A stretch of 64,000 nt of DNA from a bacterium BMS3Abin15. GTDB taxonomy: Bacteria; Patescibacteriota; Minisyncoccia; Moranbacterales; 2-12-FULL-40-10. How positions within the stretch are numbered: the stretch's first letter is position 1; every line of letters starts with the position of its first letter. The DNA is taken from the NCBI GenBank assembly GCA_002923195.1, contig BDTH01000074.1, positions 9,081-73,080 on the forward strand. Direction: 5' to 3'. This document shows, piece after piece, positions 1 to 64,000 of this stretch. The notes below the pieces were generated by a model. That model searched no databases and was not told where the DNA came from. It worked only from the letters and a program-made list of their open reading frames with translations. The position numbers and the translations under genes were made by a program.

Positions 1-2584
1 CTATAGCTACTCTTCCTTCCACCCGACTGGCAAAACTTTGTCCGATTTTATCTGAATCCTCACGATAAAGATAAGCTCCCTCTTTGTCTTTGCAGTCAGC
101 TTCTCTTATAATAACATCTTGGGAGACATCAACCAGTCTTCTTGTTAAATAACCGGCAGTGGCTGTTCTAAGAGCTGTGTCAGCCATTCCTTTTCTGGCT
201 CCATGAGTGGATATGAAATATTCAAGAACATTGAATCCTTCCTTGAAAGAACTTTTTACAGGAAGCTCTATAGTTTCACCCGTGGGCCCTGCCATCAATC
301 CTTTCATTCCTGTCATCTGCACTACCACAGACTCGCTTCCTCTAGCCTTGGATTTGATCATAGTCGAAACCGGACCTTCTTTATCCAAAGATGTTCGAAC
401 TGAATCAGTTATTTTATTTTTAGCTTCATTCCAAATTTCTATTACTTTGTTTCTTTTTTCCTCAGTAGTTAGAAATCCCATGTCATACTGGCCCTTCACT
501 GTTTCGATTTCCTTCTCTGCTCCTTCCAATATACTTGTTTTGTTTTCCGGAATCTGCAAGTCATCCATTCCCCAACTAATCCCAGATCTAGTAGCTGCTT
601 CAAATCCCAATCCTTTCATCTTATCAACCAAAACAGCAGTCTCTTCTCCGCCAACAGTTTCCAGCATCTTAGCAACTAGCAATTTAAGATCTTTTTTAGT
701 CATCTCCTCATTAATGAATCGCATTTTAGGAGGTAAGATATCATTCAACAAAGCTCTTCCCAGGGATGTTTCAATAATTTTTTCATCGTAGTTTAATTTA
801 ATCTTGGCATTAATATCTGTTATTCCTTTATCATATGACATTATTGCTTCTTCTGTTGAGGAAAATGTCTTACCTTCGCCCGAAGCCCCTTTCTTAATAT
901 GGGTTAAGTAATAAAGCCCCAAAACAATATCCTGAGAAGGAGTTGTTATTGGCTCTCCATTGGCAGGCTTTAAAAGATTTTTAGAAGAAAGCATGTTTTC
1001 TGCGCTTTCTTCTCTAGCCTGCTTAGTCAAGGGAACATGAACAGCCATTTGGTCACCGTCAAAGTCAGCGTTAAACGCGGCACAAACTAAAGGATGAACT
1101 TGAATTGCTTTACCCTCAATAAGCACCGGCTGAAAAGCTTGAATTGAAAGACGGTGTAGAGTGGGTGCACGGTTCAAAAGAACGTAGTGATGCTCAATAA
1201 TATTGTCCAAAATTTCATATGCTTCTTCTGTTTCAGCATCTATCATCCTACCAGCCGTTCTGACATTATAGGCATATTCCTTTTCGATAAGTTTATTGAT
1301 AATGAACGGCCTAAAAAGTTCGAGAGCCATTTTTTTAGGAAGACCGCACTGATGCAACTTAAGTTGAGGTCCTACAACGATAACGCTTCTTCCAGAATAA
1401 TCAACTCTTTTACCAAGAAGGTTTTGCCTGAATCTTCCCTGCTTGCCTTTTAGGGCATCAGCTAGGGATCTTAGAGGCCTTCTTTGGCCAGTAGATGCCG
1501 CCACGGACGACTGTCCTCTTCTGGCACTATTATCAAATAGGGAATCTACTGCTTCTTGAAGCATTCTTTTCTCATTTCGAGTAATAACTTCGGGAGCGCC
1601 CAAATCAATCAATTTCCTTAATCGATTATTTCTATTAATAATTCTTCTGTATAAATCATTTAGATCAGAAGTAGCAAAACGACCTCCATCTAAAGCTACC
1701 ATGGGGCGGAGGTCTGGCGGAACAATTGGCACAACAGTTGGAAGCATCCACTCGAGTTTTAAGCCAGCATTTTTAAACCCTTGGAAAAATTTCAATCGTT
1801 TTATAAGTTTTTTCCTATCAGACGTTTCATCAGAATTGAATTCCTTGGTTAGTCCCTTAACCATATCAGCAATATTTATATTTTCTAATGTCTGGCGAAC
1901 AGCTTCTGCTCCTATGCCAGCAGAAAACACCTGACCAAAACGAGTGGACAGATTAAAGTATTCTAATTCTGATAAAATTTGGAATGGTTTTAAATTTCTA
2001 AGTTCTTCCCTGGAAGAACGATAAATTCCCTTTAGCTCTTCTAGGGCGTCTTCTACTGACGATTTATTACCTTCTATTTTTCCACCCTTTATTTCTTTTT
2101 GCTTCTGTTTATATTCAGATTCCATCTGACTCATGGATTTTTGCTTAGCTTGTTCATCAACGCTAGTAATCACATAAGCGGAAAAATAAATAACCTTTTC
2201 CAGTTCTTGAGGAGACATTCCCATTGCCAATCCTATCTTTGACGGCACTCCGCGTAAAAACCAAATATGGGAAACGGGCACAACTAGCTTTATATGCCCC
2301 ATTCTTTCTCGACGAACAACAGAGCGAGTGACTTCCACGCCACATTTATCACAAACTATTCCTTTGTAGCGAATTCGTTTGTACTTACCACAATAACACT
2401 CCCAATCCTTGGAGGGGCCAAAAATCTTCTCGCAAAAAAGCCCGTCTTTTTCATAACGCTGGGTTCGGTAGTTTATTGTTTCCGGCTTAGTGACTTCTCC
2501 ATGCGACCAGGATAATATCTCTTCAGGACTGGCCAGCTTAATCCGTACGCTTTCAAAATCACTTACCTTGGTAATATTCTCCAT
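1..2584 (-). CDS. rpoC: DNA-directed RNA polymerase subunit beta' (N-terminal ~860 aa; C-terminus lies beyond window start)
   Basis: Minus-strand frame is open from the ATG at 2584 to the window edge. N-terminus reads [85 protein letters not shown], the beta' zinc-finger N-terminus. It lies immediately downstream of rpoB. Not in the ORF track because it runs off the edge. Confidence 0.9.
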
Positions 2585-2627
2585 AAATTAATTGTTTGAA
2601 ATTCTCATAAATATTTATCAGTTATCT

Positions 2628-2669
2628 CGCTGTAGCGGAACCCCGCTTGCTCCGCCAGTAGCGGAGGCC
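2628..2669 (-). promoter_or_regulatory. Two small stem-loops (cgc-tgta-gcg; ctccgc-cagta-gcggag) in the 95-nt rpoB-rpoC spacer; possible processing or attenuation structure
   Basis: Inverted repeats seen directly in the sequence. Position is analogous to known regulatory structures inside rpoBC operons. Confidence 0.3.
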
Positions 2670-2679
2670 AAGGCGGTAA

Positions 2680-5600
2680 CTAGTCGCCGGGCCTTTCTTT
2701 TTCATCTTCTCTTTCTTTCTTAGCCCCAACTAATTCGATGTCCAGACACAGACCCTTAAGCTCGTTAACCAAAACATGAAAGGAGGCGGGAATATTAGGA
2801 CTTCTTATTGGCTCACCTTTTATGATGGACTCATAGGCTTTTGATCTTCCTAGGACATCGTCTGATTTTATAGTCAACATTTCTTGAAGCGTATGGGCAG
2901 AACCATATCCTTCCAGCGCCCAAACTTCCATTTCTCCAAATCGTTGTCCTCCAAATTGCGCTTTTCCTCCCAGAGGCTGCTGAGTTATCAAAGAATAAGG
3001 GCCAATGGATCTCATATGGATCTTGTCTTCCACTAAGTGATTAAGTTTCATCACATAAAGCACTCCTACTGTTGATTCATTGTCAAAACATTCGCCGGTT
3101 TTTCCATCAACTAATTTAACTTTTCCATTCTCGGGAAGACCAGCTTTTTTAAGCTCTTTCTTTATATCATTTTCATCTACTCCATCCAGTGAAGGAGTAG
3201 CCGCTTTGTATCCCAATTTTTGGGCCGCCCAACCAAGATGAGTTTCCAAAATTTGACCTATATTCATACGGCTAACCACTCCCAACGGATTAAGTATTAC
3301 ATCCACGGGAGTTCCATCGGGAAGATAGGGCATATCCTCTAATGGGGCAATTCTGGAAATAACTCCTTTGTTTCCATGGCGTCCGGCCAATTTATCACCG
3401 ACCGATATTTTTCTAAGTTGAGCTATCGAGACCTGGATCTGCTGAATAACTCCGGTAGGAAGCTTATCCCCTTGTTCCCTTGAGAAAATTTTAATATCTA
3501 CTGCCTTCCCATGTTCTCCGTGAGGAAGGTAAAGGGAAGAATCTTTGACATCCCGGGATTTTTCTCCAAAAATAGCGCGAAGCAGTCTCTCTTCTGCTGT
3601 TAGATCACCTTCTCCCTTGGGAGTAATCTTACCTACTAAAATGTCGCCGGAAGAAATTTCTGCCCCGACTCTAATGATTCCGGTTTCGTCCAGATTTTTT
3701 AGACGCTCTTCTCCGATATTAGGGATATCCCTAGTCACAACTTCCGGTCCCAATTTTGTATCCCTAACGTCAATTGTAAAGTCTTCAATATGGATAGAGC
3801 TATAACGGTCCTCTCTTAACAGTTTTTCAGAAATAATAATAGCATCTTCAAAGTTATATCCTTCCCAGGAAACAAAAGCCACAAGAACATTTTGTCCCAA
3901 AGCCAATTCACCATTATCAGTAGAAGCTCCATCTGCTAAAAGCTGGCCTTTCTTTATCTTATCCCCCTTGGATACCCGGGGAATCTGGTTCATGCTCGTA
4001 AAAGCATTGGACTTAACAAAACTTTGTAATCTATAGTCCCGTTTGTAATATTCTTTTTTGGCTCCAACCGGGGATTTTTCTTTTACCATAACGTGATCAG
4101 CGTCAACTTCCACTACTTCTCCGTCCTTGACCGCTAAAACCACTTGTCCGGAGTCGGAAGCTGCCTTATCTTCTATTCCTGTTCCCACGATAGGAGATTG
4201 GGGCATAACACAAGATACAGCCTGACGTTGCATATTTGATCCCATAAGGGCACGGTTAGCATCATCATGCTCTAGAAATGGAATTAGAGAAGTAGCTACT
4301 GAGATGCACTGTTTAGCAGAAACATCGACGTGATCTAATTTTTCTGCCTCTATCATTTCCGGATGTCCTTTCACTCTAGCCTCAACCAAATCATCTAAAA
4401 TATTATTATTTTCATCGATATTAACTCCGGCATGGGCAATGTTTTTGCGGTCTTCGACAGTAGCATTAAGATATTCTATTTCGCTGGCTATAAAAGGTCT
4501 TATTTTAACAGTTTTTTTATTTGTGTCAGCGATTTTTCTTGCCAGCTGTGAATTAATCTTTTCTCCAATATCAGCTACGCCAGAAATATCTTCATTTAAA
4601 ATTCTTTTTTCTAAATTTCCAGCCTTGTTTTCTACCTCCTTAACAACATTAAGATAAGGCGTTTCTAAAAACCCGTATTCATTTACTCGGGCATAAGTTG
4701 CCATATGGCCTACCAATCCGATGTTCGGACCTTCAGGTGTCTGCACCGGACAGATTTTCCCATAGTGAGAATGGTGGACGTCACGAACTTCAAATCCGGC
4801 TCTTTCTCTGGTCAGTCCCCCCGGTCCCATGGCTGAAAGACGCCTCTTGTGTTCCAGTTCGGCCAGGGGATTAACTTGATCCATAAATTGGGAAAGTTGA
4901 GAACTGGAAAAAAATTCTTTAACTGCGGCCGCCAGTGGACGGGAGTTAATTAGTTGGCCGGGAACTACGGTCTCTAAATCACAAGTACTCATTCTGTCTT
5001 TTATATTGCGCGTCATCCTGGTGATTCCAACTCTCAATTTGTTTTGAACTAATTCTCCCACTCCTCTTATTCTCCTATTGCCTAAGTGATCGATGTCATC
5101 TGCTTGCGCTAGCGGATTATTATTAAGCTTGATAACTTCTTTAATTATTGATACCAAATCTTCTATTTTAAGAACCCTGTTTTCTTCATTGTTAGGCCTT
5201 TCAGTATTTAACCGCTGATTAAGCCTGTATCGCCCCACTTTCCCGAAGTCGTATCTCTCGAAATTGAAGAACATAGCATCAATCATCTGCTTAGCATTTT
5301 CAATGGTGGCCATATCACCGGGACGGATTCTTTTGTACACCTCTATATATCCCTCGCCTTGGTTCTTGGATGAATCTTTCGCGATGGTGCTTTCAATGTA
5401 TTTAATTTCTCCTGTATCCACATCGGTGAATTCCTTTTCAATCTTCCCGTTAGTATCATGGCCAAAAGCGCGAAGCAGCGCTGTGATAGGAACTTTTCTT
5501 TTTCTATCAATTTTTACTGAAATCACGCCGTCTAAGTCAGTATCAATTTCCAGCCAGGCGCCGCGGTTGGGAATAATCTTAGCTCCAAAAAGTTTTTTTC

Positions 5601-6144
5601 CTTTTTGATATTCCATATTAAAAAACACACCGGGGCTGCGAATCAGCTGGCTAACCACTACTCTCTCTACTCCATTGATAATAAAAGTTCCCCTATCAGT
5701 CATGATGGGGAAATCACCCAGGTATATTTCCTGTTCCTTAACCTCTCCGGTTTGCTTTATAACAAGCTTAGCTTTAGCCCGCAAAGGAGCCTCATAAGAG
5801 ATATTCTTATTTCTTGCAGTTGTCTCGTCATACTTAGGCTCGTCTAGATAATAATCAGCAATAGATATTTCCAGATCCTTGCCTGTAAAATCCACAATAG
5901 GATTTACTTCATCAAGTAATTCTTTAAATCCCTTATCTAAAAACCACTTGTAAGAATCAAGTTGCGCTTCAATAAGATTAGGAAGCGACACCATAAGGCG
6001 TCTTTTGAAGAATTTTCTTTTGGAAAGCGAAGAAGAAGAACTAAAGGTATCTTTAACCTTTAAAGTTTTTTGTCCTTTAAGCATAAAAACAGCTCTCACT
6101 GGCACTACCTTACTCCGCTCATTTTCTTGGAAGCAAAGGTACAC
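2680..6144 (-). CDS. rpoB: DNA-directed RNA polymerase subunit beta (likely true start at internal Met, 6084)
   Basis: 1154-aa ORF with PNLIEAQLDSYKWFLDKG near the N-terminus and conserved beta-subunit motifs throughout (e.g. GDKLAGRHGNKGV, NPLGVVSRMNIGQILE). Confidence 0.95.
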   Translation of the reverse strand: MYLCFQENERSKVVPVRAVFMLKGQKTLKVKDTFSSSSSLSKRKFFKRRLMVSLPNLIEAQLDSYKWFLDKGFKELLDEVNPIVDFTGKDLEISIADYYLDEPKYDETTARNKNISYEAPLRAKAKLVIKQTGEVKEQEIYLGDFPIMTDRGTFIINGVERVVVSQLIRSPGVFFNMEYQKGKKLFGAKIIPNRGAWLEIDTDLDGVISVKIDRKRKVPITALLRAFGHDTNGKIEKEFTDVDTGEIKYIESTIAKDSSKNQGEGYIEVYKRIRPGDMATIENAKQMIDAMFFNFERYDFGKVGRYRLNQRLNTERPNNEENRVLKIEDLVSIIKEVIKLNNNPLAQADDIDHLGNRRIRGVGELVQNKLRVGITRMTRNIKDRMSTCDLETVVPGQLINSRPLAAAVKEFFSSSQLSQFMDQVNPLAELEHKRRLSAMGPGGLTRERAGFEVRDVHHSHYGKICPVQTPEGPNIGLVGHMATYARVNEYGFLETPYLNVVKEVENKAGNLEKRILNEDISGVADIGEKINSQLARKIADTNKKTVKIRPFIASEIEYLNATVEDRKNIAHAGVNIDENNNILDDLVEARVKGHPEMIEAEKLDHVDVSAKQCISVATSLIPFLEHDDANRALMGSNMQRQAVSCVMPQSPIVGTGIEDKAASDSGQVVLAVKDGEVVEVDADHVMVKEKSPVGAKKEYYKRDYRLQSFVKSNAFTSMNQIPRVSKGDKIKKGQLLADGASTDNGELALGQNVLVAFVSWEGYNFEDAIIISEKLLREDRYSSIHIEDFTIDVRDTKLGPEVVTRDIPNIGEERLKNLDETGIIRVGAEISSGDILVGKITPKGEGDLTAEERLLRAIFGEKSRDVKDSSLYLPHGEHGKAVDIKIFSREQGDKLPTGVIQQIQVSIAQLRKISVGDKLAGRHGNKGVISRIAPLEDMPYLPDGTPVDVILNPLGVVSRMNIGQILETHLGWAAQKLGYKAATPSLDGVDENDIKKELKKAGLPENGKVKLVDGKTGECFDNESTVGVLYVMKLNHLVEDKIHMRSIGPYSLITQQPLGGKAQFGGQRFGEMEVWALEGYGSAHTLQEMLTIKSDDVLGRSKAYESIIKGEPIRSPNIPASFHVLVNELKGLCLDIELVGAKKEREDEKERPGD

Positions 6145-6561
6145 TGCTCAATGAGGTTTATGAAAAGATATTTAATTGCTTATTGAATAAGTCATTCCCC
6201 CTTGACCCCGTATATACAAAATACGGTTGGTTTTCACTATATAAAAAATGTATGACTTTTATGAGAATATTCAGTCTTGACCCCGTTAAACCTTCGTCCT
6301 GAGTTTGTCTGCGCCCCATGTAAATCAAAGATTTAACGGGGTTGACAAGTATTGTTCATTGTATACCTAAGTGGAAAATAATGCAAGAAATAGCTTACTT
6401 TTCCGGATTTAAGCACCTAAAGATCTTAACATTATATTGTTTTCTTGTCAAATATGGCTTAAATAAAGGATTTTTAAAAAATGTCGGTTTTTTATCCAAT
6501 TACAGAATTAACTCTATAATTAATTTAACCAACAAGTTATCCACAATTTAGTAACTCTTTC

Positions 6562-6822
6562 TTATTTATTCGCATAATTCCACGCGTTAGCCACTGACTT
6601 GGCGATTCGGGTAGTTGTATAGCCGGCTGGGATGTCAGTTTTTACTGTTAATTTTATATTTTCTTTGTTTATTTTATTTTTCCTAATAAGTTTGTCTATT
6701 TCCGGCAGAAGTTTTTCGCTTAAATTATTTTCATCATTCCACAAAGAAGAGCCGATAACTTTCTTGTTATCTTTCAATTGCAAAGTAATTTTTTCTTTCT
6801 TCAAATGGATGTATAAATACAT
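6562..6822 (-). CDS. Short (86 aa) protein resembling only the N-terminal domain of TsaB/YeaZ (t6A biosynthesis); possible truncated gene
   Basis: MYLYIHLK...LTVKTDIPAGYTTTRIAKSVANAWNYA parallels the TsaB N-terminus (DTST... / GPGSFTGLRIG..A.GLA). No continuation of homology is visible downstream. Confidence 0.4.
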   Translation of the reverse strand: MYLYIHLKKEKITLQLKDNKKVIGSSLWNDENNLSEKLLPEIDKLIRKNKINKENIKLTVKTDIPAGYTTTRIAKSVANAWNYANK

Positions 6823-6834
6823 ATTAACTCGAAT

Positions 6835-7257
6835 TTACGAATAATTACCCGAATTACTCGAATGAAATTTCGGATTGATTACCCGCTTGGGGCTTAAATA
6901 ATGTGATCTGAAATTTACTATTATCCCTAAAGGCAAATTTGCTACTTCTAAATATCTCATCATCTGATAAAAATCTTCTTTTGTGATTAATCTCTTAGCC
7001 TTAAAATCCACAATTATTTTTTGGTCTATAATAAAATCCGGGATATTCCCTCTTGAATTAACGTTGCTAAAGATTTTATTAATTTCTTTTTCTCTTTGAT
7101 ATTCAACATTGTTTTCTTTTAAATGCTTTTCAAAAGCATCACAATACTGTCTCTCAGACATAGACCTGCCTAATTCATTATGCACTTTGAAAAACAAACC
7201 AGTCAACTTATAGGATAATTTTGGATAATATATATTTTTGTTTTTTACCAATGTCAT
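6835..7257 (-). CDS. GxxExxY family protein (PD-(D/E)xK-like)
   Basis: YYPKLSYKLTGLFFKVHNELG...FEKHLKENNVEYQREKEI pattern is typical of the GxxExxY family. Confidence 0.7.
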   Translation of the reverse strand: MTLVKNKNIYYPKLSYKLTGLFFKVHNELGRSMSERQYCDAFEKHLKENNVEYQREKEINKIFSNVNSRGNIPDFIIDQKIIVDFKAKRLITKEDFYQMMRYLEVANLPLGIIVNFRSHYLSPKRVINPKFHSSNSGNYS

Positions 7258-7297
7258 ATTATTCGAGACATTCGAGTTTAGATTCGAATCATTCGGA

Positions 7298-8050
7298 TTA
7301 TTCTATTTTATTCCAATCAAAGTTCCACGGATCGTCTTTTCTTCCTGGAGCAATTTGATCGTGGCCTAATGTATACTTAATGGAATATTTCAATTTTAAG
7401 TAATTTATTAGTTCATTTAGTGTTTCATATTGATTTGAAGTATATTCGTCAGTCTTCGTGTTTATTAATTCTATACCGATGGAAAAATTATTAACATCTG
7501 TTCTTCCATCAGAAACACTGCTCACTCCGGCGTGATAAGCGATGTTCTTATCTTGCACCAATTGATATATTTTTCCCTTTCTGTCTATTAAATAATGAGT
7601 GGCTACCCCATATTGTTTATATTCATTAATAAGCCCGTCCAAATCATAAGGATCATTACCTAGAGCATTATAAGAAGAATGAATTACAATTGTATCAATA
7701 GAGCGGTTACTGGCTGACTGATATCCCCAAGAAACAAGTTTATTAATAATGTCGGGCGCGCCCACGCCTTCCTCAATAATTTCTTTTTCTTTATCTTCTT
7801 CAGTTTCATTTTCAGTAACTATTGGTGCATCAATAATTTCGGCTTCTTCTGTATTGCTTATTATATCTTCAACCTCCTTATTTTTAGCGGTCACTTCTAT
7901 ATCACTTTCTTCCTGTTGTATATTTTGCATACCCGCATTCTTAATCGCTATCTTTTTCGTATCCTTAAAAACAAAATAAAAAATACTTGCTCCTGCAAGA
8001 AAGATGATAACAATTAATAATTTTTTAGAAAGAATATTTTTAATCATCAA
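7298..8050 (-). CDS. N-acetylmuramoyl-L-alanine amidase (Amidase_2/PGRP domain), membrane anchored
   Basis: N-terminal TM helix; motifs IVIHSS, AYHAG, GHDQIAPGRKDDPWNFDW. Confidence 0.8.
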   Translation of the reverse strand: MMIKNILSKKLLIVIIFLAGASIFYFVFKDTKKIAIKNAGMQNIQQEESDIEVTAKNKEVEDIISNTEEAEIIDAPIVTENETEEDKEKEIIEEGVGAPDIINKLVSWGYQSASNRSIDTIVIHSSYNALGNDPYDLDGLINEYKQYGVATHYLIDRKGKIYQLVQDKNIAYHAGVSSVSDGRTDVNNFSIGIELINTKTDEYTSNQYETLNELINYLKLKYSIKYTLGHDQIAPGRKDDPWNFDWNKIE

Positions 8051-8119
8051 TCATACTTTCTCATACTTATTAAATTGAAGCAATGAACTTGTTCAGTAAC
8101 AAGTTACTGAACACTTTTA

Positions 8120-9283
8120 TTAGCGAAGTGCCTCATTGATAACATCTTCGTCTTGACAGGAATACTTTCTATCCGCAGAATAAAACCTTTCATATTTACC
8201 GTGGCATCCCCCATTGTATTTTGGTAGTGGCGTCGTTATCGGCATTAAAAATCCCATATCGCGAGAAGTAAAAAATTTATGCAGACTGCGTAATGTTTTA
8301 GTCCTGGTATCTTTGTTCATATTAACAAAAATACTCATATCATCCCCGGACTTGGCACTCCAATCAAGATGAAGTAGGACATTATTGGCTTTGGAAGAAA
8401 ATCTTTCGTGCCAGATAAGCGCCCAACACCAATCACCTTCCTGCTGCCACCAGTGAGAATGGCAAGGACCGTCCTCTATATTTCCGCTGCCATCTATGCC
8501 CACGCCGCCTTCAATGTAATCAAAAAGTTTTAAGTATTCCGGGTTATCAATATCATTCGTTTGGGCGCCAATTACAATTTCTGTATTTTTAAAGTCAGCG
8601 TACTCTCTCATTTCCCGGATTATTTCCGGAATTATAGGATTAGAAAGATCGCTTCTTTCCTGATAAAAAATTTGACCGAATAAAAAACTCTGGATGCCCA
8701 TGTCTATGGCCTGTTCGGTGATGTATCTTAAGTATTTCCTGTATTCTTCTTTTTTGAAAGACGGAATGCAGGTATGCTCCCCCCAGAAATTCTTGCTGTG
8801 CCCGCGGCACATCTCGTCAAATTCAAATTCCCGTTTTTCAGCCGGATAATAATAATTATCTTTCACATCAATAGCTTCGGCAATGAACATTCCATAAACG
8901 ATATCTTTCTTTTTGATTTTCTTTTTGATTTTTTTGGCCTTTTTAAAATCAGGCGGCTCCAGCCAAGTTTCAATGGCCCGATGGAGATAATAGCATTCCG
9001 ATCGATTAATCAGTTTAGCGTTTTCATTTGTTCTTCCCCCATAACTGGTAAGAAATCCGTCAGCCACGCATCCTTTGGTTTTCATCTTTTCCATTGATGG
9101 AGGCGGGGGTGGGGGCAATGGATCAGGGAGCACCTTTTTATATAATCTTATCACTATGGGAACATATTTTGTTTCGTCATCAACTGAAAAGCTTGAAGTA
9201 AAGTCAATCAAAATAGCAGTTGTAAATATTGCAACTGACAACACAATTATTATTCCTTTCCACGTTTTGATAGGATGTGCCAT
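8120..9283 (-). CDS. Hypothetical membrane-anchored protein with poly-proline linker and a Cys/Trp-rich extracytoplasmic domain
   Basis: 387-aa ORF with N-terminal TM and PPPPPP linker; no recognisable catalytic motif. Confidence 0.6.
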   Translation of the reverse strand: MAHPIKTWKGIIIVLSVAIFTTAILIDFTSSFSVDDETKYVPIVIRLYKKVLPDPLPPPPPPSMEKMKTKGCVADGFLTSYGGRTNENAKLINRSECYYLHRAIETWLEPPDFKKAKKIKKKIKKKDIVYGMFIAEAIDVKDNYYYPAEKREFEFDEMCRGHSKNFWGEHTCIPSFKKEEYRKYLRYITEQAIDMGIQSFLFGQIFYQERSDLSNPIIPEIIREMREYADFKNTEIVIGAQTNDIDNPEYLKLFDYIEGGVGIDGSGNIEDGPCHSHWWQQEGDWCWALIWHERFSSKANNVLLHLDWSAKSGDDMSIFVNMNKDTRTKTLRSLHKFFTSRDMGFLMPITTPLPKYNGGCHGKYERFYSADRKYSCQDEDVINEALR

Positions 9284-9340
9284 TAGTACTTAATACAATT
9301 ATTAGGGATAATATTTACTTTATATCAATTCATCCCCCTA

Positions 9341-9363
9341 GACAAAGGCTGATTTTTAGGTAT
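9341..9363 (+). promoter_or_regulatory. Sigma70-like promoter (TAGACA-N17-TATAAT) upstream of tRNA-Gly
   Basis: tagacaaaggctgatttttaggtataat lies ~60 nt upstream of the tRNA 5' end. Confidence 0.45.
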
Positions 9364-9420
9364 AATGATGTTTAGTGTTTTATTCGCTAAGCGGGCTTGC
9401 CTCGCCGGAGCGGAGCACAG

Positions 9421-9492
9421 GCGGGATTCGTATAGTGGCTATTATATCTGCCTTCCAAGCAGAGGACGCCAGTTCGATTCTGGTATCCCGCT
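9421..9492 (+). tRNA. tRNA-Gly (anticodon UCC)
   Basis: Cloverleaf by eye: acceptor GCGGGAT/ATCCCGC, anticodon stem TCTGC/GCAGA, loop CTTCCAA, T arm CCAG-TTCGATT-CTGG. Confidence 0.9.
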
Positions 9493-9500
9493 CATAAAAA

Positions 9501-9528
9501 GAAACCCCTTGAGGGGTTTCTTTTATTT
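9501..9528. terminator. Rho-independent terminator hairpin (gaaacccc-ttga-ggggtttc + T-run), bidirectional between tRNA-Gly and rubrerythrin
   Basis: Perfect 8-bp GC-rich stem followed by TTTTATTT. Confidence 0.7.
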
Positions 9529-9544
9529 GTAACAAAGTTTTTGA

Positions 9545-10129
9545 TTAATACTCTTCGCACTTAACCTGAGAAAAACTTTTTTCATGATCGCAAGACGGAC
9601 ATTTTTCCAGTGGTTCTTTGCCTACATGCTGATACCCGCACTCCCTGCAAATCCAGATTACTTCTTTATCTTTTTTAAATACTGATCCCCCTTCCAAGAC
9701 AGCTAGTAGTTTTTTATATCTTTCCTCATGATGCTCCTCGGCTTTGGCAATTGACCGCAATCGAACTGCAATCTTGTCTAGCCCTTTTTTCTCTGCTTCA
9801 TCAGCAAATTCTGGATACATCTCTGTGTATTCATAATTTTCTCCGGCGATTGATGCTTTAAGATTTTCTACAGTGGTATCGTAAACTGTTGGAGCAGCTA
9901 CTTCTACCTTTATTTCATCTAAATTCTCATCGCTTTCTTTTTTTAATTCGTTGATATGTTCGAATAGCCGCTTGGCATGTTCTTTCTCTTGGTCGGCTGT
10001 TTCGGCAAAAATTCCGCCAATCTGCTCGTAGCCTTCCTTTCTGGCAACTTTGGCATAAAAAGTGTAACGATTCCTAGCTTGGGATTCACCAATGAAGGCC
10101 TTAGCTAAATTCTCGATTGTTTTCTTCAT
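9545..10129 (-). CDS. rbr: Rubrerythrin (diiron ferritin-like domain + C-terminal rubredoxin-like CxxC...CxxC)
   Basis: EKEHAKRL and EEHHEERY di-iron motifs; C-terminal CRECGY...CPSCDH. Confidence 0.85.
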   Translation of the reverse strand: MKKTIENLAKAFIGESQARNRYTFYAKVARKEGYEQIGGIFAETADQEKEHAKRLFEHINELKKESDENLDEIKVEVAAPTVYDTTVENLKASIAGENYEYTEMYPEFADEAEKKGLDKIAVRLRSIAKAEEHHEERYKKLLAVLEGGSVFKKDKEVIWICRECGYQHVGKEPLEKCPSCDHEKSFSQVKCEEY

Positions 10130-10150
10130 TTTTTTTTATCAAATCAATTA

Positions 10151-10762
10151 TTAAGCATTATCAAATCTTTCCTCAGCAACATCCCAGTCAATGGCTTTAA
10201 AAAACGCTTCAATATAGTCAGCTTTCTTTAATCCATAATCCGGTATAAAAGCATGTTCAAAAACATCCATAACCAAAACCGGAATTGCACCTGCCAAATG
10301 GCCCAAGTCGTGTTCGTTAATCCAGACATTGAAGAGTTTGTCATTTTGGCAATCGCAATATAAAACTGCCCAGCCAATGCCGCGCATTGCCCCTAAGGCT
10401 TTAAAATCCTTTTCCCAGTTTTCATAAGAACCGAAGTCCTCTACGATTTTATCGCGAAGATTAGAATCCTTATCCAGCTCCTTGCCTCCCTTGGTCAGAT
10501 TTCCAAAATAATTCTCATGCAGGCGCATTCCGTTAAATTCCCACCCAAATCGGCGCTTTAACTCTGCGTACTCTGAATCGCCAGTTTTCCCCTCTTTTAA
10601 ATATTCCTCCAGTTTTTCGGTTAGCTTGTTGGTGTTAGCTACATATCCCTGATATAAAGTAAAGTGGTTCTGCAATGACTGATCACTGAACCCCTCTGTC
10701 CCCAAAAGATTGTCCAAATTTTTTGCTTCGTAAACCATTTTTCTAATTTTAGCATTAAGCAC
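10151..10762 (-). CDS. Fe/Mn superoxide dismutase
   Basis: LHENYF, WINEHD, DVFEHAFIPDY motifs characteristic of Fe/Mn-SOD. Confidence 0.85.
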   Translation of the reverse strand: MLNAKIRKMVYEAKNLDNLLGTEGFSDQSLQNHFTLYQGYVANTNKLTEKLEEYLKEGKTGDSEYAELKRRFGWEFNGMRLHENYFGNLTKGGKELDKDSNLRDKIVEDFGSYENWEKDFKALGAMRGIGWAVLYCDCQNDKLFNVWINEHDLGHLAGAIPVLVMDVFEHAFIPDYGLKKADYIEAFFKAIDWDVAEERFDNA

Positions 10763-10805
10763 ACGTAATAAATATACAACTACACTCTATAAATATTTCT
10801 TCCCT

Positions 10806-10871
10806 GTCCCCACACCAATACTAGTGAAGTTTACTGCTATTTTTAGTTTGTCGTAAATATTGGCGTGGGGA
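10806..10871. repeat. Palindromic element, copy 1 of the CCCCACACCAAT...ATTGG(C/T)GTGGGG family (intergenic, upstream of thiI)
   Basis: Terminal inverted repeats gtccccacaccaata / tattggcgtgggga about 40 bp apart. Confidence 0.7.
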
Positions 10872-10875
10872 TGAA

Positions 10876-12315
10876 TTGACATTACCTCACTCCATAATAC
10901 ATAATACTTTATACATGATACATCATACACACATCATCTGCCACTATAACGAAATAGGCATCAAGGGAGGAAATCGGGATTATTTCGAGAAAATGCTGGT
11001 TGATAATATCAAAAATAAGTTGGATAGAGATATCTCTAATGGATTTGAACATGCACGCCCCCGCACTAATTCTAAAATAATAAAAAGCTCAAAAATTAAT
11101 TCACGCAACAGTCTTGATTATAAACATAGTAAGGTCACTGCTAATATTGGTGTGGGGGTAAAACGCATTTCCGGCCGAATAATCATAAGACTCACGAATA
11201 AAGAGCAGATGAAAAGCAAATTTGAACTAATATTAAAAAACATCTTCGGTATTGCTAATTTTTCTTTCGCCATTGAATCAAAACAGGACATAAAAATACT
11301 TCAGGAAGATTGCTGGAATCTTATTAAAAATGAAAAGTTCAAGACTTTTAGAGTTACAACTCAGCGGTCAGAAAAAAACTATCCTCTTACTTCCCAGCAG
11401 GTTAATGAAAAAGTAGGAGATTACATTTGTAAAAAATTAGAAAAGGATGTTCGCCCTGTTAAATTCGCCAGAAGCGGTGCAAAACAATTTAACAGGGTAA
11501 ATCTCAAAAATCCAGATATTAATTGCTTCATTGAAATAGTGGATAAGCAAGCGTTTATTTATTTAGAAAAAATAGACGGTCCGGGAGGAATGCCAGTGGG
11601 AACCAGTGGGAAAGCCTTAGTGCTTCTTTCTGGAGGAATTGATTCGCCGGTCGCCGCTTACTATATGCTTAAGAGAGGAGTTAGAACTGATTTTATTCAT
11701 TTTCACTCTACTTCTCCGGCTTCGGTAGGTAAGGTCAAGGAGCTGGCAAAAATCATAAACAAGTTTCAGCTGAATTCAAAAATATTTATAATTCCATTTA
11801 CTGAAATCCAGAAAGAAATCATGGCGCAGACTCCTCCTAAGTTAAGGGTTATATTCTACCGAAGAGTGATGCTGAAAATTGCCGAAGCTATTGCTAATAA
11901 AGAAAAGTATTTAGTTCTTGTTACCGGAGAGGCGGTGGGACAGGTGGCCTCGCAGACATTGGAAAATATAGCGGTAATAGAAGATGCTGTTCACCCCCAC
12001 ACCAATTTAGTTAATAAAAGCTTACTTAATAAAAAAACTACTACCGATAAAAATAATAGAATTGGTGTGGGGGTATATATACCCGTTCTTCGCCCACTAA
12101 TTGGGTTTGATAAAGAAGAAATTATAAATAAAGCCAAAGAGATCGGGACTTATGAAACTTCCATCCTTCCCCATGAAGATTGCTGTACCCGCTTTATTCC
12201 CAAACATCCGGAAACCAGAGCCAAATTAACCGAAGTAAAAGAAGCGGAAAAGAATTTGAATGTTGAGAAACTGGTCAAAGAAGCAATAAAGAATTATAAT
12301 TCAGAAAAGCTTTGA
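10876..12315 (+). CDS. thiI: tRNA 4-thiouridine synthase / tRNA sulfurtransferase ThiI (THUMP + PP-loop), carrying two in-frame palindromic-element insertions
   Basis: ICHYNEIGIKGGNRDYFE (N-terminal ThiI region), PP-loop ALVLLSGGIDSPVAAYYM, C-terminal IPVLRPLIGFDKEEII...GTYETSI. Confidence 0.85.
   Translation: MTLPHSIIHNTLYMIHHTHIICHYNEIGIKGGNRDYFEKMLVDNIKNKLDRDISNGFEHARPRTNSKIIKSSKINSRNSLDYKHSKVTANIGVGVKRISGRIIIRLTNKEQMKSKFELILKNIFGIANFSFAIESKQDIKILQEDCWNLIKNEKFKTFRVTTQRSEKNYPLTSQQVNEKVGDYICKKLEKDVRPVKFARSGAKQFNRVNLKNPDINCFIEIVDKQAFIYLEKIDGPGGMPVGTSGKALVLLSGGIDSPVAAYYMLKRGVRTDFIHFHSTSPASVGKVKELAKIINKFQLNSKIFIIPFTEIQKEIMAQTPPKLRVIFYRRVMLKIAEAIANKEKYLVLVTGEAVGQVASQTLENIAVIEDAVHPHTNLVNKSLLNKKTTTDKNNRIGVGVYIPVLRPLIGFDKEEIINKAKEIGTYETSILPHEDCCTRFIPKHPETRAKLTEVKEAEKNLNVEKLVKEAIKNYNSEKL
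11054..11160. repeat. Palindromic element copy 2, inserted in-frame inside thiI (encodes ARPRTNSKIIKSSKINSRNSLDYKHSKVTANIGVGV)
   Basis: Imperfect termini cacgcccccgcactaat ... aatattggtgtgggggta; reading frame stays open. Confidence 0.65.
11992..12075. repeat. Palindromic element copy 3, inserted in-frame inside thiI (84 bp = 28 codons, HPHTNLVNKSLLNKKTTTDKNNRIGVGV)
   Basis: 15-bp inverted repeat cacccccacaccaat / attggtgtgggggta. The element starts exactly on a codon boundary of thiI. Confidence 0.8.
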
Positions 12316-12373
12316 AATTCTTAGCGCCGACCATACTAACTAGTAACTTAAAAATAAATAAAGGAGGTGAGAA

Positions 12374-12877
12374 GTGTTAAAGGCATTAAGAGTCAGCATT
12401 TTGTTATTCTTATTTCTAATGCTTCATATATCTGCATCAACCTGTTCTGCTGAAAAGATGATTGTTATTAAACTCAAAGACAAGACTCTGGAATTTTATG
12501 ATGCTGGGACATTGATCAAGAAGTATGATGTGAGAGTCGGGAAAAAACCAACTCCTACTCCAACAGGTGATGGATATATTTATGAGAAAAGGAAACGCCC
12601 TGTCTTTAGATATATAGACCCTCCAAATAAGGGAAAAGTTATTAAGTATGTTACGTTAGGTAGCGGGAAGACAATTAAAGTGCCTCGTAACAAAATGAGA
12701 TCGTTGGGATTCCGAATTAATGGCTATGATACGGACAAATACAGCATCCACTCAACCAATCATACTGACACGATCGGAAAGGCAATATCAAACGGATGTG
12801 TTGGAATGAGAATAGAAGATATGCTGGAATTTTACCCGCTGATTGAAGTGAATACAAAAGTAACTATAGAACCTTAA
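12374..12877 (+). CDS. L,D-transpeptidase (YkuD domain), secreted; GTG start after AAGGAGG RBS
   Basis: Signal peptide; catalytic motif IHSTNHTDTIGKAISNGCVGM (His...Ser-x-Gly-Cys). Confidence 0.8.
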   Translation: MLKALRVSILLFLFLMLHISASTCSAEKMIVIKLKDKTLEFYDAGTLIKKYDVRVGKKPTPTPTGDGYIYEKRKRPVFRYIDPPNKGKVIKYVTLGSGKTIKVPRNKMRSLGFRINGYDTDKYSIHSTNHTDTIGKAISNGCVGMRIEDMLEFYPLIEVNTKVTIEP

Positions 12878-12908
12878 GCCGTCTGAAAAATATCAGACGG
12901 CTTTTTTA
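12878..12908. terminator. Rho-independent terminator (gccgtctga-aaaatatc-agacggc + T6)
   Basis: 9-bp stem followed by TTTTTT. Confidence 0.7.
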
Positions 12909-12931
12909 TTATCGTTGTTAGATTTGAAATA

Positions 12932-13456
12932 TTAATGAAGATTTAATCGGCTATTTCTCAATTCTTTTCTTATATCTCTATGGTCAGGAGCTGTCCTGGA
13001 TACCAAATCCCAAAATTCCTTGGAATGATTGAATTCCTTTAAATGGCATAATTCGTGAACGATAATATAGTCTGCTATTCTTGCCGGCAGTAATGCCACT
13101 TTGTAATTAAAGTTTAAATTTCCTTTTTTGGAACAGCTTCCCCATCTGGTTTTCTGATTTCTGATATTAATTCTATTGAATTGGAAATTATAAAAATTAT
13201 TGAAATGTTCAATCCGGTTACCAATAAATTTCCTGGCCTCCTCTTTATGCTTCAAATATTCTGCCTTATTATTTCTGAAAAAGAAGTTGCCTTTGAATTT
13301 TTTGAAATGTTCCAGTTTCGATAAAATCCAATTGGCTTTTTGAATAATAAATCTTTCAACCGAATTCTCGCTTAACCCTTGCGGGCGGGTAGCCACTAAA
13401 TTTCCGTCGCAATAAATAGACAGGCGCATTCTCTTGGCGCGCCTGCTAGTTCTCAA
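12932..13456 (-). CDS. YgjP-like metal-dependent hydrolase (DUF45 / M48-like HExxH)
   Basis: WGSCS...HELCHL motif. Confidence 0.75.
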   Translation of the reverse strand: MRTSRRAKRMRLSIYCDGNLVATRPQGLSENSVERFIIQKANWILSKLEHFKKFKGNFFFRNNKAEYLKHKEEARKFIGNRIEHFNNFYNFQFNRINIRNQKTRWGSCSKKGNLNFNYKVALLPARIADYIIVHELCHLKEFNHSKEFWDLVSRTAPDHRDIRKELRNSRLNLH

Positions 13457-13497
13457 TGTATAATTAATTTTTTTATCCTGAAGCTCTATTTGTTTTT

Positions 13498-13710
13498 TTA
13501 TATGATTTGTATTAAATAGCCAATTAAAACTAGAGTGACGCCTGTTATTCCGATTAACCGTTCCCTTTTCATAGCTTTAAACACTTTCTTGTCTATTTTA
13601 TGTTCATTTAAAACACGGTAATGTACCCGCAACGCCGCAAAGGCAATAAGTATCGTTCCGAGCGCATCCAGTGTTAGCGTGATTTTTTCCATATTTTCAT
13701 TATAGCACAT
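13498..13710 (-). CDS. Small hypothetical membrane protein (70 aa, 2 TM)
   Basis: ORF with two hydrophobic helices; no other support. Confidence 0.4.
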   Translation of the reverse strand: MCYNENMEKITLTLDALGTILIAFAALRVHYRVLNEHKIDKKVFKAMKRERLIGITGVTLVLIGYLIQII

Positions 13711-13714
13711 CAGA

Positions 13715-13742
13715 TTGACAAACAGGATTAGATATGTATAAT
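13715..13742 (+). promoter_or_regulatory. Near-consensus sigma70 promoter TTGACA-N16-TATAAT with no downstream ORF on its strand
   Basis: ttgacaaacaggattagatatgtataat. Confidence 0.5.
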
Positions 13743-13883
13743 AGGAAGCAAATAGAGTCTCAAAAGTTTATCAATCAGTGTCTCGTAAGTGCTCTGTTTA
13801 AAAGGGGTCAGGAGCATTAGAGGAAATTACCTCTCCCCGTTCCCAAAAGGGAATGAAGAAAGAGGACCTATATTTCTAGGACA

Positions 13884-13912
13884 AGGGCCATTCATATGAA
13901 TGGCCCTTTTTA
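13884..13912 (+). terminator. Rho-independent terminator (agggccattca-ta-tgaatggccct + T5) closing the ORF-less transcript
   Basis: 11-bp perfect stem followed by TTTTT. Confidence 0.6.
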
Positions 13913-13940
13913 ATTTGCGCCGCAACGTGAATAAAACAAA

Positions 13941-13984
13941 AAGCCGTAGTCTCTGTAATAAGAGACTACGGCTTAGTTTTAAAG
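13941..13984 (-). terminator. Rho-independent terminator of the aminotransferase gene (14-bp stem aagccgtagtctct / agagactacggctt)
   Basis: Perfect stem; U-run on the minus strand. Confidence 0.6.
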
Positions 13985-13987
13985 CTT

Positions 13988-15385
13988 TTAGTATTTTACG
14001 TCTGCTTTTTCGAATCCGGATTCGATAGCAGCGATAAACTCGGGAGTTTCGATATCCTCCACGACCGCATAACGAATACACTCCGGATGCAGATGCACGC
14101 CTATCAGGCCGGTATTGCTGATCACCAACTCATTGAAATGCTTAGAGTCTTCGATGTTGACTCCAAAAGCTTTCTTTGGAAGTTCCCACCAGTTGAAAAA
14201 GGTGGACTTGGGCTTAACAACCGGCTGCATACCATATTTCGTTGCGATTCCAAAAAATAATTCTTGGCGCCGCTGGAATGTCTGCCAGTATTCCTTGATT
14301 TTTTCCGGTGCATAGCGTAAAACCGCTAGCACACCGACAGCCGCCGGAGCATAAAATCCCGAATCACAGTTCCCCTTGATGGTTGCGATGTCACCAACGA
14401 AATCAGTAGAACCAACTACCGCCCCTACCCGGTGTCCGGTAAGGTTACATCCCATCTTGGAAGATGAATACGATTCTGCCCAAGAAAGGTCGGGATAGTC
14501 AACAGCAACTTCAGATAAAAGCACGTTTTCTTCAGGCGCCAGCTTTGCATAAGCCGCATCGTTGAACAGCCGGATTCCGTTTTTTTCACAGAAGTCGCAT
14601 ATCATATACCAGAATTCCAGTGTCGCAATCTGTCCCGACGGATTATTGGGATAATTCATCATCATTAAGTCGCATACTTCCAAATGATCAGTGGGAAGAA
14701 ACTGGTTCTCTGCCGTTAAGGGAAACGTTTTATGCGGAATACCTAAATACTCACACATTGTCGCCGGTGTTGGATACCCTGGCTCCGACATACTCATAAC
14801 TTCCATGTTGTCACCAAAACTGTTGCGACAAGCCAGTATTATGTATTCAAAAGCAGGCTTGGTTCCCGGCAGGGGAAGGTATTTAACATTTGCATCTGGT
14901 AAACCGATTCGCACATGGTGCTGAACAAACTCTTCGGCGAAATCAGGACATTCTTTCGCCCATTGACTTTCTTTGTCTGTATCGATACTCATTACCCCAA
15001 GCAGAAAGGAAAGAAGATCTATTCCCTCTCTCACTGTATTAGACGGAAGAATGGTGGCAGCTCCACTTATACGATTAGCAATTTTCGCAATCGGGATATG
15101 GCTTTTACGAAGTGCTTTAAAAAATGCTGTCACGCCAGGCGCTCCATTGTCCTGATATCCATGAACGTCTTCGTTATCGAGCATTGTTGCCAGAACATTC
15201 ATGAATCTGGCAATTAGCAATGCCGAGCCAACGGGCTGGCCGATGGAAAGATTCCATATTTCAGTCCCTCCCGCCTCGGCAGCCTTGCGCATTGCCTTCA
15301 CTTCCGCGAAAATATTTACACCGCCTTCCGGCAAACGACTATACCTTCCTACTTTTCTTTTTCCGATCTCCTGTTTCATAATCAA
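13988..15385 (-). CDS. PLP-dependent aminotransferase, class I/II fold (possibly DapL-like)
   Basis: MNYPNNPSG and SSSKMGCNLTGHRVG (PLP-lysine motif). GC content is clearly higher than the flanks. Confidence 0.85.
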   Translation of the reverse strand: MIMKQEIGKRKVGRYSRLPEGGVNIFAEVKAMRKAAEAGGTEIWNLSIGQPVGSALLIARFMNVLATMLDNEDVHGYQDNGAPGVTAFFKALRKSHIPIAKIANRISGAATILPSNTVREGIDLLSFLLGVMSIDTDKESQWAKECPDFAEEFVQHHVRIGLPDANVKYLPLPGTKPAFEYIILACRNSFGDNMEVMSMSEPGYPTPATMCEYLGIPHKTFPLTAENQFLPTDHLEVCDLMMMNYPNNPSGQIATLEFWYMICDFCEKNGIRLFNDAAYAKLAPEENVLLSEVAVDYPDLSWAESYSSSKMGCNLTGHRVGAVVGSTDFVGDIATIKGNCDSGFYAPAAVGVLAVLRYAPEKIKEYWQTFQRRQELFFGIATKYGMQPVVKPKSTFFNWWELPKKAFGVNIEDSKHFNELVISNTGLIGVHLHPECIRYAVVEDIETPEFIAAIESGFEKADVKY

Positions 15386-15548
15386 CCCTCCCTTTCTTTG
15401 TTTGTTTGAAATATTTATATTTAAAATAACAGTCGTTGATAGTACACGCTATCACGTAATTCACTTCCTGTCAATGATTTTAATCCCGTGCAGGAGCAAG
15501 CTCCTGCACAAATAAAAAAGCGGATATTGGTTTTTAACCTCACCGCTT

Positions 15549-16157
15549 TCAAGTTTGTTCCGCATGGCGCAACTTAGTAGAATAGTTCGTTTTCGGATAA
15601 TAAATCGTATTACCACGCTGAATTGCAGTCTCCCAGTAAATAACATCTCGGACCAAATAGGCCGACTCGGAGAATAGTTTTTTGATTGGCACTATCCTCA
15701 TCAATTTACTTACTCCGATTCCCTTGAGTATTGGGAATCTCTGAAGCGTACGCAAATCGGAAGACGAATCCGGAGTAATACTTTTGTGGTAATCAATTAA
15801 GTATTTTTTTTCCGGTAATATTATCCAGGAGTGCTGGATAGGGATCCGCCAGAACATGTTCTGCCTAAGGCTTCCTTTTCTTGCTAACTTGGCAATCAAT
15901 CTTACAGTCCTTACAACTTCATCTTCATTAGATGCGATTGGAAGAAATAGATCGCAGTTTCCCCTTCGTGCTTCCTTGAAAAATGTCGAGAAGAGGTAGA
16001 ATGCTTGTCCGTCTTTGACTTCCGCCTTGATATTCCTCCCGGAAAGCTCGGATTTTAGCAGCCGCATTATTTCGTGGCAACGATAACGCTCAAAAACATT
16101 ATCATTGACTATGCTCACAATCATTTCTTTTATATCGCTCGCTGATAAATTAATCAC
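15549..16157 (-). CDS. Hypothetical protein (202 aa) in the GC-rich islet
   Basis: Long ORF with compositional consistency; no recognisable motifs. Confidence 0.55.
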   Translation of the reverse strand: MINLSASDIKEMIVSIVNDNVFERYRCHEIMRLLKSELSGRNIKAEVKDGQAFYLFSTFFKEARRGNCDLFLPIASNEDEVVRTVRLIAKLARKGSLRQNMFWRIPIQHSWIILPEKKYLIDYHKSITPDSSSDLRTLQRFPILKGIGVSKLMRIVPIKKLFSESAYLVRDVIYWETAIQRGNTIYYPKTNYSTKLRHAEQT

Positions 16158-16166
16158 CGTGCCTGT

Positions 16167-16433
16167 TCACCTCCTTTTTTTGTCCGGCGCAATGCCAAGA
16201 AGAGGGAGTAGGATATCACTCCAGTTTTTAATAGAGCCGTTAATGCCGTTTATCTCAAGACCCTGACCATCTTCATCGTAATGAATATCAAGCCTGGGAG
16301 CTCTACAACATCCGCACCTTATGATGTACCGCGGAGTTTGACCTTTTCTTTGTCCATGGATTACGCGAATGCGGGAATATCCGCCTTCAAACTCTTGCCC
16401 CATTTTTCTTTGTATTTTTATTCCCTTTATCAT
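16167..16433 (-). CDS. Hypothetical small protein (88 aa, CGCC motif)
   Basis: ORF tightly spaced after the previous gene. Confidence 0.5.
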   Translation of the reverse strand: MIKGIKIQRKMGQEFEGGYSRIRVIHGQRKGQTPRYIIRCGCCRAPRLDIHYDEDGQGLEINGINGSIKNWSDILLPLLGIAPDKKRR

Positions 16434-16605
16434 TTCATACCCCCTTAAAATTTTTTGTTAAGTTAACTGATAAGAAAGCATAGCACCCCAGCTATGTTTC
16501 TGTCAATCCATATGTAGAATTAAAAAATTGACAAAAGAGCATGCTAACGTTATGCTTTTTCAATCAATACCTAATAGTAAATATTATAAAAAAGGAGGTA
16601 TAGTA

Positions 16606-16938
16606 ATGAATGGTAACCCACCCGGAATACCCCTGCATCCAGCATACACAAGCGAGACTCATGGATTTGAGAAATATTTACGTCACCATGGCGGTGGCCA
16701 CAATCTTCTGAGGACCAAGCGGATTGCCCAGCCCTGCACTCTGCAAATAGGTGATATTCTTGCCAACGGAGATAGAGTATTATCCCTTCCCAGAGAGGGT
16801 GGCAATGGATCGGTTCTGATTCATTTGACCGGTGGCCTTTATGGACATTGGATAGGCGTTCCCGCTCGTATTCCGATTGCGCTACTTACAAAAGAAGATG
16901 GCGCACCAAAAGAAATATGGGATCTGGAAAAAGAATAA
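16606..16938 (+). CDS. Hypothetical protein (110 aa; ORF-track ORF begins at 16528, but the AAGGAGG RBS supports ATG 16606)
   Basis: RBS aaaggaggt 8 nt upstream of ATG; high-GC coding composition. Confidence 0.55.
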   Translation: MNGNPPGIPLHPAYTSETHGFEKYLRHHGGGHNLLRTKRIAQPCTLQIGDILANGDRVLSLPREGGNGSVLIHLTGGLYGHWIGVPARIPIALLTKEDGAPKEIWDLEKE

Positions 16939-16950
16939 GAAAAATAAAAA

Positions 16951-16978
16951 GGTCTGTGAATTATCACAGACCTTTTTT
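16951..16978 (+). terminator. Rho-independent terminator (ggtctgtga-atta-tcacagacc + T6)
   Basis: 9-bp stem followed by TTTTTT. Confidence 0.65.
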
Positions 16979-16996
16979 AATTTATGCAGACCCGCG

Positions 16997-17069
16997 GTGC
17001 AGGAGCTTAATACGTATTAAGCTCCTGCACATATCTACAATCATCTTCTGACGGCCGTCAGAAGATGAT
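16997..17069. repeat. Composite palindromes A (gtgcaggagcttaata-cg-tattaagctcctgcac) and B (atcatcttctgacgg-ccgtcagaagatgat)
   Basis: Two perfect palindromes of 34 and 30 bp separated by 9 bp. Confidence 0.7.
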
Positions 17070-17072
17070 GCC

Positions 17073-17633
17073 TTAAGTAGTTTTAAAAAAGCGCCTTTTA
17101 AGTTTTGTTTCATTATCAATTTTGGTAGCTGTAATTACCCGCACATAAGGCCCAGCCGAATAAAGAGCAATTAATTCTAAAATGGGTTTCTCGAAAGGAT
17201 ATGGAGAAACAAAAACACTGTGCTGAAGCTTAAGAAATTTGAGTGCTCGAAGATGTTCGCGCAAAATGTTACGAAAAAATCGATCTTTTTCAGGAATATC
17301 AAAAAGTACTATTCTCCATTTCTTATCCCAGCGTTTAGGCTTTTTAAGATTTATAGAATTACCCACCAAACTAAGTAGCTTGGCTTGTCGTTTTCCTTCT
17401 TTAGTAAGAATTAACTTGAAAGAACCGCCAGGGAGCGTTTTCTCTTTAATTAATTTTTCTTGAGAAAGTCGGCGAATGGAGCGATTAAAATTTTGCCTAT
17501 TTATTTTTCCCCAATCCTTCCGCAATTTTCGAAAAGTCCTAAAATACTGTCTAGGCGACGAAGATAATCCCATTGCTACTCCACCCATAAGCGCCAAAAG
17601 AATCTTTTTTTGTGCCGATCCGAATCTATACAT
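17073..17633 (-). CDS. Hypothetical basic protein; C-terminal segment has a Cas2/VapD-like signature (WRIVLFDIPE...LQHSVFVSPY)
   Basis: 186-aa ORF flanked on both sides by the A/B palindromes in inverted order. The Cas2-like assignment is by eye only. Confidence 0.55.
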   Translation of the reverse strand: MYRFGSAQKKILLALMGGVAMGLSSSPRQYFRTFRKLRKDWGKINRQNFNRSIRRLSQEKLIKEKTLPGGSFKLILTKEGKRQAKLLSLVGNSINLKKPKRWDKKWRIVLFDIPEKDRFFRNILREHLRALKFLKLQHSVFVSPYPFEKPILELIALYSAGPYVRVITATKIDNETKLKRRFFKTT

Positions 17634-17644
17634 AATTTTACTAT

Positions 17645-17728
17645 ATCATCTTCTGACGGCCGTCAGCAAATGATTGTTTTTTGTATTTGAGTCTGTGTAG
17701 GAGTTAAATGCGTATTGAGCTCTTGCAC
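17645..17728. repeat. Palindromes B' and A' (degenerate copies), in order inverted relative to 16997..17069
   Basis: atcatcttctgacggccgtcagcaaatgat ... gtgtaggagttaaatgcgtattgagctcttgcac. Confidence 0.65.
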
Positions 17729-17830
17729 AGAGGCCCGCTTCGCCGAATCGAGGCGAGTAGGCAAGCCTGAACGATGTTATGCTTTCATTATATTCTCCTT
17801 TTCCCAAATATAAAAGCGTCTTAGGGGGAG

Positions 17831-18556
17831 TTAATTATTTTGTATGTGCATAAAATTCAAGACTGTTTGGCGCGCTTGCACAATTTCTTCAAGTGTCAGG
17901 TTAAATCCATCAGCGCCTTGGGACATTAAGCGCCCTTCATCGTTTGGCACATGGCCCAGGCCGAAGACATGTCCGATTTCATGGGCAAGAACCCTGAAAT
18001 CATAGCTGGTAGTTAAATCAGCCACAGTAACAACTCCTAAACCGACAAATGCGATTCCATTCAGACCCATAAGTGTTTCTTTTAAAAAAACATTAATGCG
18101 GTGATTATGGTAATCACGGATATTGGCTACAAAAGCACCGGGATCATGCAGAAATGCATTAATCTCTTCGTCACTTAATTCAAGAAAAATAATTTCTTCT
18201 ATGTCCAATTCAATCCCTGCCTGCTCCCATATCTTTGACGTATTTTCAACCAGCCGCCTCACATCTTCTTCTGATCTTTTAGAGCCTGACTCGTCATTTA
18301 CAAATACAAAAACCCGCAAAGGAAGCGCGACTAATTCAGCATCGAGTCTGTTCTCTACTTCCTTCTGAGTAACGCTGTCCGGTGTCCGTTGGTATAGAAA
18401 TAACTGATACACTCCTGAAATATAAAGAAGCCCTACGATTACAACAAGGGCGACCACTATGCGAATATATCGCAAAATTATCTCGCCTTTGGTTGGCTCT
18501 TTATGCTCCTTGTCTGGATCAAAAAGATTTGGATCATCAGGGTCAATTTTTTTCAT
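17831..18556 (-). CDS. Membrane-anchored zinc metalloprotease, metzincin type (HExxHxxGxxH)
   Basis: HEIGHVFGLGH motif; N-terminal TM helix. Confidence 0.8.
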   Translation of the reverse strand: MKKIDPDDPNLFDPDKEHKEPTKGEIILRYIRIVVALVVIVGLLYISGVYQLFLYQRTPDSVTQKEVENRLDAELVALPLRVFVFVNDESGSKRSEEDVRRLVENTSKIWEQAGIELDIEEIIFLELSDEEINAFLHDPGAFVANIRDYHNHRINVFLKETLMGLNGIAFVGLGVVTVADLTTSYDFRVLAHEIGHVFGLGHVPNDEGRLMSQGADGFNLTLEEIVQARQTVLNFMHIQNN

Positions 18557-18645
18557 AATTTTTATCTCAGATTCCTTTTACTTTACTCCTGCCAAATCTG
18601 AAAATCAAGTTTATGATTCCTATTTTTATGCTAGTATAAGTTTCA

Positions 18646-18674
18646 TTAAAAACCCCGCCTCAGCGGGGTTTTTG
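18646..18674. terminator. Rho-independent terminator (aaccccgc-ctca-gcggggtt), bidirectional
   Basis: GC stem flanked by A-run and T-run. Confidence 0.65.
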
Positions 18675-18701
18675 TATTATCGTAAATATATATTTTTAAA
18701 A

Positions 18702-19004
18702 CTATCTGTTCTTCCCTTCGTGCCATTTTTGAAACTCGCTGTTTCGCCTTCCTTCTTCCTTATTTTTCTCAATATTAATTTTTCTCATTGCAAGCTCCTG
18801 ATTATACTCCCTTTCGGAAATTTGTTTAGTTTCAAATTCAATTTTCGGAGATTGCGCTAACGTCTCCCTTCCCAGCGTATTTTTCATTTTTTCAATCGCA
18901 TCATCTTCATTTTCAGCAATAAAAACTTCTCCCCGGGGCAGTGTCATAGATCCTGGCTCTTTGGCAAATACAGCAAAATATTTCTGTTCTTTTTCTCCAT
19001 TCAT
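18702..19004 (-). CDS. Hypothetical protein (100 aa)
   Basis: ORF preceded by GAGGTAGG RBS. Confidence 0.5.
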   Translation of the reverse strand: MNGEKEQKYFAVFAKEPGSMTLPRGEVFIAENEDDAIEKMKNTLGRETLAQSPKIEFETKQISEREYNQELAMRKINIEKNKEEGRRNSEFQKWHEGKNR

Positions 19005-19114
19005 AATTCAATCCTACCTCATTAAAATCTTTAAATCAAATAAAAAAAGGGAACATTTGTTAAAATGTTCCCCGATTTTTGATTATTTACTTCTTCTTTA
19101 TTGTATTTTACAAT

Positions 19115-19648
19115 TTAAATCCAAATTTTGCTTGAAAGATGTAGCATACATTCAACTTTGTTGCTTTCTCCGCCAAATTCATCTGTAAGACGGATGGTGA
19201 ATGTAATGATGTCGCCATTTTCTATTAATCTGGAATTATAAGGGATGGTAAGAACCACGAATTCAAACGTTCCCCTTGTCGGATCATCATTAACGTTAAC
19301 GATGTTGTAATCAATCCACTGGTACAGCATAGCTTGACGTACTCCATAATGCGGATTGGTGCCATCTTTTTTTGTTACTTTTGTCTCCAAAACGGCCTCA
19401 GCATATTCAATTCCGCCGACTATGTTACGAAAAGAAAATTCCAACTTAATCTCTTTCCCTGCTTGAATCGCCGAGAAATCTCCTATTACAGGCAAAGGCA
19501 CAGAGTCTCTTGCTGTCATAATATTGCTTATTAGCACATAAAGACAGGCCAGTAAGACAAGTAATAATATTTTTGTTGTCCTCTTCATCTTTGCCTCCTT
19601 TTCGTTTTTGATTTTATTGTTAAGTTGCAGGAAATTATCTGCTTCCAT
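19115..19648 (-). CDS. Hypothetical secreted protein (likely start at MKRTTKILLLV, 19588)
   Basis: Signal peptide after internal Met; 5' leader is shared with the neighbouring gene. Confidence 0.55.
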   Translation of the reverse strand: MEADNFLQLNNKIKNEKEAKMKRTTKILLLVLLACLYVLISNIMTARDSVPLPVIGDFSAIQAGKEIKLEFSFRNIVGGIEYAEAVLETKVTKKDGTNPHYGVRQAMLYQWIDYNIVNVNDDPTRGTFEFVVLTIPYNSRLIENGDIITFTIRLTDEFGGESNKVECMLHLSSKIWI

Positions 19649-19682
19649 CCTACCCCATTAAATTTTTTAAATCAAACAAAAA

Positions 19683-19710
19683 AAATCCCCCGCCTAGGCG
19701 AGGGATTTTC
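19683..19710 (-). terminator. Rho-independent terminator downstream of the response-regulator gene
   Basis: atcccccgcc-ta-ggcgagggat stem; T-run on the minus strand. Confidence 0.6.
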
Positions 19711-19723
19711 TAATATCAATAAT

Positions 19724-20107
19724 TTATTCAGACATTCCCAGTTTGTCTTTCACTTTTTTTACCACATCTGCCATTTTCCAGTCAGATTTAATCAGATAGT
19801 CATAAGCGCCAGCTTCCGTTGCTTTATGCACATCTTCGGCAGTACTTAAGTTGGTAAGCATGATAACATCAGCACTCTTACCCCATTCATCTTCCCTTAA
19901 TTTATTAAGCATAGTTATTCCGTCCATCTTGGGAAGAATAATGTCCAGCAAGATAATGTCCGGATGTTCTTCCGTGGCAATGGCTAGCCCCTCTTCGCCA
20001 TTACTGGCCCTCATCACTCCTATTCCTTCTGCAGCAAACATATCCAGCAGCATTTGGGATAATTTATGGTCATCTTCAACAATTAGAATTTTTTTATCTG
20101 TAGTCAT
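19724..20107 (-). CDS. Single-domain response regulator (CheY-like receiver)
   Basis: IILLDIILPKMDG phospho-acceptor region; 127 aa. Confidence 0.8.
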   Translation of the reverse strand: MTTDKKILIVEDDHKLSQMLLDMFAAEGIGVMRASNGEEGLAIATEEHPDIILLDIILPKMDGITMLNKLREDEWGKSADVIMLTNLSTAEDVHKATEAGAYDYLIKSDWKMADVVKKVKDKLGMSE

Positions 20108-20172
20108 TTTATTATACTTAAATATTATAACTTATTCTATTATAGCATATGGGATAAATTATTAAATAAAGC

Positions 20173-20556
20173 TTATGCGGGGCTAACTTTTAAGAATTTG
20201 ATGGATTTTTCAACGACTTTTGCCATAGGGGTTTCAGCTTTAATAAAATAATCCACCGCTCCCAACTTTTTGGCTTCATCAATAAAATTCTTCTCACTAA
20301 GATTGGAAGAAACTATTACTGGTGTGTTGATTTTCATTTTTTTTAATTTTTTCAAAATTTCAAACCCATCTACTTTCGGCAAAAGCAAATCCAGTAATAT
20401 TAAATCAAAATGGTTTTTCTTCAATATATCGAGTGCCTCTTTTCCGTCATGCACCATCTGGGCATTAAAACCAATGTTGTGGAATTTCAAATTAAGCATT
20501 CTTGCTATAGGACCCTCATCTTCAATAATTAGAATTTTCTTTTGTTTTTCAGTCAT
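20173..20556 (-). CDS. Single-domain response regulator (CheY-like receiver), paralog
   Basis: DLILLDLLLPKVDG; 127 aa. Confidence 0.8.
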   Translation of the reverse strand: MTEKQKKILIIEDEGPIARMLNLKFHNIGFNAQMVHDGKEALDILKKNHFDLILLDLLLPKVDGFEILKKLKKMKINTPVIVSSNLSEKNFIDEAKKLGAVDYFIKAETPMAKVVEKSIKFLKVSPA

Positions 20557-20599
20557 ATATAACTAAACTTTACCTTAAATAAATACTATTTGCAAAAAT

Positions 20600-22585
20600 C
20601 TATTCGTAGCGTAAAGCATCAAGCGCTGATATCTTTGTTGCCCGTTTTGCCGGATAAATGCCCGTCCCTATTCCAACAATTAGAGCAAGGAATAGAATTA
20701 GAAACACAAATAACGCAGGGATGTGCGACACATTTACAAACCCGACTCCCTTAAATAAAGCGAAGGCCGATAATATTAAACTGACGAGCTTGCCGCCTAT
20801 GAATCCGATGATTATGCCGATGACTCCGCCAAAAAATCCCATTATCATTGACTCGGTCAGAAACAACTCCCTTACTTCCGAGGATCTCATTCCCATAGCT
20901 TTCATCAGACCGACTTCTCTGGTGCGTTCAAGCAAAGACACGGTAAGGGTATTGAACATTCCCAACGCCGCCACGGACAGCGCCACGGTGCCCAATAATG
21001 CGAGTATTATTCTTACGGTCGCAAACAAGCTGTTGATTTGCTTGACCGTATCCACCACGGAAGAAGTCGCAAATCCCATAGCTTCAATCTTTCCTCTTAC
21101 ATCGCTTACTTCTTTCTGGCTAGTTAATACCACCGTTACTTGTGAGTAATTGGCTATACCCAAAGAACGCAAGTCTACAAAAGGAACATAGAATACCGGA
21201 GTCTTGTCTCCCGGTATTACCCCGACAATTACATATTCAGCAAATTCCGATTCTATCTTGTCTCCGCCATCAAATAACAGATCGCCTGTCACCACGAAAG
21301 AGGTGTTAAACTTCTCTCCTACCGCATTTCCTTCGTCAATGCCTAGCACTTTCAACATAGTCCTGTTTACCACCGCTTCTTTCTTGGCAGAAGGGGGTAA
21401 TACCACAATTTTCGTTTTTGCCGCCTGGGATGATTCTGATTCAGCAGGAATCTCCACCCAATCGACGGAAGTATCAGCCAGATCACTATCATCATCGGAA
21501 ACGCCCAATACTGCTGACGATCCGCTAATATTAACCAGGTCTGTTTCTGCTATATATCCGCTTTCTTGAGCATGATACGCGTTTTCATCTTTAATGGTCA
21601 GGTACTTCCCTTCTTCGCAATCCGCTTCATTAACATCGCAAGACTGGCGGTTCCAGAGATAGACCAAAGACTTAATCCACTTACCCATTTTTTTATCCTC
21701 ACCTACCAAAATTTTTCCGTTATCATTATCGGAGGCGTAGGGACTGCCCCAAACTTCGCTTCCCAAGTGCAGATCCTCAGTTCTCTTGGTGTATCCTAAT
21801 GTTTCCGAATTTGTATCTGGTCCTTCTCTTACTCTTACCCATTCTCCCGGATAAATGCTGAAATTGATTTCTTCTCTTGCTTTTTCACCCACCTTTTTTT
21901 CATCCCCTCTTGCAACTTCTTCCAATTCACTGACTTGTCCGAATACCTCGGCGACTATATCATTGCTTTCAAAAATATCTCCCCGGACCGGCTGGATAGC
22001 AGACTGCCTGAGGTAATCGGATGTGACGCCGTAAACCGCCATATCAGAAACAGATCCTTGGAAATCAACTTTTCCCACCACAGCAATAACAGGAAGCACC
22101 GCCTCAACATCGCTTATGCCTCTGAACTTGGCTAGCGATTTGTCATTAATTTTTATTTGCGATCCTGTCTGGGAAACAATATTTACCTGTCTCATTTCAT
22201 TAAGCTTAGCAACACGAGAAATTACGAGTTTCTGAAGTCCATAGCCCAGAGAAACAAGAAATACTATAGCGCCAATTCCCACCGCCATACCGCCGATGGT
22301 GATTATTGACCTGGAACGCTTAAAGTTCATGCTCTTGATGGCCAATTCAATAAGATTAACTCTGTTAATAGTGTTTTTGCTATGCCGGCTAAACTTTAAA
22401 ATATGAACATGTAAATTATTAAGAGGCCCTTTTAATTTATCCCTCATAATCTGCGGGGTAAATTTTCCCAAAAACCTGATAACCGAAGCAAGTAAATACA
22501 CAATTAACATTAAAACAAAAGTGCTTGTATACCATACAGACTTTGCGAAATTATCATAAATTCTTGTAAGCAGTTTTTTTATCAT
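20600..22585 (-). CDS. ABC transporter permease, FtsX/MacB-like, with large extracytoplasmic domain
   Basis: N-terminal TM, large soluble domain, C-terminal FtsX-type 3-TM bundle; overlaps the ATPase gene by 4 nt. Confidence 0.8.
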   Translation of the reverse strand: MIKKLLTRIYDNFAKSVWYTSTFVLMLIVYLLASVIRFLGKFTPQIMRDKLKGPLNNLHVHILKFSRHSKNTINRVNLIELAIKSMNFKRSRSIITIGGMAVGIGAIVFLVSLGYGLQKLVISRVAKLNEMRQVNIVSQTGSQIKINDKSLAKFRGISDVEAVLPVIAVVGKVDFQGSVSDMAVYGVTSDYLRQSAIQPVRGDIFESNDIVAEVFGQVSELEEVARGDEKKVGEKAREEINFSIYPGEWVRVREGPDTNSETLGYTKRTEDLHLGSEVWGSPYASDNDNGKILVGEDKKMGKWIKSLVYLWNRQSCDVNEADCEEGKYLTIKDENAYHAQESGYIAETDLVNISGSSAVLGVSDDDSDLADTSVDWVEIPAESESSQAAKTKIVVLPPSAKKEAVVNRTMLKVLGIDEGNAVGEKFNTSFVVTGDLLFDGGDKIESEFAEYVIVGVIPGDKTPVFYVPFVDLRSLGIANYSQVTVVLTSQKEVSDVRGKIEAMGFATSSVVDTVKQINSLFATVRIILALLGTVALSVAALGMFNTLTVSLLERTREVGLMKAMGMRSSEVRELFLTESMIMGFFGGVIGIIIGFIGGKLVSLILSAFALFKGVGFVNVSHIPALFVFLILFLALIVGIGTGIYPAKRATKISALDALRYE

Positions 22586-23355
22586 TTGCTTTTATTGGTA
22601 TCTTTATTATAAAGTCCGCGCTTGTAAACTAATTCTTTTAATAATTTACTTTTCTCTTTTGACCCGTAGGTTTTTACAACTTCCCCGTCAAATATTTGAA
22701 TGAGATAGTTAGCAAAATGTAGATACGCGAAATCGTGAGTTACCATAATAATGGTTTTTCCGTGCTGCTTGTTTAAATCACCGAGAAGCTGCATCATTTG
22801 CTGGCCTGATTCATAATCAAGGTTCCCCGTAGGCTCATCAGCAATAATGACTTCCGGGTTGTGGATAAGGGACCTGGCCAGGGAGACGCGCTGTTGCTGC
22901 CCGAAAGACAACTCGGTAGGAATATAGTCCGCCCACTCAACCATCCCAACCTGTCTCAGCATTTCCAGTGCTTTTTCTTGAGCAATAGTATTTTCTATCC
23001 CGAGGAGCGTTAGGGGAAATGCCACATTTTCCTTGACATCCAAAGCCTTTATCCAGTTTGATTGCTGAAAAACCATTCCGATAAGCTGTTTCCGAAAAAT
23101 AGCCCTGTCGTCCTCGTTTGTTCCCTCATAAAGATTGTGTCCAAAAAGAACCACATTTCCTTCATTGGGATCCTCCAGTCCTAAAATGGTATGAAGTAAT
23201 GTGGACTTGCCACAGCCGGAAGGGCCGAAAATAATAGCAAAATCGCCGTCTTTAATGGTAACGGAGACATTCTTCAGAACCGGAACATCCTGTGAACCGA
23301 CAGAGAATGACTTGCAAACACTATTTACTTCGATAACCGGCTGGTGGTTTTCCAT
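22582..23355 (-). CDS. ABC transporter ATP-binding protein (MacB/LolD type)
   Basis: Walker A GPSGCGKST, signature LSFGQQQR, Walker B IIADEPT. Confidence 0.85.
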   Translation of the reverse strand: MENHQPVIEVNSVCKSFSVGSQDVPVLKNVSVTIKDGDFAIIFGPSGCGKSTLLHTILGLEDPNEGNVVLFGHNLYEGTNEDDRAIFRKQLIGMVFQQSNWIKALDVKENVAFPLTLLGIENTIAQEKALEMLRQVGMVEWADYIPTELSFGQQQRVSLARSLIHNPEVIIADEPTGNLDYESGQQMMQLLGDLNKQHGKTIIMVTHDFAYLHFANYLIQIFDGEVVKTYGSKEKSKLLKELVYKRGLYNKDTNKSK

Positions 23356-23372
23356 AAATATTTTATTGCTTG

Positions 23373-26300
23373 TTATAATCTCTTCAGAAATCCAAATACT
23401 TCCTTAAGATTTCCAATTACAAGATCGAATGCGTTATCAGCGATCTTAGGAGTTATAGTCACGGTGTCAATAGATCTTGAATCATTGTTGGCTTCATCCT
23501 TGGATATTGCGCGTAAATGATAAACTTTTGATGGAGTAAGATTAGAAACGATAACCAAGTGATTGCTGGTGAAATTGGCATCCTCTTGTGTTTTTTGAGC
23601 GTAGGAATCGCCAGTTCCTTCTCCGAATTCCACCTGGCTGGTAGCCGGTTCATCTGTATCCCAAGTAACAACTAACTGGGTAACCGCATCTTCAGTGGGA
23701 CTTCCGAAAACGCCAGATCCTTCTACTTGAAGGCTGGATATCTGAGGAGGACGGGTATCAGTGGCAGTCGTAAGCTTGTGTGTATCGCTCACGGCTTCAT
23801 TGCCTATTATATCTCTTCCCTTAACAACAACTATGTAATCCGTATGGGGAAGCAATCCTCGGATAGTTGTCTTATGTTCACCAGACACAAGGGTGACATC
23901 GACTTCGTCTCTTGATCGGCTGGAATCCCCATCCGGATAATAAGTAACAATAGATGATATTTCAGTATTGGTATCCCAGGAAACAAGAATAGTCGGCTGA
24001 GCTGCTCCTCTGGCCTGCTGTACGCGGACATTGGAAATTTTAGGGCGGGGCAGAGTGGTAAAATCAAGCGTTGTCCCATCGTACTCATCATCCTCCGCGT
24101 CATAAGTATTGATTTTGTAATAATATTTTGTGCCATCCTTAAGGCCACTAAGAGTTACTACATAGGTGGATTTTGAAGTAGAGGTTGAAATTTCCGACAA
24201 ACCGCCGAAAGACGTTGACTCTCCATAATATATCTTGGCTTCATTGGCTCCGTCGGTAGTAAATTTTATAACCGCACTGGAAATTCCGACACTTGTTACT
24301 TCAACATCCTGCACCGTAGGCGCGTAATCTGTCCTGAAGCTTTCTTCGTCGCTTGTTCCTGTATTTCCATCTTCGTCGGTCCATTTGGCTTTGTAATAGT
24401 ACCTGGTTCCGGGCGATAAATTAGTAAGGTTGATCTCGTGGCTGGTTACCTGATCAGAAGTAGAAGGCTCTTCATCATAATAATCCCCGGATTTTTTCCC
24501 GTAAGACACCTTGGAATCTGCAGTTCGGTCTGTTGACCATTCTATGGCGGCTCTTTGAGTAGTAATACCATCAACTGAAGGATCAGAAGTAAGTTCAGCC
24601 GCTTCGGTAAATTTTCCATCAGGGTATCCCGACGCAGTAGAAGAGACAGCTGAACAGTTGTTGGCGCTGTCACAGGCTTTGACGCAATAATAATATGTCT
24701 GCTGAGAAAGTCCTGTATCTGAATATGATGTACCGGCAGTTGATCCTAATTCGGCAAAAGAAGCGAAACTGGAAGAACACGTCGTATTAGTGGCAGATCT
24801 GTATATGTTATAATTTTCCACTCCGGCTCCCACACTTGATGGCTCTTCCCAGGATAAAGCCAGTTTCCAGTTTGATGTAGCCTTAATTGATATATCCGCC
24901 ACATCAACGCTCCTTGGTATTCCCGGCGCAGTTCCAGAATAAGTAAATTCTACTGATACATAGACGTCGTAATTAATATTAGCTGCTTCATCTTTGGCAA
25001 CAAGATAAAGGGTATTAGCACCCGGTTGATTGGCAAAAGCATCCGCTGAAAGAGAAGTTGCGCCAGCGGAAGTATAGGTGCAGGAAAGCGCGGAAGGAAG
25101 CGTATTTATTGTATAACAATAAGTGATATTGCTGGCTTGCCCAAAATATGTAGTCGGGGCATCCCAAGAGAATGCGTAAGAGTTGGTTGTGCTGGTTGAA
25201 GGAGTGACATCCAAATTAAGGGGAGCGGACGGAGCGCTGGTGTTCAACTTAATAGTTCCGGTTGTATATGTGGTGGAAACGTTTCCGGCCGTATCCCAAG
25301 TGCGGAAATACAAGGCATTAGTGCCTTCCTGAAGATCATCATAATCGGGAGGATCTTGAGTCGCATAAAGCCCGTCATCCGCAAGAAGGTCGGTACTATC
25401 CTGTGCCCCAGAGTGGGAGTCGCCGTACCAAGTTCCGCTGCTTCCTATTCTGTATTGAAGGCCGGCCACTCCAGAGTGGCTATCACTGGTTGCATCTTCT
25501 CCAGCAGTCGGCCATGTAATGTTGACTGCTTCGGTGGAAATCCATTCTCCCGGAAAGGATATGTATGCGGGATTATCCGGCAAAGTATTATCAAAACGAA
25601 ACTGGAATTGGGCATCAATAGTTGAATAAATATTTCCGGCATGGTCTATAGCCCATATAGTTAAATAATAGGGATCAGTATCAATACTAGAGGTCAGCCA
25701 GGTAGCTCCGCGGTAAGCAGTTGTGGCAAAATCAATTGAAGTGGCATTGATTATGAACTGGCAGTCGGTTCCGACCGTACTGACCGGAGAAGTGCCTAAA
25801 AGGCTGCTACCAGCATTAAAAAGCGCGGTTGGATCTATTCCTAGATACAAACAATATCCTTTAAGTCCTGCTTGAGAATCAGATCCGGCCGTCCAGGAAA
25901 AGTAAGGAGCCGGATCATTGGTCCAATCATTAGAATTCAGATCGGTTCCCCCGGCCTGTTTTTTCATCGCCACACTGGAAGCATTGGTTTCCGGCGCCGT
26001 GTCATCAGACATATAATAAATGGTAAAATTATCCAGTTGCGGATTACTAACTCCATCTGAAGAAGCCAGAGTGGCCTTAATTTGTATATATCTGCCTGCC
26101 GTTCCGGTCGGGATACTTAAAACATCCAGTTCCCCTTTGGTTTTAGTAAAGGGGTTGCTAGTGGCGATTCCAAGATTGGCATAACTGGCAGAAGAGAGAT
26201 CTCCGGCAGAAGCGGCCGCTCTCATCTGGAAAGTTACTGACGAATTAGCCCCGACATTGGCTACTGTTGCAGAAAAAGCAGTAGAATCTACATCATCTCC

Positions 26301-28124
26301 GTCTCCCCATCCCCCGTTCCAGATAACATCCATTACATTTGAATCAGTCGGGGATTCCCATGTTCCAGAAGCGTTAATCACCGTCGTTTCACTGCCGGTG
26401 CTAAAAGACGGATCGGGATAAGAATATTGGCGCATCATCGGATACGACCAAATGGTTGCTTCTGAACCTGCGTTTTTCTGATAATGAGCCGAGACCGGCT
26501 TATCACATGTCATATACCAAGGATTGGCGGTGAAGACATTGGAGTCTCCCGTTCCAAATCCCAAAAAATAAATCGATGAATTAGATGAAGATCCTGACCC
26601 AGATCCAATAGTTCCACCACTGGTATTATAAACTGTACAGCTAAATGCCTGATCTGAAGCAATAGAAATATAATCAGTGGTAACAGCTGATCCATAAGTC
26701 GTTCCCATATCCCTGACCAATTGAAACATATGAGAATCTCCTCCATCAGCATCAGCATACTGATGCACTCCAATAGGATCATTCGCCGACCAAGCTAAAA
26801 TTGACGGACCAGCTCCGAATGAGCCTCCTCCTCCGGGACCTATATATGTGTCAGCTCCGAGATCCGCCGGATCAACCGCAGATGATCCGGATGATAAGAA
26901 GTAGCGATAATCAGCTCCGCTGGCATTTGACATAAGTTCCACATTTGAACCGCTTCCTATCCATTCACTGGCACTAGATGGATGAAGAGGCATTGGATCA
27001 GTAGTTCCTTTCTCATAAAAAATAATGACCGGATAATCACTGGATATTCTCACCTGGCCGGTTGTAATACCGCAAGACAGTGTTGCTCCCGATGAAGTAA
27101 CTGACTGGCTTCCGCATTTCAGAGTTCCGGCATTGTATATATCCACAGTCGCATCCTGCCATGGCGCTATTGCAAAGAAAGTATCGGTGCTGGGACTGCG
27201 GCTGAACATTAAAAACTCAGTTCCAGCCCAAGATACGGGAACAAGGGAGTCGGTATCCTCAGAAGAATCATCGGCATTAAAAAATTTCGTCGCGGTAACG
27301 GGAGCCCACTGGTCAATACTAGAAAAAGAATTGGTATCATATTGATCCATTGACCTAGTCACTCCGTTATGAGTAATGGAGTTTCCATCTTCCAGTGAGA
27401 TAATTTGAAGATCGTCCACGCTGCTGTCAAGAACATAAGCAATGGTTTTTTCCGTTGAGTAGCTAAAGGTAGCCGATTCATCCTGTCCTTCAGAAGCAGC
27501 CGCAGCGCCGTAGTACATATAGATTGTCGTATTGGAAGACGCGGCGATTGAATCAACTTTGACCCATATTTCCGTGTCGGAAGTATCGCAAGTTCCTCCT
27601 ACAATGAAATAATCCAATGCTGCAAAGCTAGCATTAGTAAATCGCAGATCATCGCAATCAGATTGCATTTTTCCTCCTGATATTAAGGTAGCAGTGTCAA
27701 TTGCGTCAATAAGAACCTGGTATTCAGTCAGGGTATTGCTATTAGATGTATTATCAATCGTAATTTCCCTCCGGTAAGTCGTTCCGTCCGGCCCTCCTCC
27801 CTCATCAAGCTGGACAAACGCATCGTCTCCGCTTCCCGAAACTTCCGTGTTAGCCAATGTCCCCTGGTTGAAATGCGTGTCAGTGTACTTGGCGACTGAA
27901 GTAGCTGTATCGGCAAAAATTTTAGGAATGACAAAATTGGAAACTGTTAGATAAAATCCTATGACTATTCCGGAAAACAAAACCAGCACTCCAAATAAAT
28001 TGAACTGCCATCTGGCGATTAATATTTTTTTCGTAAACAGGAGATGCATTATCCGCTTATTATTAATCTTTTTATTTTTATTTCTGATCCCAATACTTGA
28101 AAATTCCCGATTCTTCCATATCAA
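23373..28124 (-). CDS. Giant (about 1560-1583 aa) S/T/G/D-rich cell-surface protein with at least six C-terminal fibronectin-III-like repeats; probable start at 28049
   Basis: N-terminal TM/signal; repeated W..xP / YYYxxxxxD FN3-like modules (e.g. ISIKATSNWKLALSWEEP, TRYYYKAKWTDEDGN, TKYYYKINTYDAEDD). Confidence 0.75.
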   Translation of the reverse strand: MIWKNREFSSIGIRNKNKKINNKRIMHLLFTKKILIARWQFNLFGVLVLFSGIVIGFYLTVSNFVIPKIFADTATSVAKYTDTHFNQGTLANTEVSGSGDDAFVQLDEGGGPDGTTYRREITIDNTSNSNTLTEYQVLIDAIDTATLISGGKMQSDCDDLRFTNASFAALDYFIVGGTCDTSDTEIWVKVDSIAASSNTTIYMYYGAAAASEGQDESATFSYSTEKTIAYVLDSSVDDLQIISLEDGNSITHNGVTRSMDQYDTNSFSSIDQWAPVTATKFFNADDSSEDTDSLVPVSWAGTEFLMFSRSPSTDTFFAIAPWQDATVDIYNAGTLKCGSQSVTSSGATLSCGITTGQVRISSDYPVIIFYEKGTTDPMPLHPSSASEWIGSGSNVELMSNASGADYRYFLSSGSSAVDPADLGADTYIGPGGGGSFGAGPSILAWSANDPIGVHQYADADGGDSHMFQLVRDMGTTYGSAVTTDYISIASDQAFSCTVYNTSGGTIGSGSGSSSNSSIYFLGFGTGDSNVFTANPWYMTCDKPVSAHYQKNAGSEATIWSYPMMRQYSYPDPSFSTGSETTVINASGTWESPTDSNVMDVIWNGGWGDGDDVDSTAFSATVANVGANSSVTFQMRAAASAGDLSSASYANLGIATSNPFTKTKGELDVLSIPTGTAGRYIQIKATLASSDGVSNPQLDNFTIYYMSDDTAPETNASSVAMKKQAGGTDLNSNDWTNDPAPYFSWTAGSDSQAGLKGYCLYLGIDPTALFNAGSSLLGTSPVSTVGTDCQFIINATSIDFATTAYRGATWLTSSIDTDPYYLTIWAIDHAGNIYSTIDAQFQFRFDNTLPDNPAYISFPGEWISTEAVNITWPTAGEDATSDSHSGVAGLQYRIGSSGTWYGDSHSGAQDSTDLLADDGLYATQDPPDYDDLQEGTNALYFRTWDTAGNVSTTYTTGTIKLNTSAPSAPLNLDVTPSTSTTNSYAFSWDAPTTYFGQASNITYCYTINTLPSALSCTYTSAGATSLSADAFANQPGANTLYLVAKDEAANINYDVYVSVEFTYSGTAPGIPRSVDVADISIKATSNWKLALSWEEPSSVGAGVENYNIYRSATNTTCSSSFASFAELGSTAGTSYSDTGLSQQTYYYCVKACDSANNCSAVSSTASGYPDGKFTEAAELTSDPSVDGITTQRAAIEWSTDRTADSKVSYGKKSGDYYDEEPSTSDQVTSHEINLTNLSPGTRYYYKAKWTDEDGNTGTSDEESFRTDYAPTVQDVEVTSVGISSAVIKFTTDGANEAKIYYGESTSFGGLSEISTSTSKSTYVVTLSGLKDGTKYYYKINTYDAEDDEYDGTTLDFTTLPRPKISNVRVQQARGAAQPTILVSWDTNTEISSIVTYYPDGDSSRSRDEVDVTLVSGEHKTTIRGLLPHTDYIVVVKGRDIIGNEAVSDTHKLTTATDTRPPQISSLQVEGSGVFGSPTEDAVTQLVVTWDTDEPATSQVEFGEGTGDSYAQKTQEDANFTSNHLVIVSNLTPSKVYHLRAISKDEANNDSRSIDTVTITPKIADNAFDLVIGNLKEVFGFLKRL

Positions 28125-28515
28125 TCCTTAAAACCAGTGTTCTTCTAACTTTTGAAAATTCATGTTCAAATTCTGAGGAGTTGTATTCAATACTGGCGAC
28201 ATCTTTGTATATTTCTAAAAAAACTTTGATCTCTGCTTCTATATTTTTCATCTCTCCAATAAATCCTTCGGTCATAGCAGTGTCCTCTCCTTTGACTTTC
28301 ATATTTTTCAATAATTCAACATAAAGAACCTCATTTTCCAGATCTACATGCTCTGTCAAGTCTTGGCTGAATTTCCCTAACCTCTTAAGTATTTCTTCTG
28401 CACTATAACTGTTGTTTTTGGTTACTTGGTTATATATAAAACCCAGCTCCTCTCGCAGATTGTTACGCTGATTGATTAAAGTTGAGATTAGTTCCTTTTT
28501 CTCATCTTTATTCAT
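28078..28515 (-). CDS. Hypothetical protein, possibly hemerythrin-like
   Basis: 145-aa ORF; H/E-rich helical motifs (EHVDLENEVLYVEL). Weak call. Confidence 0.45.
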   Translation of the reverse strand: MNKDEKKELISTLINQRNNLREELGFIYNQVTKNNSYSAEEILKRLGKFSQDLTEHVDLENEVLYVELLKNMKVKGEDTAMTEGFIGEMKNIEAEIKVFLEIYKDVASIEYNSSEFEHEFSKVRRTLVLRIDMEESGIFKYWDQK

Positions 28516-28558
28516 AGCATTTAGATTATATCATAGAACAAAGCAGTTATAAACAGTA

Positions 28559-28669
28559 CACCCCCACACCTATGCAAGTAATAATCGTAATTTTTTAACA
28601 AATAAGCCTTGTTGTCTAGATTAAATTGTAAGATTATACACAGTGTTTTTATATATAGGTGTGGGGGTA
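28559..28669. repeat. Palindromic element copy 4 (cacccccacacctat ... ataggtgtgggggta) in the divergent intergenic region
   Basis: 15-bp inverted repeat with 14/15 match, 81 bp apart. Confidence 0.7.
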
Positions 28670-28755
28670 AAATTGACATATTTTTCACAGTTAGTAGTAT
28701 TACTAATGTACCTACCCCCCAGGTATGTATTATTTAATAAGAAATCCACGCAATT

Positions 28756-29031
28756 ATGAAGAGTAGCCCGAAACAACAATCGCTAACTAATTTTAAAAAA
28801 GCCAGCAGCCATATTGACAAAATAATAACGATGGTAGAAAACGGCAATTATTGCATAGACATTATGCAACAAAACTTAGCTGTAATCGGACTGTTGAAAT
28901 CTGCCCACCAGATGTTAATGGAGGGTCATCTTAGGGGTTGTTTTACTAATGCGATGGAGACAAAAAATGAACGGAGAAAACAAAAAATGGTGGAAGAAAT
29001 TTTGAGAGTTTCTAAATTACTCAATAAATAA
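28756..29031 (+). CDS. csoR: CsoR/RcnR-family metal-sensing transcriptional repressor
   Basis: YCIDIMQQNLAVIGLLKSAHQMLMEGHLRGC carries the C-H-C metal-ligand pattern of CsoR. Confidence 0.7.
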   Translation: MKSSPKQQSLTNFKKASSHIDKIITMVENGNYCIDIMQQNLAVIGLLKSAHQMLMEGHLRGCFTNAMETKNERRKQKMVEEILRVSKLLNK

Positions 29032-29033
29032 TT

Positions 29034-29501
29034 GTGAAGAAAAATATAATAATTATAGTTATAGTTGCAGCAGTTGCGTCACTGGTCTTTTATTTTTTAA
29101 GTCAGCGTAACCCTGAAATCAATTCTAGCAATGAAGAAAATAAAGTTATAGTTTATAAATCACCTACTTGCGGATGTTGTGTAAAATACATAAGCTATCT
29201 CAAAAGCCAAGGACTCAAAATTGAAACTGTTACCACTAATGATACAGCTTCTGTAAAAAATGAGCATAAAATCTCGCGCGATATGGAAAGCTGCCATACT
29301 GCCATTTTTGGAGATTATTTTGTAGAGGGACACGTTCCCATTGAAGCAGTCAACAAATTATTGGAAGAAAAACCGGATATTGATGGAATTGCATTACCTG
29401 AAATGCCATCCGGATCTCCCGGGATGCCCGGGCCCAAGTTGGAACCGTTTAAAATTTACAGCATAAAAGACGGGCAAGCATCAGAGTTCTTAAGTTTGTA
29501 A
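29034..29501 (+). CDS. DUF411-type periplasmic copper-binding protein
   Basis: VYKSPTCGCC...SCHT...YFVEGHVP motifs. Confidence 0.7.
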   Translation: MKKNIIIIVIVAAVASLVFYFLSQRNPEINSSNEENKVIVYKSPTCGCCVKYISYLKSQGLKIETVTTNDTASVKNEHKISRDMESCHTAIFGDYFVEGHVPIEAVNKLLEEKPDIDGIALPEMPSGSPGMPGPKLEPFKIYSIKDGQASEFLSL

Positions 29502-29518
29502 TTAAACAATAGTATATT

Positions 29519-29983
29519 ATGAAAAATATTGAAAAATCGTGGATAAAAATAATCTTACTTATAGTAATAGGGATTATAGCTGGATATCTGATAACTATTA
29601 GTATAAGCATAACTAATGATACATTTTCAAATAAAAATATCAACGAAAAAAGAACAGAATTCATTGAAGAAAAAAATGCAATTATAGGAGAACAGCTAGC
29701 ACATGGTGATTATGCTTGTTGTCTAGAAAAACCCTGCACTTATTGCATTGAAAAAACTCCCAAACACGGAGATGGCGCAAAATGCTCTTGTCTGGAGGAT
29801 GTAGTTAATGGAGTCCACCCTTGTGGGGAATGCATTGGAGAAATAATGGAAGGGCATGGAAACAGATTCTTGTCTAAATTCTTTGCTCGATCTATTGCTG
29901 AGGAAGTAGGAACGCAATATACAGACACTTTGAAGAAAATAATGGAAGAAAAATATGGAATACCAATAACTGAACAACTCTAA
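29519..29983 (+). CDS. Hypothetical membrane-anchored Cys/His-rich protein (putative metal binding)
   Basis: CC..C..C, C.C, C..C clusters after an N-terminal TM. Confidence 0.5.
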   Translation: MKNIEKSWIKIILLIVIGIIAGYLITISISITNDTFSNKNINEKRTEFIEEKNAIIGEQLAHGDYACCLEKPCTYCIEKTPKHGDGAKCSCLEDVVNGVHPCGECIGEIMEGHGNRFLSKFFARSIAEEVGTQYTDTLKKIMEEKYGIPITEQL

Positions 29984-30011
29984 CTAATATTTAACAACCA
30001 TATAAATTTTT

Positions 30012-30950
30012 ATGGACAAAAAAATAATCAGCCCTAAATTAAATGAGAAAAAATATTTTTTCCTGTGGATCTTGACTTTGTTGATATTGGTTATCGTCGC
30101 GGGCATCGGTGTCTTTAACATATTAAAAGGAAAGAGTTCAGGGACAAAATCGAATACATCCGAGCAAGCTAACAGCGCCGATAATTCGGAAATTAGTGAA
30201 TTTAAAAAGGCATTATTGCCAGCTGAGGGAATTATTCTGCCAGTCAGATGGAATGATCTGGGAAAAAGACTAACTGAAACAGGGGTGATAGACGAGCAAA
30301 AACTCATTGCAATCTATGATCAGCGCGGCGGGCTGAGCGAAGAAGATAAAAAACTGCTTTATGACAGTGATAACGGAAATATAATTATAACTGCCCAAAA
30401 TTCCGGCTTTCTTCTTAATTTATTATGGGCACTGGGATTAGGAAACAAAAATCCAGTTCTGGAAAAAGGGCCGATGCAAGACCCGAAATATAAAGGAGCT
30501 GACCGTTTCGCATCAACCGGCGGATGGAGCATCGCCAAAGGAAACGCTATGGACCACTATAGCAAGCATAAATTCATTACTCTAACCCCAACTCAGCAGG
30601 AACTGGTAGAAAAAGTAAGTAAAAACATTTACCGTCCGTGCTGTGGAAACTCAACCTATTTTCCGGATTGCAACCACGGCATGGCAATGCTGGGATTTCT
30701 TCAGCTGATGGCTTCCCAGGGAATGGCTGAAGAAGAAATGTACAAAACAGCGCTGACAGTTAATACCTTCTGGTTTCCTGATGCTTATCTGACAATTGCC
30801 AAGTACTTTCAGAAGAAAAAAGTTGCATGGGAAGATGTAAATCCTAAAAACGTTTTAGGATTAGAATATTCGAGTGCTTCCGGCTACAAGCAGGTTATGA
30901 CAGAAGTGAATCCTGTTCAATCACAGGGAGGCAAAAGATGCGGAGTATAA
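30012..30950 (+). CDS. Hypothetical membrane-anchored protein (312 aa) with CCGNSTYFPDCNHG motif
   Basis: ORF with N-terminal TM helix. Confidence 0.5.
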   Translation: MDKKIISPKLNEKKYFFLWILTLLILVIVAGIGVFNILKGKSSGTKSNTSEQANSADNSEISEFKKALLPAEGIILPVRWNDLGKRLTETGVIDEQKLIAIYDQRGGLSEEDKKLLYDSDNGNIIITAQNSGFLLNLLWALGLGNKNPVLEKGPMQDPKYKGADRFASTGGWSIAKGNAMDHYSKHKFITLTPTQQELVEKVSKNIYRPCCGNSTYFPDCNHGMAMLGFLQLMASQGMAEEEMYKTALTVNTFWFPDAYLTIAKYFQKKKVAWEDVNPKNVLGLEYSSASGYKQVMTEVNPVQSQGGKRCGV

Positions 30951-30962
30951 TTATTAAAACAT

Positions 30963-31376
30963 ATGAAAAAAATATACTTCATTGCAATAATATTAATATC
31001 ATTATTCTTAGTGCCCGTTTTAGCTCAAGCGCACGCGGGTGAAGATCAAGAAGAACATTGTGCTCTGGGAGAAATGCCTACCCTGAGCATAGTCGAAGGG
31101 ATGGAACATATGCTGGGAGGAGGTGGAGGTTCTATGATGGGAAGTTTTGGACCAGGACCAGCAAGCTGGTTTGGCTTCGGATTCGGTTTTATCTTCATGA
31201 TAATTTTCTGGGCTTTGATTATATTCGGAATTATTGTTTTAATTAAATGGTTAGTTAATCAAAATAAAACAGACGCTGGGAAGAAATCCCCGATGGATAT
31301 CTTAAAAGAAAGATATGCCAAGGGGGAAATAGATAAAGAGGAATTTGAAGAAAAGAAGAAAGATATAAGTCAGTAA
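30963..31376 (+). CDS. SHOCT-domain membrane protein with His/Met-rich N-terminal region
   Basis: C-terminal [23 protein letters not shown] (SHOCT-like); central Gly-rich TM. Confidence 0.6.
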
Positions 31377-31413
31377 CTAGTAACCCGTAACTTGTAACTA
31401 GAAATTTATTATT

Positions 31414-33471
31414 ATGAGTTGTTGTCCTGAACACAAATTAAATAGCCACAAACATCATCACGGGGATCACCCTGGTCATAGTATGGACCATGGCGGCCAT
31501 GATATGTCTGCAGACCTTTCGATGCATGGCAGTGCACAAACTTTCTTGCGCCGTTTTTGGATTGTCACCTTTTTGTTAATCCCCTTGTTCTTAACTAGTC
31601 AAGTAGCTGTTGATTTTTTGGGAATTGGGGATTTTGCTTTCCGAAAAATTTTGCAGTTTATACTGGCTACAATAATCTTTGGATTTTCTCTGATATTTTT
31701 CCAGCACGCCAGGCATGAGATTCAGATGAAAAAGTACGGAATGATGACACTGGTTTCTCTGGCAGTGGGAGCCGGATACTTATTTTCCGTAGTTTCAACC
31801 TTTTTTCCTCAATTGGAAGCAGAGTTTTATTTAGAAATTTCAACTTTAGTCTGGGTACTTCTCTTCGGCCATTACCTGGAGGCCAAATCAACTACAGCTG
31901 CTGGAAATGCATTGCAGGAAGTGGCTAAGTTACTGCCAAAAAAAGCTCATCTGCTAAAAGATGAGGAAGAAATTGATGTAGATGTAGCAGAGCTAAAAAA
32001 GGGCAACATCGTTTTGATAAAGCCAGGAGAAAAAGTTCCAGCTGACGGAATAATTATAAAGGGCACCGCTAATGTAGACGAGGCATTAATAAGCGGTGAA
32101 TCGAAACCCGTTAGGAAAATAAGAGATGAGGAGGTGGCAGCCGGATCAATTTGCCTGGATGGATCTTTAGAAATAAAACTCACTAAAGTGGGAGAGAATT
32201 CAACTATTGGACAGATTCAAACATTAATTGCTAAGGCTCAAATGACAAAGCCTCAAAAACAGAAATTAGCCGATAAAGCCGCAGGCATTTTAACCTTTGT
32301 AGCTCTGGCAGCTGCAATAATTTCCCTTTTGGTCTGGTCTGTTTTTCTGGGAAAACCATTGGCTTTTGCTTTTACCTTAGCTATTACCACATTGGTTATC
32401 GCTTGTCCTCACGCCTTGGGCATGGCTATCCCGGCAGTAACTGCAATTTCCACAAAGCTGGCAGTAAAAAATGGAATCTTTATAAAAGATCTAGCTAAAA
32501 TGGAACTTGTTAAAGATATTAATTATGTAATATTTGATAAAACAGGAACATTGACCAAGGGAGAGTTCGGACTGACAAATATAGTGCCATTAAGTAATGA
32601 GGCTGACATATTGAAAATCGCTGGATCATTAGAACAGAATTCCTCCCATGTCATCGGCCAAGCCTTCACAAGAAAAGCCAAAGAAGAAAATATACAATTA
32701 GAAAAAATAGATGATTTTGAAAATTTCGCCGGAAAAGGAGTAGGAGGAAAAATTTCAGATCAAATTTATTGGTTGGGAAACAAAATTCTAATGAAAGAAA
32801 AAGGAATCTTATTAAATAAAGCAGAAGAGGAAAATAAAAAATTATTTAATTCTAGAAAAAGTTTGGTTTTTTTGGCTAATGAATCAGTATTGATTGGAAT
32901 TTTTGCTTTGGCTGATAAAATTAAACCAGAATCATTTTCTATAGTTAATAAACTTCACAAACTAGGAATAAAAGTGGCTATGCTTACCGGTGATAATAAA
33001 CAAGTAGCTGAAGGCGTGGCCAAGGAATTGAAAATTGATACTTATTTCGCCGAGGTGTTGCCCGGAGATAAATATAGAAAAGTTAAAGAGCTCCAGGGCC
33101 AAGGGCACAGGGTAATGATGGTGGGCGATGGAGTTAATGACGCCCCGGCCCTAACTCAAGCCGATGTAGGAGTGGCCATTGGTGCTGGAACTGACGTAGC
33201 CGTAGAGGCCGGTGATATAGTGCTGACCAGAAATAATCCAGAAGATATTTCCCGCTTGATAGTTTTAGGAAGAAAAATTTACCGCAAGATGTTGGAAAAT
33301 CTTATTTGGGCGTTAGGTTACAATGTTGTAGCTATTCCAGCTGCCGCCGGAGTACTCGCTCCTTGGGGATTTTTCCTTCGTCCAGAAATCGGAGCATTGA
33401 TAATGAGCTTATCTACCGTGATTGTGGTGGCTAACGCTTTAACTCTAAAAAAAACCAGTTTGGAAATTTAA
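31414..33471 (+). CDS. copB: Heavy-metal P1B-type ATPase, CopB-like (His-rich N-terminus, CPH motif)
   Basis: HKHHHGDHPGHSMDHGGHDM, IACPHALG, FDKTGTLT, GDGVNDAPAL. Confidence 0.85.
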   Translation: MSCCPEHKLNSHKHHHGDHPGHSMDHGGHDMSADLSMHGSAQTFLRRFWIVTFLLIPLFLTSQVAVDFLGIGDFAFRKILQFILATIIFGFSLIFFQHARHEIQMKKYGMMTLVSLAVGAGYLFSVVSTFFPQLEAEFYLEISTLVWVLLFGHYLEAKSTTAAGNALQEVAKLLPKKAHLLKDEEEIDVDVAELKKGNIVLIKPGEKVPADGIIIKGTANVDEALISGESKPVRKIRDEEVAAGSICLDGSLEIKLTKVGENSTIGQIQTLIAKAQMTKPQKQKLADKAAGILTFVALAAAIISLLVWSVFLGKPLAFAFTLAITTLVIACPHALGMAIPAVTAISTKLAVKNGIFIKDLAKMELVKDINYVIFDKTGTLTKGEFGLTNIVPLSNEADILKIAGSLEQNSSHVIGQAFTRKAKEENIQLEKIDDFENFAGKGVGGKISDQIYWLGNKILMKEKGILLNKAEEENKKLFNSRKSLVFLANESVLIGIFALADKIKPESFSIVNKLHKLGIKVAMLTGDNKQVAEGVAKELKIDTYFAEVLPGDKYRKVKELQGQGHRVMMVGDGVNDAPALTQADVGVAIGAGTDVAVEAGDIVLTRNNPEDISRLIVLGRKIYRKMLENLIWALGYNVVAIPAAAGVLAPWGFFLRPEIGALIMSLSTVIVVANALTLKKTSLEI

Positions 33472-33479
33472 GAAATTTA

Positions 33480-33516
33480 AAAAGCTTCTATCTCTTAAGA
33501 TAGAAGCTTTTTTTTG
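33480..33516 (+). terminator. Rho-independent terminator (aaaagcttctatctcttaagatagaagctttttttt)
   Basis: 13-bp stem + T8. Confidence 0.7.
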
Positions 33517-33533
33517 TTTATTAATACAAGTAC

Positions 33534-33968
33534 TTACTTTTCAGACGGATAATAATAACGCTCTGGCTCTTCGCTTTCTTCATCCCTAATGTTTTTAGTG
33601 GGAATATCCAGCTTTTCTCCCACATAAAGATATTCTTTTACGCCTCGTTTAGCAATTTTTCTGGCAAATTCACTTCGTGAGTAGCCAAATCTACGAGCTA
33701 GTCCAGACTGGGTATCGCCTTCTTTAATCCGATAAACGCAAACTGAGGCGTCGCCTTTTATTATAAACTCTTCGCATTCTATATACTTCCCGACATTTTC
33801 TGCTATCTGTTCTTCTTCCACCTCGGCTGCGGTTCTTCCAGTATCGGATATGTGGCTCCAGTCCTTTACAATCCCTGTTTCAGATTGTTTTTCAACCTTA
33901 GAATCTTTACAACTCGCGAGTGTCACAAATGATATTGCGACAATCAGAATCCAAAAAATATTTCTCAT
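33534..33968 (-). CDS. LysM-domain lipoprotein
   Basis: Lipobox LASC; LysM YRIKEGDTQSGLARRFG...YVGEKLDIP. Confidence 0.7.
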   Translation of the reverse strand: MRNIFWILIVAISFVTLASCKDSKVEKQSETGIVKDWSHISDTGRTAAEVEEEQIAENVGKYIECEEFIIKGDASVCVYRIKEGDTQSGLARRFGYSRSEFARKIAKRGVKEYLYVGEKLDIPTKNIRDEESEEPERYYYPSEK

Positions 33969-34111
33969 CTGTTTCCTCCTTTATGTTGGGTTTATTTTGT
34001 AATGTACTACAACTGGATAATGTTACTGGTTTATCGCTTTTTTGTCAACTTTAGAGATATAAAAAATAGCCGTTAGGGGCTACTACGATTATGGTTAATT
34101 AAAATATTAAA

Positions 34112-34588
34112 TTATAGAATTAAAGGGAACAGCCCCAGTGCTAGTAGAAAGAAAATGAAAAATAGAAATTTATATATTTTTTGCGGAAGAGTTTCGTAGT
34201 TAGAAGAAATATTAACTATTGTATATATGGACATAAGCAATATAATGAACAGAAAATAGATAATGGCTATGTCTTGATAATGACTGGCCACCACTAGCCC
34301 GATTACATTAAAAACAAAGACATTGCCTATCGTATTGGTATGCCAGCCAAGATAATCCCACTTTTTTATTTCCTCTCTGCGATAGCCGATTTTCGAATAA
34401 GCTAGGGAAGAAACAAAAAGCAATGGCACTGCCAGAACTAATTGTAGTATAGCAATGTAGCTGAATTCCTCAGGGCCGTTGTTCCAGATAAAAGCGAAAA
34501 TAAAAATCAAAACGCCCATCATTATAGAGCTGATGTGCACTTTGGAAATCGCTTTCTCCGGGCTGGTTTTGAAAATATTCCTTGGCAT
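34112..34588 (-). CDS. Hypothetical integral membrane protein (158 aa, 4-5 TM); its 5' third is duplicated at 41362..41604
   Basis: ORF; near-identical N-terminal 65 aa occur in a second copy. Confidence 0.6.
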   Translation of the reverse strand: MPRNIFKTSPEKAISKVHISSIMMGVLIFIFAFIWNNGPEEFSYIAILQLVLAVPLLFVSSLAYSKIGYRREEIKKWDYLGWHTNTIGNVFVFNVIGLVVASHYQDIAIIYFLFIILLMSIYTIVNISSNYETLPQKIYKFLFFIFFLLALGLFPLIL

Positions 34589-34647
34589 ATTACTTTTTAA
34601 ATTTTACCACAAAACAAAAATAACCCTAACTGGGTTATTTTCTTGTC
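34410..34647. repeat. Direct repeat, left copy (5' part of membrane-protein gene + leader + terminator)
   Basis: Near-identical to 41420..41604 + 41740..41797. Confidence 0.7.
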
Positions 34648-34850
34648 GCAATTGCTGAACGAAGCTTGAACCTTTTTGAATAAAAAATGCTTGAACAGCT
34701 TCGCTACGGCTCGGGCGTGGCGGAATTGGAGGCCGTGCCAATTTCATTGGCGTGCCGTCTCTTTGTAATTTTTTATAACCCCCTCCTATCCATTTTTTTA
34801 TGACGTTTTTTTGGATGCGCTAGAGATTCTATTGGCATACAATTTGTCTT

Positions 34851-35957
34851 TTATGAATGAAACGCCGGATGTAGCTTTTTATTTAGCTCCATACGTTCAG
34901 CCAAATATCGTACGATTTCACAGTTTTTCTCGCATTTTCCCAATATATCACCTGTTTCATTAACTACTTGTCCGAGGCATCCCCCAGCACAATTATATAT
35001 GTATTTGCAATCACTGCATGTTTTTTTCTTTAAGTTTTCCACGCATCTTGAACGAACATTAGCTACTGCTTTTTCGTCATAGACAATAATGTCTTTTTCC
35101 GGAATATATTTTCCATAAATTAATTGTTGAAGTGGACCTGGGGAATATTCAGAACCCAATTGGGTAAAATCACAACATGAGACATATCCATCAGTGGTTA
35201 AATGTGGATTTGGAGTACAAGCCCTGCAAGCATGTCTTGTTTTTTCATCAAAATTAACGATGCACATTGTATTGTACCATACCCCAAGTTTTTTCGCTTT
35301 TTTATGAGCAATAAGAAAATTTTTGGCAAATTCAATAGGATCCCATTCAAAGACAGTGCTCGAATTATCATCGATCGGGGCAAATGCGGGAAGAACATTT
35401 ATATACTTTATGCCGATACTATGAAAATATCCTACTATTTCTGATTGTCTTTTCATTATTGGGGGTGTCAATGTGACCCTTGCTCCTGCCTGCATTGATT
35501 TCTGCTTGGAAAAATATTTAAGATTTCTTTCTACAATCTCAGAAGTTGGCTTTTTAGTTGCCGTTGGTCTTTGAATATCATGAACTTCAGCCGGTCCGTC
35601 GCATGAAACCCACAAAATATTTACATTTTTGGCAATCCACTTAGCTACTTTTTCCGAGAAGAAGCCATTGGTCTGCAATTCTACAGTTAATAAATTGTCT
35701 GCTTTCTTGTATGCATAATTTTTTATTTTTTTCATCAGTTCAAATTCCAATGTTGGCTCGCCAATGCCGTAAAATCTAATATGCCTACTGGCGTTATCCC
35801 TGAAAAAATCATCAATCCCTCGCTTGGAAAAATTGAAATCTAAAGATTGATGCTCTTTCTTAAGGTTTTGATTTTTATGCGTATAGCAATAAATGCACCT
35901 AAGATTGCATCTTGTTGATAAAAAGAAAGAAATCATTTGTTTTCTTACATGTGCCAT
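34851..35957 (-). CDS. Radical SAM enzyme with SPASM domain, anSME-like (anaerobic sulfatase-maturase family)
   Basis: CNLRCIYCY (CxxxCxxC), QTNGFFSEKVAKWIAKNVNILWVSCDGPAEVHDIQR, C-terminal Cys clusters CRAC...SCCDF...CSDCKYIYNCAGGC. Confidence 0.8.
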   Translation of the reverse strand: MAHVRKQMISFFLSTRCNLRCIYCYTHKNQNLKKEHQSLDFNFSKRGIDDFFRDNASRHIRFYGIGEPTLEFELMKKIKNYAYKKADNLLTVELQTNGFFSEKVAKWIAKNVNILWVSCDGPAEVHDIQRPTATKKPTSEIVERNLKYFSKQKSMQAGARVTLTPPIMKRQSEIVGYFHSIGIKYINVLPAFAPIDDNSSTVFEWDPIEFAKNFLIAHKKAKKLGVWYNTMCIVNFDEKTRHACRACTPNPHLTTDGYVSCCDFTQLGSEYSPGPLQQLIYGKYIPEKDIIVYDEKAVANVRSRCVENLKKKTCSDCKYIYNCAGGCLGQVVNETGDILGKCEKNCEIVRYLAERMELNKKLHPAFHS

Positions 35958-36019
35958 ATTATTCTAATGCTATTTATTATGAATTTATTGCTATATAATA
36001 ATATTAAACGAATTGTAGC

Positions 36020-37363
36020 CTACTTGTATAAACCCTCTTTTAAGCGAGTTAGCAATTTATGAGTTTTCAGTCCAATTGTAGATTTGGTTCTCCAGCCCGA
36101 ACGATAAGTTGCTATCAGAAATTTTTTGCGCTCTCGCAATTCTTCTCTTGGCGGTAAAGTATCGTAAACATCCACATATCCATTTAAATCATCTTTTTTA
36201 AAGCGACTTAAAAAATAGGCTTGGTCTTGAAAAATACTACCGACACTTACATTAACTACCGTAGTTTTTTTAGGAATCATGTCAATCATTTCATTGGTGA
36301 TGAATTTTTCAGCGCCAACATGAGGCAAGTGGAAAGTTATAATGTCAGATTCGGTTAATATTTTTTCCAATGGCTTAAATTGAAGATTGTATCGTTTTTC
36401 AAGATCCGGATTTTGGCTTGTCGAATAATAGGAAACATCCATGTCAAATCCATCTCTGGCAATTTGTACAACTCTTCTGCCAATACGACCAAGGCCAATT
36501 ATACCAATTTTTTTATTCATCAATGATTCACCTGTCGGAATAATTTTAGCAACATCAACGACCGAAAGATAATTACCTTGATTAATTTTGTTTTTTATTT
36601 CTTCGCTAACTGATCTTGAGTCATAAATAATAACATGACTTTCTCTCAAAAAATTGTCTATGGGTCTATAGGCGATATTTAATGCATGTTGCAAGTCACT
36701 CAGGCTATAAATCGCATTCATATGAAAGCCATGACTGGCTATTTTAAATAAATCTTCTTTAAGATTATCATTTACCAACAAGCCGACGGTTAATCCTTTG
36801 AGTGTTTCTTCTTTAAACTCATCAGGACTGGTAATTTTTAATTTTCCAACTTTTACATATTCATGAATCCACGAACCTCTTAAATTATCTCGCCAATTTT
36901 TATTAAACTTTCTGACATCGTCGGTAATCTTGGCCATAATTTCTTCTTGTAAATGTCTCCGATTGTTCGTTGGTGTTAAGCCTAGGGCATTTTCATTATT
37001 CTTATAAAGCTGCAATAAACCGACAAATGCTAGTTCCGCAACCGAATCAGTTCCGTAATCAGGAATACTGGGAATGTGAAGGTTATGTTTTAGCGCATAA
37101 TCTTTATTAATTCTGTGTTCGAAAGCATGAGTCCAAAAGGCAATCGTCTTTAATTGAGGATTCTCGTCGATTACTTCATTCGGAATATCAACCCAGCAAC
37201 TTATAATGCAATCAGCACCTTTGACTCTTTCCAGCACCTCTTCTTCGGTTTCACAGGTATTATATTCGACTACTTCTTCCGCAATTTCATTTAATCGATC
37301 TCTGTGTTCGGGATAAAAGATAACCGAATCTAATACAACAATTTTTTTATATTTTTTATTCAT
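36020..37363 (-). CDS. D-isomer-specific 2-hydroxyacid dehydrogenase family protein, divergent (about 170-aa insertion between the catalytic and NAD domains)
   Basis: GIIGLGRIGRRV Rossmann motif; N-terminal catalytic-domain similarity. Confidence 0.65.
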   Translation of the reverse strand: MNKKYKKIVVLDSVIFYPEHRDRLNEIAEEVVEYNTCETEEEVLERVKGADCIISCWVDIPNEVIDENPQLKTIAFWTHAFEHRINKDYALKHNLHIPSIPDYGTDSVAELAFVGLLQLYKNNENALGLTPTNNRRHLQEEIMAKITDDVRKFNKNWRDNLRGSWIHEYVKVGKLKITSPDEFKEETLKGLTVGLLVNDNLKEDLFKIASHGFHMNAIYSLSDLQHALNIAYRPIDNFLRESHVIIYDSRSVSEEIKNKINQGNYLSVVDVAKIIPTGESLMNKKIGIIGLGRIGRRVVQIARDGFDMDVSYYSTSQNPDLEKRYNLQFKPLEKILTESDIITFHLPHVGAEKFITNEMIDMIPKKTTVVNVSVGSIFQDQAYFLSRFKKDDLNGYVDVYDTLPPREELRERKKFLIATYRSGWRTKSTIGLKTHKLLTRLKEGLYK

Positions 37364-37393
37364 AATGCTAATTATTGAATTGATTATTTAAGG

Positions 37394-37464
37394 AGGCGCA
37401 GGTAGGATTCGAACCCACATGCAGAGCTCTGCAAGCTCTGGTCTGACTACTTGACTACCGCGCC
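37394..37464 (-). tRNA. tRNA-Cys (anticodon GCA)
   Basis: Acceptor GGCGCGG/CTGCGCC, anticodon stem AGAGC/GCTCT, loop TTGCAGA, T arm GTGGG-TTCGAAT-CCTAC, discriminator U, 3-bp D stem. Confidence 0.8.
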
Positions 37465-37470
37465 ATATTT

Positions 37471-38949
37471 TTACGGATTGGAAATTAATCTTTTGGATAA
37501 AAGTATTGGAATATAACACGGAACAATTATATCTCTACCATCTTCCGCTTTCATTTCTTTGATCAAATCATTTTTTCTCATAATTTTTCCTGTAATTTCT
37601 TTCGCTTCATTTTCTACGATTAAATTCTGGAAATCTTTATCTTTTTTATTGATAGTAATCACATAGGGTATCCATTTTAAGTCCCCTGCTTTCTTTTTGA
37701 CATTATAATTAATTTTTCTATCATCTAAGTCAACCCTAAAATCTAATGAATTAAGTTCTTTTTCAAGTTTTTTAGCATTCTCCAAAGAATCATCATCACG
37801 AGTAATTATTCTGGCTTGTATCGGAGCAACCCAAAAAGGAAACGATCTAAAGCCGGTCCTTGTTTCTTTCTTAATTGCTCTGTCAATAAAAAAGTAGGCA
37901 GAACGTTCAATCGATGAGAATGGAAAAACGACATGCAATATGGAAACGGGTTTTTTAATACCACCCTTCGTTTTAAATTTCAAATCAAGTGAAAATTCCG
38001 AAGAACCATCATCCACAAGACATGTGGCGATTTCTACTGGCGATTTTAAGCTATCAAATACTTTATACTCAATATCAATTTTTACTCCATCTTTGCAACG
38101 GACATCTTCATAAACTGCCAACAAGATTGGCTTGTTTATAGATTTGACTATTGTTTTTAAAAAATCAAAATTTTCTTTTAAGAAATCCTGTGTCATACTG
38201 CATAATAATTCATATTCTGGATCAAATTTCTCTATTTCATTTAATATTTTTGTATGTGCAGCTAATGCTATTTTTATTGACGACATTATATCTGCATTGA
38301 TAACATCGAGTTCTGGTATGCTAAAGCTTCTAACTCTTTTACATAATTGTAGCTCTTTTTCTTCTTCAAACCTGTAGCTCTTGGATATTTCGAAAAAACC
38401 AATTGGAAGACCTTTGTCATGAAGATTAATCCCTTTTGCTATTGAAAGTTTTTGCATACAAGCGTTATATCTTAATATTCGATTCTTTTTATTGATAACG
38501 ACATCGTATTGATTTAATCCATATAGCCCGGGATTTTTAGAAATTATCGCGATTTGCTTTTTTACTTCTGGAACATTGACATCAAGTAACTCTCCTCCAC
38601 CAACTTTATATAGTGGAATATCTTGATCATCGCTAAATTCTTTAACAACTAGCCAACTATACTTTTCTATTGCCTCCATGACAGTTGTAGCGTGTTGTAT
38701 TTGTCTCATATGTCCAGGCTCCGATAATGGATCCCATTCAAAACCCATTTCATTAATCATTTTATTAAGTTTGGTTTCTCGATCCTTAAATTTATGATTT
38801 TTTAAAAAACACTCGCTATCCACAAGTGATTTTAAACAAACTTCGGTTTTATCAAATTTATAATCATCCACAGGTGTAACTGTGGAGGACGAATCCAGTA
38901 TATAATATTTTTTATCAGAATGACTTTTTTTAGACTTTCTTATAGACAT
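37471..38949 (-). CDS. Class II aaRS-like protein, ThrRS-family paralog with degenerate active site (second zinc His missing); retains anticodon-binding domain
   Basis: YNACMQ (Cys ligand), motif-2-like SKSYRFEEE...RVRSFSIPELDV (no His), anticodon-binding FPFWVAPIQARIIT...DFRVDLDDRKINYNVKKK...IPYVITIN. Confidence 0.65.
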   Translation of the reverse strand: MSIRKSKKSHSDKKYYILDSSSTVTPVDDYKFDKTEVCLKSLVDSECFLKNHKFKDRETKLNKMINEMGFEWDPLSEPGHMRQIQHATTVMEAIEKYSWLVVKEFSDDQDIPLYKVGGGELLDVNVPEVKKQIAIISKNPGLYGLNQYDVVINKKNRILRYNACMQKLSIAKGINLHDKGLPIGFFEISKSYRFEEEKELQLCKRVRSFSIPELDVINADIMSSIKIALAAHTKILNEIEKFDPEYELLCSMTQDFLKENFDFLKTIVKSINKPILLAVYEDVRCKDGVKIDIEYKVFDSLKSPVEIATCLVDDGSSEFSLDLKFKTKGGIKKPVSILHVVFPFSSIERSAYFFIDRAIKKETRTGFRSFPFWVAPIQARIITRDDDSLENAKKLEKELNSLDFRVDLDDRKINYNVKKKAGDLKWIPYVITINKKDKDFQNLIVENEAKEITGKIMRKNDLIKEMKAEDGRDIIVPCYIPILLSKRLISNP

Positions 38950-38995
38950 AATATCTCTTTGAAAGTAATTTGTAGTTTGATTAGCAAGTTTATTT

Positions 38996-39046
38996 TTTAA
39001 AAAAAGGGACAGGAAACAATACTGTGTTCCCGTCCCTTTTTCTTTT
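38996..39046 (-). terminator. Rho-independent terminator between the two ThrRS-like genes
   Basis: gggacaggaaaca-atac-tgtgttcccgtccc stem with flanking A/T runs. Confidence 0.55.
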
Positions 39047-40450
39047 CTAACGAAAACGAGGCTGCTTTGAAAGAAGGCTGGGCCAACTTAGTGGCTCAAA
39101 AGGTTTGTCTCCCTGAAGTTGATCGAGGTTTTGGGAAAACTCGGATTCCTTCATTTCCTTTTGTCCAGAAATTCCTCGTTCTCTCACAGCGATGGCCTGA
39201 TTCTCGAGTTCCTTATCCCCAACCATACCAACAAATGGCACCCAATTGACTTCTGCCTCCCGTATTTTGTACCCAACAGTCTCCTTGCGATCATCGATTT
39301 CCACCCTTGCCCCTATCTTTGAGGCAATTTCCTGACAACGCAAAATATGTCTGTCGGCTACAGGTATCAAGCGAACCTGAGTAGGACATAGCCAGTATGG
39401 AAACTTGGCAACTTCTCCTTTTTGTATTCTCCTTGCCTGTAGCTCCAAAAGAGCATACAGATTGCGATCTATAGACCCGGAGATTGATGCATGGAGAAGT
39501 AGGGGGCGTTGCTGTTTGCCATCCTTGTCAACATAGTTAATATCGAACCTCTCTGCATTCTCAACATCGATTTGCACAGTGGAAAGAGCGGCCGCTTTCT
39601 TTTGCCCATCAATCACGTTAAATTCAAACTTAAGGACAAAATAAAAGAACCTTTCTTTCCATACCTCGAGCAATACTGGACGCCCGAAATCCTTAACGAT
39701 TTCCATAACAAAGTCGCGGTTTTTTTGAAAGAAATCATCAACAACTCTTATTGCCATAACATGGTTGAGTTCGAGATCGCTCATCCATCTCTTACAAAGA
39801 AGATATTGCTGATAAAATTCTTCCTTGGCTTGCTCCACATCAACACAAAGAGAATGCATATCGGGCATCGTAAATACCCTCAGACGCCTCAATCCAGCCA
39901 ATTCCCCCGCCTGCTCCCTGCGAAATGAATAATGGGTCAGTTCGTAAATCTTCACTGGTAAATGATGATAGCTAATCCCCATATCATGCATGATCAGATA
40001 CTGTCCAAAGCAAGCAGCAAAACGAAGAAAATACTTCTTATCTCCACTTAGCAAATAGTATTGCCTTGCCGGAAAGCGTTTCAGATAGCTTGCCAGTTGT
40101 GGATGTTTAAGATCATACATAACTGGACTTTCAACCTGTATGCCACCATAGTCCTTTACAATTTCAGAAGCATGTCTTTCCATAAGGCGCTTGATTAAGT
40201 GTCCCTTTGGCAACCAACGAAAATTGCCAGAATCAGCAGCTGGTTCATAATCAACCAACTCCATTTGTTGCATCATCTTCACATGAGCAGGCGCTTCCTT
40301 CACCTCCCTCGAGCCAGAGCTTTCGTACGAATAAAAAACCTTCAAATCTTCACTCCCTGCCCATTTGAATTTCTCTACCTTAATAATTGATCCATCGGGT
40401 GAAACAATCAACCACTCCGATTTTGGCTCTTCTTCTTGTTTTGCACCCAT
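39047..40450 (-). CDS. Threonyl-tRNA synthetase-like catalytic core + anticodon-binding domain, lacking TGS/editing N-domains (ORF extends to 40588; RBS AAGGAGG supports start 40450)
   Basis: All three ThrRS zinc ligands are aligned: AACFGQ, MPDMHSL, LLLHASISGS. Motif 2 is FRREQAGELAGLRRLRVF. Anticodon-binding region is KFPYWLCPTQVRLIPV...GARVEIDDRKETVGYKIREAEVNWVPF. Confidence 0.75.
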   Translation of the reverse strand: MGAKQEEEPKSEWLIVSPDGSIIKVEKFKWAGSEDLKVFYSYESSGSREVKEAPAHVKMMQQMELVDYEPAADSGNFRWLPKGHLIKRLMERHASEIVKDYGGIQVESPVMYDLKHPQLASYLKRFPARQYYLLSGDKKYFLRFAACFGQYLIMHDMGISYHHLPVKIYELTHYSFRREQAGELAGLRRLRVFTMPDMHSLCVDVEQAKEEFYQQYLLCKRWMSDLELNHVMAIRVVDDFFQKNRDFVMEIVKDFGRPVLLEVWKERFFYFVLKFEFNVIDGQKKAAALSTVQIDVENAERFDINYVDKDGKQQRPLLLHASISGSIDRNLYALLELQARRIQKGEVAKFPYWLCPTQVRLIPVADRHILRCQEIASKIGARVEIDDRKETVGYKIREAEVNWVPFVGMVGDKELENQAIAVRERGISGQKEMKESEFSQNLDQLQGDKPFEPLSWPSLLSKQPRFR

Positions 40451-40608
40451 CGCCCTTCCTCCTTTATTCGTTTTTAATGTGCTCTTCAAAGAATTATTCT
40501 TTGAAACATTATATTGTATATCAGAAACTTGTTTATTGTCAATTCTTTTATTTTTTTTCATATGCTTCCTTGAATAATTATTTAACACTTATTTTTATAC
40601 TTGTATAT

Positions 40609-41346
40609 TTATCTGAGGCTGTAACCGCCATCAACAACAAGTAATTCGCCGGTTATAAAACTTGCATCACTGGATGCCAAAAATAAGACGGCTTTTGCAA
40701 TTTCGTCAGGTTCAGCAGATCGCTTGAGTGGAGTTTGCTGTTCGAAGAATTTTATAACCCTCTTTCCAGCTTCTTTTGTCATGTCAGTCATTACATTGCC
40801 CGGAGCGACAGCGTTTATGCGAATATTAGGAGCCAACTCTTTTGCAAATGCCTTTGTCATTGTAATTATTCCTCCTTTTGCTGATGAATATGCCAATACG
40901 GATGCAGCGCCAAGAAAACCATATATGGATGAAATATTGACAATGGATCCACTTCCATTTCTTGTCATAATTGGCGAAACTTCTCTTATCATCAACCATG
41001 CACTGGTTAGATTAATATCCATAGTTGCATGCCAAATTTTTTCGCTTGATTTCCAATTGCCTTCTCTAAAAATAACCCCGGCATTATTCACAAGTATGTC
41101 AATCTTGCCAAATTTTTTTATTGTTTCAGACACAAGGTGCTTTACATCTTCTTCCTTAGAAACATCTGCCTGAATAAAAATAGCTTTGTTTTTTCCAATA
41201 GCATTTACAACTTTTTTTGCATCTTCTGTTTGATCTTTGCAATTAATAACAACCCTTGCACCCTCTTTAGCAAAAAGAATGGCCGTTGCTTTTCCTATGC
41301 CTCGTGATGATCCTGTAATAATTGCAACTTTATTTTTTAGTTTCAT
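40609..41346 (-). CDS. Short-chain dehydrogenase/reductase (FabG-like)
   Basis: TGSSRGIG, NAG, S-YxxxK (YSSAKGG) motifs. Confidence 0.85.
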   Translation of the reverse strand: MKLKNKVAIITGSSRGIGKATAILFAKEGARVVINCKDQTEDAKKVVNAIGKNKAIFIQADVSKEEDVKHLVSETIKKFGKIDILVNNAGVIFREGNWKSSEKIWHATMDINLTSAWLMIREVSPIMTRNGSGSIVNISSIYGFLGAASVLAYSSAKGGIITMTKAFAKELAPNIRINAVAPGNVMTDMTKEAGKRVIKFFEQQTPLKRSAEPDEIAKAVLFLASSDASFITGELLVVDGGYSLR

Positions 41347-41361
41347 AAATATAGGACTTTT

Positions 41362-41604
41362 TTATTTGATCAAATCATTAACGCTAACGCCCAATCCCTT
41401 GGCTATTTTTGAGTAGGCAAGAGTGGAAACAAATAAGAGGGGGATTGCTAAAACCAGTTGGAATATAGCAATACGACTGAGTTCGTCAGGGCCGTTGTTC
41501 CAGATAAAAGCGAAAATAAAAATCAAAACGCCCATCATTATAGAGCTGATGTGCACTTTGGAAATTGCTTTCTCCGGGCTGGTTTTAAAAATGTTTTTAG
41601 GCAT
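41362..41604 (-). pseudogene. Truncated duplicate (first ~65 aa) of membrane-protein gene 34112..34588 with a 15-aa unrelated tail
   Basis: MPKNIFKTSPEKAISKVHISSIMMGVLIFIFAFIWNNGP... is identical or near-identical to the other copy, then diverges. Confidence 0.5.
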
Positions 41605-41739
41605 ACCCTGTAGTAGAAATTCAAATGGGCTTTGCCCAAAATGAACTAATTATTTACTTAAAATTTATTTTTAATTAAAAACCCTGCCCCATGTACTCCC
41701 TTAATACTCCGTAACTTTTGAATTTTCACTACGGGGCAT
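41605..41739. mobile_element. MITE-like insertion, 135 bp, with ~20-bp terminal inverted repeats (ccctgtagtagaaattcaaa / tttgaattttcactacgggg)
   Basis: Present in the right repeat copy, absent from the left. Inserted exactly at the start codon; CAT is duplicated at both ends. Confidence 0.55.
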
Positions 41740-41762
41740 ATTACTTTTTTAAATTCTACCAT

Positions 41763-41790
41763 AAAACAAAAATAACCCTAAATGGGTTAT
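41763..41790 (-). terminator. Rho-independent terminator after tRNA-Pro (ataaccc-attta-gggttat + U-run)
   Basis: Same structure is present in the left repeat copy (34611..34640). Confidence 0.6.
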
Positions 41791-41797
41791 TTTTTTG

Positions 41798-41868
41798 TCG
41801 GGGCACTGAGAATCGAACTCAGCCTACATGGTCCCAAACCAAGCGTACTACCAATATACGATGCCCCG
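41798..41868 (-). tRNA. tRNA-Pro (anticodon UGG)
   Basis: C1-G72 pair and A73 typical of bacterial tRNA-Pro; anticodon loop TTTGGGA with G37; T arm CTGAG-TTCGATT-CTCAG. Confidence 0.85.
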
Positions 41869-42108
41869 CCTACGCTATGCTTCGGCGGGCAAGCCCGTTT
41901 CCACATAACAAATATGCTTATAAATAATATCCTCAAATAAAACTTTAGTCAATTAGCAGAATGACAAAACCCTGCCCCAGAAAGCAGGATTTTCTAGACA
42001 CCCGATGTTCTGACGACCATAGCTACCAAAAGACATCGGATGTCGTTAAGTGCGTAAGCTCTAATTAGTTTGCGGCATTCGTATGAAATTCGCATTGTTC
42101 GCATCGCC

Positions 42109-42390
42109 TTATCTAACAGCTTCCTTAAGAGTTTTTCCGGCAGTAAATTTAGGAACAGACATTTCCGGAATTTGAATGCTTTCTTTGGTCTGGGGATTAA
42201 TTCCTTTACGAGCAGCCCTTTTAGAAACTCTAAAAGTTCCAAATCCTGTTATAGTCACCTTATTTCCGTTGCGAACTTCTTCTGTAATCCTGTCGGTTAA
42301 AGAATCTATAACAGCTTCAATGTCCTTTTTAGACAATTCCATTCCGGACGAAATTGAATCGACTAAAGCATCTTTGTTGATATTGGCCAT
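42109..42390 (-). CDS. hup: DNA-binding protein HU
   Basis: MANINKDALVDSIS...GFGTFRVSKRAARKGINPQT. Confidence 0.9.
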   Translation of the reverse strand: MANINKDALVDSISSGMELSKKDIEAVIDSLTDRITEEVRNGNKVTITGFGTFRVSKRAARKGINPQTKESIQIPEMSVPKFTAGKTLKEAVR

Positions 42391-42433
42391 AAAACACCTG
42401 CCTTCCTAGATTAGTTTTATTTTTTTATATTAT

Positions 42434-43981
42434 TTACCGGGCAAATTCAATAGCTCTTGTTTCTCTTAATACATTCACTTTTATCTCTCCCGGATATTTT
42501 AATTCCTGTTCAATTTTATCTGCAATTTGGCGTGATAATTTCATTGCCCCCAAATCATCTAGCTTTTCTGGTTTTACGAAAACCCTGATTTCTCTTCCAG
42601 CTTGAATAGCATAGGATTTTTCCACTTCTTCAAAAGAATTGGCTACTGCTTCCAGCTCTTCCAATCGCTTGAGGTAATTTTCTAGTGTATCTTTTCTGGC
42701 GCCTGGCCGACTGGCAGAAATTGCGTCGGCTGCCGCTATTATAAAAGATTCCTGGGTATCAAACGGGTATTCTTCATGATGAGGCTTGAGCGCATTGATA
42801 ACTTTCTCATCAATATTAAATTTATCCAAAATTTTTACTCCAATATCCACATGACTTCCTTGAATTTCATGATCAACTGCTTTTCCAATATCATGAAATA
42901 ATCCAGCTTCTTTAGCTACCTTAACATCCGCTCCCAATTCCGCAGCCAACGCTCCGGACAGATGAGCAACTTCTAAAGAATGGATGAGGACATTTTGTCC
43001 ATAACTGGTTCGGTATCTCAACCGTCCTAGAATATGAACTAATTTAGGTTCAATCCCCGCCACTCCTACATCGTAAGCCGCTGCTTCTCCGGCCTCTTTA
43101 ATTTTATTGTCAACTTCATTCTTGGCAAATTCCACTGATTCTTCAATTCGGGTAGGATGAATCCTTCCATCTCCTATTAATTTCTCCAATGCAATCTTAG
43201 CTATTTCCCTCCTTACCGGATCGAAGCCAGAAATAACCACTGCCTCAGGAGTATCATCAACAATAATTTCCACTCCGGTCAATTTTTCTAAAACTTTAAT
43301 GTTTCTTCCTTCCCGTCCGATAATTCTTCCTTTGACCTCGTCAGAAGGAAGAGTAAGCGTAGAGGTGGTAATCTCAGCCGCATGAGATCCAGCATATTTT
43401 TGAATAACTTGAGTCATTATATTACGAGCCTTTTTTTCTAATTCTTCTGATCCTTCTTTCTCTAGCTTAGCGATTCTATTAGCTATAAGATCCCTGTTTT
43501 CTTCTTCGGTCAACTGAAGAAGAACTTTTTTGGCCTGTTCTTTTGAAAATCCGGCGATTTTTTCTAGACGTCCGAGTTCCTTTTTTCTAGCTTCTTCTGT
43601 TTCCTGGCGGATAGTTTTGACTTCTTGAGCTTTCTGTTCCAGGATATTCTTTCCTCTTTCCAATTCATCCATCTTTTTATCTAGGGATTCCTCTTTTTTT
43701 TCTAAGCGCTGTCCTGCTTTAAAAATGTGATCTTCTCTTTCCTTTTCCTTGTTTTTAGCTTCTTCCAAAATTTCCACCGCCTTGTTTTTGGCATCAAGAG
43801 TAATCTCCTGAGATTTTTTCTCAGATTCTTCAATCATTTTATTTATTTTTCCCTCAGCTGTAGAAAGTTGTTTTTTAGCAATGCTCTGCCGGGCAAGATA
43901 TCCCAGTACTGATCCTATCGCTAAAGTTAGAAAAGATACTGCTAAAAGTGTTGCATTTATTTCCATATTTTTTACTGTCAT
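42434..43981 (-). CDS. rny: Ribonuclease Y (TM + coiled coil + KH + HD)
   Basis: KH GRIIGREGRNI; HD LFHDIGKAVDHE. Confidence 0.85.
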   Translation of the reverse strand: MTVKNMEINATLLAVSFLTLAIGSVLGYLARQSIAKKQLSTAEGKINKMIEESEKKSQEITLDAKNKAVEILEEAKNKEKEREDHIFKAGQRLEKKEESLDKKMDELERGKNILEQKAQEVKTIRQETEEARKKELGRLEKIAGFSKEQAKKVLLQLTEEENRDLIANRIAKLEKEGSEELEKKARNIMTQVIQKYAGSHAAEITTSTLTLPSDEVKGRIIGREGRNIKVLEKLTGVEIIVDDTPEAVVISGFDPVRREIAKIALEKLIGDGRIHPTRIEESVEFAKNEVDNKIKEAGEAAAYDVGVAGIEPKLVHILGRLRYRTSYGQNVLIHSLEVAHLSGALAAELGADVKVAKEAGLFHDIGKAVDHEIQGSHVDIGVKILDKFNIDEKVINALKPHHEEYPFDTQESFIIAAADAISASRPGARKDTLENYLKRLEELEAVANSFEEVEKSYAIQAGREIRVFVKPEKLDDLGAMKLSRQIADKIEQELKYPGEIKVNVLRETRAIEFAR

Positions 43982-44352
43982 TCAATCGGCAAATTATAGC
44001 TTCATTTTTCGAAACGCAAAAAACGGCCATATTTATTCGGCTCGCGTTGAGCTTGATTTTCATGCTATTTTCCATGTCTTTATTCCAAAAATGATGCTGC
44101 AGGCACTATACGTCGCTAATGTTCTGCAGAGAGCACTGCTATTCTAAAATGTGCTCTGATTTACCAGATTGAAGATAAAATGAATATTTATTATTACAGG
44201 TGTAATAATATAACATCAATACTTTTTTGTCAAAGGATGATAAAAATGATAGAATTAGGCAGCGATACGAACAATACAAACTTCCATACGAATGATACGA
44301 ATACAAATCTATTCGCGGCATTCGTATGTAATTCGTAAATTAGTATCGCTTT

Positions 44353-45921
44353 ATGTATAAGCCAGTTGTATTGGTTATATTAGATGGCTGGGGAATAAGC
44401 AAGAACAGCCAGGGCAATATTATCAAAAGGGCCAAGCTCCCAACTATTGATAAATTCAATAAATTCTACCCGATGACCACCCTTCAGGCATCCGGAATAT
44501 CTGTCGGCATTCCTTGGGGGGAAAACGGAAACAGCGAAGTGGGGCACACGGTCATAGGAGCAGGAAGAATAATTTATCAGAATCTTCCCCGCATTACTCT
44601 GTCTATTCAAGATGGCACTTTTTTTAATAACGAAGCTTTACTTTCCGCAGTTGAAAACGTCAAGAAAAACAATAGCAATCTTCATCTTATGGGACTTCTC
44701 AGTGAAGGATCTGTCCATTCTTACACAGCTCATTTACATGCTCTCCTGGAGCTTGCCAAGAAACATGGAATAGAAAATGTTTTTATCCACGTATTTACTG
44801 ATGGCAGAGACTCTTCCCCTGTGGGCGGCACAAAGGCCATCAAGGATCTTCAAAAAAAATTAAAAGAGTTTCAAGTGGGAAAGATTGCTACTCTTTGTGG
44901 AAGAAACTGGGCTATGGACAGAAAGAATGATTGGAAAAACATTGAAAAAGCTTATAGATTATTGACTGAAGGCGTAGGAGAAAAAATCCAGGATCCTATT
45001 AAGTATCTTCAAGAATCTTATTCTCATGAAATTACTGATGAACATATCGAACCGGCTATTATTATGGAAAATGATAATCCCATTGGCATAATTAAAAATA
45101 ATGATTCTGTTATATTCTTCAACTTTCGTGAGGATCGAGCCAGAGAATTAACTAAGGCGTTTGTACTTCCTGGATTTGGAAAATTTAAAAGGGAAAAACG
45201 GCTTAAATTGGAATTCGTGACTATGACAGAGTATGAAAAGGACCTTCCGGTTCCTGTTGCCTTTCCTCCTTTGGAAATAAACAATGGCTTGGGGGAAATA
45301 TTAAGTAACAATAAAAAAAAGCAGTTCAGAATTGCGGAAACAGAAAAGCATGCTCATGTCACTTACTTTTTTAATGGGGGAAGGGAAAAGCCATGGGATG
45401 GAGAAGATCGTGTCTTGGTTCCCTCCCCGGCTGTTTCTAAATATGATCAAACTCCGGAGATGAGCGCAGACAAGGTTACCGACCAGTCAATTGATGCAAT
45501 ACGCTCGGGTAAATACGATTTTATTTTAATAAATTATGCCAATGCTGACATGGTGGGACATACTGGAAATGAAAAAGCCTGCATAGAAGCTGTCGAAATA
45601 ATAGATGCTAGTTTAGCTGCCCTGATTCCGGAAATATTGAAAGCTAAAGGCTGCCTAATTGTTACCTCTGACCACGGAAATGTAGAAGAAATAAAAAACC
45701 CCTACACTGGGGAAATTGATACCGAACATTCTTCTAATCCGGTTCCTCTTTGGTTTATAACAGCTGACAACCATCGCAATAAAACTTCAGAAGAAATGAT
45801 TAGGAGCCAGAATGAAGTAGGGGGATTATTAAGTGATATTGCACCAACCATTCTTGATATAATGGCTATCGAACCCCCCCAGGATATGAACGGGAGTAGC
45901 CTGATGCCAATGCTGGAATAG
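44353..45921 (+). CDS. gpmI: 2,3-bisphosphoglycerate-independent phosphoglycerate mutase
   Basis: VVLVILDGWG, NSEVGHT, FTDGRDS motifs. Confidence 0.9.
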   Translation: MYKPVVLVILDGWGISKNSQGNIIKRAKLPTIDKFNKFYPMTTLQASGISVGIPWGENGNSEVGHTVIGAGRIIYQNLPRITLSIQDGTFFNNEALLSAVENVKKNNSNLHLMGLLSEGSVHSYTAHLHALLELAKKHGIENVFIHVFTDGRDSSPVGGTKAIKDLQKKLKEFQVGKIATLCGRNWAMDRKNDWKNIEKAYRLLTEGVGEKIQDPIKYLQESYSHEITDEHIEPAIIMENDNPIGIIKNNDSVIFFNFREDRARELTKAFVLPGFGKFKREKRLKLEFVTMTEYEKDLPVPVAFPPLEINNGLGEILSNNKKKQFRIAETEKHAHVTYFFNGGREKPWDGEDRVLVPSPAVSKYDQTPEMSADKVTDQSIDAIRSGKYDFILINYANADMVGHTGNEKACIEAVEIIDASLAALIPEILKAKGCLIVTSDHGNVEEIKNPYTGEIDTEHSSNPVPLWFITADNHRNKTSEEMIRSQNEVGGLLSDIAPTILDIMAIEPPQDMNGSSLMPMLE

Positions 45922-45950
45922 GACATATAAATTTTTACAAAAAATACTTC

Positions 45951-46547
45951 CTACTTAATAATCTTATCTACTATACTATAATTTTTGGCCTCCTCAGCAC
46001 TCATAAAATAATCTCTTTCTGTATCCTTTTCTACTTTACCTAATTTTTGGCCCGAATGCTTGGCCATTATTTTATTTAATCTTTCTTTAACTTTAATGAT
46101 ATGTTTTGCATGAATATCAATATCTGTTGCCTGACCCTGAGCGCTGCCCATAACTTGATGGATCATTACTTCTCCATTAGGAAGGATGAGTCTTTTCCCC
46201 TTTTTCCCCGCTGCCAAAAGCAGCGCTGCGCCGGAAGCCGCTAATCCTACACAAATAGTCTGAACATCCGGCTTAACATATTGCATAGTATCGTAAATTG
46301 CTAACGCTGACGTCACCACTCCACCGGGAGAATTGATATAAATTTTGATATCTTCTTTGAGATTCTGTGATTCCAGAAAGAGAAGCTGGGCAATAACCGA
46401 ATTGGCAATGTTATCGTCAATAGGACCGCCAATAAAAATTATGCGATCTTTTAAAAGACGGGAATAAATGTCGTATGCCCTTTCACCATAACTAGTTTTC
46501 TCAATTACGGTGGGAATTAAAAATTGGCTGGTAGTTTTACTATTCAT
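45951..46547 (-). CDS. clpP: ATP-dependent Clp protease proteolytic subunit
   Basis: [24 protein letters not shown], catalytic Ser/His/Asp spacing. Confidence 0.9.
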
Positions 46548-46565
46548 AATATTAGAATTTGAAAC

Positions 46566-47855
46566 TTATAACCTCTCAAGATATCTAAATACTTCCTCAT
46601 TAGTAAGTATTCCTTTCACGTAATTATACAATCTGGCTGTATCAACATTCTTTTCTAAATCTTTTACATTCTTATACTGCTGAAGGGTCTTGTTCATCTC
46701 TTCTTCAATCTTATCACTAGAAGCTTTAATGTCCAATTCTTTGGCAATTTTTTCAAGTGCCATAGATGATTTTATTCTTTTTTCTGCTTGAGGAATCCAT
46801 TCCTTCTCAAGATCTTCCCGAGTTTTTTTCATTTTTTCTAAATAACCATCAATATCCATCCCCATGCCCTGAAGCTGCATTCCAAACTCTTCAACCATTT
46901 TATGCAATTCTGAGTGTATCAAGACTTCTGGAACATCAACTTTCATTGCCTCAATTAGTTTTTCTATAAATTCAGTCCGTTTTTGTTCTTTTTGCTTCTC
47001 TTCCTTTCCCTTGAGTAATCCGTCTTTAACACTATCCTTTAACTCCTCCAGATCTTTGAATTTACCTAGCGACTTGGCAAAGTCGTCATTAATTTCGGGA
47101 GTCTGCCTTTCCTGGACTAAATTTACTTTTACCTTGAATTCAGCAGGCTTACCAGCTAAATTCTTATCGTGGTACTTGTCGGGAAATTGAATCTCGAATT
47201 CTTTTTCTTCTTTTTCTTTCATTCCAATAATATTTTCCTCAAACCCGGGAATAAAAGCATTGGAACCCAAAACTAGTGGATGGTTTTTGCTAGATCCGTT
47301 CTCAATAGGAACGTTGTTTCGACTGACCTGGAAATCAATTTCTGCGCTGTCTCCCTTTTTGGCTTCACGATTAACGGTAACTAACTTAACACGACTGTTA
47401 GCTAATTTTTTTAACTCATTATCCATTTCCTCATTAGAAATTTCCGTTTTCTTGCTCTTATAATCTTTATTAATTTTTTCAATGTCTTTTTTCCATGGCG
47501 TCATTGTTATCTCCGGCATTACGGCAGTATTGGCTTTATATTCTAAATCGTTTCCTTCAGCCAATTTTAATATTTCTATCCTGGGAGATCCCATAGCATC
47601 TATTTTTTCTTTAGAAATGGCATCCTTATATGTCTTATTGATTGTCTCTTTGGCAGCCGCATCTAAGATAGTGTTCTTGCCGACTTTTTTCTCTATCATA
47701 CCTCTAGGAGCTTTTCCAGGACGAAATCCTTTTATTTTAATGTCCTTGGAAATTTTCGAAACTGCTTTACCAATAAAATCCTTCCATTCTTTCCAGGGAA
47801 CGGTAATTTTAATTTCCAATTCTGATTTTGGAAGTTTTTTAGTTTCAATATTCAT
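46566..47855 (-). CDS. tig: Trigger factor
   Basis: N-terminal ribosome-binding region, PPIase-like middle, C-terminal arm; 429 aa. Confidence 0.85.
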   Translation of the reverse strand: MNIETKKLPKSELEIKITVPWKEWKDFIGKAVSKISKDIKIKGFRPGKAPRGMIEKKVGKNTILDAAAKETINKTYKDAISKEKIDAMGSPRIEILKLAEGNDLEYKANTAVMPEITMTPWKKDIEKINKDYKSKKTEISNEEMDNELKKLANSRVKLVTVNREAKKGDSAEIDFQVSRNNVPIENGSSKNHPLVLGSNAFIPGFEENIIGMKEKEEKEFEIQFPDKYHDKNLAGKPAEFKVKVNLVQERQTPEINDDFAKSLGKFKDLEELKDSVKDGLLKGKEEKQKEQKRTEFIEKLIEAMKVDVPEVLIHSELHKMVEEFGMQLQGMGMDIDGYLEKMKKTREDLEKEWIPQAEKRIKSSMALEKIAKELDIKASSDKIEEEMNKTLQQYKNVKDLEKNVDTARLYNYVKGILTNEEVFRYLERL

Positions 47856-47864
47856 ATAATTTTC

Positions 47865-47898
47865 TACAAATTACAAATCTTGTTACAAATTTACAAAT
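47865..47898. repeat. Four tandem TACAAAT heptamers immediately upstream of tig
   Basis: tacaaat-tacaaat-cttgt-tacaaat-t-tacaaat. Confidence 0.6.
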
Positions 47899-48296
47899 TA
47901 TTTTTCTATATTTAACAAACGCATAAATTTTATACCATCAGAAGTAAAATTTGCAAGTATCGCTAATTTTAATCCCGTAGCTTTCAAGTATCCATTCACT
48001 TGATTGATATTTCTTTTAATAAAATAATTCCCTTTTTTAATTTCAAGAATAATCTTATCTTCGATTAAAAAGTCTAGAAAATATCTCCCGATTTCTTCTT
48101 TTTTGAATTTTATTTTAAATGGAACCTGCTTTTTAAATTTAATCTCTTTCTCTGTAAATGCTTTTTCTATTGCTTTACAATAATGTTTTTCCTGATAACC
48201 ATAATCCAGTTCGTTAAAAACATCAAACAACGATCCAACAATTCTATAGCTCAGTTGTTTATAGACTACCTTGTTATCAGTTTGTTTTTTCTTCAC
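47898..48296 (-). CDS. GxxExxY family protein (second copy in window), GTG start
   Basis: YKQLSYRIVGSLFDVFNELG...CKAIEKAFTEKEIKFKKQVPF. Confidence 0.7.
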   Translation of the reverse strand: MKKKQTDNKVVYKQLSYRIVGSLFDVFNELDYGYQEKHYCKAIEKAFTEKEIKFKKQVPFKIKFKKEEIGRYFLDFLIEDKIILEIKKGNYFIKRNINQVNGYLKATGLKLAILANFTSDGIKFMRLLNIEK

Positions 48297-48300
48297 CTTT

Positions 48301-48333
48301 ATTTGTATATTTGTATTTAATTCGTAATTTGTA
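48301..48333. repeat. Three ATTTGTA heptamers (+1 degenerate) upstream of the GxxExxY gene
   Basis: atttgtat-atttgta-tttaattcgta-atttgta. Confidence 0.55.
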
Positions 48334-48338
48334 GGAGG

Positions 48339-50339
48339 CTATATTATCAGCCCTGCTATTAGCAATGCTACAATGTTAATAATTTTAATCATCGGGTTAA
48401 TGGCCGGTCCAGCTGTATCCTTGTAAGGATCACCGACTGTATCACCGGTAACTGCCGCTTTATGAGCAAATGAACCCTTGCCTCCAAAGTTTCCCTCCTC
48501 AATATATTTCTTGGCATTATCCCAAGCTCCTCCTCCAGAAGTCATTGATATGGCTACAAAAATACCAGTAATAATTGATCCTACTAAAAGTCCGCCCAAA
48601 GCCTGTGGCCCTAAGAATACTCCTATAATTATAGGAGCCAGTACCGGAATTAAAGCAGGAACGATCATTTCTTTTATCGCTGATTTTGTCACGATATCAA
48701 CGCTGCTGGCATAATCCGGCTTAGTCGTCCCTTCCATAATTCCCTTAATCTCCCTGAACTGCCTTCTCACTTCCTCCACAACTGCGCCAGCTGTTTTGGA
48801 AACCGCCCGCATACTAATTGACGCGAAAAGATAAGGAATCATTCCACCAATAAACAGGCCGACTAAAACATTTACATCGTCTAGTCTGAAAATTGCATTT
48901 TCCATTCCTTTGTCGATAAGCTCCTGGATATAAGAAGCAAAGAGAACTATAGCAGCCAATCCGGCAGAAGCAATGGCGTAACCTTTTGTTACTGCTTTAG
49001 TTGTATTGCCGACAGAATCCAAAGCATCTGTAATTTCACGGACGGAATCATCCATTTTTGACATCTCAGCAATTCCGCCAGCATTGTCTGTAATCGGGCC
49101 AAATGCGTCAATGGCTACAATAATCCCAGCCATTGAAAGCATACTCATCGCTGCTACTGCTATTCCGTAAAGGCCGGCTAGCCAAAACGAGAGGAGTATG
49201 CCAGCTACAATGATTATAACAGGCAAGGCTGTTGATTCCATTCCCATTGCCAATCCCATAATAATATTAGTCCCATGACCGGTTTTCGAAGCCTTGGCTA
49301 TTTCTTTAACCGGCCGGTATTTTTTAGAGGTGTAATATTCAGTAATCAATACCATGCCGGCAGTGATAGCTATTCCGATAATAGAAGCAGCATATATTTT
49401 ATGAAAATCGTATAAGCCATTTCCTTCCATTATAATCTTGGTGATGGGATAGAAGGCAATCAAAGCAATGACTGACGAAGCAATAAGCCCTTTATAAAGC
49501 GCTCCCATTATATTTTTTGACGAACCCAATCTAACAAAGTAAATTCCCAGAATTGACGCTACGATTGAAACCGCTCCCAAAGCCAGCGGGTAAATAACAG
49601 CGTTGCTGAAAGCGGCGAAAGTAAAAGATCCCAAAAGCATGGCAGCAATAGCAGTTATGGCATAAGTTTCAAATAAATCAGCTGCCATCCCAGCGCAGTC
49701 TCCGACATTATCTCCCACGTTATCGGCAATAACAGCCGGGTTGCGGGGATCGTCTTCCGGAATACCGGCTTCCACTTTTCCAACCAGGTCGGCTCCTACA
49801 TCGGCCGCTTTGGTATAAATGCCTCCGCCTAGCCGGGCAAAAACGCTGATTAAGCTTCCGCCAAATCCCACTCCAATTAAAGCACTCAGATCTTTTCCTC
49901 CAGACAAAATATAAAATCCAGTCACTACCAAAAGTCCCAATCCGACTACCAGCAATCCAGTCACCGCTCCTCCTTCAAATGCAACTTTCAAAGCTTTTCC
50001 CAGTCCGCTTTTAGCCGCTTCAGCAGTACGAACATTAGCTCTAACTGCAATATTCATTCCGATATAACCGGCAATAGCCGAAGCTATAGCCCCGACCAGA
50101 AATCCTATCCCAGTGCTAAGCCCCAAGGTAAAATAAAGAATGGCAAAAATAATTAATGCTACATAAGCCACCGTTTTATATTGGCGATTCAGATAGGCTT
50201 TAGCTCCCTCACGGATAGCGTTAGAAATCTCAACCATTTTTCCTTCTCCCTCCGGATACTTTTTAACTTTCCGAGCGAGATAAAAAGCGAATGCTATTGA
50301 TATTAATGATGCGGCAATCGCGTATGCTTCTACTGACAT
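48339..50339 (-). CDS. hppA: Membrane-bound proton/sodium-translocating pyrophosphatase
   Basis: [27 protein letters not shown]. Confidence 0.9.
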
Positions 50340-50371
50340 AGATTCTTATCGTTTAATTATTAGAAAGCTTA

Positions 50372-51793
50372 TTATTCATCTTCTTTTTTAGGATCTTTCT
50401 TTTTACCTGCCCCGCTGTCATCTTTGGATGATTTTGCGGGGTCTTTTTTGGCAGTTTCTTTTTTTACTTCTTTCTTACTTTCCTTTTTGACATCTTTTTC
50501 TTTTTCATCTGCCTCGTTGGCATCGCTAGATGATTTTTCGGGGTCCTTGTCCCTTTTGCCTTCTTTGTCTTCGTCTTCTTCTTTACTAGCACCAGAAACA
50601 TTTATTTTCCACCCGGTAAGCTTAGCAGCTAAACGCACATTCTGACCTTGTTTTCCAATAGCTAAAGACAGCTGGTCATCCGGCACCGAAACTTCTGACT
50701 CCCTTTCTTTTTCCCTTAGTTCCACAGAAAGAACCTTAGCCGGACTCAAAGAAGCACTGATAAACTTTTCCACATCTTCACTCCATTCAATTATATCTAT
50801 TTTTTCTCCTCCAATCTCGTCAATAACCGCTTGCACACGAGTTCCTTTTTGGCCGACACAAGACCCAATTGGATCTATGCCATTTTCCGTAGAAGCCACG
50901 GCTATCTTAGTTCGAAATCCTGCTTCCCTGGCAATAGCTTTTATTTCCACAGTCCCGGCAAAAATTTCAGGGACTTCCAGTTCAAAAAGTTTGCGCACCA
51001 TTTCCGGATGAGTACGGCTTAGAGATATGCCTGGCCCCTTGGGATCGGATTCCACCCTCATTATATGAACTTTAACTCGTTGTCCTATTCTATAATTCTC
51101 ACCCCTTATTTGTTCTGAAGGAAAGAGAACGCCCACTGATTTACCCAAATCAACAAAAACATTGCGTCCCTCTACTCGCTGAACAACTCCACTGATTACT
51201 TCTCCTTCTTTTTCTTTATATTCCTCAAACATTGAATCGCGTTCTGCTTCTCGGATGCGCTGAATTATAACTTGTTTGGCAGTCTGAGCAGCTACTCGTC
51301 CGTAATCTTCCTTGGATTCCAGTTTAGTTTCAATCACATCTCCAAGTTTAATGCTTTTCTTAGTTTTTTTGGCATCTTCCAGTGTGATGTCTCGTTCCAG
51401 ATTAAAACGCGGGAGTTTTTCCTCGTCACCTTCACTTTCTTTTGAGGGTTCTTTCTTTTGTCTAACGCGTTCTGCGGTCGGACCTCTGTCTTCGCTTTCA
51501 GCGAGCGCCTGAGCTTCCTCCTCTGGATCAACAAATTCTCGAGTAGATTCATCCACTACTTCTTTAACTAAATAAAACTTAGTATCTCCTGATACTTCAT
51601 TAAATTCGGCCCTGATGTTCTGGCCCTTTTTGCCATAATCTTTCTTATAAGCAGCCGCTAAAGCTATTTCTATTGTTTCAATGACCTTTTCTTTAGAGAT
51701 TCCTTTTTCGTCAGCTATTTGCATGATAGCACTAGCAAACTCACCCATGCGCATGCTGGAATCTTGATCATTTGTTTTTTTCTTTTTTGCCAT
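50372..51793 (-). CDS. nusA: Transcription termination/antitermination factor NusA with K/E/D-rich C-terminal tail
   Basis: N-terminal NusA domain, S1, tandem KH (GSCVGQKGTRVQ; LAIGKQGQNVRLA). Confidence 0.85.
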   Translation of the reverse strand: MAKKKKTNDQDSSMRMGEFASAIMQIADEKGISKEKVIETIEIALAAAYKKDYGKKGQNIRAEFNEVSGDTKFYLVKEVVDESTREFVDPEEEAQALAESEDRGPTAERVRQKKEPSKESEGDEEKLPRFNLERDITLEDAKKTKKSIKLGDVIETKLESKEDYGRVAAQTAKQVIIQRIREAERDSMFEEYKEKEGEVISGVVQRVEGRNVFVDLGKSVGVLFPSEQIRGENYRIGQRVKVHIMRVESDPKGPGISLSRTHPEMVRKLFELEVPEIFAGTVEIKAIAREAGFRTKIAVASTENGIDPIGSCVGQKGTRVQAVIDEIGGEKIDIIEWSEDVEKFISASLSPAKVLSVELREKERESEVSVPDDQLSLAIGKQGQNVRLAAKLTGWKINVSGASKEEDEDKEGKRDKDPEKSSSDANEADEKEKDVKKESKKEVKKETAKKDPAKSSKDDSGAGKKKDPKKEDE

Positions 51794-52287
51794 AATTGTC
51801 TACGAGTTGTGCGAGTAGCTACCCGCATCAATTCTCTTATTAAGTTTTGATTAATATATGACTAAACCGCATCCCGTTTCGCCGTGGCGGGAGAATTTAG
51901 TGCGAGGTCGCCAATAAAATATATATCTAATTAATTGTATTAAAAATAAAAGTCCGCTTTCGCGAACTGTCATTAACTGTATTACATTATGATTATAGCA
52001 AGCTACATAATTTTGTCAATTATGCAGTAAAATAATGCTTTTGAACACAGGGATTGCGCGGCTCAATCGAACGATTGAGCCGCAAAATAAGCTCCATTTT
52101 AGACATTTCCAGCTATTTGACACATTTCCCGTTTTATGCTAATATTGAGCGTTGCTAGTTGTACTAGTAATGAAGGTCAAAAATGGGCCTTCGGCCCTTT
52201 AAAAATTCACCCCGTGATTTCATTTTTATGAAATTCTTACGGGGCTAAATAAATTCAAAATTGCCAATACGGCAGAAGGAGGAGAAA

Positions 52288-53364
52288 ATGCTTAAAGGAT
52301 TAGGTAATTTACTGAAAGGATTTTTTACCAAGCCTGAGAAAACTTCCGGGTCCGCAAAATCTGCTGAAAAGAAAGCGGAAGAAGAGAAGAAAAAATACGA
52401 TGTAGGTAAGATACCCAGATGGCTGAAAGACTTAGGATACATAGTTTTCCTAGGCGGATCACTACTGTTCGTTATTCTGGGATCAATAATTGGACATATC
52501 TTTGAATATGCCAGTGAAGGTGCCGTGTCAGGATTGATTCTGTGGAGCTCTATCTATATAGCTCTCGGAATTGATATAGTTCCCCAAAAAATGTCCCGCG
52601 TGTACGAACGATTTGGCAAACCGGTAAAAATTAACCGTGCGGGTCCTCACCTAACATGCCTCAAGGGAATTATTGACAAGTTAGCAGTAGAAGTGTCGCA
52701 CCAGTATCATGTAACTAATCTCTTTACTGGGAAGGAGGGAGATCCGTCTCCCAAGATAGATTTTGCAGAAGGTACTACCGCTAAAATATGCGCCGAAACT
52801 TGGTGGAGAGTAGAGGATACTATTGATTCGATTTTGAGATTCGCATACGAAGTTTCAGATCCGGAGGGATTTATCCGCCAACAGTTTGATACACTTATAA
52901 GACCACACTTACAAAAACATTCTGCCGATGAAGCACAGCTTCAGAAAAATGAAATTGCCAGCAAAATAATAGAAGAACTTTCACCAAGAATAGCTGAACT
53001 TACAGGTATTGAGCTCGAGCCGATAAAGGGACTATTGATAAGAGATATTGAACTTCCTGAAAAAGTAGTAAACCAGAGATTTAAACGACTTGAGGGAACA
53101 ACAGAGGCTGAGAAAGACATACATCGTGGCAAAGGATATATAAATGCGATCCTGGCTATCAAAGAAGCAGCTAAAAAAGATGGGACAGATATTGACCTTG
53201 GTCAAGCTCAGAGAATATTTGAGCGCCAACGTGGTTTAGAAACCATTGAAAAAACAGGTGCTAATGTAACTTTCATCTCACCGGGTATTGGCGGCGTGTT
53301 AAAGACACTTGATATTGCACCTGAGAGAAAATACGACAAAAAAAGAAAGGAGAAAACGGCATGA
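52288..53364 (+). CDS. SPFH/band-7 (stomatin/prohibitin-like) membrane protein; ORF-track ORF begins at TTG 52261, but RBS favours ATG 52288
   Basis: AGGAGG RBS 7 nt upstream; TM then SPFH-like core (VPQKMSRVYERFGK...). Confidence 0.75.
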   Translation: MLKGLGNLLKGFFTKPEKTSGSAKSAEKKAEEEKKKYDVGKIPRWLKDLGYIVFLGGSLLFVILGSIIGHIFEYASEGAVSGLILWSSIYIALGIDIVPQKMSRVYERFGKPVKINRAGPHLTCLKGIIDKLAVEVSHQYHVTNLFTGKEGDPSPKIDFAEGTTAKICAETWWRVEDTIDSILRFAYEVSDPEGFIRQQFDTLIRPHLQKHSADEAQLQKNEIASKIIEELSPRIAELTGIELEPIKGLLIRDIELPEKVVNQRFKRLEGTTEAEKDIHRGKGYINAILAIKEAAKKDGTDIDLGQAQRIFERQRGLETIEKTGANVTFISPGIGGVLKTLDIAPERKYDKKRKEKTA

Positions 53365-53996
53365 ACGGATTAATTATTGTTGCGGCGTCACTGGTTATAG
53401 GCACGACAATTATCATTGTATCCGTGCTACGCCAAACAAGAAGCAAGAAGGTACCGGTAACTGAACTTAAGGATAAGTCCGTAGAAACCTCAGCTAAGAC
53501 TGACTCTTCAGCTAAGAAAAAGTTTTCATGGGCTTTCTTGGGAAAGTCCTGGGGAACAATTAAGGGGCTGACTATAGCAACGGTGATTATTGTCGCGATA
53601 ACTTTCCTGATCATTCTGCCTGTACACTCCTCGCTGACCAAGACCAAGATAGTTTCTTATTATCCTGCCGCAGGCACCCAAACGGTCTGTATTGGAAAGG
53701 AAAGTCAAAAAGTACATGTCAAAGTGGGAATAACCTACTATGAAATTCCCAGACTTGGCAGAACGTTAAAAAACAGAATGTCGGTTTCCACACTGGGAGA
53801 GTGGCCAAATTCAGAGACGAAGAAACTTTTACCCGTTAAGCATCGCAAATACGGGGAAGTATTGGTAAGCAGTCAGCCCAACAACTCCATAGTGAAGCTG
53901 GATTCTGATGGCTGCATCGAAGTTAAACTTAATCTTCCCGAGATGGTAAAAACTATCAGAGGAAGTAAAACAAGACTGCAATTTACAAAATTGTAA
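53361..53996 (+). CDS. Hypothetical membrane protein translationally coupled (ATGA overlap) to the SPFH gene; possible NfeD-like partner
   Basis: 4-nt overlap; N-terminal TMs + beta-rich C-terminal domain. Confidence 0.5.
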   Translation: MNGLIIVAASLVIGTTIIIVSVLRQTRSKKVPVTELKDKSVETSAKTDSSAKKKFSWAFLGKSWGTIKGLTIATVIIVAITFLIILPVHSSLTKTKIVSYYPAAGTQTVCIGKESQKVHVKVGITYYEIPRLGRTLKNRMSVSTLGEWPNSETKKLLPVKHRKYGEVLVSSQPNNSIVKLDSDGCIEVKLNLPEMVKTIRGSKTRLQFTKL

Positions 53997-54006
53997 GACA
54001 CAAAAA

Positions 54007-54040
54007 GAGGCGTATTCAATTGAATACGCCTCTTAAATTT
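54007..54040. terminator. Perfect 14-bp hairpin terminator (agaggcgtattcaa/ttgaatacgcctct), bidirectional
   Basis: Palindrome flanked by A/T runs. Confidence 0.7.
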
Positions 54041-54060
54041 GTTAAATAAAGTTATTCTGG

Positions 54061-54924
54061 CTAACCAGAAACAAAGAACGTAGCAACCTGACTGACAATT
54101 ACCAACGCGGCCATAGCAATTATAATCCCAATAACAGACCATTTGAAAATATTTTTCCCTTTAGTTATTCTTTCTTCATCTCCGGCCGATGTAAGATACA
54201 TTATTCCGCCTACTACCAACATTATAAGGGCCAGTATCCCTACAATAGAAAGGAGGAACTGAAGGGTACTAAGCGCTATTACGGCTAAAGTAGGCGACGT
54301 GGTTAAGACATCAATGCACTGCTGTTGAGCAATAGGGTCCGTGATAGACTGGCAGGCTTCCATTTTACTTGCATCGTCCCATCCTATAATATCCGAGACT
54401 TCATGCAGGAATGATGGGGCAGCTATTCCAATTGCCAGACCGATTACTGAAGCAGTAATAGCTTTCTTAGCCATTTCCATTCGTTTTTCATTTCCAGCGG
54501 AAGTTATGTAAAAAATTGCTCCGACTATGATAAATATAACAGAAACAACCACGATTATGCCCTGCAGGGCATTTAGTAAGCTAGCTAGTACTCCTTCCAC
54601 AGTGCTGAATTTTAATGGATTAGGAAAATCAATCGGGGCGGTAGCTCCTGTGCCAGGATCAGTGACTAGAACGCAACATTTTACACCAAGATCACAAGTT
54701 ATTGTAGGACTTGACCCCCTATCACTAAACCTTGAGCAATCACCCCCAACACCGCATAGTCCGTTAGCAGCAATACATTCAGTAGTAGTGGCTTTGGTTG
54801 CGGGAGCACCTACGAAAAAAAGCAAAAAAACAGACAATAGAAAGGTGGCTGCTAAAAATTTTTTAGAAAACAAAAGAGATTTTTTCATAAAACTTCTATT
54901 AAAAATACGGAGTGCTTGCATCAA
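54061..54924 (-). CDS. TrbC/VirB2-like 'T4SS pilin' family protein with two tandem pilin modules
   Basis: Signal peptide; Cys-rich variable region; modules with IFYITSAGNEKRMEMAKKAI and IMYLTSAGDEERITKGKNIF loops between hydrophobic helices. Confidence 0.65.
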   Translation of the reverse strand: MMQALRIFNRSFMKKSLLFSKKFLAATFLLSVFLLFFVGAPATKATTTECIAANGLCGVGGDCSRFSDRGSSPTITCDLGVKCCVLVTDPGTGATAPIDFPNPLKFSTVEGVLASLLNALQGIIVVVSVIFIIVGAIFYITSAGNEKRMEMAKKAITASVIGLAIGIAAPSFLHEVSDIIGWDDASKMEACQSITDPIAQQQCIDVLTTSPTLAVIALSTLQFLLSIVGILALIMLVVGGIMYLTSAGDEERITKGKNIFKWSVIGIIIAMAALVIVSQVATFFVSG

Positions 54925-55348
54925 GCGCTTCGGTAATGGCCCATATTATCACCAAGCCGGAAATACCCACAATTACTCCGATTACTGACCATCTCATATT
55001 TCTTTTGGCTGTTTCAATCATTTTTTCATCCCCAGCTGAAGTCAGATACTGAATTCCGGAAATTACAAAGGCGATTATGGCAATAAACCCGAATATCCCC
55101 AAGACCCAGGATAGAAAGTTAGCCATAATATCGATAACAGGTGCTTCAGATAGTCCGGTTTCTGTAGGAAAACATACACCTGCCTCCTTTTCAAAGCTAT
55201 CTGGACATTCACTAGCGCCAGGATTAGTAATCTGTGCATTTGCTAAATTAGAGAAGAATAAAACGCCAGAAAAAATCAGTATGACAGCAATGATAAAAAA
55301 TTTTGATTTATTGCTTGTTTTAGTTTTTGTTTTCATGATAATTAACAA
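54899..55348 (-). CDS. TrbC/VirB2-like T4SS-pilin family protein
   Basis: IQYLTSAGDEKMIETAKRNMRWSVIG between two hydrophobic helices; signal peptide. Confidence 0.65.
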   Translation of the reverse strand: MLIIMKTKTKTSNKSKFFIIAVILIFSGVLFFSNLANAQITNPGASECPDSFEKEAGVCFPTETGLSEAPVIDIMANFLSWVLGIFGFIAIIAFVISGIQYLTSAGDEKMIETAKRNMRWSVIGVIVGISGLVIIWAITEALDASTPYF

Positions 55349-55356
55349 GTTAATAT

Positions 55357-55749
55357 TTAGCAGATTTTAACAAACGGCAGTATATAAAAGCACCCATCTA
55401 GTAGGGCGGTAACCTCCTGGAGTATAATCAGGCCGGCAAGAGCTGTGATTACTCCATATATTGACCATTTCATATTTCTTTTGGCTGTTTCAATTGCAGT
55501 TTCATTGCCAGCTGAAGTCAGATACTGGATACCAGAAATAGAAAAAGCAATTATGGCTATTATGCCTATTATGGAAAGTATCCACATCATAATCTTTTCA
55601 ACTATGTCATAAATTCTCCCTTCGGGAAGACCGTAATTCCCATAGTTGGCCGGATCCCATGCTTCTCCCTGAGCCTGCACAACACACATCCCAACAAAAA
55701 ACAGAAGGATGATAGTAAAAACCAATAATGTTAAGCGTGACTTGTTCAT
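55357..55749 (-). CDS. TrbC/VirB2-like T4SS-pilin family protein
   Basis: IQYLTSAGNETAIETAKRNMKWSIYG. Confidence 0.65.
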   Translation of the reverse strand: MNKSRLTLLVFTIILLFFVGMCVVQAQGEAWDPANYGNYGLPEGRIYDIVEKIMMWILSIIGIIAIIAFSISGIQYLTSAGNETAIETAKRNMKWSIYGVITALAGLIILQEVTALLDGCFYILPFVKIC

Positions 55750-55919
55750 TTTACTTTTAAGAAATTTATTGATGTTTATATTATATCACACCTAATCTTA
55801 TATAAAAACACTGTGTGGATAACTGCGCCCTTACACATAATAGAGAAGTAAAAAAGTAAAAACGACTCAAATAAAGAGCCGCTTTTACCCTGAAAATTTT
55901 ATTAAAGTCAGTATAAAAA

Positions 55920-56294
55920 CTAGAATGTGGTTTCGCCTCCTCCAAGCCATGCATTAACAGCTTGTAATATCACTAAGCCTACTAATGCCACTATTACACC
56001 GATAATTGACATTATCATTGCTTTCTTAGCCTGACTGACTCTATCTTCATTTCCCGCTGCAGTTAGATACAAGATTCCCGCGATTGCAAAACCGATAACT
56101 CCGATAACTCCGACTAAGGCCAACAGCCATTTCATCAAATTACTAATGATATTGAAGACGGTACCTCCAGGAAGATTGGTATTATCTGGAGCAGCATACT
56201 GTGCCAAAACTACTACTGGAGCCAGCAACAGTCCTGAAGAAACAGTATAGGCAATTTTTTTGATTTTGTTTTTCATCATCCCACCTCCTTTCAA
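55920..56294 (-). CDS. TrbC/VirB2-like T4SS-pilin family protein
   Basis: ILYLTAAGNEDRVSQAKKAMIMSIIG. Confidence 0.65.
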   Translation of the reverse strand: MKGGGMMKNKIKKIAYTVSSGLLLAPVVVLAQYAAPDNTNLPGGTVFNIISNLMKWLLALVGVIGVIGFAIAGILYLTAAGNEDRVSQAKKAMIMSIIGVIVALVGLVILQAVNAWLGGGETTF

Positions 56295-56377
56295 CAGGAA
56301 AGTTAATTAAAACTTATCCCTTACTTTTGTTTTATTAACGAGTACTACAATTTATGCAATTATTATAATCCCTCTCC

Positions 56378-56460
56378 TACAAATGTACAAATACGCTACA
56401 AATATACAAATGTGAAACACTGGCTATATTTGTTATTTGTGGATTTGTAAAAGATTTGTA
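56378..56460. repeat. Palindromic array of heptamers: 4x TACAAAT, 20-nt spacer, 4x ATTTGT(A/G/T), upstream of the pilin-like gene
   Basis: tacaaatgtacaaatacgctacaaatatacaaat ... atttgttatttgtggatttgtaaaagatttgta. Confidence 0.6.
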
Positions 56461-56534
56461 AATTCGCGGGAAGCCTATATTTTTAAGTATGAAAACACGC
56501 AATCATTATTTTCATTATAACACATACAAAAAGT

Positions 56535-56804
56535 CTAGGAAATAAAGTTAGCCACAGTTCTTACTATTATTAAAACTGCAAAAATGACAACGGTTCCAAT
56601 TATAAAATAAGTAAAAGATTTTTTGGCTTTTTCCATCATGGACTCATTGCCGCCAGCTGTCAGATACATAATTCCCGATAATAAGGACATTATTATAGCA
56701 ATAATTCCCACCACTGTTAAAAGAAAATTGAAAAATCTAAGAAGGACTTCGGCCAAACTTGGAGCGTCCGATATAACACCAGCCTGGGCAACTTCGTAAA
56801 ACAT
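56535..56804 (-). CDS. TrbC/VirB2-like T4SS-pilin family protein (shortest paralog, 89 aa)
   Basis: IMYLTAGGNESMMEKAKKSFTYFIIG. Confidence 0.6.
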   Translation of the reverse strand: MFYEVAQAGVISDAPSLAEVLLRFFNFLLTVVGIIAIIMSLLSGIMYLTAGGNESMMEKAKKSFTYFIIGTVVIFAVLIIVRTVANFIS

Positions 56805-56829
56805 AATTCGATATTAAATGTTTTGATTA

Positions 56830-58152
56830 TTATTTCCTCATCAACTGATTTATTCTTGTTTCGGCAATCTTTAGAGCGTCCCTGATAGTGATACTGCCTT
56901 TGTTGACTGAGTCAATTGCTTCCGCTAAAATCTTTTCATTCTCTTCCGGATCCACCTGGTACCAGCTCTTGGCAATTAGGTTGCCGTAAGCAAATGGACC
57001 TAAGATAGGATCGCTTTTTTGTTCCTCTATTATATCACGTCTGGCAGCCGGCTTTCCTGTTATGTCTAAATAATTCTTGGCCGGATCAAAATCTACAGCA
57101 AATTCTTTAGTGTTTCCGCTAAGTGCATTGCCAAGTATAACTTTTCCATTATTTTTAACAGTCAGGAATTTTAAAAACTGTTGGGCTTCATAAGTAGCTT
57201 CATTACTTTTACCTTTGGCTGATGCAAATCCCCAATAATTAGCGTAGTTTACCGGCTGTCCAGAAGACGGCTGAGGAACAGGAGCGACCGCAAAATTAAG
57301 CTTTGCATTTTTGCTTTTGACAGTGCTGTAGTGCCAAGAGTAGTTTATCATCATAGCGGCTGTACTTTCATAAAATGAATCAATAGAATCATGCTTACTT
57401 GAATTCCAAGTGTAAAGCGGAGAATTAGAGCGAGCAAATTTGGTGTAGTATTCCATTGCTACTCTTCCCTGGTCATTATTAAGGGTAACCCTCCCCTTGT
57501 CGTTAATCATCTGGTTCCCATTCTGAAACATACGCAATCCCAGAATATCAGTAGAGCGATTAATATTATAAGCTGTTCCCATAGCTGCTCCTGACAGAGT
57601 TGGATTATTATATTGATCTATTTTGGTAAGCTTTTTAACAGCTTCGTCAAACTTTTCCCAGGTATCAGGAGGAGAGGCAATACCTTCAGCATTAAATAAG
57701 TCTTTATTGTAATACAAGGCCAACGAATCAACACTTAGGGGCAACGCATAAATTTGCCCTTCGCTTATAAAATCATCAATTGCCACATCTACAAAATTCT
57801 GGCGAAATTCCTGTTCGCCTAGAATATTATTTGAAATAGGCTCTATTTTATTTTTAAAAGACGGCAGCCAGTCATTATGAATTAGAAAAATATCCGGACC
57901 ATTGCCTGCGGCCATAGCACCTATAAGATCCTGCTTATAGTTCTGCTCCGTAAGCTTCTTATAATCTATGTCTCCTATATGAGGATTTATTTCTCTGAAA
58001 TTTTTGATAATCTCACGAAAAGAATCGGAGTCATCAAAGACGCCCCATATTACCAGATCGACTCTGTAATTGGTATTCTTCCCACATCCCGAAATAAAAA
58101 ATATGGAGGAAGTTATTAATATTGCTATTATTATTTTTATTTTTCTGCTCAT
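56830..58152 (-). CDS. ABC transporter extracellular solute-binding lipoprotein (family 1, sugar/glycerol-3-P type)
   Basis: Lipobox FISGC; SBP_bac_1-like length and composition (DTWEKFDEAVKKL, multiple W/Y). Confidence 0.75.
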   Translation of the reverse strand: MSRKIKIIIAILITSSIFFISGCGKNTNYRVDLVIWGVFDDSDSFREIIKNFREINPHIGDIDYKKLTEQNYKQDLIGAMAAGNGPDIFLIHNDWLPSFKNKIEPISNNILGEQEFRQNFVDVAIDDFISEGQIYALPLSVDSLALYYNKDLFNAEGIASPPDTWEKFDEAVKKLTKIDQYNNPTLSGAAMGTAYNINRSTDILGLRMFQNGNQMINDKGRVTLNNDQGRVAMEYYTKFARSNSPLYTWNSSKHDSIDSFYESTAAMMINYSWHYSTVKSKNAKLNFAVAPVPQPSSGQPVNYANYWGFASAKGKSNEATYEAQQFLKFLTVKNNGKVILGNALSGNTKEFAVDFDPAKNYLDITGKPAARRDIIEEQKSDPILGPFAYGNLIAKSWYQVDPEENEKILAEAIDSVNKGSITIRDALKIAETRINQLMRK

Positions 58153-58181
58153 GGTAGTGTTTAGTAATTGACTTGCTGGCC

Positions 58182-58733
58182 TTAACCCTTAGTGGCGATA
58201 AGCCCGTAATGAAAATCGCCAGCATCCACTTTTTCTTCAATTCTGAATCTCTGGCCTTCAACAAACTTTTCTAGCTCTTCGGATGATATTCTTATTCCTT
58301 TGTCCGGCCCAACGGATAGATTTCTGTCCCCCCATTCTATAACTAAAATTTTTCCCCCTGGCTTTAAGATTCGATGAGCCTCTTTTAGGACAACCTCCTT
58401 ATTTTTATTCTGAAAAAGCATGTCTTTTAATATCACCCAATCGATACTCCCTTCTTCTAGTCCAGATCCTTTTTCTTTTTCTAAATTAACCCTTTTAGTA
58501 ACTATATTGGAAATTCCCCCGATCTTTGCTTGACTTTCCACTGATTCCAATGCCTGAGGCAAAACATCAAGGGAATATAACTTCCCTTCCTCAATAGCTC
58601 TGGCGATAGGAATTGAAAAATATCCCGATCCACATCCAAAATCAGCCACAATACTGTCTTTGGATATGCTTATTTTACTTATAATAGCATCGGGATTAAT
58701 AAATTTGTCCGTCAAAGCGATTTTGTCCTCCAT
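58182..58733 (-). CDS. Class I SAM-dependent methyltransferase
   Basis: Motif I VADFGCGSGYFS; motif post-I KLYSLDV. Confidence 0.8.
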   Translation of the reverse strand: MEDKIALTDKFINPDAIISKISISKDSIVADFGCGSGYFSIPIARAIEEGKLYSLDVLPQALESVESQAKIGGISNIVTKRVNLEKEKGSGLEEGSIDWVILKDMLFQNKNKEVVLKEAHRILKPGGKILVIEWGDRNLSVGPDKGIRISSEELEKFVEGQRFRIEEKVDAGDFHYGLIATKG

Positions 58734-58805
58734 ATTTAACGTTAAAACTTTAATAAGATTGCTAGTTTCTGTTAAAATTCTACAACAAAAAGACGAAATA
58801 GTAAA

Positions 58806-59060
58806 CTATTTATTCTCCATCCCCGCATTTTTTAATGCTTTATTAATTTTAGTATTTTCTTTTTCTATTGCATCTTGGATATTTTCTTCGGCCCCTTTTT
58901 TAATATTAACCATGCCTGGCAAATACCCGGGGTATTCATCTTTCTGGACTTCCTGTTCCTCGACGTTCCGTTCTCTGTTAAATAAGCGTCCATTAAAATA
59001 TAAATAAAGACTCACCATGAATGATGCTAGCAGAAGATAAACTATAATTTTTTTATTCAT
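58806..59060 (-). CDS. Hypothetical small secreted/membrane protein
   Basis: ORF with N-terminal hydrophobic helix. Confidence 0.4.
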   Translation of the reverse strand: MNKKIIVYLLLASFMVSLYLYFNGRLFNRERNVEEQEVQKDEYPGYLPGMVNIKKGAEENIQDAIEKENTKINKALKNAGMENK

Positions 59061-59067
59061 GAATAAA

Positions 59068-59580
59068 TTATTTGGACAATAATATTATTTCCCTTTTATT
59101 TTCGCTTGCCTCTGTCCGTCTAGACTCGGCGGGGATGGCGTGAGACGGGTTAACTAGCTTAAGCTTAATCCAAAGAGATTTCTGGGGAATTATTTTTTTA
59201 ATTTTATTTGCCCATTCAATAATTATTATATTATTCTTGTCGGCTACAATTTCTTCCCACCCGATATCCAAAACATTCTTGGCAGTAACACGATAAGCAT
59301 CAATATGATAAATATCCTGAACACCACCCCGAATCTTGGTTAAAAGTTTTCTTCCTTTTAATTTTCTTTTGTAGTGCTTCATTACCACAAACGTCGGACT
59401 GGTATAGGGATCCTTTATGCCTAATCCTTTGAGCAGTCCCTGGGTAAAAGTAGTCTTGCCTGATCCCAGTTCGCCTTCAAGACAAATAATTTTCCCGCCT
59501 TTAATTTCTTCGGCTAACAATTCGCCAAGTTCTTTAGTTTGTTCAGCGTCAGTTGTAATAAATATCTTCATATATTTCAA
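59068..59580 (-). CDS. tsaE: tRNA threonylcarbamoyladenosine biosynthesis ATPase TsaE
   Basis: P-loop LEGELGSGKTTFTQGL and HIDAYR motif. Confidence 0.8.
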   Translation of the reverse strand: MKYMKIFITTDAEQTKELGELLAEEIKGGKIICLEGELGSGKTTFTQGLLKGLGIKDPYTSPTFVVMKHYKRKLKGRKLLTKIRGGVQDIYHIDAYRVTAKNVLDIGWEEIVADKNNIIIIEWANKIKKIIPQKSLWIKLKLVNPSHAIPAESRRTEASENKREIILLSK

Positions 59581-59602
59581 TAGTAAAACAAATTAAGAAA
59601 AA

Positions 59603-59633
59603 TAAAAAGGGGAATCAATTGATTCCCCTTTGT
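59603..59633 (-). terminator. Rho-independent terminator (aggggaatcaa/ttgattcccct)
   Basis: 11-bp perfect stem; U-run on the minus strand. Confidence 0.65.
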
Positions 59634-59642
59634 GGTGAATTT

Positions 59643-60077
59643 TTACCATCTTGTCCTGTGTCTTCTCCCATATCTGCACTCACTGCCCAGTCCATCACAG
59701 TATGCTTTTTGTTCTGCCCTGATTTGTTCTCTTTGATATTTTTCGGCAATCCCTCGCAAGAAGGCGGAGCAGGTACCTCTATCGGGATTATTTTCACAGT
59801 ATTTGAAACGATTATATTCGTCCGTGGTGACAGAAACTGTCGCTCCAATAAATCCTCCTCCGGCACATCCGATAGCTCCGGCCTTTACAGGATCTCCACC
59901 AAAAACACCTGCTAGTATGGCTGCAGGAAGACCCACAAGCATACAGCCCGAAATGGCATTAATTGTCCTGGCTCCCACTTCGCCCTTGCTAATCTCAACA
60001 TTGTCATTTTTACCAACGGTGGCACATCCAGTAAAAAACACGACCATAATCAGTAATAGAAACATTCTCCTTATCAT
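59643..60077 (-). CDS. Lipoprotein with glycine-zipper region
   Basis: Lipobox FFTGC; GxxxGxxxG zipper AGVFGGDPVKAGAIGCAGGGFIGA. Confidence 0.6.
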   Translation of the reverse strand: MIRRMFLLLIMVVFFTGCATVGKNDNVEISKGEVGARTINAISGCMLVGLPAAILAGVFGGDPVKAGAIGCAGGGFIGATVSVTTDEYNRFKYCENNPDRGTCSAFLRGIAEKYQREQIRAEQKAYCDGLGSECRYGRRHRTRW

Positions 60078-60407
60078 CCTTGTTTCCTCCTTTCAGTTTT
60101 TTAGGAATTTTTATAAATTTTAGGTACTAATTTGATTCTCTATTCTACACCAAAACCATTAAAAAGTCAATAGTGAAATATGCCTTATTTAAGCCATAAT
60201 TTTCAAGTGTTTCCTCTGTAAAATAATACAATCACCGATTGTATTATATAACAAAATAACTGCCATTGCTGATTACTAGTTACAGATTATTGGTTACTAG
60301 ATGGATATTTGACACTAGAACTAAACTTTGGTAACTTAAAGGACTGTTTTAATAAATTTTTTGTTTCTAAGCACCGGACCTTGACTAACTTAGGGGTTTT
60401 ATAAATC

Positions 60408-61547
60408 ATGGCACTTGAACCAATTCAACAATTTGAAAAAATTATAGGAAAATCAAAAAATGTTTTGATCCTTCTTCCTCAAAACCCGGACGGCGATGCA
60501 ATAGGAGCCGCTTGGGCTTTTTATTTTTTCTTAAAGAAAAGAGGTGTCGATACTACCATTGCTTTTTCTGATGGAATTCATAATACTAAGAAATTTGATT
60601 TCCTGCCCCGTCCCAAAAATATTACTGACAATATTTCAGGAGCCAGAGACTTCATTCTGTCTTTTGGTACCCGTCATAATAAAATATTAGGAGCGCGCAC
60701 AGAAAGTGATGAAGAAGAGTTTAGAATATATGTAACTCCTGAACACGGATCAATTGACCCCCGCGATTTTTCATTTGTGCCAGCCAGTTTCAAGTTTGAT
60801 TTGGTTGTAACCTTTAACTGCCCTGATAAGGAATCAACAGGAAAGATTTACGAAGAGAATCCTGACATTTTTTATGAAATACCTGTGGTAAATATTGATC
60901 ATCACAGTAATAATGAAAATTTTGGCCAGATCAACTTAGTTAACATGAATTCCTCTTCCGCTTCTGAAATACTAGCGGAAATTTTCGAGCAATCCAGTCT
61001 ATTTTCTTTTGACAAAGTTACTGCCAACTGCCTGCTCTCCGGCATAATCAGCGCCACTGAAAGCTTTCAGAAAAAAAACACTACTCCTAAAGCGCTCCAG
61101 ATAGCCGCCAAACTGATGGATAAAGGAGCTGACCAGCAGAAAATTATCCGCTACCTTTATAAAACCCAGCCATTCCATGTTCTTAAGCTTTGGGGAAGGG
61201 TTATGGCTCGGCTTAAATGGAATGATGAGTTAAAATTAGCCTGGTCACCAGTATATATAGAAGACTTTGTCCAGAGCCGAAGCAGCCACCATGACATACC
61301 TCGCATATTAGAAAAAATACAGGACAACTATTCAACTGGTAAAATGTTTTTGATATTTTTTAATGACACCCCCGATTCCGTAAGGGGTATAATAAAGTTT
61401 ACTGAAGATGAACACATTAAAAAGATAACTTCTATATTAAAAGGAGAAACCAGAGGAAACATTCATGAATTTAAACTAGAAGATGGGGATATAAATAAGG
61501 CAGAAAAAGAGGTACTGGAAAAAATAAGATTGGGCATAAAAAAGTAG
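60408..61547 (+). CDS. nrnA: DHH-family phosphoesterase (NrnA-like nanoRNase/pAp phosphatase)
   Basis: PDGDAIGA, NIDHHSNN (DHH), DHHA1-like C-terminus. Confidence 0.8.
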   Translation: MALEPIQQFEKIIGKSKNVLILLPQNPDGDAIGAAWAFYFFLKKRGVDTTIAFSDGIHNTKKFDFLPRPKNITDNISGARDFILSFGTRHNKILGARTESDEEEFRIYVTPEHGSIDPRDFSFVPASFKFDLVVTFNCPDKESTGKIYEENPDIFYEIPVVNIDHHSNNENFGQINLVNMNSSSASEILAEIFEQSSLFSFDKVTANCLLSGIISATESFQKKNTTPKALQIAAKLMDKGADQQKIIRYLYKTQPFHVLKLWGRVMARLKWNDELKLAWSPVYIEDFVQSRSSHHDIPRILEKIQDNYSTGKMFLIFFNDTPDSVRGIIKFTEDEHIKKITSILKGETRGNIHEFKLEDGDINKAEKEVLEKIRLGIKK

Positions 61548-61689
61548 AAAGCCAATATATTTTTGTAATTCGTATCAGACCTCGCTTCGCGAGGTTTTTT
61601 GCTAACACACTGAAAATGAGCTAAAATAGTATACGAACACCTTGACGAAAAGGCACATACGAATTCAATGCTAAAAAACCAAAAACAAC

Positions 61690-64000
61690 ATGGTTAAAAT
61701 TTCTAAAAAACATGCTGGCAAAACAAAATATTCTAAGGAAAAGAAGCTCGAGACGAAAAGGGTAATAAAAAAGATGCATCGGGAATCAGAGGAAGAAATA
61801 GCCGCAGCTGTTGCTATAAGAAATAATCTTCCCTATCTAGACCTCGGGCTAATACCTGTAGGTGAAGATGATGTAAAAATCATTAGTGAAAGAGATTCTC
61901 ATGACTACAACATGGCTGTTTTTCACAAAACGGGCAAAAATGTTAAGGTTGCCATCATCAATCCTCAGGATGTCAAATTAAAAGAAAGGATTGAAAAACT
62001 TCGCGAAGAAAAGGGCTGGGATATAAGCTTGTATGTTGTTTCTCAATCATCCATCCAGAAAGTGTGGGACATTTACAAGGGTGCCCCTCTAATGGAAAAT
62101 TTGGACACTATTCGGTTGTCTCTTTCCGGAAAAGATTTAGAAGAATTTGAAAAAAAATTCGGGGACCTTTTGAGTCTTAAGGAAAGAATAAAAGAAATAC
62201 CCATTACTAAGGTACTAAACACTGTAATGGCAGGATCTGTAAAAATGGATGCCAGTGATGTTCACTTTGAACCACAAGAAAAAGATGTGCGTGTAAGATT
62301 TCGGATTGATGGCATACTTCAAGATGTAGGAAATATTCCGTCAGACACTTACCGCTCTATACTATCACGAATAAAAATGATGAGCGGAATGAAAATTAAT
62401 ATTCGTGATATTGCCCAGGATGGACACTTCTCCATTAACATCAATAGGGATCGGAAAGATTCAAAAGATAAATCTTCAGATGATGCCAGGTTTGATGTCA
62501 GAGTCAATGTTATCCCAGGCAATTTTGGAGAAAGCACTGTTATGCGCCTCCTCAACCAGTCAGACGTAATGCTAAATGTGGAAGACCTGGGATTACGCGG
62601 ACTAGCCTATGAAGAGATAAAAAAACAAACTGAAAGGCCCAATGGAATAATTCTTGCTACTGGTCCTACCGGATCAGGAAAAACTACTACTTTATACGCT
62701 TTAATTAACAAACTTAATGTTCCAGGAGTAAAAGTAATCACCATCGAAGATCCCATAGAATATCAAATAAAGGGAATCTCACAAACCCAGGTTAGCAAAA
62801 ATAAGGACTATACTTTTGCTAAAGGATTACGGGCTATTGTTCGCCAGGATCCAGACATAATCCTAGTGGGTGAGGTCAGAGATGATGAAACGGCTGATAT
62901 TGCCATCAATGCCGCCCTTACTGGACACCTGGTACTCTCTACTTTGCATACTAACAACGCATCGGCTTCTATCCCCCGCTTAATAGAAATGGGTGTTAAG
63001 CCGTCTCTGATTCCTCCTGCTGTCAACGCTTTTATCGCTCAAAGATTGGTAAGGCGTCTTTGCCCGCACTGTAAAAAAGAATACAAGCCCGCTAAAGAAA
63101 CAGTAATTTCAATTAAAAAAATACTGGCTATAATTTCTCCTAAATCAAAAATAGAGATTCCTAAAGAAATACCTAGTTTGTACCGCCCGATTGGTTGTTC
63201 TAGGTGCCACAATCTAGGATACAAAGGAAGGGTAGGAATATTTGAAGTTTTGACCATCAATGAAGAAATTGAAAAATTGGTAATGGAAATGGCCGGTGAA
63301 ACAGACATAACTAGGGCAGCTTTAGAAAACGGAATGGTTACTATGGCCCAGGATGGTATTCTCAAGGCGGCTGAGGGCATAACTTCAATGGAAGAGGTTT
63401 GGAGGGTAACCGGACAGACAGAGTTCCTAGAAGAGCTTTATGAAAAATTAATGGCCCAGGCTCTGGGACGCGCTACTCTAGTTGACAAGATTAACTTTGA
63501 AAAAGCCAAAAATAGCTTTAAGGACTTTAAAAAATTCCAAGAAGTCATATCGGCAGCCAAAACAAAAGATCTCAGTAAAATAATTTTTTCCGCGGCTACG
63601 CTAATGGATGTCGGAGATATTCATATTGAACCGGAAGCCAATGATGTAAAAGTGCGCTTTAGAATAGATGGAATACTCCATACTGTAGCGACGTTTCCAC
63701 TTAATGAATACCCTAACGTTTTAGGTGAAATAAAACTGCTAAGTGGAGTAAAGTCCGGAGCCAGAGAAGGGGTTATCGACAGCCGTTTTAGCATCAAATT
63801 TGATGACGATATACAGAATATAAAAGAAAAATCAGTAGATATCCGTGTATCTATTATCCTTGGCGGTCATGGAGAAACTGTCGTACTGAGATTATTAAGC
63901 AAAGCTACCGTAGAGCTTGATATGAGCAAACTGGGCTTCAGGAAACAAAATCTTGATAAAATACTTAAAGAAATAGAAAAGCCAAATGGTATTATTCTCA
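61690..64000 (+). CDS. GspE/PilB-family secretion ATPase with a tandemly duplicated N2+ATPase module in one ORF (partial; continues past window end)
   Basis: T2SE N-terminal domain; Walker A GPTGSGKTT; Asp box; His box LSTLHTN; CPHC...CSRC tetracysteine. From ~63500 a second ...VKVRFRIDGIL...VDIRVSIILGGHGETVVLRLLS...KPNGIIL module begins in the same frame with no intervening stop. Confidence 0.85.
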   Translation, partial: MVKISKKHAGKTKYSKEKKLETKRVIKKMHRESEEEIAAAVAIRNNLPYLDLGLIPVGEDDVKIISERDSHDYNMAVFHKTGKNVKVAIINPQDVKLKERIEKLREEKGWDISLYVVSQSSIQKVWDIYKGAPLMENLDTIRLSLSGKDLEEFEKKFGDLLSLKERIKEIPITKVLNTVMAGSVKMDASDVHFEPQEKDVRVRFRIDGILQDVGNIPSDTYRSILSRIKMMSGMKINIRDIAQDGHFSININRDRKDSKDKSSDDARFDVRVNVIPGNFGESTVMRLLNQSDVMLNVEDLGLRGLAYEEIKKQTERPNGIILATGPTGSGKTTTLYALINKLNVPGVKVITIEDPIEYQIKGISQTQVSKNKDYTFAKGLRAIVRQDPDIILVGEVRDDETADIAINAALTGHLVLSTLHTNNASASIPRLIEMGVKPSLIPPAVNAFIAQRLVRRLCPHCKKEYKPAKETVISIKKILAIISPKSKIEIPKEIPSLYRPIGCSRCHNLGYKGRVGIFEVLTINEEIEKLVMEMAGETDITRAALENGMVTMAQDGILKAAEGITSMEEVWRVTGQTEFLEELYEKLMAQALGRATLVDKINFEKAKNSFKDFKKFQEVISAAKTKDLSKIIFSAATLMDVGDIHIEPEANDVKVRFRIDGILHTVATFPLNEYPNVLGEIKLLSGVKSGAREGVIDSRFSIKFDDDIQNIKEKSVDIRVSIILGGHGETVVLRLLSKATVELDMSKLGFRKQNLDKILKEIEKPNGIIL

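Follow-up and report, generated by a model that had tools for sequence, protein, structure and literature searches.

Palindromic mini-elements inserted in frame in a Patescibacteria thiI gene, and small GIY-YIG nuclease units that share their ends

Colonisation of genes in frame by palindromic repeats has so far been described mainly in Rickettsia, where the Rickettsia palindromic elements (RPEs) occupy coding sequence in frame and free of stop codons (Ogata et al. 2000, 2002, as reviewed in PMC10969869). Bacterial MITEs that can also lie in genes (ERIC, Correia, BOX and others) are non-coding, end in terminal inverted repeats (TIRs), make target duplications, reach high copy numbers and now and then form in-frame fusions with host ORFs (PMC10969869). 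For such MITEs the link, known or presumed, is to a DDE transposase from a known IS family. REPs, by comparison, are imperfect palindromes with a GTAG-type tetranucleotide, make no target duplication and have an HUH Y1 enzyme (RAYT). To our knowledge, no autonomous partner has been established for the RPEs.

Here we analysed a 64,000-nucleotide stretch of DNA (the window) from the Patescibacteria MAG 'bacterium BMS3Abin15', an uncultured, ultra-small bacterium. The original prediction was that four copies of an RPE-like palindromic element occur in it, two of them inside thiI, and the likeness to RPEs is upheld, since the in-frame, stop-free occupation of coding sequence matches RPE behaviour (PMC10969869). 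As with RPEs, short palindromic repeats of several families per genome are found in a reduced genome, both between genes and in frame in unrelated housekeeping genes, where they add peptides at places that the fold tolerates. However, the phylum is another one and the sequences are probably unrelated; the elements of what we call family 1 measure 50-110 bp as against about 100-150 bp for RPEs, their interior is not conserved, and the encoded peptide is conserved at its ends only (HPHT...GVGV). In addition, family 1 shows a clear 4-bp target-site duplication, spans several phyla and has a candidate autonomous partner. The relation to RPEs is treated here as a functional analogy and not as membership of the RPE families.

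Three in-frame insertions in thiI

The host gene, thiI, encodes tRNA 4-thiouridine synthase and is an intact plus-strand ORF of 466 aa (10915..12315). Its product shares 100% identity with 'putative tRNA sulfurtransferase [bacterium BMS3Abin15]', matches Pfam ThiI (1.5e-68) as well as ThiI_fer and THUMP, and finds 2c5s in the PDB (1e-63). The translation contains the PP-loop motif SGGIDS together with the EDCC cysteines, and the domain set is complete, comprising a ferredoxin-like N-domain, THUMP and the PP-loop ATP pyrophosphatase (Pfam; PDB 2c5s and 4kr6; structural model).

All four predicted family-1 copies are real, with ends CCCCCACACC...GGTGTGGGGG, two being clean and two decayed (elements are given here without strand). 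The copies placed at 11992-12075 and 28559-28669 are as described, with perfect arms of 15 and 14 bp, and correspond to the intact elements e3 (11994-12073, in thiI) and e4 (28561-28667, 107 bp, intergenic). Those placed at 10806-10871 and 11054-11160 are likewise genuine, but their termini are decayed and their boundaries had to be refined, to 10807-10871 for e1 (65 bp) and to 11058-11158 for e2 (in thiI). With up to two mismatches, the terminus CACCCCCACACCWAT occurs six times in the window against 0.13 expected, a count that none of 100 shuffles reaches, and paired ends no more than 130 bp apart (again up to two mismatches) give five matches against 0.11 expected. One of these five matches, at 9036-9115, is not an element but falls in a minus-strand ORF, on a stretch coding for poly-proline.

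The decayed copy e1 (ends TCCCCACACC..GGCGTGGGGA, flanks CCTG/TGAA) lies between thiI and a divergently oriented, putative superoxide-dismutase-like gene, in the intergenic region, with the thiI ATG 44 bp downstream; e4 (flanks TACA/TAAA) also occupies a divergent intergenic region. Within thiI, the left end of e2 is decayed (CCCCCGCACT) and its right end perfect, with CACG at 11054-57 and TAAA at 11159-62 as flanks. The 107-bp span first proposed for this copy is not divisible by three; the refined element of 101 bp plus 4 makes 105 bp, or 35 codons (ARPRT...NIGVG), in the N-terminal ferredoxin-like domain. Flanked by TTCA (11990-93) and TATA (12074-77), e3 contributes 80 + 4 = 84 bp, or 28 codons (HPHT...IGVGV), to the PP-loop domain immediately ahead of the PVLRPL motif. 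As had been stated, a codon boundary marks the start of the 84-bp copy, and both family-1 copies in thiI end in IGVGV.

A third in-frame palindromic insertion of thiI, absent from the original prediction, belongs to a second dispersed family. This family-2 mini-element (11454..11497, 44 bp, ends CCCTGTTAAATT..AATTTAACAGGG, flanks TTCG/TAAA) amounts with 4 bp more to 48 bp, or 16 codons, in a loop of the THUMP domain. Family-2 ends are found at the same thiI codon in L002/L003, at the unrelated loci L021, L137, L211 and L232, and on both sides of GIY-YIG ORFs in L159 and L253.

As predicted, both family-1 segments are lineage-specific: in an alignment of 22 ThiI proteins, the 35- and 28-codon segments occur in the BMS3Abin15 protein only, neither being present in any of the 21 homologues on which this empty-site comparison rests, the nearest of them 59% identical. 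At the DNA level, e2 is exactly 35 codons more than the thiI DNA of L002 and L004, and e3 exactly 28 codons more than L002 at GAT GCT GTT AAA TTG CCG, while alignments to the solved structures 2c5s and 4kr6 are interrupted exactly at both segments. In an AlphaFold model of ThiI, most 10-residue blocks outside the inserts have a pLDDT of 85-93, and no long segments other than the inserts fall below 50 (residues 48-79 for e2, 180-190 for the family-2 insert and 362-385 for e3); they form low-confidence loops between secondary-structure elements, in agreement with the surface placement that had been suggested. The copies are probably translated, and ThiI is probably still active.

Family 1 across genomes

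Family-1 elements have a length of 50-111 bp, inverted ends of 10-17 bp with TIRs CCCCCACACC(W)A... / ...T(W)GGTGTGGGGG, and a variable A+T-rich interior. More than 230 copies were found elsewhere, their hosts being numerous Patescibacteria, Omnitrophota and Planctomycetota as well as other groups, in at least 118 stretches of the genome collection (where a rough estimate gives about 10-16 chance matches), at least 120 of metagenomes and 10 viral ones. The terminus is thus not confined to the sites first noticed, but is spread over the window and hundreds of further genomes. Matches of a T-variant pattern in Prevotella and Bacteroides were set aside as tandem GTGAGGGT-type low-complexity repeats.

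Among the matches listed, the 4-mers flanking the element are identical in 44 of 104 copies of a first sample (shuffle mean 10.9, maximum 21) and in 50 of 131 copies of an independent one (mean 6.9, maximum 16), collected with a search pattern without forced flank bases. In the latter, 2-mers, 3-mers and inverted flanks are not in excess. For 5-mers the count is 5 against 0.4, and the large excess is at k = 4 only. The target-site duplication of family 1 is therefore 4 bp, mostly TNNA (TTTA, TAAA, TATA, TTAA), and the conservation of T at -3 and of A at +3, at one point considered an extended inverted repeat, comes instead from the search pattern and this direct duplication. In the window, the flank pairs are imperfect (TTCA/TATA, TACA/TAAA, CACG/TAAA); a recurrent asymmetric pair, TTCA..TAAA, is not accounted for by a simple duplication model. 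Because about 40% of copies have a perfect 4-bp target-site duplication, they appear to be true transposable elements (MITEs), and the other features by which MITEs are known are found as well: short non-coding elements with TIRs, a duplication of fixed length, dispersed copies, and ends in common with a longer, protein-coding unit. That the repeats are MITEs and that the thiI copies are read through in frame is, in our judgement, very highly probable.

About one copy in eight lies in an ORF, and such copies nearly always keep the frame. Long open frames contain 34 of the 212 copies listed, for example two in a Nealsonbacteria uvrA gene and one in a Phycisphaerae ORF. In 26 of these 34, length plus four is a multiple of three, where one third would be expected, whereas copies outside ORFs split 72/60/46. 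Such a strong bias towards coding copies that keep the frame and have no stops is not needed if the inserts were removed before the mature protein is made, by an unconventional intron, a translational bypass or an intein-like step that would leave ThiI at its usual length. Inverted ends would indeed bring the two junctions together, and elements of the superfamily also occur in tRNA anticodon loops (L227, L061); however, the intergenic e4 meets a stop codon when read in the frame that the thiI copies use, the segments are much too short for an intein, and in-silico deletion never convincingly rejoined a split gene, yielding long ORFs only at tight operon spacers, e.g. upstream of putative pilT-like and rpsC-like starts. 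We regard removal as extremely improbable.

The ends of the window elements of both families pair as stems of 14-17 bp with z-scores of -3.9 to -5.4 (e1, -23.7 kcal/mol, z -3.9; e3, -27.9 kcal/mol, z -5.4; e4, -33.1 kcal/mol, z -4.4; the family-2 element in thiI, z -5.4), which upholds the prediction on the proposed check of RNA structure too. Stems of this strength would also suit RNA or DNA signals selected by the host, such as REP-like stabilisers, processing stems, terminators or operators, the thiI copies then being regulatory and not selfish. Consistent with this, the ends of one orthologous coding copy are identical at 30 of 30 positions, against 74% identity for the flanking gene, internal hairpins of some copies show compensatory changes across classes (L007, L070, L080), and copies stand directly upstream of start codons or promoters. 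The constraint on the ends of the coding copy counts for the MITE reading as well. Against it, the elements have target-site duplications, carry the same 10-bp core in unrelated phyla, vary in interior and position, and share their ends with a nuclease ORF; both intergenic copies of the window lie in divergent promoter regions and not at gene 3' ends. Nor does any Rfam family match: searching the window and loci against Rfam 15 at gathering and permissive thresholds, the family-1 and family-2 hairpins match no family at gathering score and give only sub-threshold miRNA-precursor-like matches, while tRNAs and the L10 leader are alone above threshold. Host-selected signals are hence a very unlikely origin of the repeats, but single copies may have been exapted secondarily.

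Like REPs and REPINs with their RAYT enzymes, the hairpins are dispersed between genes, sometimes in tandem clusters (e.g. L070), and presumably accompany one small nuclease-type gene per genome. They differ in having a duplication, in an arm (CCCCCACACC) that lacks G and cannot pair with itself, and in a GIY-YIG partner ORF.

GIY-YIG units with the same ends

A tblastn search with inspection of context showed that 10 of 12 sampled genes for GIY-YIG nucleases of 84-87 aa are bracketed by family-1 or family-2 ends, forming units of 289-305 bp with nothing else between the ends. The ORF belongs to PF01541 (E 1e-15 and 6e-16), and all 14 GIY-YIG sequences show the motifs YVY..YIG..R..H..YYE..N. 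Two of the units, one for each end family, lie on another BMS3Abin15 contig. One of them (L253, 2987-3281) encodes P0176, an 84-aa protein annotated as 'GIY-YIG nuclease superfamily protein [bacterium BMS3Abin15]', and is bounded by TCCCC..GGGGA, an end variant also seen in e1; its ends, TCCCCACACCAATT..AATTGGTGTGGGGA, match those of e1, and its flanks, TTCA..TATA, match those of e3. A perfect TAAT duplication surrounds the ORF-carrying copy at L257. The subfamily of the GIY-YIG protein tracks the end family, i.e. the two co-diverge.

Since 10 of 12 genes have the same ends and two units exist in BMS3Abin15 itself, the thiI inserts look like ORF-less derivatives of these units, and taken by itself the proposal that the GIY-YIG unit is the partner of the MITEs is somewhat better than an even bet. 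Prokaryotic stand-alone Slx1-like proteins are minimal GIY-YIG domains without auxiliary domains (PMC1564403). Free-standing and intron-encoded GIY-YIG homing endonucleases (I-TevI, Seg) resemble the units in their PF01541 catalytic domain, selfish behaviour and horizontal spread, but have DNA-binding domains and no TIRs, target duplications or ORF-less derivatives. We know of no GIY-YIG enzyme that acts as a transposase and of no agreed function for stand-alone bacterial GIY-YIG proteins. Counting against the proposal, an 84-aa GIY-YIG domain has no DNA-binding module, alignment between MITE interiors and the ORF-carrying element stops about 15 bp from each end, and no autonomous GIY-YIG copy was seen at several sites of one genome.

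One alternative derives the MITEs from a conventional DDE transposon of the IS1380/piggyBac kind, with small GIY-YIG and tRNA genes as passengers. The CCC...GGG ends and the 4-bp duplication at T/A-rich tetranucleotides do resemble those of piggyBac and its prokaryotic relative IS1380, although piggyBac targets TTAA and the family-1 target is a looser TNNA (PMC10813416). Other cargo is known too, in the form of tRNA-Thr genes between family-1 ends in L061 and L211, and the GIY-YIG ORF could equally be cargo moved by another enzyme. But the ORF-carrying form is about 300 bp long here as against 1.6-2.5 kb, and inspection by eye, covering end pairs separated by as much as 5 kb in about 1.8 Mb of flanking DNA as well as the window ORFs of at least 130 aa, revealed no DDD/DDE transposase-like ORF. 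End pairs 300-5000 bp apart with matching flanks, tried as a long autonomous element, enclose no transposase and are separate MITE copies. Whereas the ERIC, Correia and BOX types are linked, or presumed to be linked, to DDE transposases, the sole ORF found between ends of this kind is a stand-alone GIY-YIG nuclease, in 10 of 12 genes with nothing else inside, and the co-divergence of protein subfamily and end family also counts against passengers. A DDE origin therefore seems unlikely.

We favour the reading that the thiI repeats are in-frame MITEs, translated as loops and sourced from GIY-YIG elements of about 300 bp acting in trans, and give it a probability of roughly 70%. A non-autonomous family-1 element would insert with a 4-bp target-site duplication, mostly TNNA, and a copy in a gene would persist only where its length together with the duplication is divisible by three and no stop interrupts the frame. 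In thiI, two copies of family 1 and one of family 2 would have passed this filter and would be read as hydrophilic, probably disordered surface loops of 35, 16 and 28 residues between folded ThiI elements. The source of the family would be the element of about 300 bp with the same inverted ends around one gene for an 84-87-aa stand-alone GIY-YIG nuclease, and the two such elements on the other BMS3Abin15 contig may serve the ORF-less copies in trans. The GIY-YIG protein would be the enzyme that moves them, presumably by cut-and-paste chemistry.

Beyond the original prediction, the repeats thus emerge as elements with TIRs and target-site duplications, as a family that crosses phyla, and as having a likely autonomous partner in the GIY-YIG nuclease gene. 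Keyword searches of the literature found no description of a prokaryotic element combining a stand-alone GIY-YIG protein with TIRs and target-site duplication and no MITE study of the candidate phyla radiation, and an exact-sequence search returned unrelated papers only. The hallmarks of transposition are clean, yet the one gene that goes with the elements encodes a minimal GIY-YIG nuclease. Tentatively, and with somewhat less than even confidence, the 300-bp units could be autonomous transposable elements and the smallest autonomous ISs known, the GIY-YIG proteins an unrecognised class of prokaryotic transposase, and the ORF-less derivatives a general source of lineage-specific loops in Patescibacteria (thiI, uvrA). 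If the GIY-YIG protein moves the elements, it would introduce a new enzyme class in prokaryotic transposition, with an autonomous element that does not reach half the length of IS200, and provide for study a DNA-cutting module of very small size, specific for structure or sequence.

The same in-frame behaviour in Patescibacteria (thiI, uvrA) and in a Planctomycetota ORF may account for some of the numerous insertions in the proteins of these groups that so far lack an explanation. Moreover, the 10-bp end core is near-identical in phyla that are distant and unrelated but found in the same kinds of habitat, and could possibly serve to trace gene flow that links ultra-small bacteria with their neighbours.

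Palindromic insertions in thiI

The thiI gene (10915-12315, forward strand) is an intact ORF of 466 aa with ThiI, THUMP and ThiI_fer domains. Its product matches solved ThiI structures (2c5s, 1e-63; 4kr6, 2e-57) and shows 100% identity to "putative tRNA sulfurtransferase [bacterium BMS3Abin15]". The next-closest sequences reach no more than 59% identity and, where named, belong to Patescibacteria; the window therefore derives from a candidate-phyla-radiation MAG. The original prediction of four elements with inverted CACCCCCACACCWAT termini proved real, with six matches to the terminus in the window at ≤2 mismatches against 0.13 expected. All four copies are present, but only two have clean termini, in thiI (11992-12075) and between genes (28559-28669), with perfect arms of 15 and 14 bp, respectively; those at 10806-10871 and 11054-11160 are decayed.

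Both predicted inserts, ARPRT...NIGVG (35 aa) and HPHT...IGVGV (28 aa), are lineage-specific, occurring in BMS3Abin15 ThiI alone among the 22 ThiI proteins aligned, and HMMER alignments to 2c5s and 4kr6 are interrupted at both. Codon-by-codon comparison with uninserted homologue DNA gives exactly +35 and +28 codons, so the reading frame is kept as claimed. The insert lengths of 84 bp (80 + 4) and 105 bp (101 + 4) arise because the target-site duplication is 4 bp. Outside the inserts, most 10-residue blocks of an AlphaFold model built from the 22-protein alignment have pLDDT 85-93, and just three long segments of the model, at residues 48-79, 180-190 and 362-385, fall below 50. The first and last are the 35-aa and 28-aa inserts, which are thus predicted to lie in loops of an otherwise confident ThiI fold, as had been proposed. 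With the frame kept, such surface locations would have allowed the insertions to persist.

The segment at 180-190 pointed to a third insertion, absent from the original prediction: a mini-element in the THUMP loop (11454-11497) with a second set of CCC...GGG ends (CCCTGTTAAATT...AATTTAACAGGG; family 2, the preceding copies being family 1), in frame at 44 + 4 = 48 bp. Family-2 ends occupy the identical codon in thiI of another metagenomic bacterium (L002/L003), and also turn up at unrelated sites, as a tandem pair in L021 and in L137, L211 and L232. The L001 thiI has a family-1 variant, CCCTCACACCAAA...TTTGGTGTGAGGG, at this codon, so that the families found at one thiI codon differ between lineages. 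Further in-frame insertions in these homologues of thiI are likewise palindromes with CCC...GGG ends.

Of the five window elements, four lie within 1.3 kb (10807-12073), in or just upstream of thiI, and in L001, L002 and L004, from three further uncultured bacteria, thiI likewise carries several in-frame CCC...GGG palindromes. This clustering could reflect a hot spot, local hopping or unusual tolerance. Separately, the BMS3Abin15 ThiI is missing, at residues 264-266 (11705-11715), three residues (M/L-P-Y/F) found between FHS and TSPASV in 21 homologues. Both intergenic copies (10807-10871 and 28561-28667) sit in promoter regions between divergent genes, and no more than a few bases beyond each is an identical AATTGACAT (10872-10885 and 28668-28682) that includes a TTGACA -35-like hexamer; the intergenic elements may supply or displace promoter sequence.

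A dispersed family with a 4-bp target-site duplication

The terminus is dispersed in many genomes beyond the window. A scan with the paired-end pattern, using one genome per species, returned at least 118 matching stretches, with chance matches estimated at ~10-16. Among the matches listed, hosts include Saccharibacteria, Moran-, Nomura-, Doudna-, Nealson-, Yonath- and Liptonbacteria and Paceibacterota within the Patescibacteria, and Omnitrophota, Planctomycetota/Phycisphaerae, Bdellovibrionales and Nitrospinota elsewhere. Without forced flank bases, the pattern matched at least 120 metagenome stretches, and 10 were found on viral contigs. An Rfam search yielded no family matching the elements. 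At several loci, two to four copies occur within 8 kb, in some cases as tandem arrays (L070 1529-1690, L007 and L080). The T-variant matches in Prevotella/Bacteroides (L019, L026, L029, L042, L051, L060, L090, L099, L110, L111, L115, L120) were set aside as a different low-complexity repeat of (G)GTGAGGGT / ACCCTCAC(C) units around short spacers.

With the element taken as CCCCCACACC...GGTGTGGGGG, the four bases on each side were identical direct repeats in 44/104 copies of a first sample (mean 10.9 and maximum 21 in 2000 shuffles) and in 50/131 copies of an independent unbiased sample (mean 6.9, maximum 16). In the latter, 2-mers, 3-mers and inverted flanks showed no excess over shuffles. The duplicated tetranucleotides vary (TTTA, TAAA, TATA, TTGA, TCAA, CAAG and others), with TNNA preferred. 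Family 1 is therefore a true MITE with a 4-bp target-site duplication. The copies in the window have imperfect flank pairs (TTCA/TATA, TACA/TAAA, CACG/TAAA, CCTG/TGAA), and an asymmetric pair, TTCA..TAAA, recurs in both MITEs and ORF-carrying units.

Insertions in genes are filtered by frame. Among 212 non-redundant copies with enough flank, 34 were coding (frame open for ≥150 nt on both sides), and in 26 of these length + 4 was divisible by three, against 72/60/46 across the three length classes for the copies outside such frames. For several exceptions the ORF call is ambiguous, since the contig is G+C-rich and has open frames on both strands. The commonest reading is that of thiI, xPHT...GVGV, presumably the one frame in which the A+T-rich TNNA flank rarely makes a stop codon. 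A UvrA-like ORF of 1033 aa, identified by sequence reading in a Nealsonbacteria MAG (L080 4017-7118), carries two in-frame family-1 copies in different frames (GPHTKRG...CGVGAG and SPPHHNED...LVWCGGK); another copy lies ~600 bp away. Coding copies keep their ends: where two Moranbacteria share an orthologous in-ORF copy (L035 6808-6889 and L037 6222-6303), the 15-bp ends are 30/30 identical, against 42/52 (81%) for the interior and 74% for the flanking gene. Since in-silico deletion of elements gave no convincing re-joining of split genes, the copies appear to be read through, with no sign of splicing or bypass.

The suggested likeness to Rickettsia palindromic elements is borne out by frame-preserving copies in thiI, the uvrA-like gene and a Phycisphaerae ORF. 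In-frame palindromic repeats are known in Rickettsia (RPE) and sporadically in ERIC and other MITEs (PMC10969869), and the thiI case is therefore a new instance of a known phenomenon. No account of MITEs in the candidate phyla radiation was found in the literature accessible to search.

In a 75-nt subfamily from Saccharibacteria and a Nealsonbacterium (L070, L007, L080), two nested internal stems show compensatory changes, which suggests structural constraint beyond the ends. Copies at L114 6578-6682 and L100 2910-2976 lie in operons, 4-12 nt upstream of the start codons of genes that, judged from translations, are rpsC-like and pilT-like; their terminal GGGGGT could serve as a Shine-Dalgarno-like sequence.

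GIY-YIG units between the same ends

A complete 85-aa ORF lies between family-2 ends at L159, and a tblastn search of all the retrieved DNA with this ORF as query gave six further ORFs of the kind, one of them (L172) between family-1-type ends, CCCTCACACCAATTG...CAATTGGTGTGAGGG. The two ORFs that were tested match the GIY-YIG domain (PF01541, E about 1e-15). Their homologues number 1405 proteins in a database search, most of them 84-85 aa long, and come from Planctomycetes, Omnitrophica, Cloacimonetes, Margulisbacteria, Gottesmanbacteria and others; the wider family forms 7325 clusters at 50% identity (E up to 1e-3). One homologue, P0176, is "GIY-YIG nuclease superfamily protein [bacterium BMS3Abin15]", from the same organism as the window. 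Its locus (L253-L255) reads TTCA|TCCCCACACCAATT-ATG...TAA...AATTGGTGTGGGGA|TATA, with the end variant of the decayed intergenic copy at 10807-10871 and the flank pair of the thiI copy at 11994-12073, and a second GIY-YIG gene lies between family-2 ends one kilobase downstream. Family-1 or family-2 ends bracket 10 of 12 sampled GIY-YIG genes, in units of 289-305 bp, one with a perfect TAAT duplication (L257); in the two exceptions (L258, L259) the ends are partial or rearranged. Identity is 67-84% among family-1 proteins and 69% between two family-2 proteins, but 38-50% across families. Ends and ORF co-occur and co-diverge, in the source genome as elsewhere, and the protein subfamily tracks the end family. 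Such units are the probable parents of the ORF-less copies.

The GIY-YIG protein would recognise the ends, which, by analogy with eukaryotic Slx1, may be extruded as a hairpin or cruciform, and would mobilise its own unit together with ORF-less copies. The chief alternative is that a conventional DDE transposon carries the GIY-YIG gene as cargo: family 1 resembles piggyBac/IS1380 in its CCC...GGG ends and 4-bp duplication, and tRNA-Thr genes are likewise found between family-1 ends, but inspection by eye of the window and ~1.8 Mb of flanking DNA revealed no DDE transposase. We put the probability that the GIY-YIG elements represent a new enzyme class for transposition at about 0.4. Stand-alone prokaryotic GIY-YIG proteins are given only as a minimal, Slx1-like form (PMC1564403), and the accessible literature yielded no prokaryotic TIR/TSD element with a GIY-YIG nuclease as its sole gene. 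Among the genes that Patescibacteria are predicted to have passed to other groundwater bacteria is a GIY-YIG gene (PMC12455944), consistent with cross-phylum spread of the elements.

Further GIY-YIG ORFs occur at L223 and L251, and between other inverted ends starting CCC at L073 (CCCAGCACTAATTTT) and L252 (CCCGTTAGAGAAA), the latter two pointing to a superfamily with many end families. At L227 (~6270-6680), the anticodon loop of a tRNA-Glu 5' half contains a GIY-YIG gene whose ends are of the CCCTGTGGG type, and an intact second tRNA-Glu follows. Complete tRNA-Thr(CGT) genes lie between family-1 ends at L061 2304-2478 and L211 2166-2273, adjoined by truncated tRNA 5' halves ending at TAAA in the anticodon loop, an arrangement suggesting that an element with a replacement tRNA on board has inserted repeatedly into a tRNA gene.

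Follow-up and report, generated by a model that had tools for sequence, protein, structure and literature searches.

The stretch of DNA analysed here, hereafter the window (64 kb in total), contains a single minus-strand gene (17073..17633; a 186-aa ORF) that is bracketed by four palindromic elements in the order A-B-gene-B'-A', the whole arrangement occupying 16997-17728. To the left of the gene, element A (16997-17030) is a perfect 34-bp palindrome consisting of two 17-nt arms without a loop, with TACGTA at its core, and lies distal to element B (17040-17069), a perfect 30-bp palindrome, ATCATCTTCTGACGGCCGTCAGAAGATGAT, that is a candidate downstream operator. To the right, B' (17645-17674) is a quasi-palindrome that is identical to B at 28 of 30 positions and is a candidate upstream operator, with the two copies differing at 2 positions; A' (17695-17728, i.e. 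-62 to -95 from the ATG) is a degenerate copy of A, matching it at 28 of 34 positions, with the six differences comprising five transitions and one transversion. A previous sequence-only reading of this DNA had described a gene bracketed in this manner, with A and B perfect, and its coordinates are confirmed.

The B/B' repeat runs 3 nt further outward from the gene than the palindromes themselves (17037-17069 compared with 17645-17677; 33 nt, 94% identity). The outer ACA on the left and TGT on the right are common to both flanks, so the arrangement is a true inverted repeat, not merely a pair of palindromes in swapped order. Matches to A or B with up to three mismatches did not occur by chance in any of 100 dinucleotide-preserving shuffles of the window, and the earlier proposal that the right-hand copies are real repeats that have acquired substitutions is thus upheld. 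With the same tolerance, no copies of A or B beyond the four flanking ones are present in the 64-kb window, throughout which the 8-mer core ACGGCCGT is confined to B and B'. The A-B-gene-B'-A' unit is identical among near-identical strains. By contrast with B, an A-like palindrome was not found in 1.2 Mb of related loci; without a counterpart there, A is specific to this lineage, and A/A' is thus a second, lineage-specific palindrome pair. The same absence argues against the idea that palindrome A is a genome-wide REP element.

Just beyond A there is a bidirectional intrinsic terminator (16946-16977; 14-bp stem, T runs on both strands), which serves both the bracketed gene and a convergent plus-strand gene (16528..16938); it is context, and lies outside the repeat system. 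The remaining long palindromes of the window, e.g. those at 13883, 54005 and 59606, are unrelated in sequence to A and B and resemble A/T-flanked bidirectional terminators. Two features beside A' were considered as possible parts of the unit and set aside: a divergent patch (17754-18200) that might have been a cassette feature belongs instead, as strain comparison reveals, to the metalloprotease gene region, and a CGCC-N7-GGCG hairpin upstream of A' is not recurrent among related loci, whereas a family-wide element would be. No tandem, spaced-repeat or CRISPR-like array is present in the 64-kb window, in agreement with the earlier remark that no CRISPR array is nearby.

The start codon of the 186-aa ORF is backed by invariant residues M1, Y2 and G5 (MY.FG) in 22 homologues; in database entry P0001 a shorter, 166-aa product is called. 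Residues 100-175 of the protein match PaaX_M (PF20803), the central Cas2-like domain of PaaX, with 74.4 bits (E 7.8e-21; Pfam cut-off 24 bits). Neither the C-terminal effector domain PaaX_C nor the Pfam model for the N-terminal region of PaaX has a match in the protein, and the PaaX equivalog of NCBIfam, TIGR02277, scores 25.6 bits, below its cut-off of 264.55. All the Cas2 models give low scores: PF09827 reaches 16.9 bits (cut-off 23.8) and TIGR01573 20.1 bits (cut-off 24.5), each matching residues 106-142 alone, and the PADLOC Cas2 models match the same residues weakly, with about 20-21 bits. The N-terminal region has a weak likeness to winged helix-turn-helix (wHTH) families, including HxlR (E 0.14) and QsrR/MarR (E 0.1-0.8). 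Transposase, recombinase and HUH domains were not found, the Pfam and NCBIfam searches returning PaaX_M, Cas2, HxlR and PaaX alone.

An AlphaFold2 model, built from 22 homologues (mean pLDDT 67; 75-88 for the C-terminal domain and 55-68 for the N-terminal part), has an H-H-H-E-E topology followed by a linker helix and then a ferredoxin-like b-a-b-b-a-b fold. The top PDB match to this model in Foldseek is PaaX of E. coli W (8a39), over 174 aligned columns that include the N-terminal part; it is followed by M. tuberculosis Rv0674 and then by many Cas2 chains and VapD, the likeness to VapD being weak (E 0.02-0.06). On the basis of the modelled fold and the domain matches, the protein is a two-domain "mini-PaaX", in which a predicted N-terminal winged helix precedes the PaaX central Cas2-like domain. 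The Cas2/VapD-like C terminus discerned in the sequence-only reading is therefore correct in part, in that the Cas2-like signature is real, but the domain carrying it is PaaX_M and the Cas2 models remain below their cut-offs.

The similarity to E. coli W PaaX includes the order of the domains, a predicted N-terminal winged helix and then a Cas2-like domain, and a WDGKW motif before β1. By contrast with PaaX, mini-PaaX has no C-terminal effector (phenylacetyl-CoA) domain, with 186 residues compared with about 305, and there are no paa (phenylacetate) catabolic genes near it in the window. The most conserved part of the family is the Cas2-like domain, with the pattern KPKxWDGKWR-IV-FDIPE...R...QxSVFxSPYP, which is nearly unchanged in members that are 32-45% identical overall, while the wHTH diverges. 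The mini-PaaX family keeps the Cas2-type motifs FDIPE and Q.SVF, which appear degraded in E. coli PaaX. With Cas2 and VapD it shares the b-a-b-b-a-b ferredoxin-like fold and similarity over β1/α1, including D112, which aligns with the catalytic aspartate of Cas2 and is invariant in the 22-sequence alignment. Unlike Cas2, however, the domain in mini-PaaX is fused to a predicted DNA-binding domain, falls below the Pfam and TIGRFAM cut-offs and has no array in its window; unlike VapD, which is a stand-alone Cas2-fold RNase accompanied by VapX, it is fused to a wHTH and has no small conserved partner ORF. The gene does not encode a CRISPR Cas2, nor can it be shown to be mobile. Because the Cas2-like domain is conserved above the wHTH and retains the aspartate, it may do more than mediate dimerization. 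In its sequence features the family lies between Cas2 and PaaX, and so bears on how the fold of CRISPR and toxin proteins was recruited as a dimerization module for transcription factors.

Moranbacteria and other Patescibacteria have abundant homologues of about 186 residues with 70-80% identity, and PF20803 is present in 120 of the 120 homologues listed. When 1.84 billion cluster representatives (clusters at 50% identity) were searched with a profile, 4,632 had E <= 1e-3 and 2,328 had E <= 1e-10, and nearly all were 180-200 aa in length. Relatives are encoded at 279 loci in representative genomes, of which 80 were sampled for locus comparison. Across these 80 loci the neighbours are unrelated housekeeping genes with no synteny, and no conserved neighbour gene family or small partner ORF recurs; in the window the neighbours include a metalloprotease, response regulators, an aminotransferase and small unknown ORFs. 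Several small genomes have 2-4 paralogues, each with its own site variant, and the occurrence of multiple paralogues in tiny genomes is a further difference from PaaX. Patescibacteria (CPR) have tiny genomes with very few recognizable regulators; this family is large and is often multi-copy within a genome. Only 1 locus was found in a collection of 2.9 million viral contigs, which speaks against a phage association.

The two-sided arrangement of sites is a property of the family. Both 300-bp flanks have a motif of 20-50 bp in common at 64 of the 77 homologous loci with enough flank for comparison, the cognate site being a quasi-palindrome of roughly 30-40 bp. Of 80 control genes taken from these loci, 9 have such a shared motif, and only 2 of the 9 are site-like. 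In the Moranbacteria-type members the motif is approximately (T)CAT-N6-ACGGCCGT-N6-ATG(A), i.e. the pattern of B, and the layout is kept in members only 32-45% identical, in which the cores differ, e.g. CGATCG, CGTACG, CCATGG and GCTATAGC. Roughly one site in two is a perfect palindrome, 24-50 bp in length. The upstream and downstream copies have the same orientation (direct) in many loci and opposite orientations (inverted) elsewhere, and some loci have 2-5 site copies on one side. The shuffles, together with the comparison of homologous and control loci, refute a chance origin of the palindromes. That A and B are coincidental, or are ordinary intrinsic terminators that happen to look alike, is hardly credible; the genome does use A/T-flanked perfect palindromes, including that at 16946-16977, but A and B are without flanking T runs.

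Over 132 sites, two-fold symmetry is strongest at d1-4 (the core) and d11-14 (TCAT/ATGA), whereas d5-10 is complementary in just 50-65% of sites, with mismatches that are often transversions; among mismatches on the sense strand, those compatible with G.U pairing are no commoner than A.C. Such a profile is typical of sites bound by protein and not of RNA stems under selection. The predicted recognition helix and the site also vary together, with NFNRS being paired with TCAT arms, RRSFNxS with GTAAT arms and the distant KRAI..LY with other cores; shared ancestry confounds this co-variation, which is thus supportive but short of conclusive. The combination of protein-site co-variation and an individual two-sided palindromic site for each gene copy provides a testable regulatory code for organisms that are uncultured.

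These observations bear on the proposal that the palindromes act in RNA, with transcript hairpins that stabilize or terminate the 3' end or form a regulatory stem at the 5' end, and the Cas2/VapD-like domain perhaps binding or cutting them as an RNA-binding protein or RNase. The predicted hairpins are stable, with energies of -18.7 kcal/mol for B and -24.1 kcal/mol for A, and B, A and the terminator would form three consecutive 3' UTR hairpins (-72 kcal/mol, z = -12). In most loci the downstream copy lies right next to the stop codon, downstream copies are more palindromic than upstream ones, and the fold is akin to those of the Cas2 and VapD RNases, all of which is as expected for an RNA element. 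By contrast, the frequent transversions at d5-10 and the lack of any excess of G.U over A.C argue against selection on pairing, as does A', which folds on the plus strand via G.U pairs (-12.9 kcal/mol) but is without a fold on the sense strand of the gene (-1.2 kcal/mol). Further, B' lies upstream of the predicted leaderless start, an antitoxin-like partner gene is absent, and the N-terminal wHTH and the site co-variation point to recognition of double-stranded DNA. No match above threshold to known RNA families was found. On balance we consider an RNA-level role distinctly improbable, and the related suggestion of a toxin-like RNase framed by REP-like structures gains little support, given the missing partner gene and pairing statistics that go against RNA hairpins.

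The geometry of the upstream copy is precise. The upstream site is centred exactly 26 nt ahead of the A of the ATG in 11 distinct loci and 29 nt ahead of it in 4 more; at the window locus the centre of B' is 26.5 nt before the ATG. By contrast, genes of other families near sites have no preferred site-to-start distance. Alignment of upstream regions on the ATG identified an extended -10 box, TGnTAnAAT, at -15 to -7 in most Moranbacteria-type homologues, which in the window corresponds to a predicted box, TGATATAGT, at 17640-17648 (minus strand), with its hexamer at -12 to -7 relative to the A of the ATG. Since the -10 hexamer ends 7 nt short of the start codon, the predicted transcript is a leaderless mRNA beginning at about 17633, and the base-exact geometry of the upstream site carries the same implication. 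The predicted promoter has a -35-like hexamer, TTGCTG (17664-17669, minus strand), located inside B' and 18 nt upstream of the -10; it is weak, matching 3 of 6 positions of the -35 consensus, and is missed by a simple promoter scan. TTGCTG arises from the two substitutions that separate B' from B, which would account simply for the upstream copy being imperfect when the downstream one is perfect. B' thus overlaps the predicted promoter, spanning the spacer and the TG/-10 element. Against this, a σ70-like promoter at 17814-17787 is better than one with a weak 3/6 -35; were it used, A' and B' would fall in the 5' leader, which counts against the leaderless model.

The downstream copies are also positioned with some regularity, their centres lying at +8 or at +18/19 after the stop codon across the family; in loci with the +8 centre, the TAA stop codon is within the arm TCATAA. 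At the window locus B begins 3 nt after the stop codon and its centre is 18.5 nt past it.

[quoted passage not shown] The layout of mini-PaaX likewise suggests a palindromic operator at its own promoter, the differences being that the putative operator is TCAT-N6-ACGGCCGT-N6-ATGA and that it is found on both sides of the gene. The best reading of the locus, and the one that we consider probable, is that mini-PaaX is a PaaX-like autorepressor with an auxiliary downstream operator. The protein would dimerize, probably via its Cas2-like domain, and so place its two winged helices on an operator with two-fold symmetry and a length of approximately 30-36 bp, which in this lineage would be ATCAT-N6-ACGGCCGT-N6-ATGAT (palindrome B). 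Transcription from the B' promoter would start at the ATG and be leaderless. Since B' covers the spacer and TG/-10 element of the promoter predicted for the gene, protein bound there would exclude RNA polymerase, and the match of this layout with known PaaX behaviour makes negative autoregulation through B' its most likely function. The imperfection of B' may be owing to its second job as a promoter. The suggestion, among those made in the sequence-only reading, of a regulator with palindromic operators is thus the one best matched by the PaaX fold, the conserved layout and the location of B' on a predicted promoter at a fixed distance.

The role of B is less direct. It may be an auxiliary, optimal operator that loops to B' over 605 bp (centre to centre); alternatively, it may act as a roadblock or insulator that stops transcription of the convergent neighbour from running through the gene's 3' end. 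Auxiliary operators and DNA looping are used by the repressors that act at lac O1-O2, gal and deo. As in these systems, mini-PaaX has at least two cognate sites separated by hundreds of bp, the first at the promoter and the other downstream of it; unlike in these systems, the auxiliary site is located just past the stop codon of the repressor's own gene, in a layout that is family-wide. Some observations do not fit easily with a pure operator model. B and A lie between convergent genes, where there is no promoter to control, and the model falls short there. In several loci (L013, L044, L065 and L066) the changes that separate the upstream from the downstream copy are symmetric, a change on one arm being compensated on the other; neither this nor the perfect symmetry of about half of the sites is needed by a simple operator. 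What appears to be new here is a truncated, PaaX-like family of Patescibacteria with a self-flanking layout of putative operators and a predicted leaderless promoter geometry; the literature search returned no paper joining PaaX with Cas2 or with Patescibacteria, and no description of the self-flanking layout of this family was found in the literature searched.

Sites are not limited to the flanks of family genes. A scan of an unbiased sample of metagenome contigs with the pattern TCAT-N6-ACGGCCGT-N6-RTGA returned 120 loci, many of which are GC-rich and match by chance; the 72 loci of low GC content contain 88 sites, of which 26 (30%) lie within 200 bp of a family gene. The association of site and family gene is thus very strong, yet solo sites exist. 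They are intergenic in every arrangement (22 between co-directional, 5 between convergent and 4 between divergent genes), and no functional theme was found among the genes beside them. In three loci (L014, L023 and L093), solo copies share 44-52 nt with the gene's own site. The solo sites do not behave as leaderless promoters of other genes, there being no 26-nt peak for genes outside the family. Nor do they look like relics of decayed gene copies: when the DNA around 49 solo sites was translated in six frames and searched with an HMM, no signal exceeded that of the controls. For the preferred autorepressor reading, the occurrence of solo sites in all orientations, with no fixed distance to a start and no shared gene theme, is a point against the sites being simple operators. 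The counts suggest only a few solo sites per gene, and such low numbers fit a small regulon better than a genome-wide REP element.

A gene flanked by cognate palindromes, with variants specific to each paralogue and with solo palindromes in other intergenic regions, is nonetheless reminiscent of REP/RAYT systems. The differences are that mini-PaaX is not an HUH/Y1 (IS200/IS605-like) transposase, that there are few sites per gene, that the upstream copy is positioned exactly with respect to a predicted promoter, and that the symmetry is that of a protein site rather than of a stem. More generally, it may be considered whether a selfish or domesticated element has the palindromes as its ends or as its scattered progeny, in which case the wHTH-Cas2-like protein would be a site-specific nuclease or mobilization factor and A-B...B'-A' would be composite terminal inverted repeats. 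The mirrored order of the elements, with the outer ACA/TGT in common, has the form expected for such an element, and the lack of synteny among homologous loci, the 2-4 paralogues per small genome with their own site variants, the solo sites in every intergenic orientation and the invariance of D112 at the Cas2 catalytic position are all consistent with it. In two loci (L093 and L014), moreover, short relics of the promoter and first codons are duplicated elsewhere. The search for target-site duplications outside 16997 and 17728, proposed in the sequence-only reading, turned up one imperfect direct repeat of 9 nt, CAGA(GG)CCCGC, immediately beyond A and A', though the repeat is weak (p about 0.01).

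Other observations are difficult to reconcile with mobility. Paralogues within the same genome are old, with 67-73% identity in DNA; in a comparison of 12 genomes the values are 66-81%, so that no recent copies are seen and recent transposition can be rejected (one 96%-identical pair consists of contig-end fragments). The flanking copies vary in orientation between loci, being direct in many, and the upstream site both lies at an exact distance from the ATG and carries a predicted promoter. The absence of a transposase, recombinase or HUH domain, the small number of solo sites per gene, the single locus among the viral contigs and the lack of gene relics beside solo sites, past the two anecdotes above, also argue against a mobile cassette. 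Among the closest homologues of the neighbouring genes, one related and partly syntenic genome (L205) is without both the gene and the sites, as an empty site would be; downstream synteny is broken there too, however, so that it is not a clean empty site and is uninformative in this regard. Overall, a REP/RAYT-like or mobile origin of the palindromes is, in our view, unlikely, and the compact mobile unit envisaged earlier goes unsupported, given the old paralogues, the variable orientation of the copies and the weak target-site duplication. Were the REP/RAYT-like reading true, it would represent a new partnership of protein and palindrome, in which a Cas2-fold protein replaces the HUH transposase.

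It may be, alternatively, that site-gene-site is a self-contained Patescibacteria module, in which the protein tends its own palindromes, or which acts as a portable promoter/insulator cassette; this we judge to be quite unlikely. In the first form, the wHTH-Cas2-like protein, catalytically competent via D112, may recognize, maintain or propagate the near-perfect palindromes; in the second, the portable cassette may seed solo sites in other intergenic regions.

The public protein entry identical to the regulator, P0001, is called from an internal methionine and comprises 166 residues. The start conserved throughout the family, however, is that of the 186-residue form, which begins MYRFG (start codon at 17631-17633).

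The strain represented by locus L081 is 99.2% identical to the window overall, with no differences in the regulator cassette, i.e. the gene together with its flanking palindromes; the changes are dense in two patches. The first (17754-18200; ~35 changes) covers the 3' half of the metalloprotease gene and the downstream spacer, ending 25 nt before palindrome A' (17695-17728), and the second (21600-21800; ~38 changes) lies within an FtsX/MacB-like gene. Both resemble imported recombination tracts.

The spacer past the metalloprotease stop codon (17760-17830) is conserved in L205 (5730-5800), a partially syntenic locus that has neither the regulator gene nor its sites, and whose metalloprotease orthologue is 83% identical. 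Homology between the two loci stops at ~17760, and the genes that follow the conserved spacer differ. Within the spacer there is a good promoter-like site on the minus strand, TTTATA-N16-TATAAT (17814-17787).

In A' itself, four of the five non-Watson-Crick positions are G.T on the plus strand, so that A' still folds as plus-strand RNA (-12.9 kcal/mol); on the sense strand of the gene it does not (-1.2 kcal/mol). Elsewhere in the window, perfect or near-perfect palindromes with flanking A runs and T runs are present at 13883-13908, 13941-13974, 54005-54034 and 59606-59631; they look like bidirectional intrinsic terminators. Perfect palindromes with zero loop seem often to be the choice of this genome for bidirectional intrinsic termination.

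Two of the compared loci, L093 (1380-1440) and L014, carry, at a distance of 2 kb from the intact gene, copies of the regulator promoter/operator together with the opening few codons of the gene (ATGTATAAC...stop). In L014 a 140-nt module containing the site, the cognate quasi-palindrome found beside family genes, is present three times (1431-1570, 2906-3045 and 6413-6552). The copies in L093 and L014 could be left over from cassettes that were duplicated or have decayed. In one bin a family gene is broken over two contig ends (L036 3001-3501 and L039 1-495), the overlapping portions of which are 96% identical, suggesting either two very similar copies or an assembly broken by strain variation.

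Sites of the ACGGCCGT type also occur beside other genes. Two flank the gene in L135 (254-1006) for a divergent 208-residue protein, which has a Cas2-like motif (FDIPE...QQSVW) and a different N-terminal half, and is not matched by the family HMM built in this analysis. On the 3.8-kb L172 contig (1-3814), where the family gene is absent, such a site lies in the preceding spacer of each of four co-oriented genes; inspection by eye suggests, as their products, an alpha/beta hydrolase, an unknown protein, one whose C terminus is FtsK-gamma-like and an ArdC-like protein with an HExxH motif.

Follow-up and report, generated by a model that had tools for sequence, protein, structure and literature searches.

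A widespread gene cassette pairing a threonyl-tRNA synthetase with a divergent relative, and its possible role in small-molecule biosynthesis

The window, i.e. the whole 64-kb stretch of DNA that we analyzed, contains a 6.8-kb island (34649-41406) bracketed by a direct repeat of ~260 bp. In order along the window, the island carries genes for a radical SAM/SPASM enzyme, an NAD(P)-binding protein with the 2-hydroxyacid dehydrogenase (2HDH) fold, tRNA-Cys(GCA), a divergent threonyl-tRNA synthetase (ThrRS)-like protein, a bona fide ThrRS and an SDR. All features described below lie on the reverse strand, save for a MITE-like insertion to which no strand is assigned. With the refinements given below, Pfam and NCBIfam profile matches bear out the identities that an earlier note on this DNA had given to all six genes. 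The island ends, 3' of the radical SAM gene, in a non-coding tail (34649..34850) without an Rfam match, which is homologous only to the closest relative, L012; the alignment with L012 reaches down to position 34719.

The radical SAM/SPASM enzyme (34851..35957, 368 aa; Pfam PF04055) displays a CxxxCxxC motif and a Cys-rich C-terminus. Its closest relatives are maturases of peptides or proteins, with PapB, QhpD and anSME as the best NCBIfam matches and CteB (5WGG) and anSME (4K37) as PDB sequence matches, which raises the possibility that it modifies a ribosomal peptide in the maturation of a RiPP or a peptide-derived cofactor. We regard this as highly improbable: every maturase match falls far under its family cut-off, the enzyme lacks an N-terminal extension of the peptide-recognition type, the intergenic gaps of the cassette hold no conserved small ORF, and a TauD dioxygenase takes its place in other cassette versions. 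Given the score and this replacement, we also drop the label "anSME-like" that it had previously been given. The 2HDH-fold protein (36020..37363, 447 aa; PF00389 and PF02826) has homologs at 50-91% identity across phyla and contains an extra alpha/beta subdomain at approximately residues 190-270. Foldseek searches with its AlphaFold2 model (mean pLDDT 91) recover PHGDH, GRHPR and phosphite dehydrogenase as top matches at 13-20% identity. The position of the catalytic Arg is occupied by an invariant V374 and that of the catalytic Glu by L403; with both canonical residues missing, its earlier designation as a 2-hydroxyacid dehydrogenase needs correcting. The SDR (40609..41346, 245 aa; PF13561 and PF00106) matches only generic SDR, FabG and glucose-1-dehydrogenase subfamily models in NCBIfam.

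The gene at 39047..40450 codes for a bona fide threonyl-tRNA synthetase of the archaeal type (467 aa) in a "ThrRS-cat" form without the editing domain. It exceeds the cut-offs of both NF003068 (599 > 484) and TIGR00418 (405 > 384), with its NCBIfam profile alignment beginning at position 143 of 613; its PDB sequence matches are ThrRS, and it keeps all three Zn ligands as well as the Glu and Arg that are conserved in the anticodon-binding domain. It shares 54% identity with the Streptomyces cassette ThrRS and 47% with the best sampled archaeal ThrRS. A conserved promoter with a palindrome (40485..40542; TTGACA, 18 nt, TACAAT) and a Shine-Dalgarno sequence upstream of the gene support 40450 as its correct start. 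This promoter-like site, the best in the scanned region with 11/12 matches, is followed by a perfect 9-5-9 palindrome, TTTCAAAGA ATAAT TCTTTGAAA; promoter and palindrome are conserved in L007, L011, L012, L015 and L024, and also in L001, where the arms have changed symmetrically. The cassette is equipped with what is probably its own promoter, from which transcription might be controlled through the palindrome as an operator.

The adjacent ThrRS-like protein (37471..38949, 492 aa) has the class II catalytic and anticodon-binding domains, lacks the editing domain, and scores 295 against NF003068, i.e. below the cut-off of 484. The top 49 PDB fold matches of its AlphaFold2 model (mean pLDDT 81) are all ThrRS. 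It retains Arg193 of motif 2, Arg349 of motif 3 and the Zn ligands Cys164 and His339; in the subclade of the window the second Zn ligand is Asp215, and Glu213 is the counterpart of E. coli Asp383. An Arg conserved in the anticodon-binding domain of all bona fide ThrRS, equivalent to R609 of E. coli, is replaced by Glu. This protein is a fast-evolving ThrRS derivative, and the two genes, with products only ~22% identical and lying on opposite sides of the NCBIfam cut-off, are not the equivalent paralogs they had been taken for.

The tRNA-Cys gene (37392-37464; ARAGORN and Rfam) lies between the genes for the ThrRS-like and 2HDH-fold proteins and, with its GGCGCGG acceptor stem, U73 discriminator and no encoded CCA, looks like an ordinary tRNA-Cys rather than the "private" one of the earlier note. 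It is found within the cassette in every Patescibacteria-type locus, across paralog identities of 55-100%, at least four genomic contexts and two gene orders, and a tRNA-Cys of different sequence adjoins the L022/L023 cassette. Its presence coincides with the Arg-to-Glu change in the anticodon-binding domain of the paralog: the R609-equivalent is Glu or Asp in 10/10 Patescibacteria-type paralogs and remains Arg in the actinobacterial and acidobacterial paralogs and in that of L026, all of them from clusters without tRNA-Cys. These linkages point to an alternative centered on the tRNA, in which the specificity of the paralog has shifted to tRNA-Cys, which it charges with, or strips of, a non-standard residue that the redox enzymes modify on the tRNA. 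The tRNA would then serve as the acyl carrier of a metabolite, or the aminoacyl-tRNA, once modified, would be passed on to translation, as happens with SepRS/SepCysS and the pyl operon; pylTSBCD likewise combines a tRNA, a class II synthetase, a radical SAM enzyme and a dehydrogenase, and this likeness in outline speaks for such a role. Nevertheless, we consider it unlikely. U73 and the GCA anticodon are ordinary identity features by which CysRS should charge this tRNA, the anticodon reads a sense codon and not a stop codon, and the cassette includes no PLP enzyme of the SepCysS/SelA kind. Moreover, the cassette versions of Streptomyces, Acidobacteria, Alphaproteobacteria, Microgenomates and Bacteroidota have no tRNA-Cys, the anticodon-binding domain of the L022 paralog is shortened, and the variable genes associated with the cassette (see below) resemble those of secondary metabolism.

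At the left edge of the island, the repeat (34391..34648) encompasses a terminator hairpin, a leader and codons 1-66 of an intact resident gene (34112..34588), situated outside the island, for a 158-aa membrane protein; this protein has no Pfam or NCBIfam match and equals a hypothetical protein of "bacterium BMS3Abin15" at 100% identity. At the right edge, the same 66 codons recur as a truncated copy (41407..41604), followed by a second leader with the terminator hairpin of tRNA-Pro (41736..41800; 93% in the repeat family). The terminator-like hairpins (34642-34616 and 41794-41768) form 11 pairs with A-T pairs counted. Identity between the copies is 84% over 201 nt (34389-34589 versus 41405-41605) and 93% for 34594-34648 versus 41746-41800. 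Codons 14-39 are identical (78 nt) and codons 1-43 differ at 9/129 nt; codons 44-66 differ at 23/69 nt, with 10 codons changed synonymously and only 4 amino-acid changes, having diverged like an orthologue from another lineage. The direct repeat reported earlier is thus confirmed, but it is not "near-perfect over ~190 bp". The right copy is indeed interrupted by a MITE-like element of 130 nt (41606-41735), bounded by terminal inverted repeats of ~20 nt and a 5-bp target duplication (GCATA), which sits one base upstream of the start codon of the truncated ORF and has no second full copy in the window. That ORF (41362-41604) is a chimera in which the 66 membrane-gene codons run into the last 14 codons and stop of an HTH_3/XRE regulator gene (41362..41406), as established by alignment with L011, L012 and L015; in related loci an HTH_3 regulator gene precedes the SDR gene, and the L015 ORF encodes an HTH_3 protein.

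The mostly synonymous divergence of the truncated copy is as expected of a fragment from a donor lineage and fits the repeat-mediated integration suggested earlier. The tRNA-Pro(UGG) gene (41797..41868; ARAGORN and Rfam) is rejected as the att site; the repeat begins at the tRNA 3' end and excludes the gene itself, and no integrase is present. We posit that the cassette entered between tRNA-Pro and the membrane-protein gene when a fragment of this same locus, brought in from a donor, took part in recombination, which would have left the ~260-bp repeat behind and destroyed the cassette regulator gene in this genome.

The gene combination is not unique to this genome but a recurrent cassette of an apparently undescribed family. 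Its core, the ThrRS-like protein, the 2HDH-fold protein and the SDR, co-occurs in Patescibacteria, Microgenomates, an Alphaproteobacteria MAG, a Pyrinomonadaceae (Acidobacteria) MAG, unclassified contigs and two Streptomyces genomes (GCA_054083595.1, JBSFJA010000006.1; GCA_006334905.2, VDLZ02000023.1); the short contig of a Bacteroidota MAG, L009, shows no more of it than the ThrRS-like gene, together with two genes for radical SAM enzymes. Complete clusters contain either the cassette radical SAM enzyme or the TauD dioxygenase, never both. The variable genes, coding for HemN-like and B12 radical SAM enzymes, SAM methyltransferases and a glycosyltransferase, are of the tailoring kind that is typical of secondary metabolism. 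Nearly every copy, in seven lineages, has a real ThrRS beside it, and the type of this enzyme is interchangeable: an archaeal one lacking the editing domain in Patescibacteria, an archaeal one of full length with tRNA-Thr_ED in Streptomyces and Acidobacteria, a bacterial one in L004, L019, L022 and L026, and both an editing-less and a bacterial one in L001. In the L010/L020 cluster, no ThrRS lies within the visible flanks.

The cassette DNA is 84-91% identical in contigs whose flanks are dissimilar to those of the window, and the right junction cuts the regulator gene; therefore, the island was acquired, in agreement with its earlier description as accessory. This spread contradicts vertical inheritance in a fixed gene order with no cassette elsewhere. 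Mobile-element genes adjoin other copies (a serine recombinase in L004, IS66 in L019, IS4 in L021). The composition of the island, only weakly atypical with equal deviation in 4/44 background windows, counts against acquisition. It could also be argued that these are merely the only ThrRS and tRNA-Cys of the organism amid unrelated metabolic genes, with the repeat a local duplication: the 64-kb window holds no other thrS, including any of the bacterial type, and no other tRNA-Cys, the tRNA looks canonical, and the block occupies one and the same site in all six assemblies of the species. We give this very little credence, as the same five genes and tRNA stay together amid dissimilar flanks, L001 has a bacterial ThrRS besides, the archaeal-type ThrRS of Streptomyces and Acidobacteria occurs only in the cassette context, and the junction truncates a cassette gene.

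On balance, we favor the view that the island represents one copy, gained by horizontal transfer, of a widespread small-molecule biosynthetic cassette, whose product is most likely aimed at ThrRS. The interchangeable ThrRS types across seven lineages make self-resistance the better supported of the two functional ideas raised earlier. The retained class II ATP-binding arginines and zinc site suggest that the ThrRS-like protein recognizes and transfers a threonine-like or zinc-binding (e.g. thiol) amino acid, which it might activate itself or take from an aminoacyl-tRNA. The 2HDH-fold protein, the SDR and a C-H-activating enzyme, either the radical SAM/SPASM enzyme as in the window or the Fe/2-oxoglutarate TauD dioxygenase of other versions, would build or tailor the partner molecule. 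The bona fide ThrRS could supply Thr-tRNA and/or, as the product probably targets ThrRS, keep translation running. Several points weigh against this proposal: the conserved tRNA-Cys is unexplained by it, the island in the window encodes no exporter, product or intact regulator, the 2HDH-fold protein lacks the catalytic residues of its family, the 64 kb contain no second, housekeeping thrS, the L010/L020 cluster is without a visible ThrRS, and Patescibacteria rarely carry biosynthetic clusters.

Alternatively, the product might be a free threonine analogue, a non-canonical, beta-substituted amino acid acting as an antimetabolite, with a more discriminating, co-located ThrRS avoiding its mis-incorporation and the paralog sequestering, sensing or ligating it. 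Threonine analogues of the beta-ethynylserine type are mischarged by ThrRS, and the clusters of their producers hold protective tRNA-related genes (PMC13149037). This precedent, the C-methylating radical SAM enzymes and hydroxylase of larger cassette versions, and the PALP and RidA genes adjoining L026, RidA-family gene near L004 and PALP gene ~9 kb upstream in L001 are all consistent with such a product. We think it quite unlikely: neither an aminotransferase nor any other enzyme that forms amino acids belongs to the core, the Patescibacteria ThrRS is without an editing domain, contrary to what added discrimination would require, and this reading gives the paralog only a vague role.

The favored biosynthetic reading follows the logic experimentally shown in ascamycin biosynthesis, where AcmD is an AlaRS that provides Ala-tRNA as well as resistance and AcmF a transferase resembling AlaRS, and in that of SB-203208, where SbzA is the IleRS-like equivalent (PMC12945691). 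The cassette resembles AcmD/AcmF in pairing a real synthetase with a divergent synthetase-like protein. Unlike AcmF, the paralog in the window retains its adenylation residues, and hence might be a genuine synthetase with a different substrate.

On the minus strand, read from high to low coordinates, an RNase Y gene and then an HU-like gene precede tRNA-Pro(UGG) (41797-41868), which is followed by an intrinsic-terminator hairpin with a short leader, a 130-nt insertion (41606-41735) and an 80-codon ORF (41362-41604). Next come genes for an SDR (40609-41346), a ThrRS (39047-40450), a divergent ThrRS-like protein (the paralog; 37471-38949), tRNA-Cys(GCA) (37392-37464), a protein with the 2-hydroxyacid-dehydrogenase (2HDH) fold (36020-37363) and a radical SAM/SPASM enzyme (34851-35957). 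After a non-coding stretch of 200 nt, the terminator and leader recur ahead of an intact 158-codon membrane-protein gene (34112-34588), whose product is 100% identical to a protein of 'bacterium BMS3Abin15'. The observation in the earlier note of a repeat-flanked accessory block beside tRNA-Pro is confirmed: the direct repeat matches at 84% between 34389-34589 and 41405-41605, and at 93% between 34594-34648 and 41746-41800. The block that it brackets, 34649-41406, is an acquired island. By analogy with known systems, we propose that the gene set on this mobile island in a Patescibacteria-type genome, hereafter the cassette, represents a new, ThrRS-based biosynthetic cluster of the "synthetase plus synthetase-like paralog" kind.

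Several comparisons help delimit the island. Window 41409-34719 has 91% DNA identity to two metagenome contigs, L011 and L012, and 41353-34850 has 84% identity to a third such contig, L024. Beyond the cassette, none of the three yields a protein match to the flanks of the window, the sole feature shared with the L011 flank being a tRNA-Gly(TCC) gene. A gene for an XRE/HTH_3 regulator lies upstream of the SDR gene in L011, L012 and L015; the window keeps only the last 14 codons of this regulator gene, fused in frame to codons 1-66 of the second copy of the membrane-protein gene. The joining of this remnant to the membrane-gene fragment places the right junction at about 41403-41409, and the left boundary is most simply set at 34648/34649, at the end of the repeat. 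The truncated copy and the resident gene are identical over codons 14-39; in codons 44-66, 23 of the 69 nt are different, which alters only four amino acids, and ten codons have synonymous changes. This divergence reads as the signature of an orthologue selected in another lineage, and not of a decaying duplicate. Under the simplest history, the incoming DNA would have comprised the cassette and a fragment of the tRNA-Pro/membrane-gene locus of a relative, a single crossover with the resident locus would have inserted it, and the central part of the repeat would have been homogenised later.

A tRNA-targeted integrative element, with att repeats that take in the 3' part of the tRNA gene, was considered and rejected: neither a recombinase nor an integrase was found among the annotated genes or domain matches of 34649-41406, and the tRNA-Pro gene lies outside the repeat, which begins after its 3' end (overlap at most 4 nt) and consists of ~260 bp of downstream sequence. 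The insertion in the right repeat copy, described earlier as a MITE, does have terminal inverted repeats of ~20 nt and a GCATA target duplication, but it is present in a single copy in the 64-kb window; as a second copy is absent from the window, it is better termed MITE-like than a proven MITE. The empty site that the earlier note suggested looking for, namely the membrane-protein gene beside tRNA-Pro without the island, was not seen: the island occupies this site in all six public assemblies of the species, and the sole relative found has 72% identity and a different synteny. As to composition, the island is atypical, but weakly so; its tetranucleotide distance is ~1.8 SD above background, and composition is therefore not decisive.

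Elsewhere the cassette adjoins different tRNA genes, namely tRNA-Gly in L011 and, together with a large serine recombinase, tRNA-Gln in the Microgenomates locus L004; other adjoining mobile-element genes are those of IS66 (L019), of IS4 (the Streptomyces locus L021) and of DNA methyltransferases with an HNH protein (L010). The tRNA-Gly of L011 (6069-6143), ~0.7 kb from its cassette, is 81% identical to the tRNA-Gly(TCC) of the window (9421-9493). In the non-coding tail after the radical SAM gene, L012 has at about 7290-7360, relative to window 34700-34740, an extra G-rich insertion of ~70 nt that repeats the motif AATTCCGCC and could be the remnant of a recombination site. Adjoining the insertion site in the window, at 28756-33471, is a copper/heavy-metal resistance block coding for a CsoR-type metal repressor, a DUF411 protein, a SHOCT protein and a CopA-type P-type ATPase (Pfam assignments partly via the identical locus L031). 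Farther away, at 19724-23355, two tandem response-regulator-like ORFs and an ABC ATPase ORF are 36-38% identical to L004 15493-16644, beside the Microgenomates cassette, which probably reflects relatedness of the lineages and not linkage.

The two synthetase genes of the island had been described as a pair of ThrRS-like paralogs; both are indeed related to ThrRS, but they share only ~22% identity, and one passes the ThrRS cut-offs whereas the other fails them. The product of 39047-40450 scores 599 bits against NF003068 (cut-off 484) and 405 against TIGR00418 (cut-off 384). Aligned with bacterial and archaeal ThrRS, it keeps the zinc ligands (E. coli C334, H385 and H511) and the motif 2 and motif 3 arginines, as well as the Glu and Arg conserved in ThrRS anticodon-binding domains. 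It has no match to the editing domain PF08915, and its NF003068 alignment begins at profile position 143 of 613; this is compatible with ThrRS activity because editing-less ThrRS enzymes are known in Crenarchaeota. A bona fide ThrRS lies beside the cassette in all lineages but one (L010/L020). It is of the archaeal type without an editing domain in Patescibacteria, of the full-length archaeal type with tRNA-Thr_ED in Streptomyces, Acidobacteria and L029, and of the bacterial type in L004, L019, L022 and L026. L001, the sole locus with both copies on one contig, combines an editing-less archaeal-type ThrRS with a bacterial one. The ThrRS of the window is 54% identical to that of the Streptomyces cassette and 47% identical to the best archaeal ThrRS sampled. 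The presence of a ThrRS beside the cassette in nearly all lineages is an arrangement looked for in self-resistance clusters, with a copy of the putative target gene beside biosynthetic genes in unrelated hosts.

The GC3 of the ThrRS gene is 0.42, with values of 0.24-0.30 in the other four island genes and mostly 0.33-0.45 in flanking genes; the ThrRS gene may differ in its history from the other cassette genes or have been adapted to strong expression. On the 295-kb contig L019, ARAGORN predicts an unusually long (92-nt) tRNA-Thr(GGT) at 179-270, ~1.1 kb upstream of the cassette's leading gene, which codes for the bacterial ThrRS. Among the comparison sequences, two full-length archaeal ThrRS, P0049 (named Promethearchaeota archaeon) and P0051, have Asp at the first zinc-ligand Cys and read LRFASDFGQ, all other ThrRS being of the LRFAACFGQ type with Cys.

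The paralog falls below both models, with 295 bits against the NF003068 cut-off of 484 and 120 against the TIGR00418 cut-off of 384. Its AlphaFold2 model (mean pLDDT 81) comprises a ThrRS catalytic domain and a class IIa anticodon-binding domain, and the top 49 matches of a Foldseek search of the PDB are all ThrRS, with a target-normalised TM-score of ~0.78 against constructs of the catalytic plus anticodon domains. It evolves much faster than its neighbors: the paralogs of the window and of the Streptomyces locus L021 share ~30% identity, as against 55% for the 2HDH-fold proteins. The motif 2 Arg193, the motif 3 Arg349 and the zinc ligands Cys164 and His339 are retained. The second zinc ligand is Asp215 in the subclade of the window and His elsewhere, the equivalent of E. 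coli Asp383 is Glu in nearly all paralogs, and that of Gln484 is Leu in the subclade of the window. With both arginines and two zinc ligands retained and its pocket residues altered, the paralog looks catalytically competent, with a remodelled amino-acid pocket.

The anticodon-binding domain of the paralog also shows a distinctive change. In six aligned bona fide ThrRS a Glu and an Arg are conserved, the latter becoming Lys in one of them; their E. coli counterparts, E600 and R609, reportedly have a role with respect to the anticodon, in work by Sankaranarayanan and colleagues from 1999, and R609 is presumably the residue contacting the anticodon base G35. The R609 equivalent is Glu or Asp in all ten Patescibacteria-type paralogs (10/10); the actinobacterial, acidobacterial and L026 paralogs, which come from clusters lacking tRNA-Cys, retain the Arg. 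The E600 position is variable among paralogs. For its part, the tRNA-Cys of the cassette looks normal (GGCGCGG acceptor stem, U73 discriminator, GCA anticodon). It is found inside the cassette in every Patescibacteria-type locus examined, and among these loci paralog identity ranges over 55-100%, with two gene orders and no fewer than four genomic contexts represented. L018 shows it relocated together with the 2HDH-fold gene, and in L022/L023 a tRNA-Cys of different sequence follows the ThrRS adjoining the cassette. The co-variation of the Arg to Glu/Asp change with tRNA-Cys, which is a correlation only, hints at a change of tRNA partner.

The main rival to our proposal builds on this tRNA, making it central, whether it carries an acyl group or is itself acted on in a tRNA-dependent transformation. 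In this scenario the Patescibacteria paralog would have switched to the tRNA-Cys of the cassette, which would act as a covalent carrier for aminoacyl remodelling by the radical SAM enzyme, the atypical NAD enzyme and the SDR. The tRNA-Cys travels faithfully with the Patescibacteria-type cassettes, but most versions outside Patescibacteria do without it, and we regard such a switch as improbable. Were it true, the island would harbor a small-molecule pathway templated by a tRNA, or might even make a cysteine- or threonine-like aminoacyl-tRNA in a new, tRNA-dependent way. A pyl-like system for a genetically encoded non-canonical amino acid was rejected, as it requires a stop or unassigned anticodon and the tRNA has the anticodon GCA and standard tRNA-Cys features.

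The 2HDH-fold protein is strikingly conserved, with 50-60% identity between Patescibacteria and Streptomyces. Its earlier naming as a 2-hydroxyacid dehydrogenase holds for domains and fold: PF00389 and PF02826 match above cut-off, a GxGxxG motif is present, and the high-confidence model shows the 2HDH fold with an additional alpha/beta subdomain, the top Foldseek matches being PHGDH, GRHPR and PTDH. The fold search with this model returned generic family members only and gave no identity for the extra subdomain. The name does not hold for the active site, where alignments with the glyoxylate reductases 2DBQ, 5AOV and 6BII, covering the first two positions of the catalytic Arg-Glu-His triad, show an invariant Val374 in place of the Arg and Leu403 in place of the Glu; with these residues of the family replaced, we reject a classical 2-hydroxyacid dehydrogenase. 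The radical SAM enzyme is a SPASM protein, as had been noted, with a PF04055 match, the motif CNLRCIYC (CxxxCxxC), seven or more C-terminal cysteines and a full-length alignment to CteB. The further label "anSME-like" has to be dropped (TIGR03942, 78 bits against a cut-off of 349); the best NCBIfam family is PapB, at 96 against 340, and the likeness to CteB, PapB and anSME is distant. A RiPP system, for which such a radical SAM enzyme might be invoked, fits less well than the proposed cluster; no precursor-peptide ORF is conserved in the intergenic gaps.

Just 5' of the ThrRS gene lies a strong promoter (TTGACA, 18 nt, TACAAT), followed by a perfect 9-5-9 palindrome. Both are kept in Patescibacteria versions, with L001 displaying symmetric changes in both arms, and what looks like 46 extra N-terminal codons of the ThrRS ORF is in fact this conserved promoter and operator. 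The palindrome fits an operator for the HTH regulator of the cassette; the gene for that regulator being destroyed in the window, the operon from ThrRS to radical SAM may therefore be constitutive here. Besides the two tRNAs, no T-box, riboswitch or other RNA element was detected in the island at E <= 1.

Searches seeded with the ThrRS-like and 2HDH-fold proteins, followed by reading of gene neighborhoods, recovered the ThrRS-like, 2HDH-fold and SDR genes together in many Patescibacteria-type contigs, a Microgenomates MAG, an Alphaproteobacteria rumen MAG, a 30%-GC organism frequent in metagenomes, two Streptomyces genomes, a Pyrinomonadaceae (Acidobacteria) MAG and other high-GC contigs. On the short contig of a Bacteroidota MAG (L009), just the ThrRS-like gene and two radical SAM genes are visible. 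Each complete cluster codes for either a 368-residue radical SAM/SPASM enzyme (window, L001, L007, L010, L012, L019, L022, L024) or a TauD-family Fe/2-oxoglutarate dioxygenase (L004, L021, L026, L027, L028, L029), and the two never occur together. This suggests that they are two solutions to one step, and we infer that these are anaerobic and aerobic alternatives. The complement of HemN-like and B12-dependent radical SAM enzymes, SAM methyltransferases and a glycosyltransferase differs from version to version, and such a variable set of tailoring genes is typical of secondary metabolism. In larger versions, the HemN-like and B12 radical SAM genes adjoin a gene for a 311-319-residue protein with no Pfam or NCBIfam match (L001 7488-8447, L017 770-1681, L019 11387-12322), which is absent from the window.

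Two further readings, a free threonine-analogue pathway and plain housekeeping genes, fit these observations less well. In the window, Streptomyces and L022 versions, no cassette-specific enzyme exceeds an NCBIfam equivalog cut-off; among the cassette proteins, scores above cut-off are confined to the bona fide ThrRS and to the match with a generic SDR subfamily model. A search of IMG/VR viral contigs yielded no relative of the paralog. A known anti-phage defence system was likewise rejected, the sole match in PADLOC-DB 2.0 being a generic radical SAM similarity to pVip (E = 7e-12, in the N-terminal core). The view of the earlier note that the combination matches no described system stands: the searchable literature yielded no description of a ThrRS-like biosynthetic enzyme, of a cluster of ThrRS with radical SAM or 2HDH genes, or of this cassette.

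The interpretation offered there, an aminoacyl-tRNA-dependent pathway or a self-resistance module, is partly supported and can be sharpened. By analogy, the product of the cassette would be a small molecule that bears a threonyl group or imitates one and has ThrRS as its target. Handling of the aminoacyl group would fall to the paralog and the tailoring steps to the redox enzymes, and the cassette ThrRS would provide both supply and self-protection. If this is right, the cassette specifies a new natural-product family aimed at threonyl-tRNA synthetase, to our knowledge a validated antibiotic target with few natural inhibitors. Since the cassette is present in cultivable Streptomyces, the proposal is directly testable. 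Its occurrence is also notable in the genome-reduced Patescibacteria, generally regarded as nearly devoid of secondary metabolism. The exchange of radical SAM for TauD would neatly illustrate how one biosynthetic step can be solved both anaerobically and aerobically, and both a 2HDH-fold protein without the catalytic residues of its family and a travelling tRNA-Cys point to new enzymology.

Several known systems share individual features with the cassette. The pylTSBCD operon joins a tRNA gene to genes for a class II synthetase-type protein, for a radical SAM enzyme and for a dehydrogenase, and the cassette has these same four kinds of component; however, its tRNA has the anticodon GCA, which reads sense codons, most versions lack this tRNA, and there is no homology to Pyl proteins. 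In borrelidin and obafluorin producers, a second ThrRS in the cluster (BorO and ObaO, respectively) confers target-replacement resistance. These clusters resemble the cassette in encoding an extra ThrRS, but they are PKS/NRPS based and are not known to include a ThrRS-like biosynthetic enzyme, and their immunity genes are of the bacterial type. The crenarchaeal ThrRS-cat is comparable to the archaeal-type ThrRS of the window, which has no N-terminal editing domain; unlike in the ThrRS-cat/ThrRS-ed pair, the partner in the cassette also has no editing domain, is bacterial and is linked to redox enzymes.

Synthetase homologs have further been adapted to biosynthesis itself. The IleRS-like SbzA of the SB-203208/altemicidin pathway is an extra synthetase copy that builds, via aminoacyl-tRNA, an inhibitor of that very synthetase and also provides self-resistance (PMC12945691); it is a class I enzyme in which a single protein does both jobs, whereas the cassette has two proteins with ~22% identity. 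In the ascamycin cluster, the genuine AlaRS AcmD provides Ala-tRNA and has the greater resistance to the product, and AcmF, a divergent AlaRS-like, aminoacyl-tRNA-dependent transferase, attaches the aminoacyl group to the antibiotic scaffold (PMC12945691). The cassette differs in using ThrRS and not AlaRS, in having no sulfamate or nucleoside genes, in its embedded tRNA gene, and in a paralog that keeps the ATP-binding arginines and Zn ligands, the activation residues being lost in AcmF. What it shares with the AcmD/AcmF pair of Streptomyces sp. 80H647 is a bona fide synthetase beside a divergent, truncated paralog of the same synthetase in a biosynthetic cluster, and this pair is, by analogy, the closest documented logic for what we propose here.
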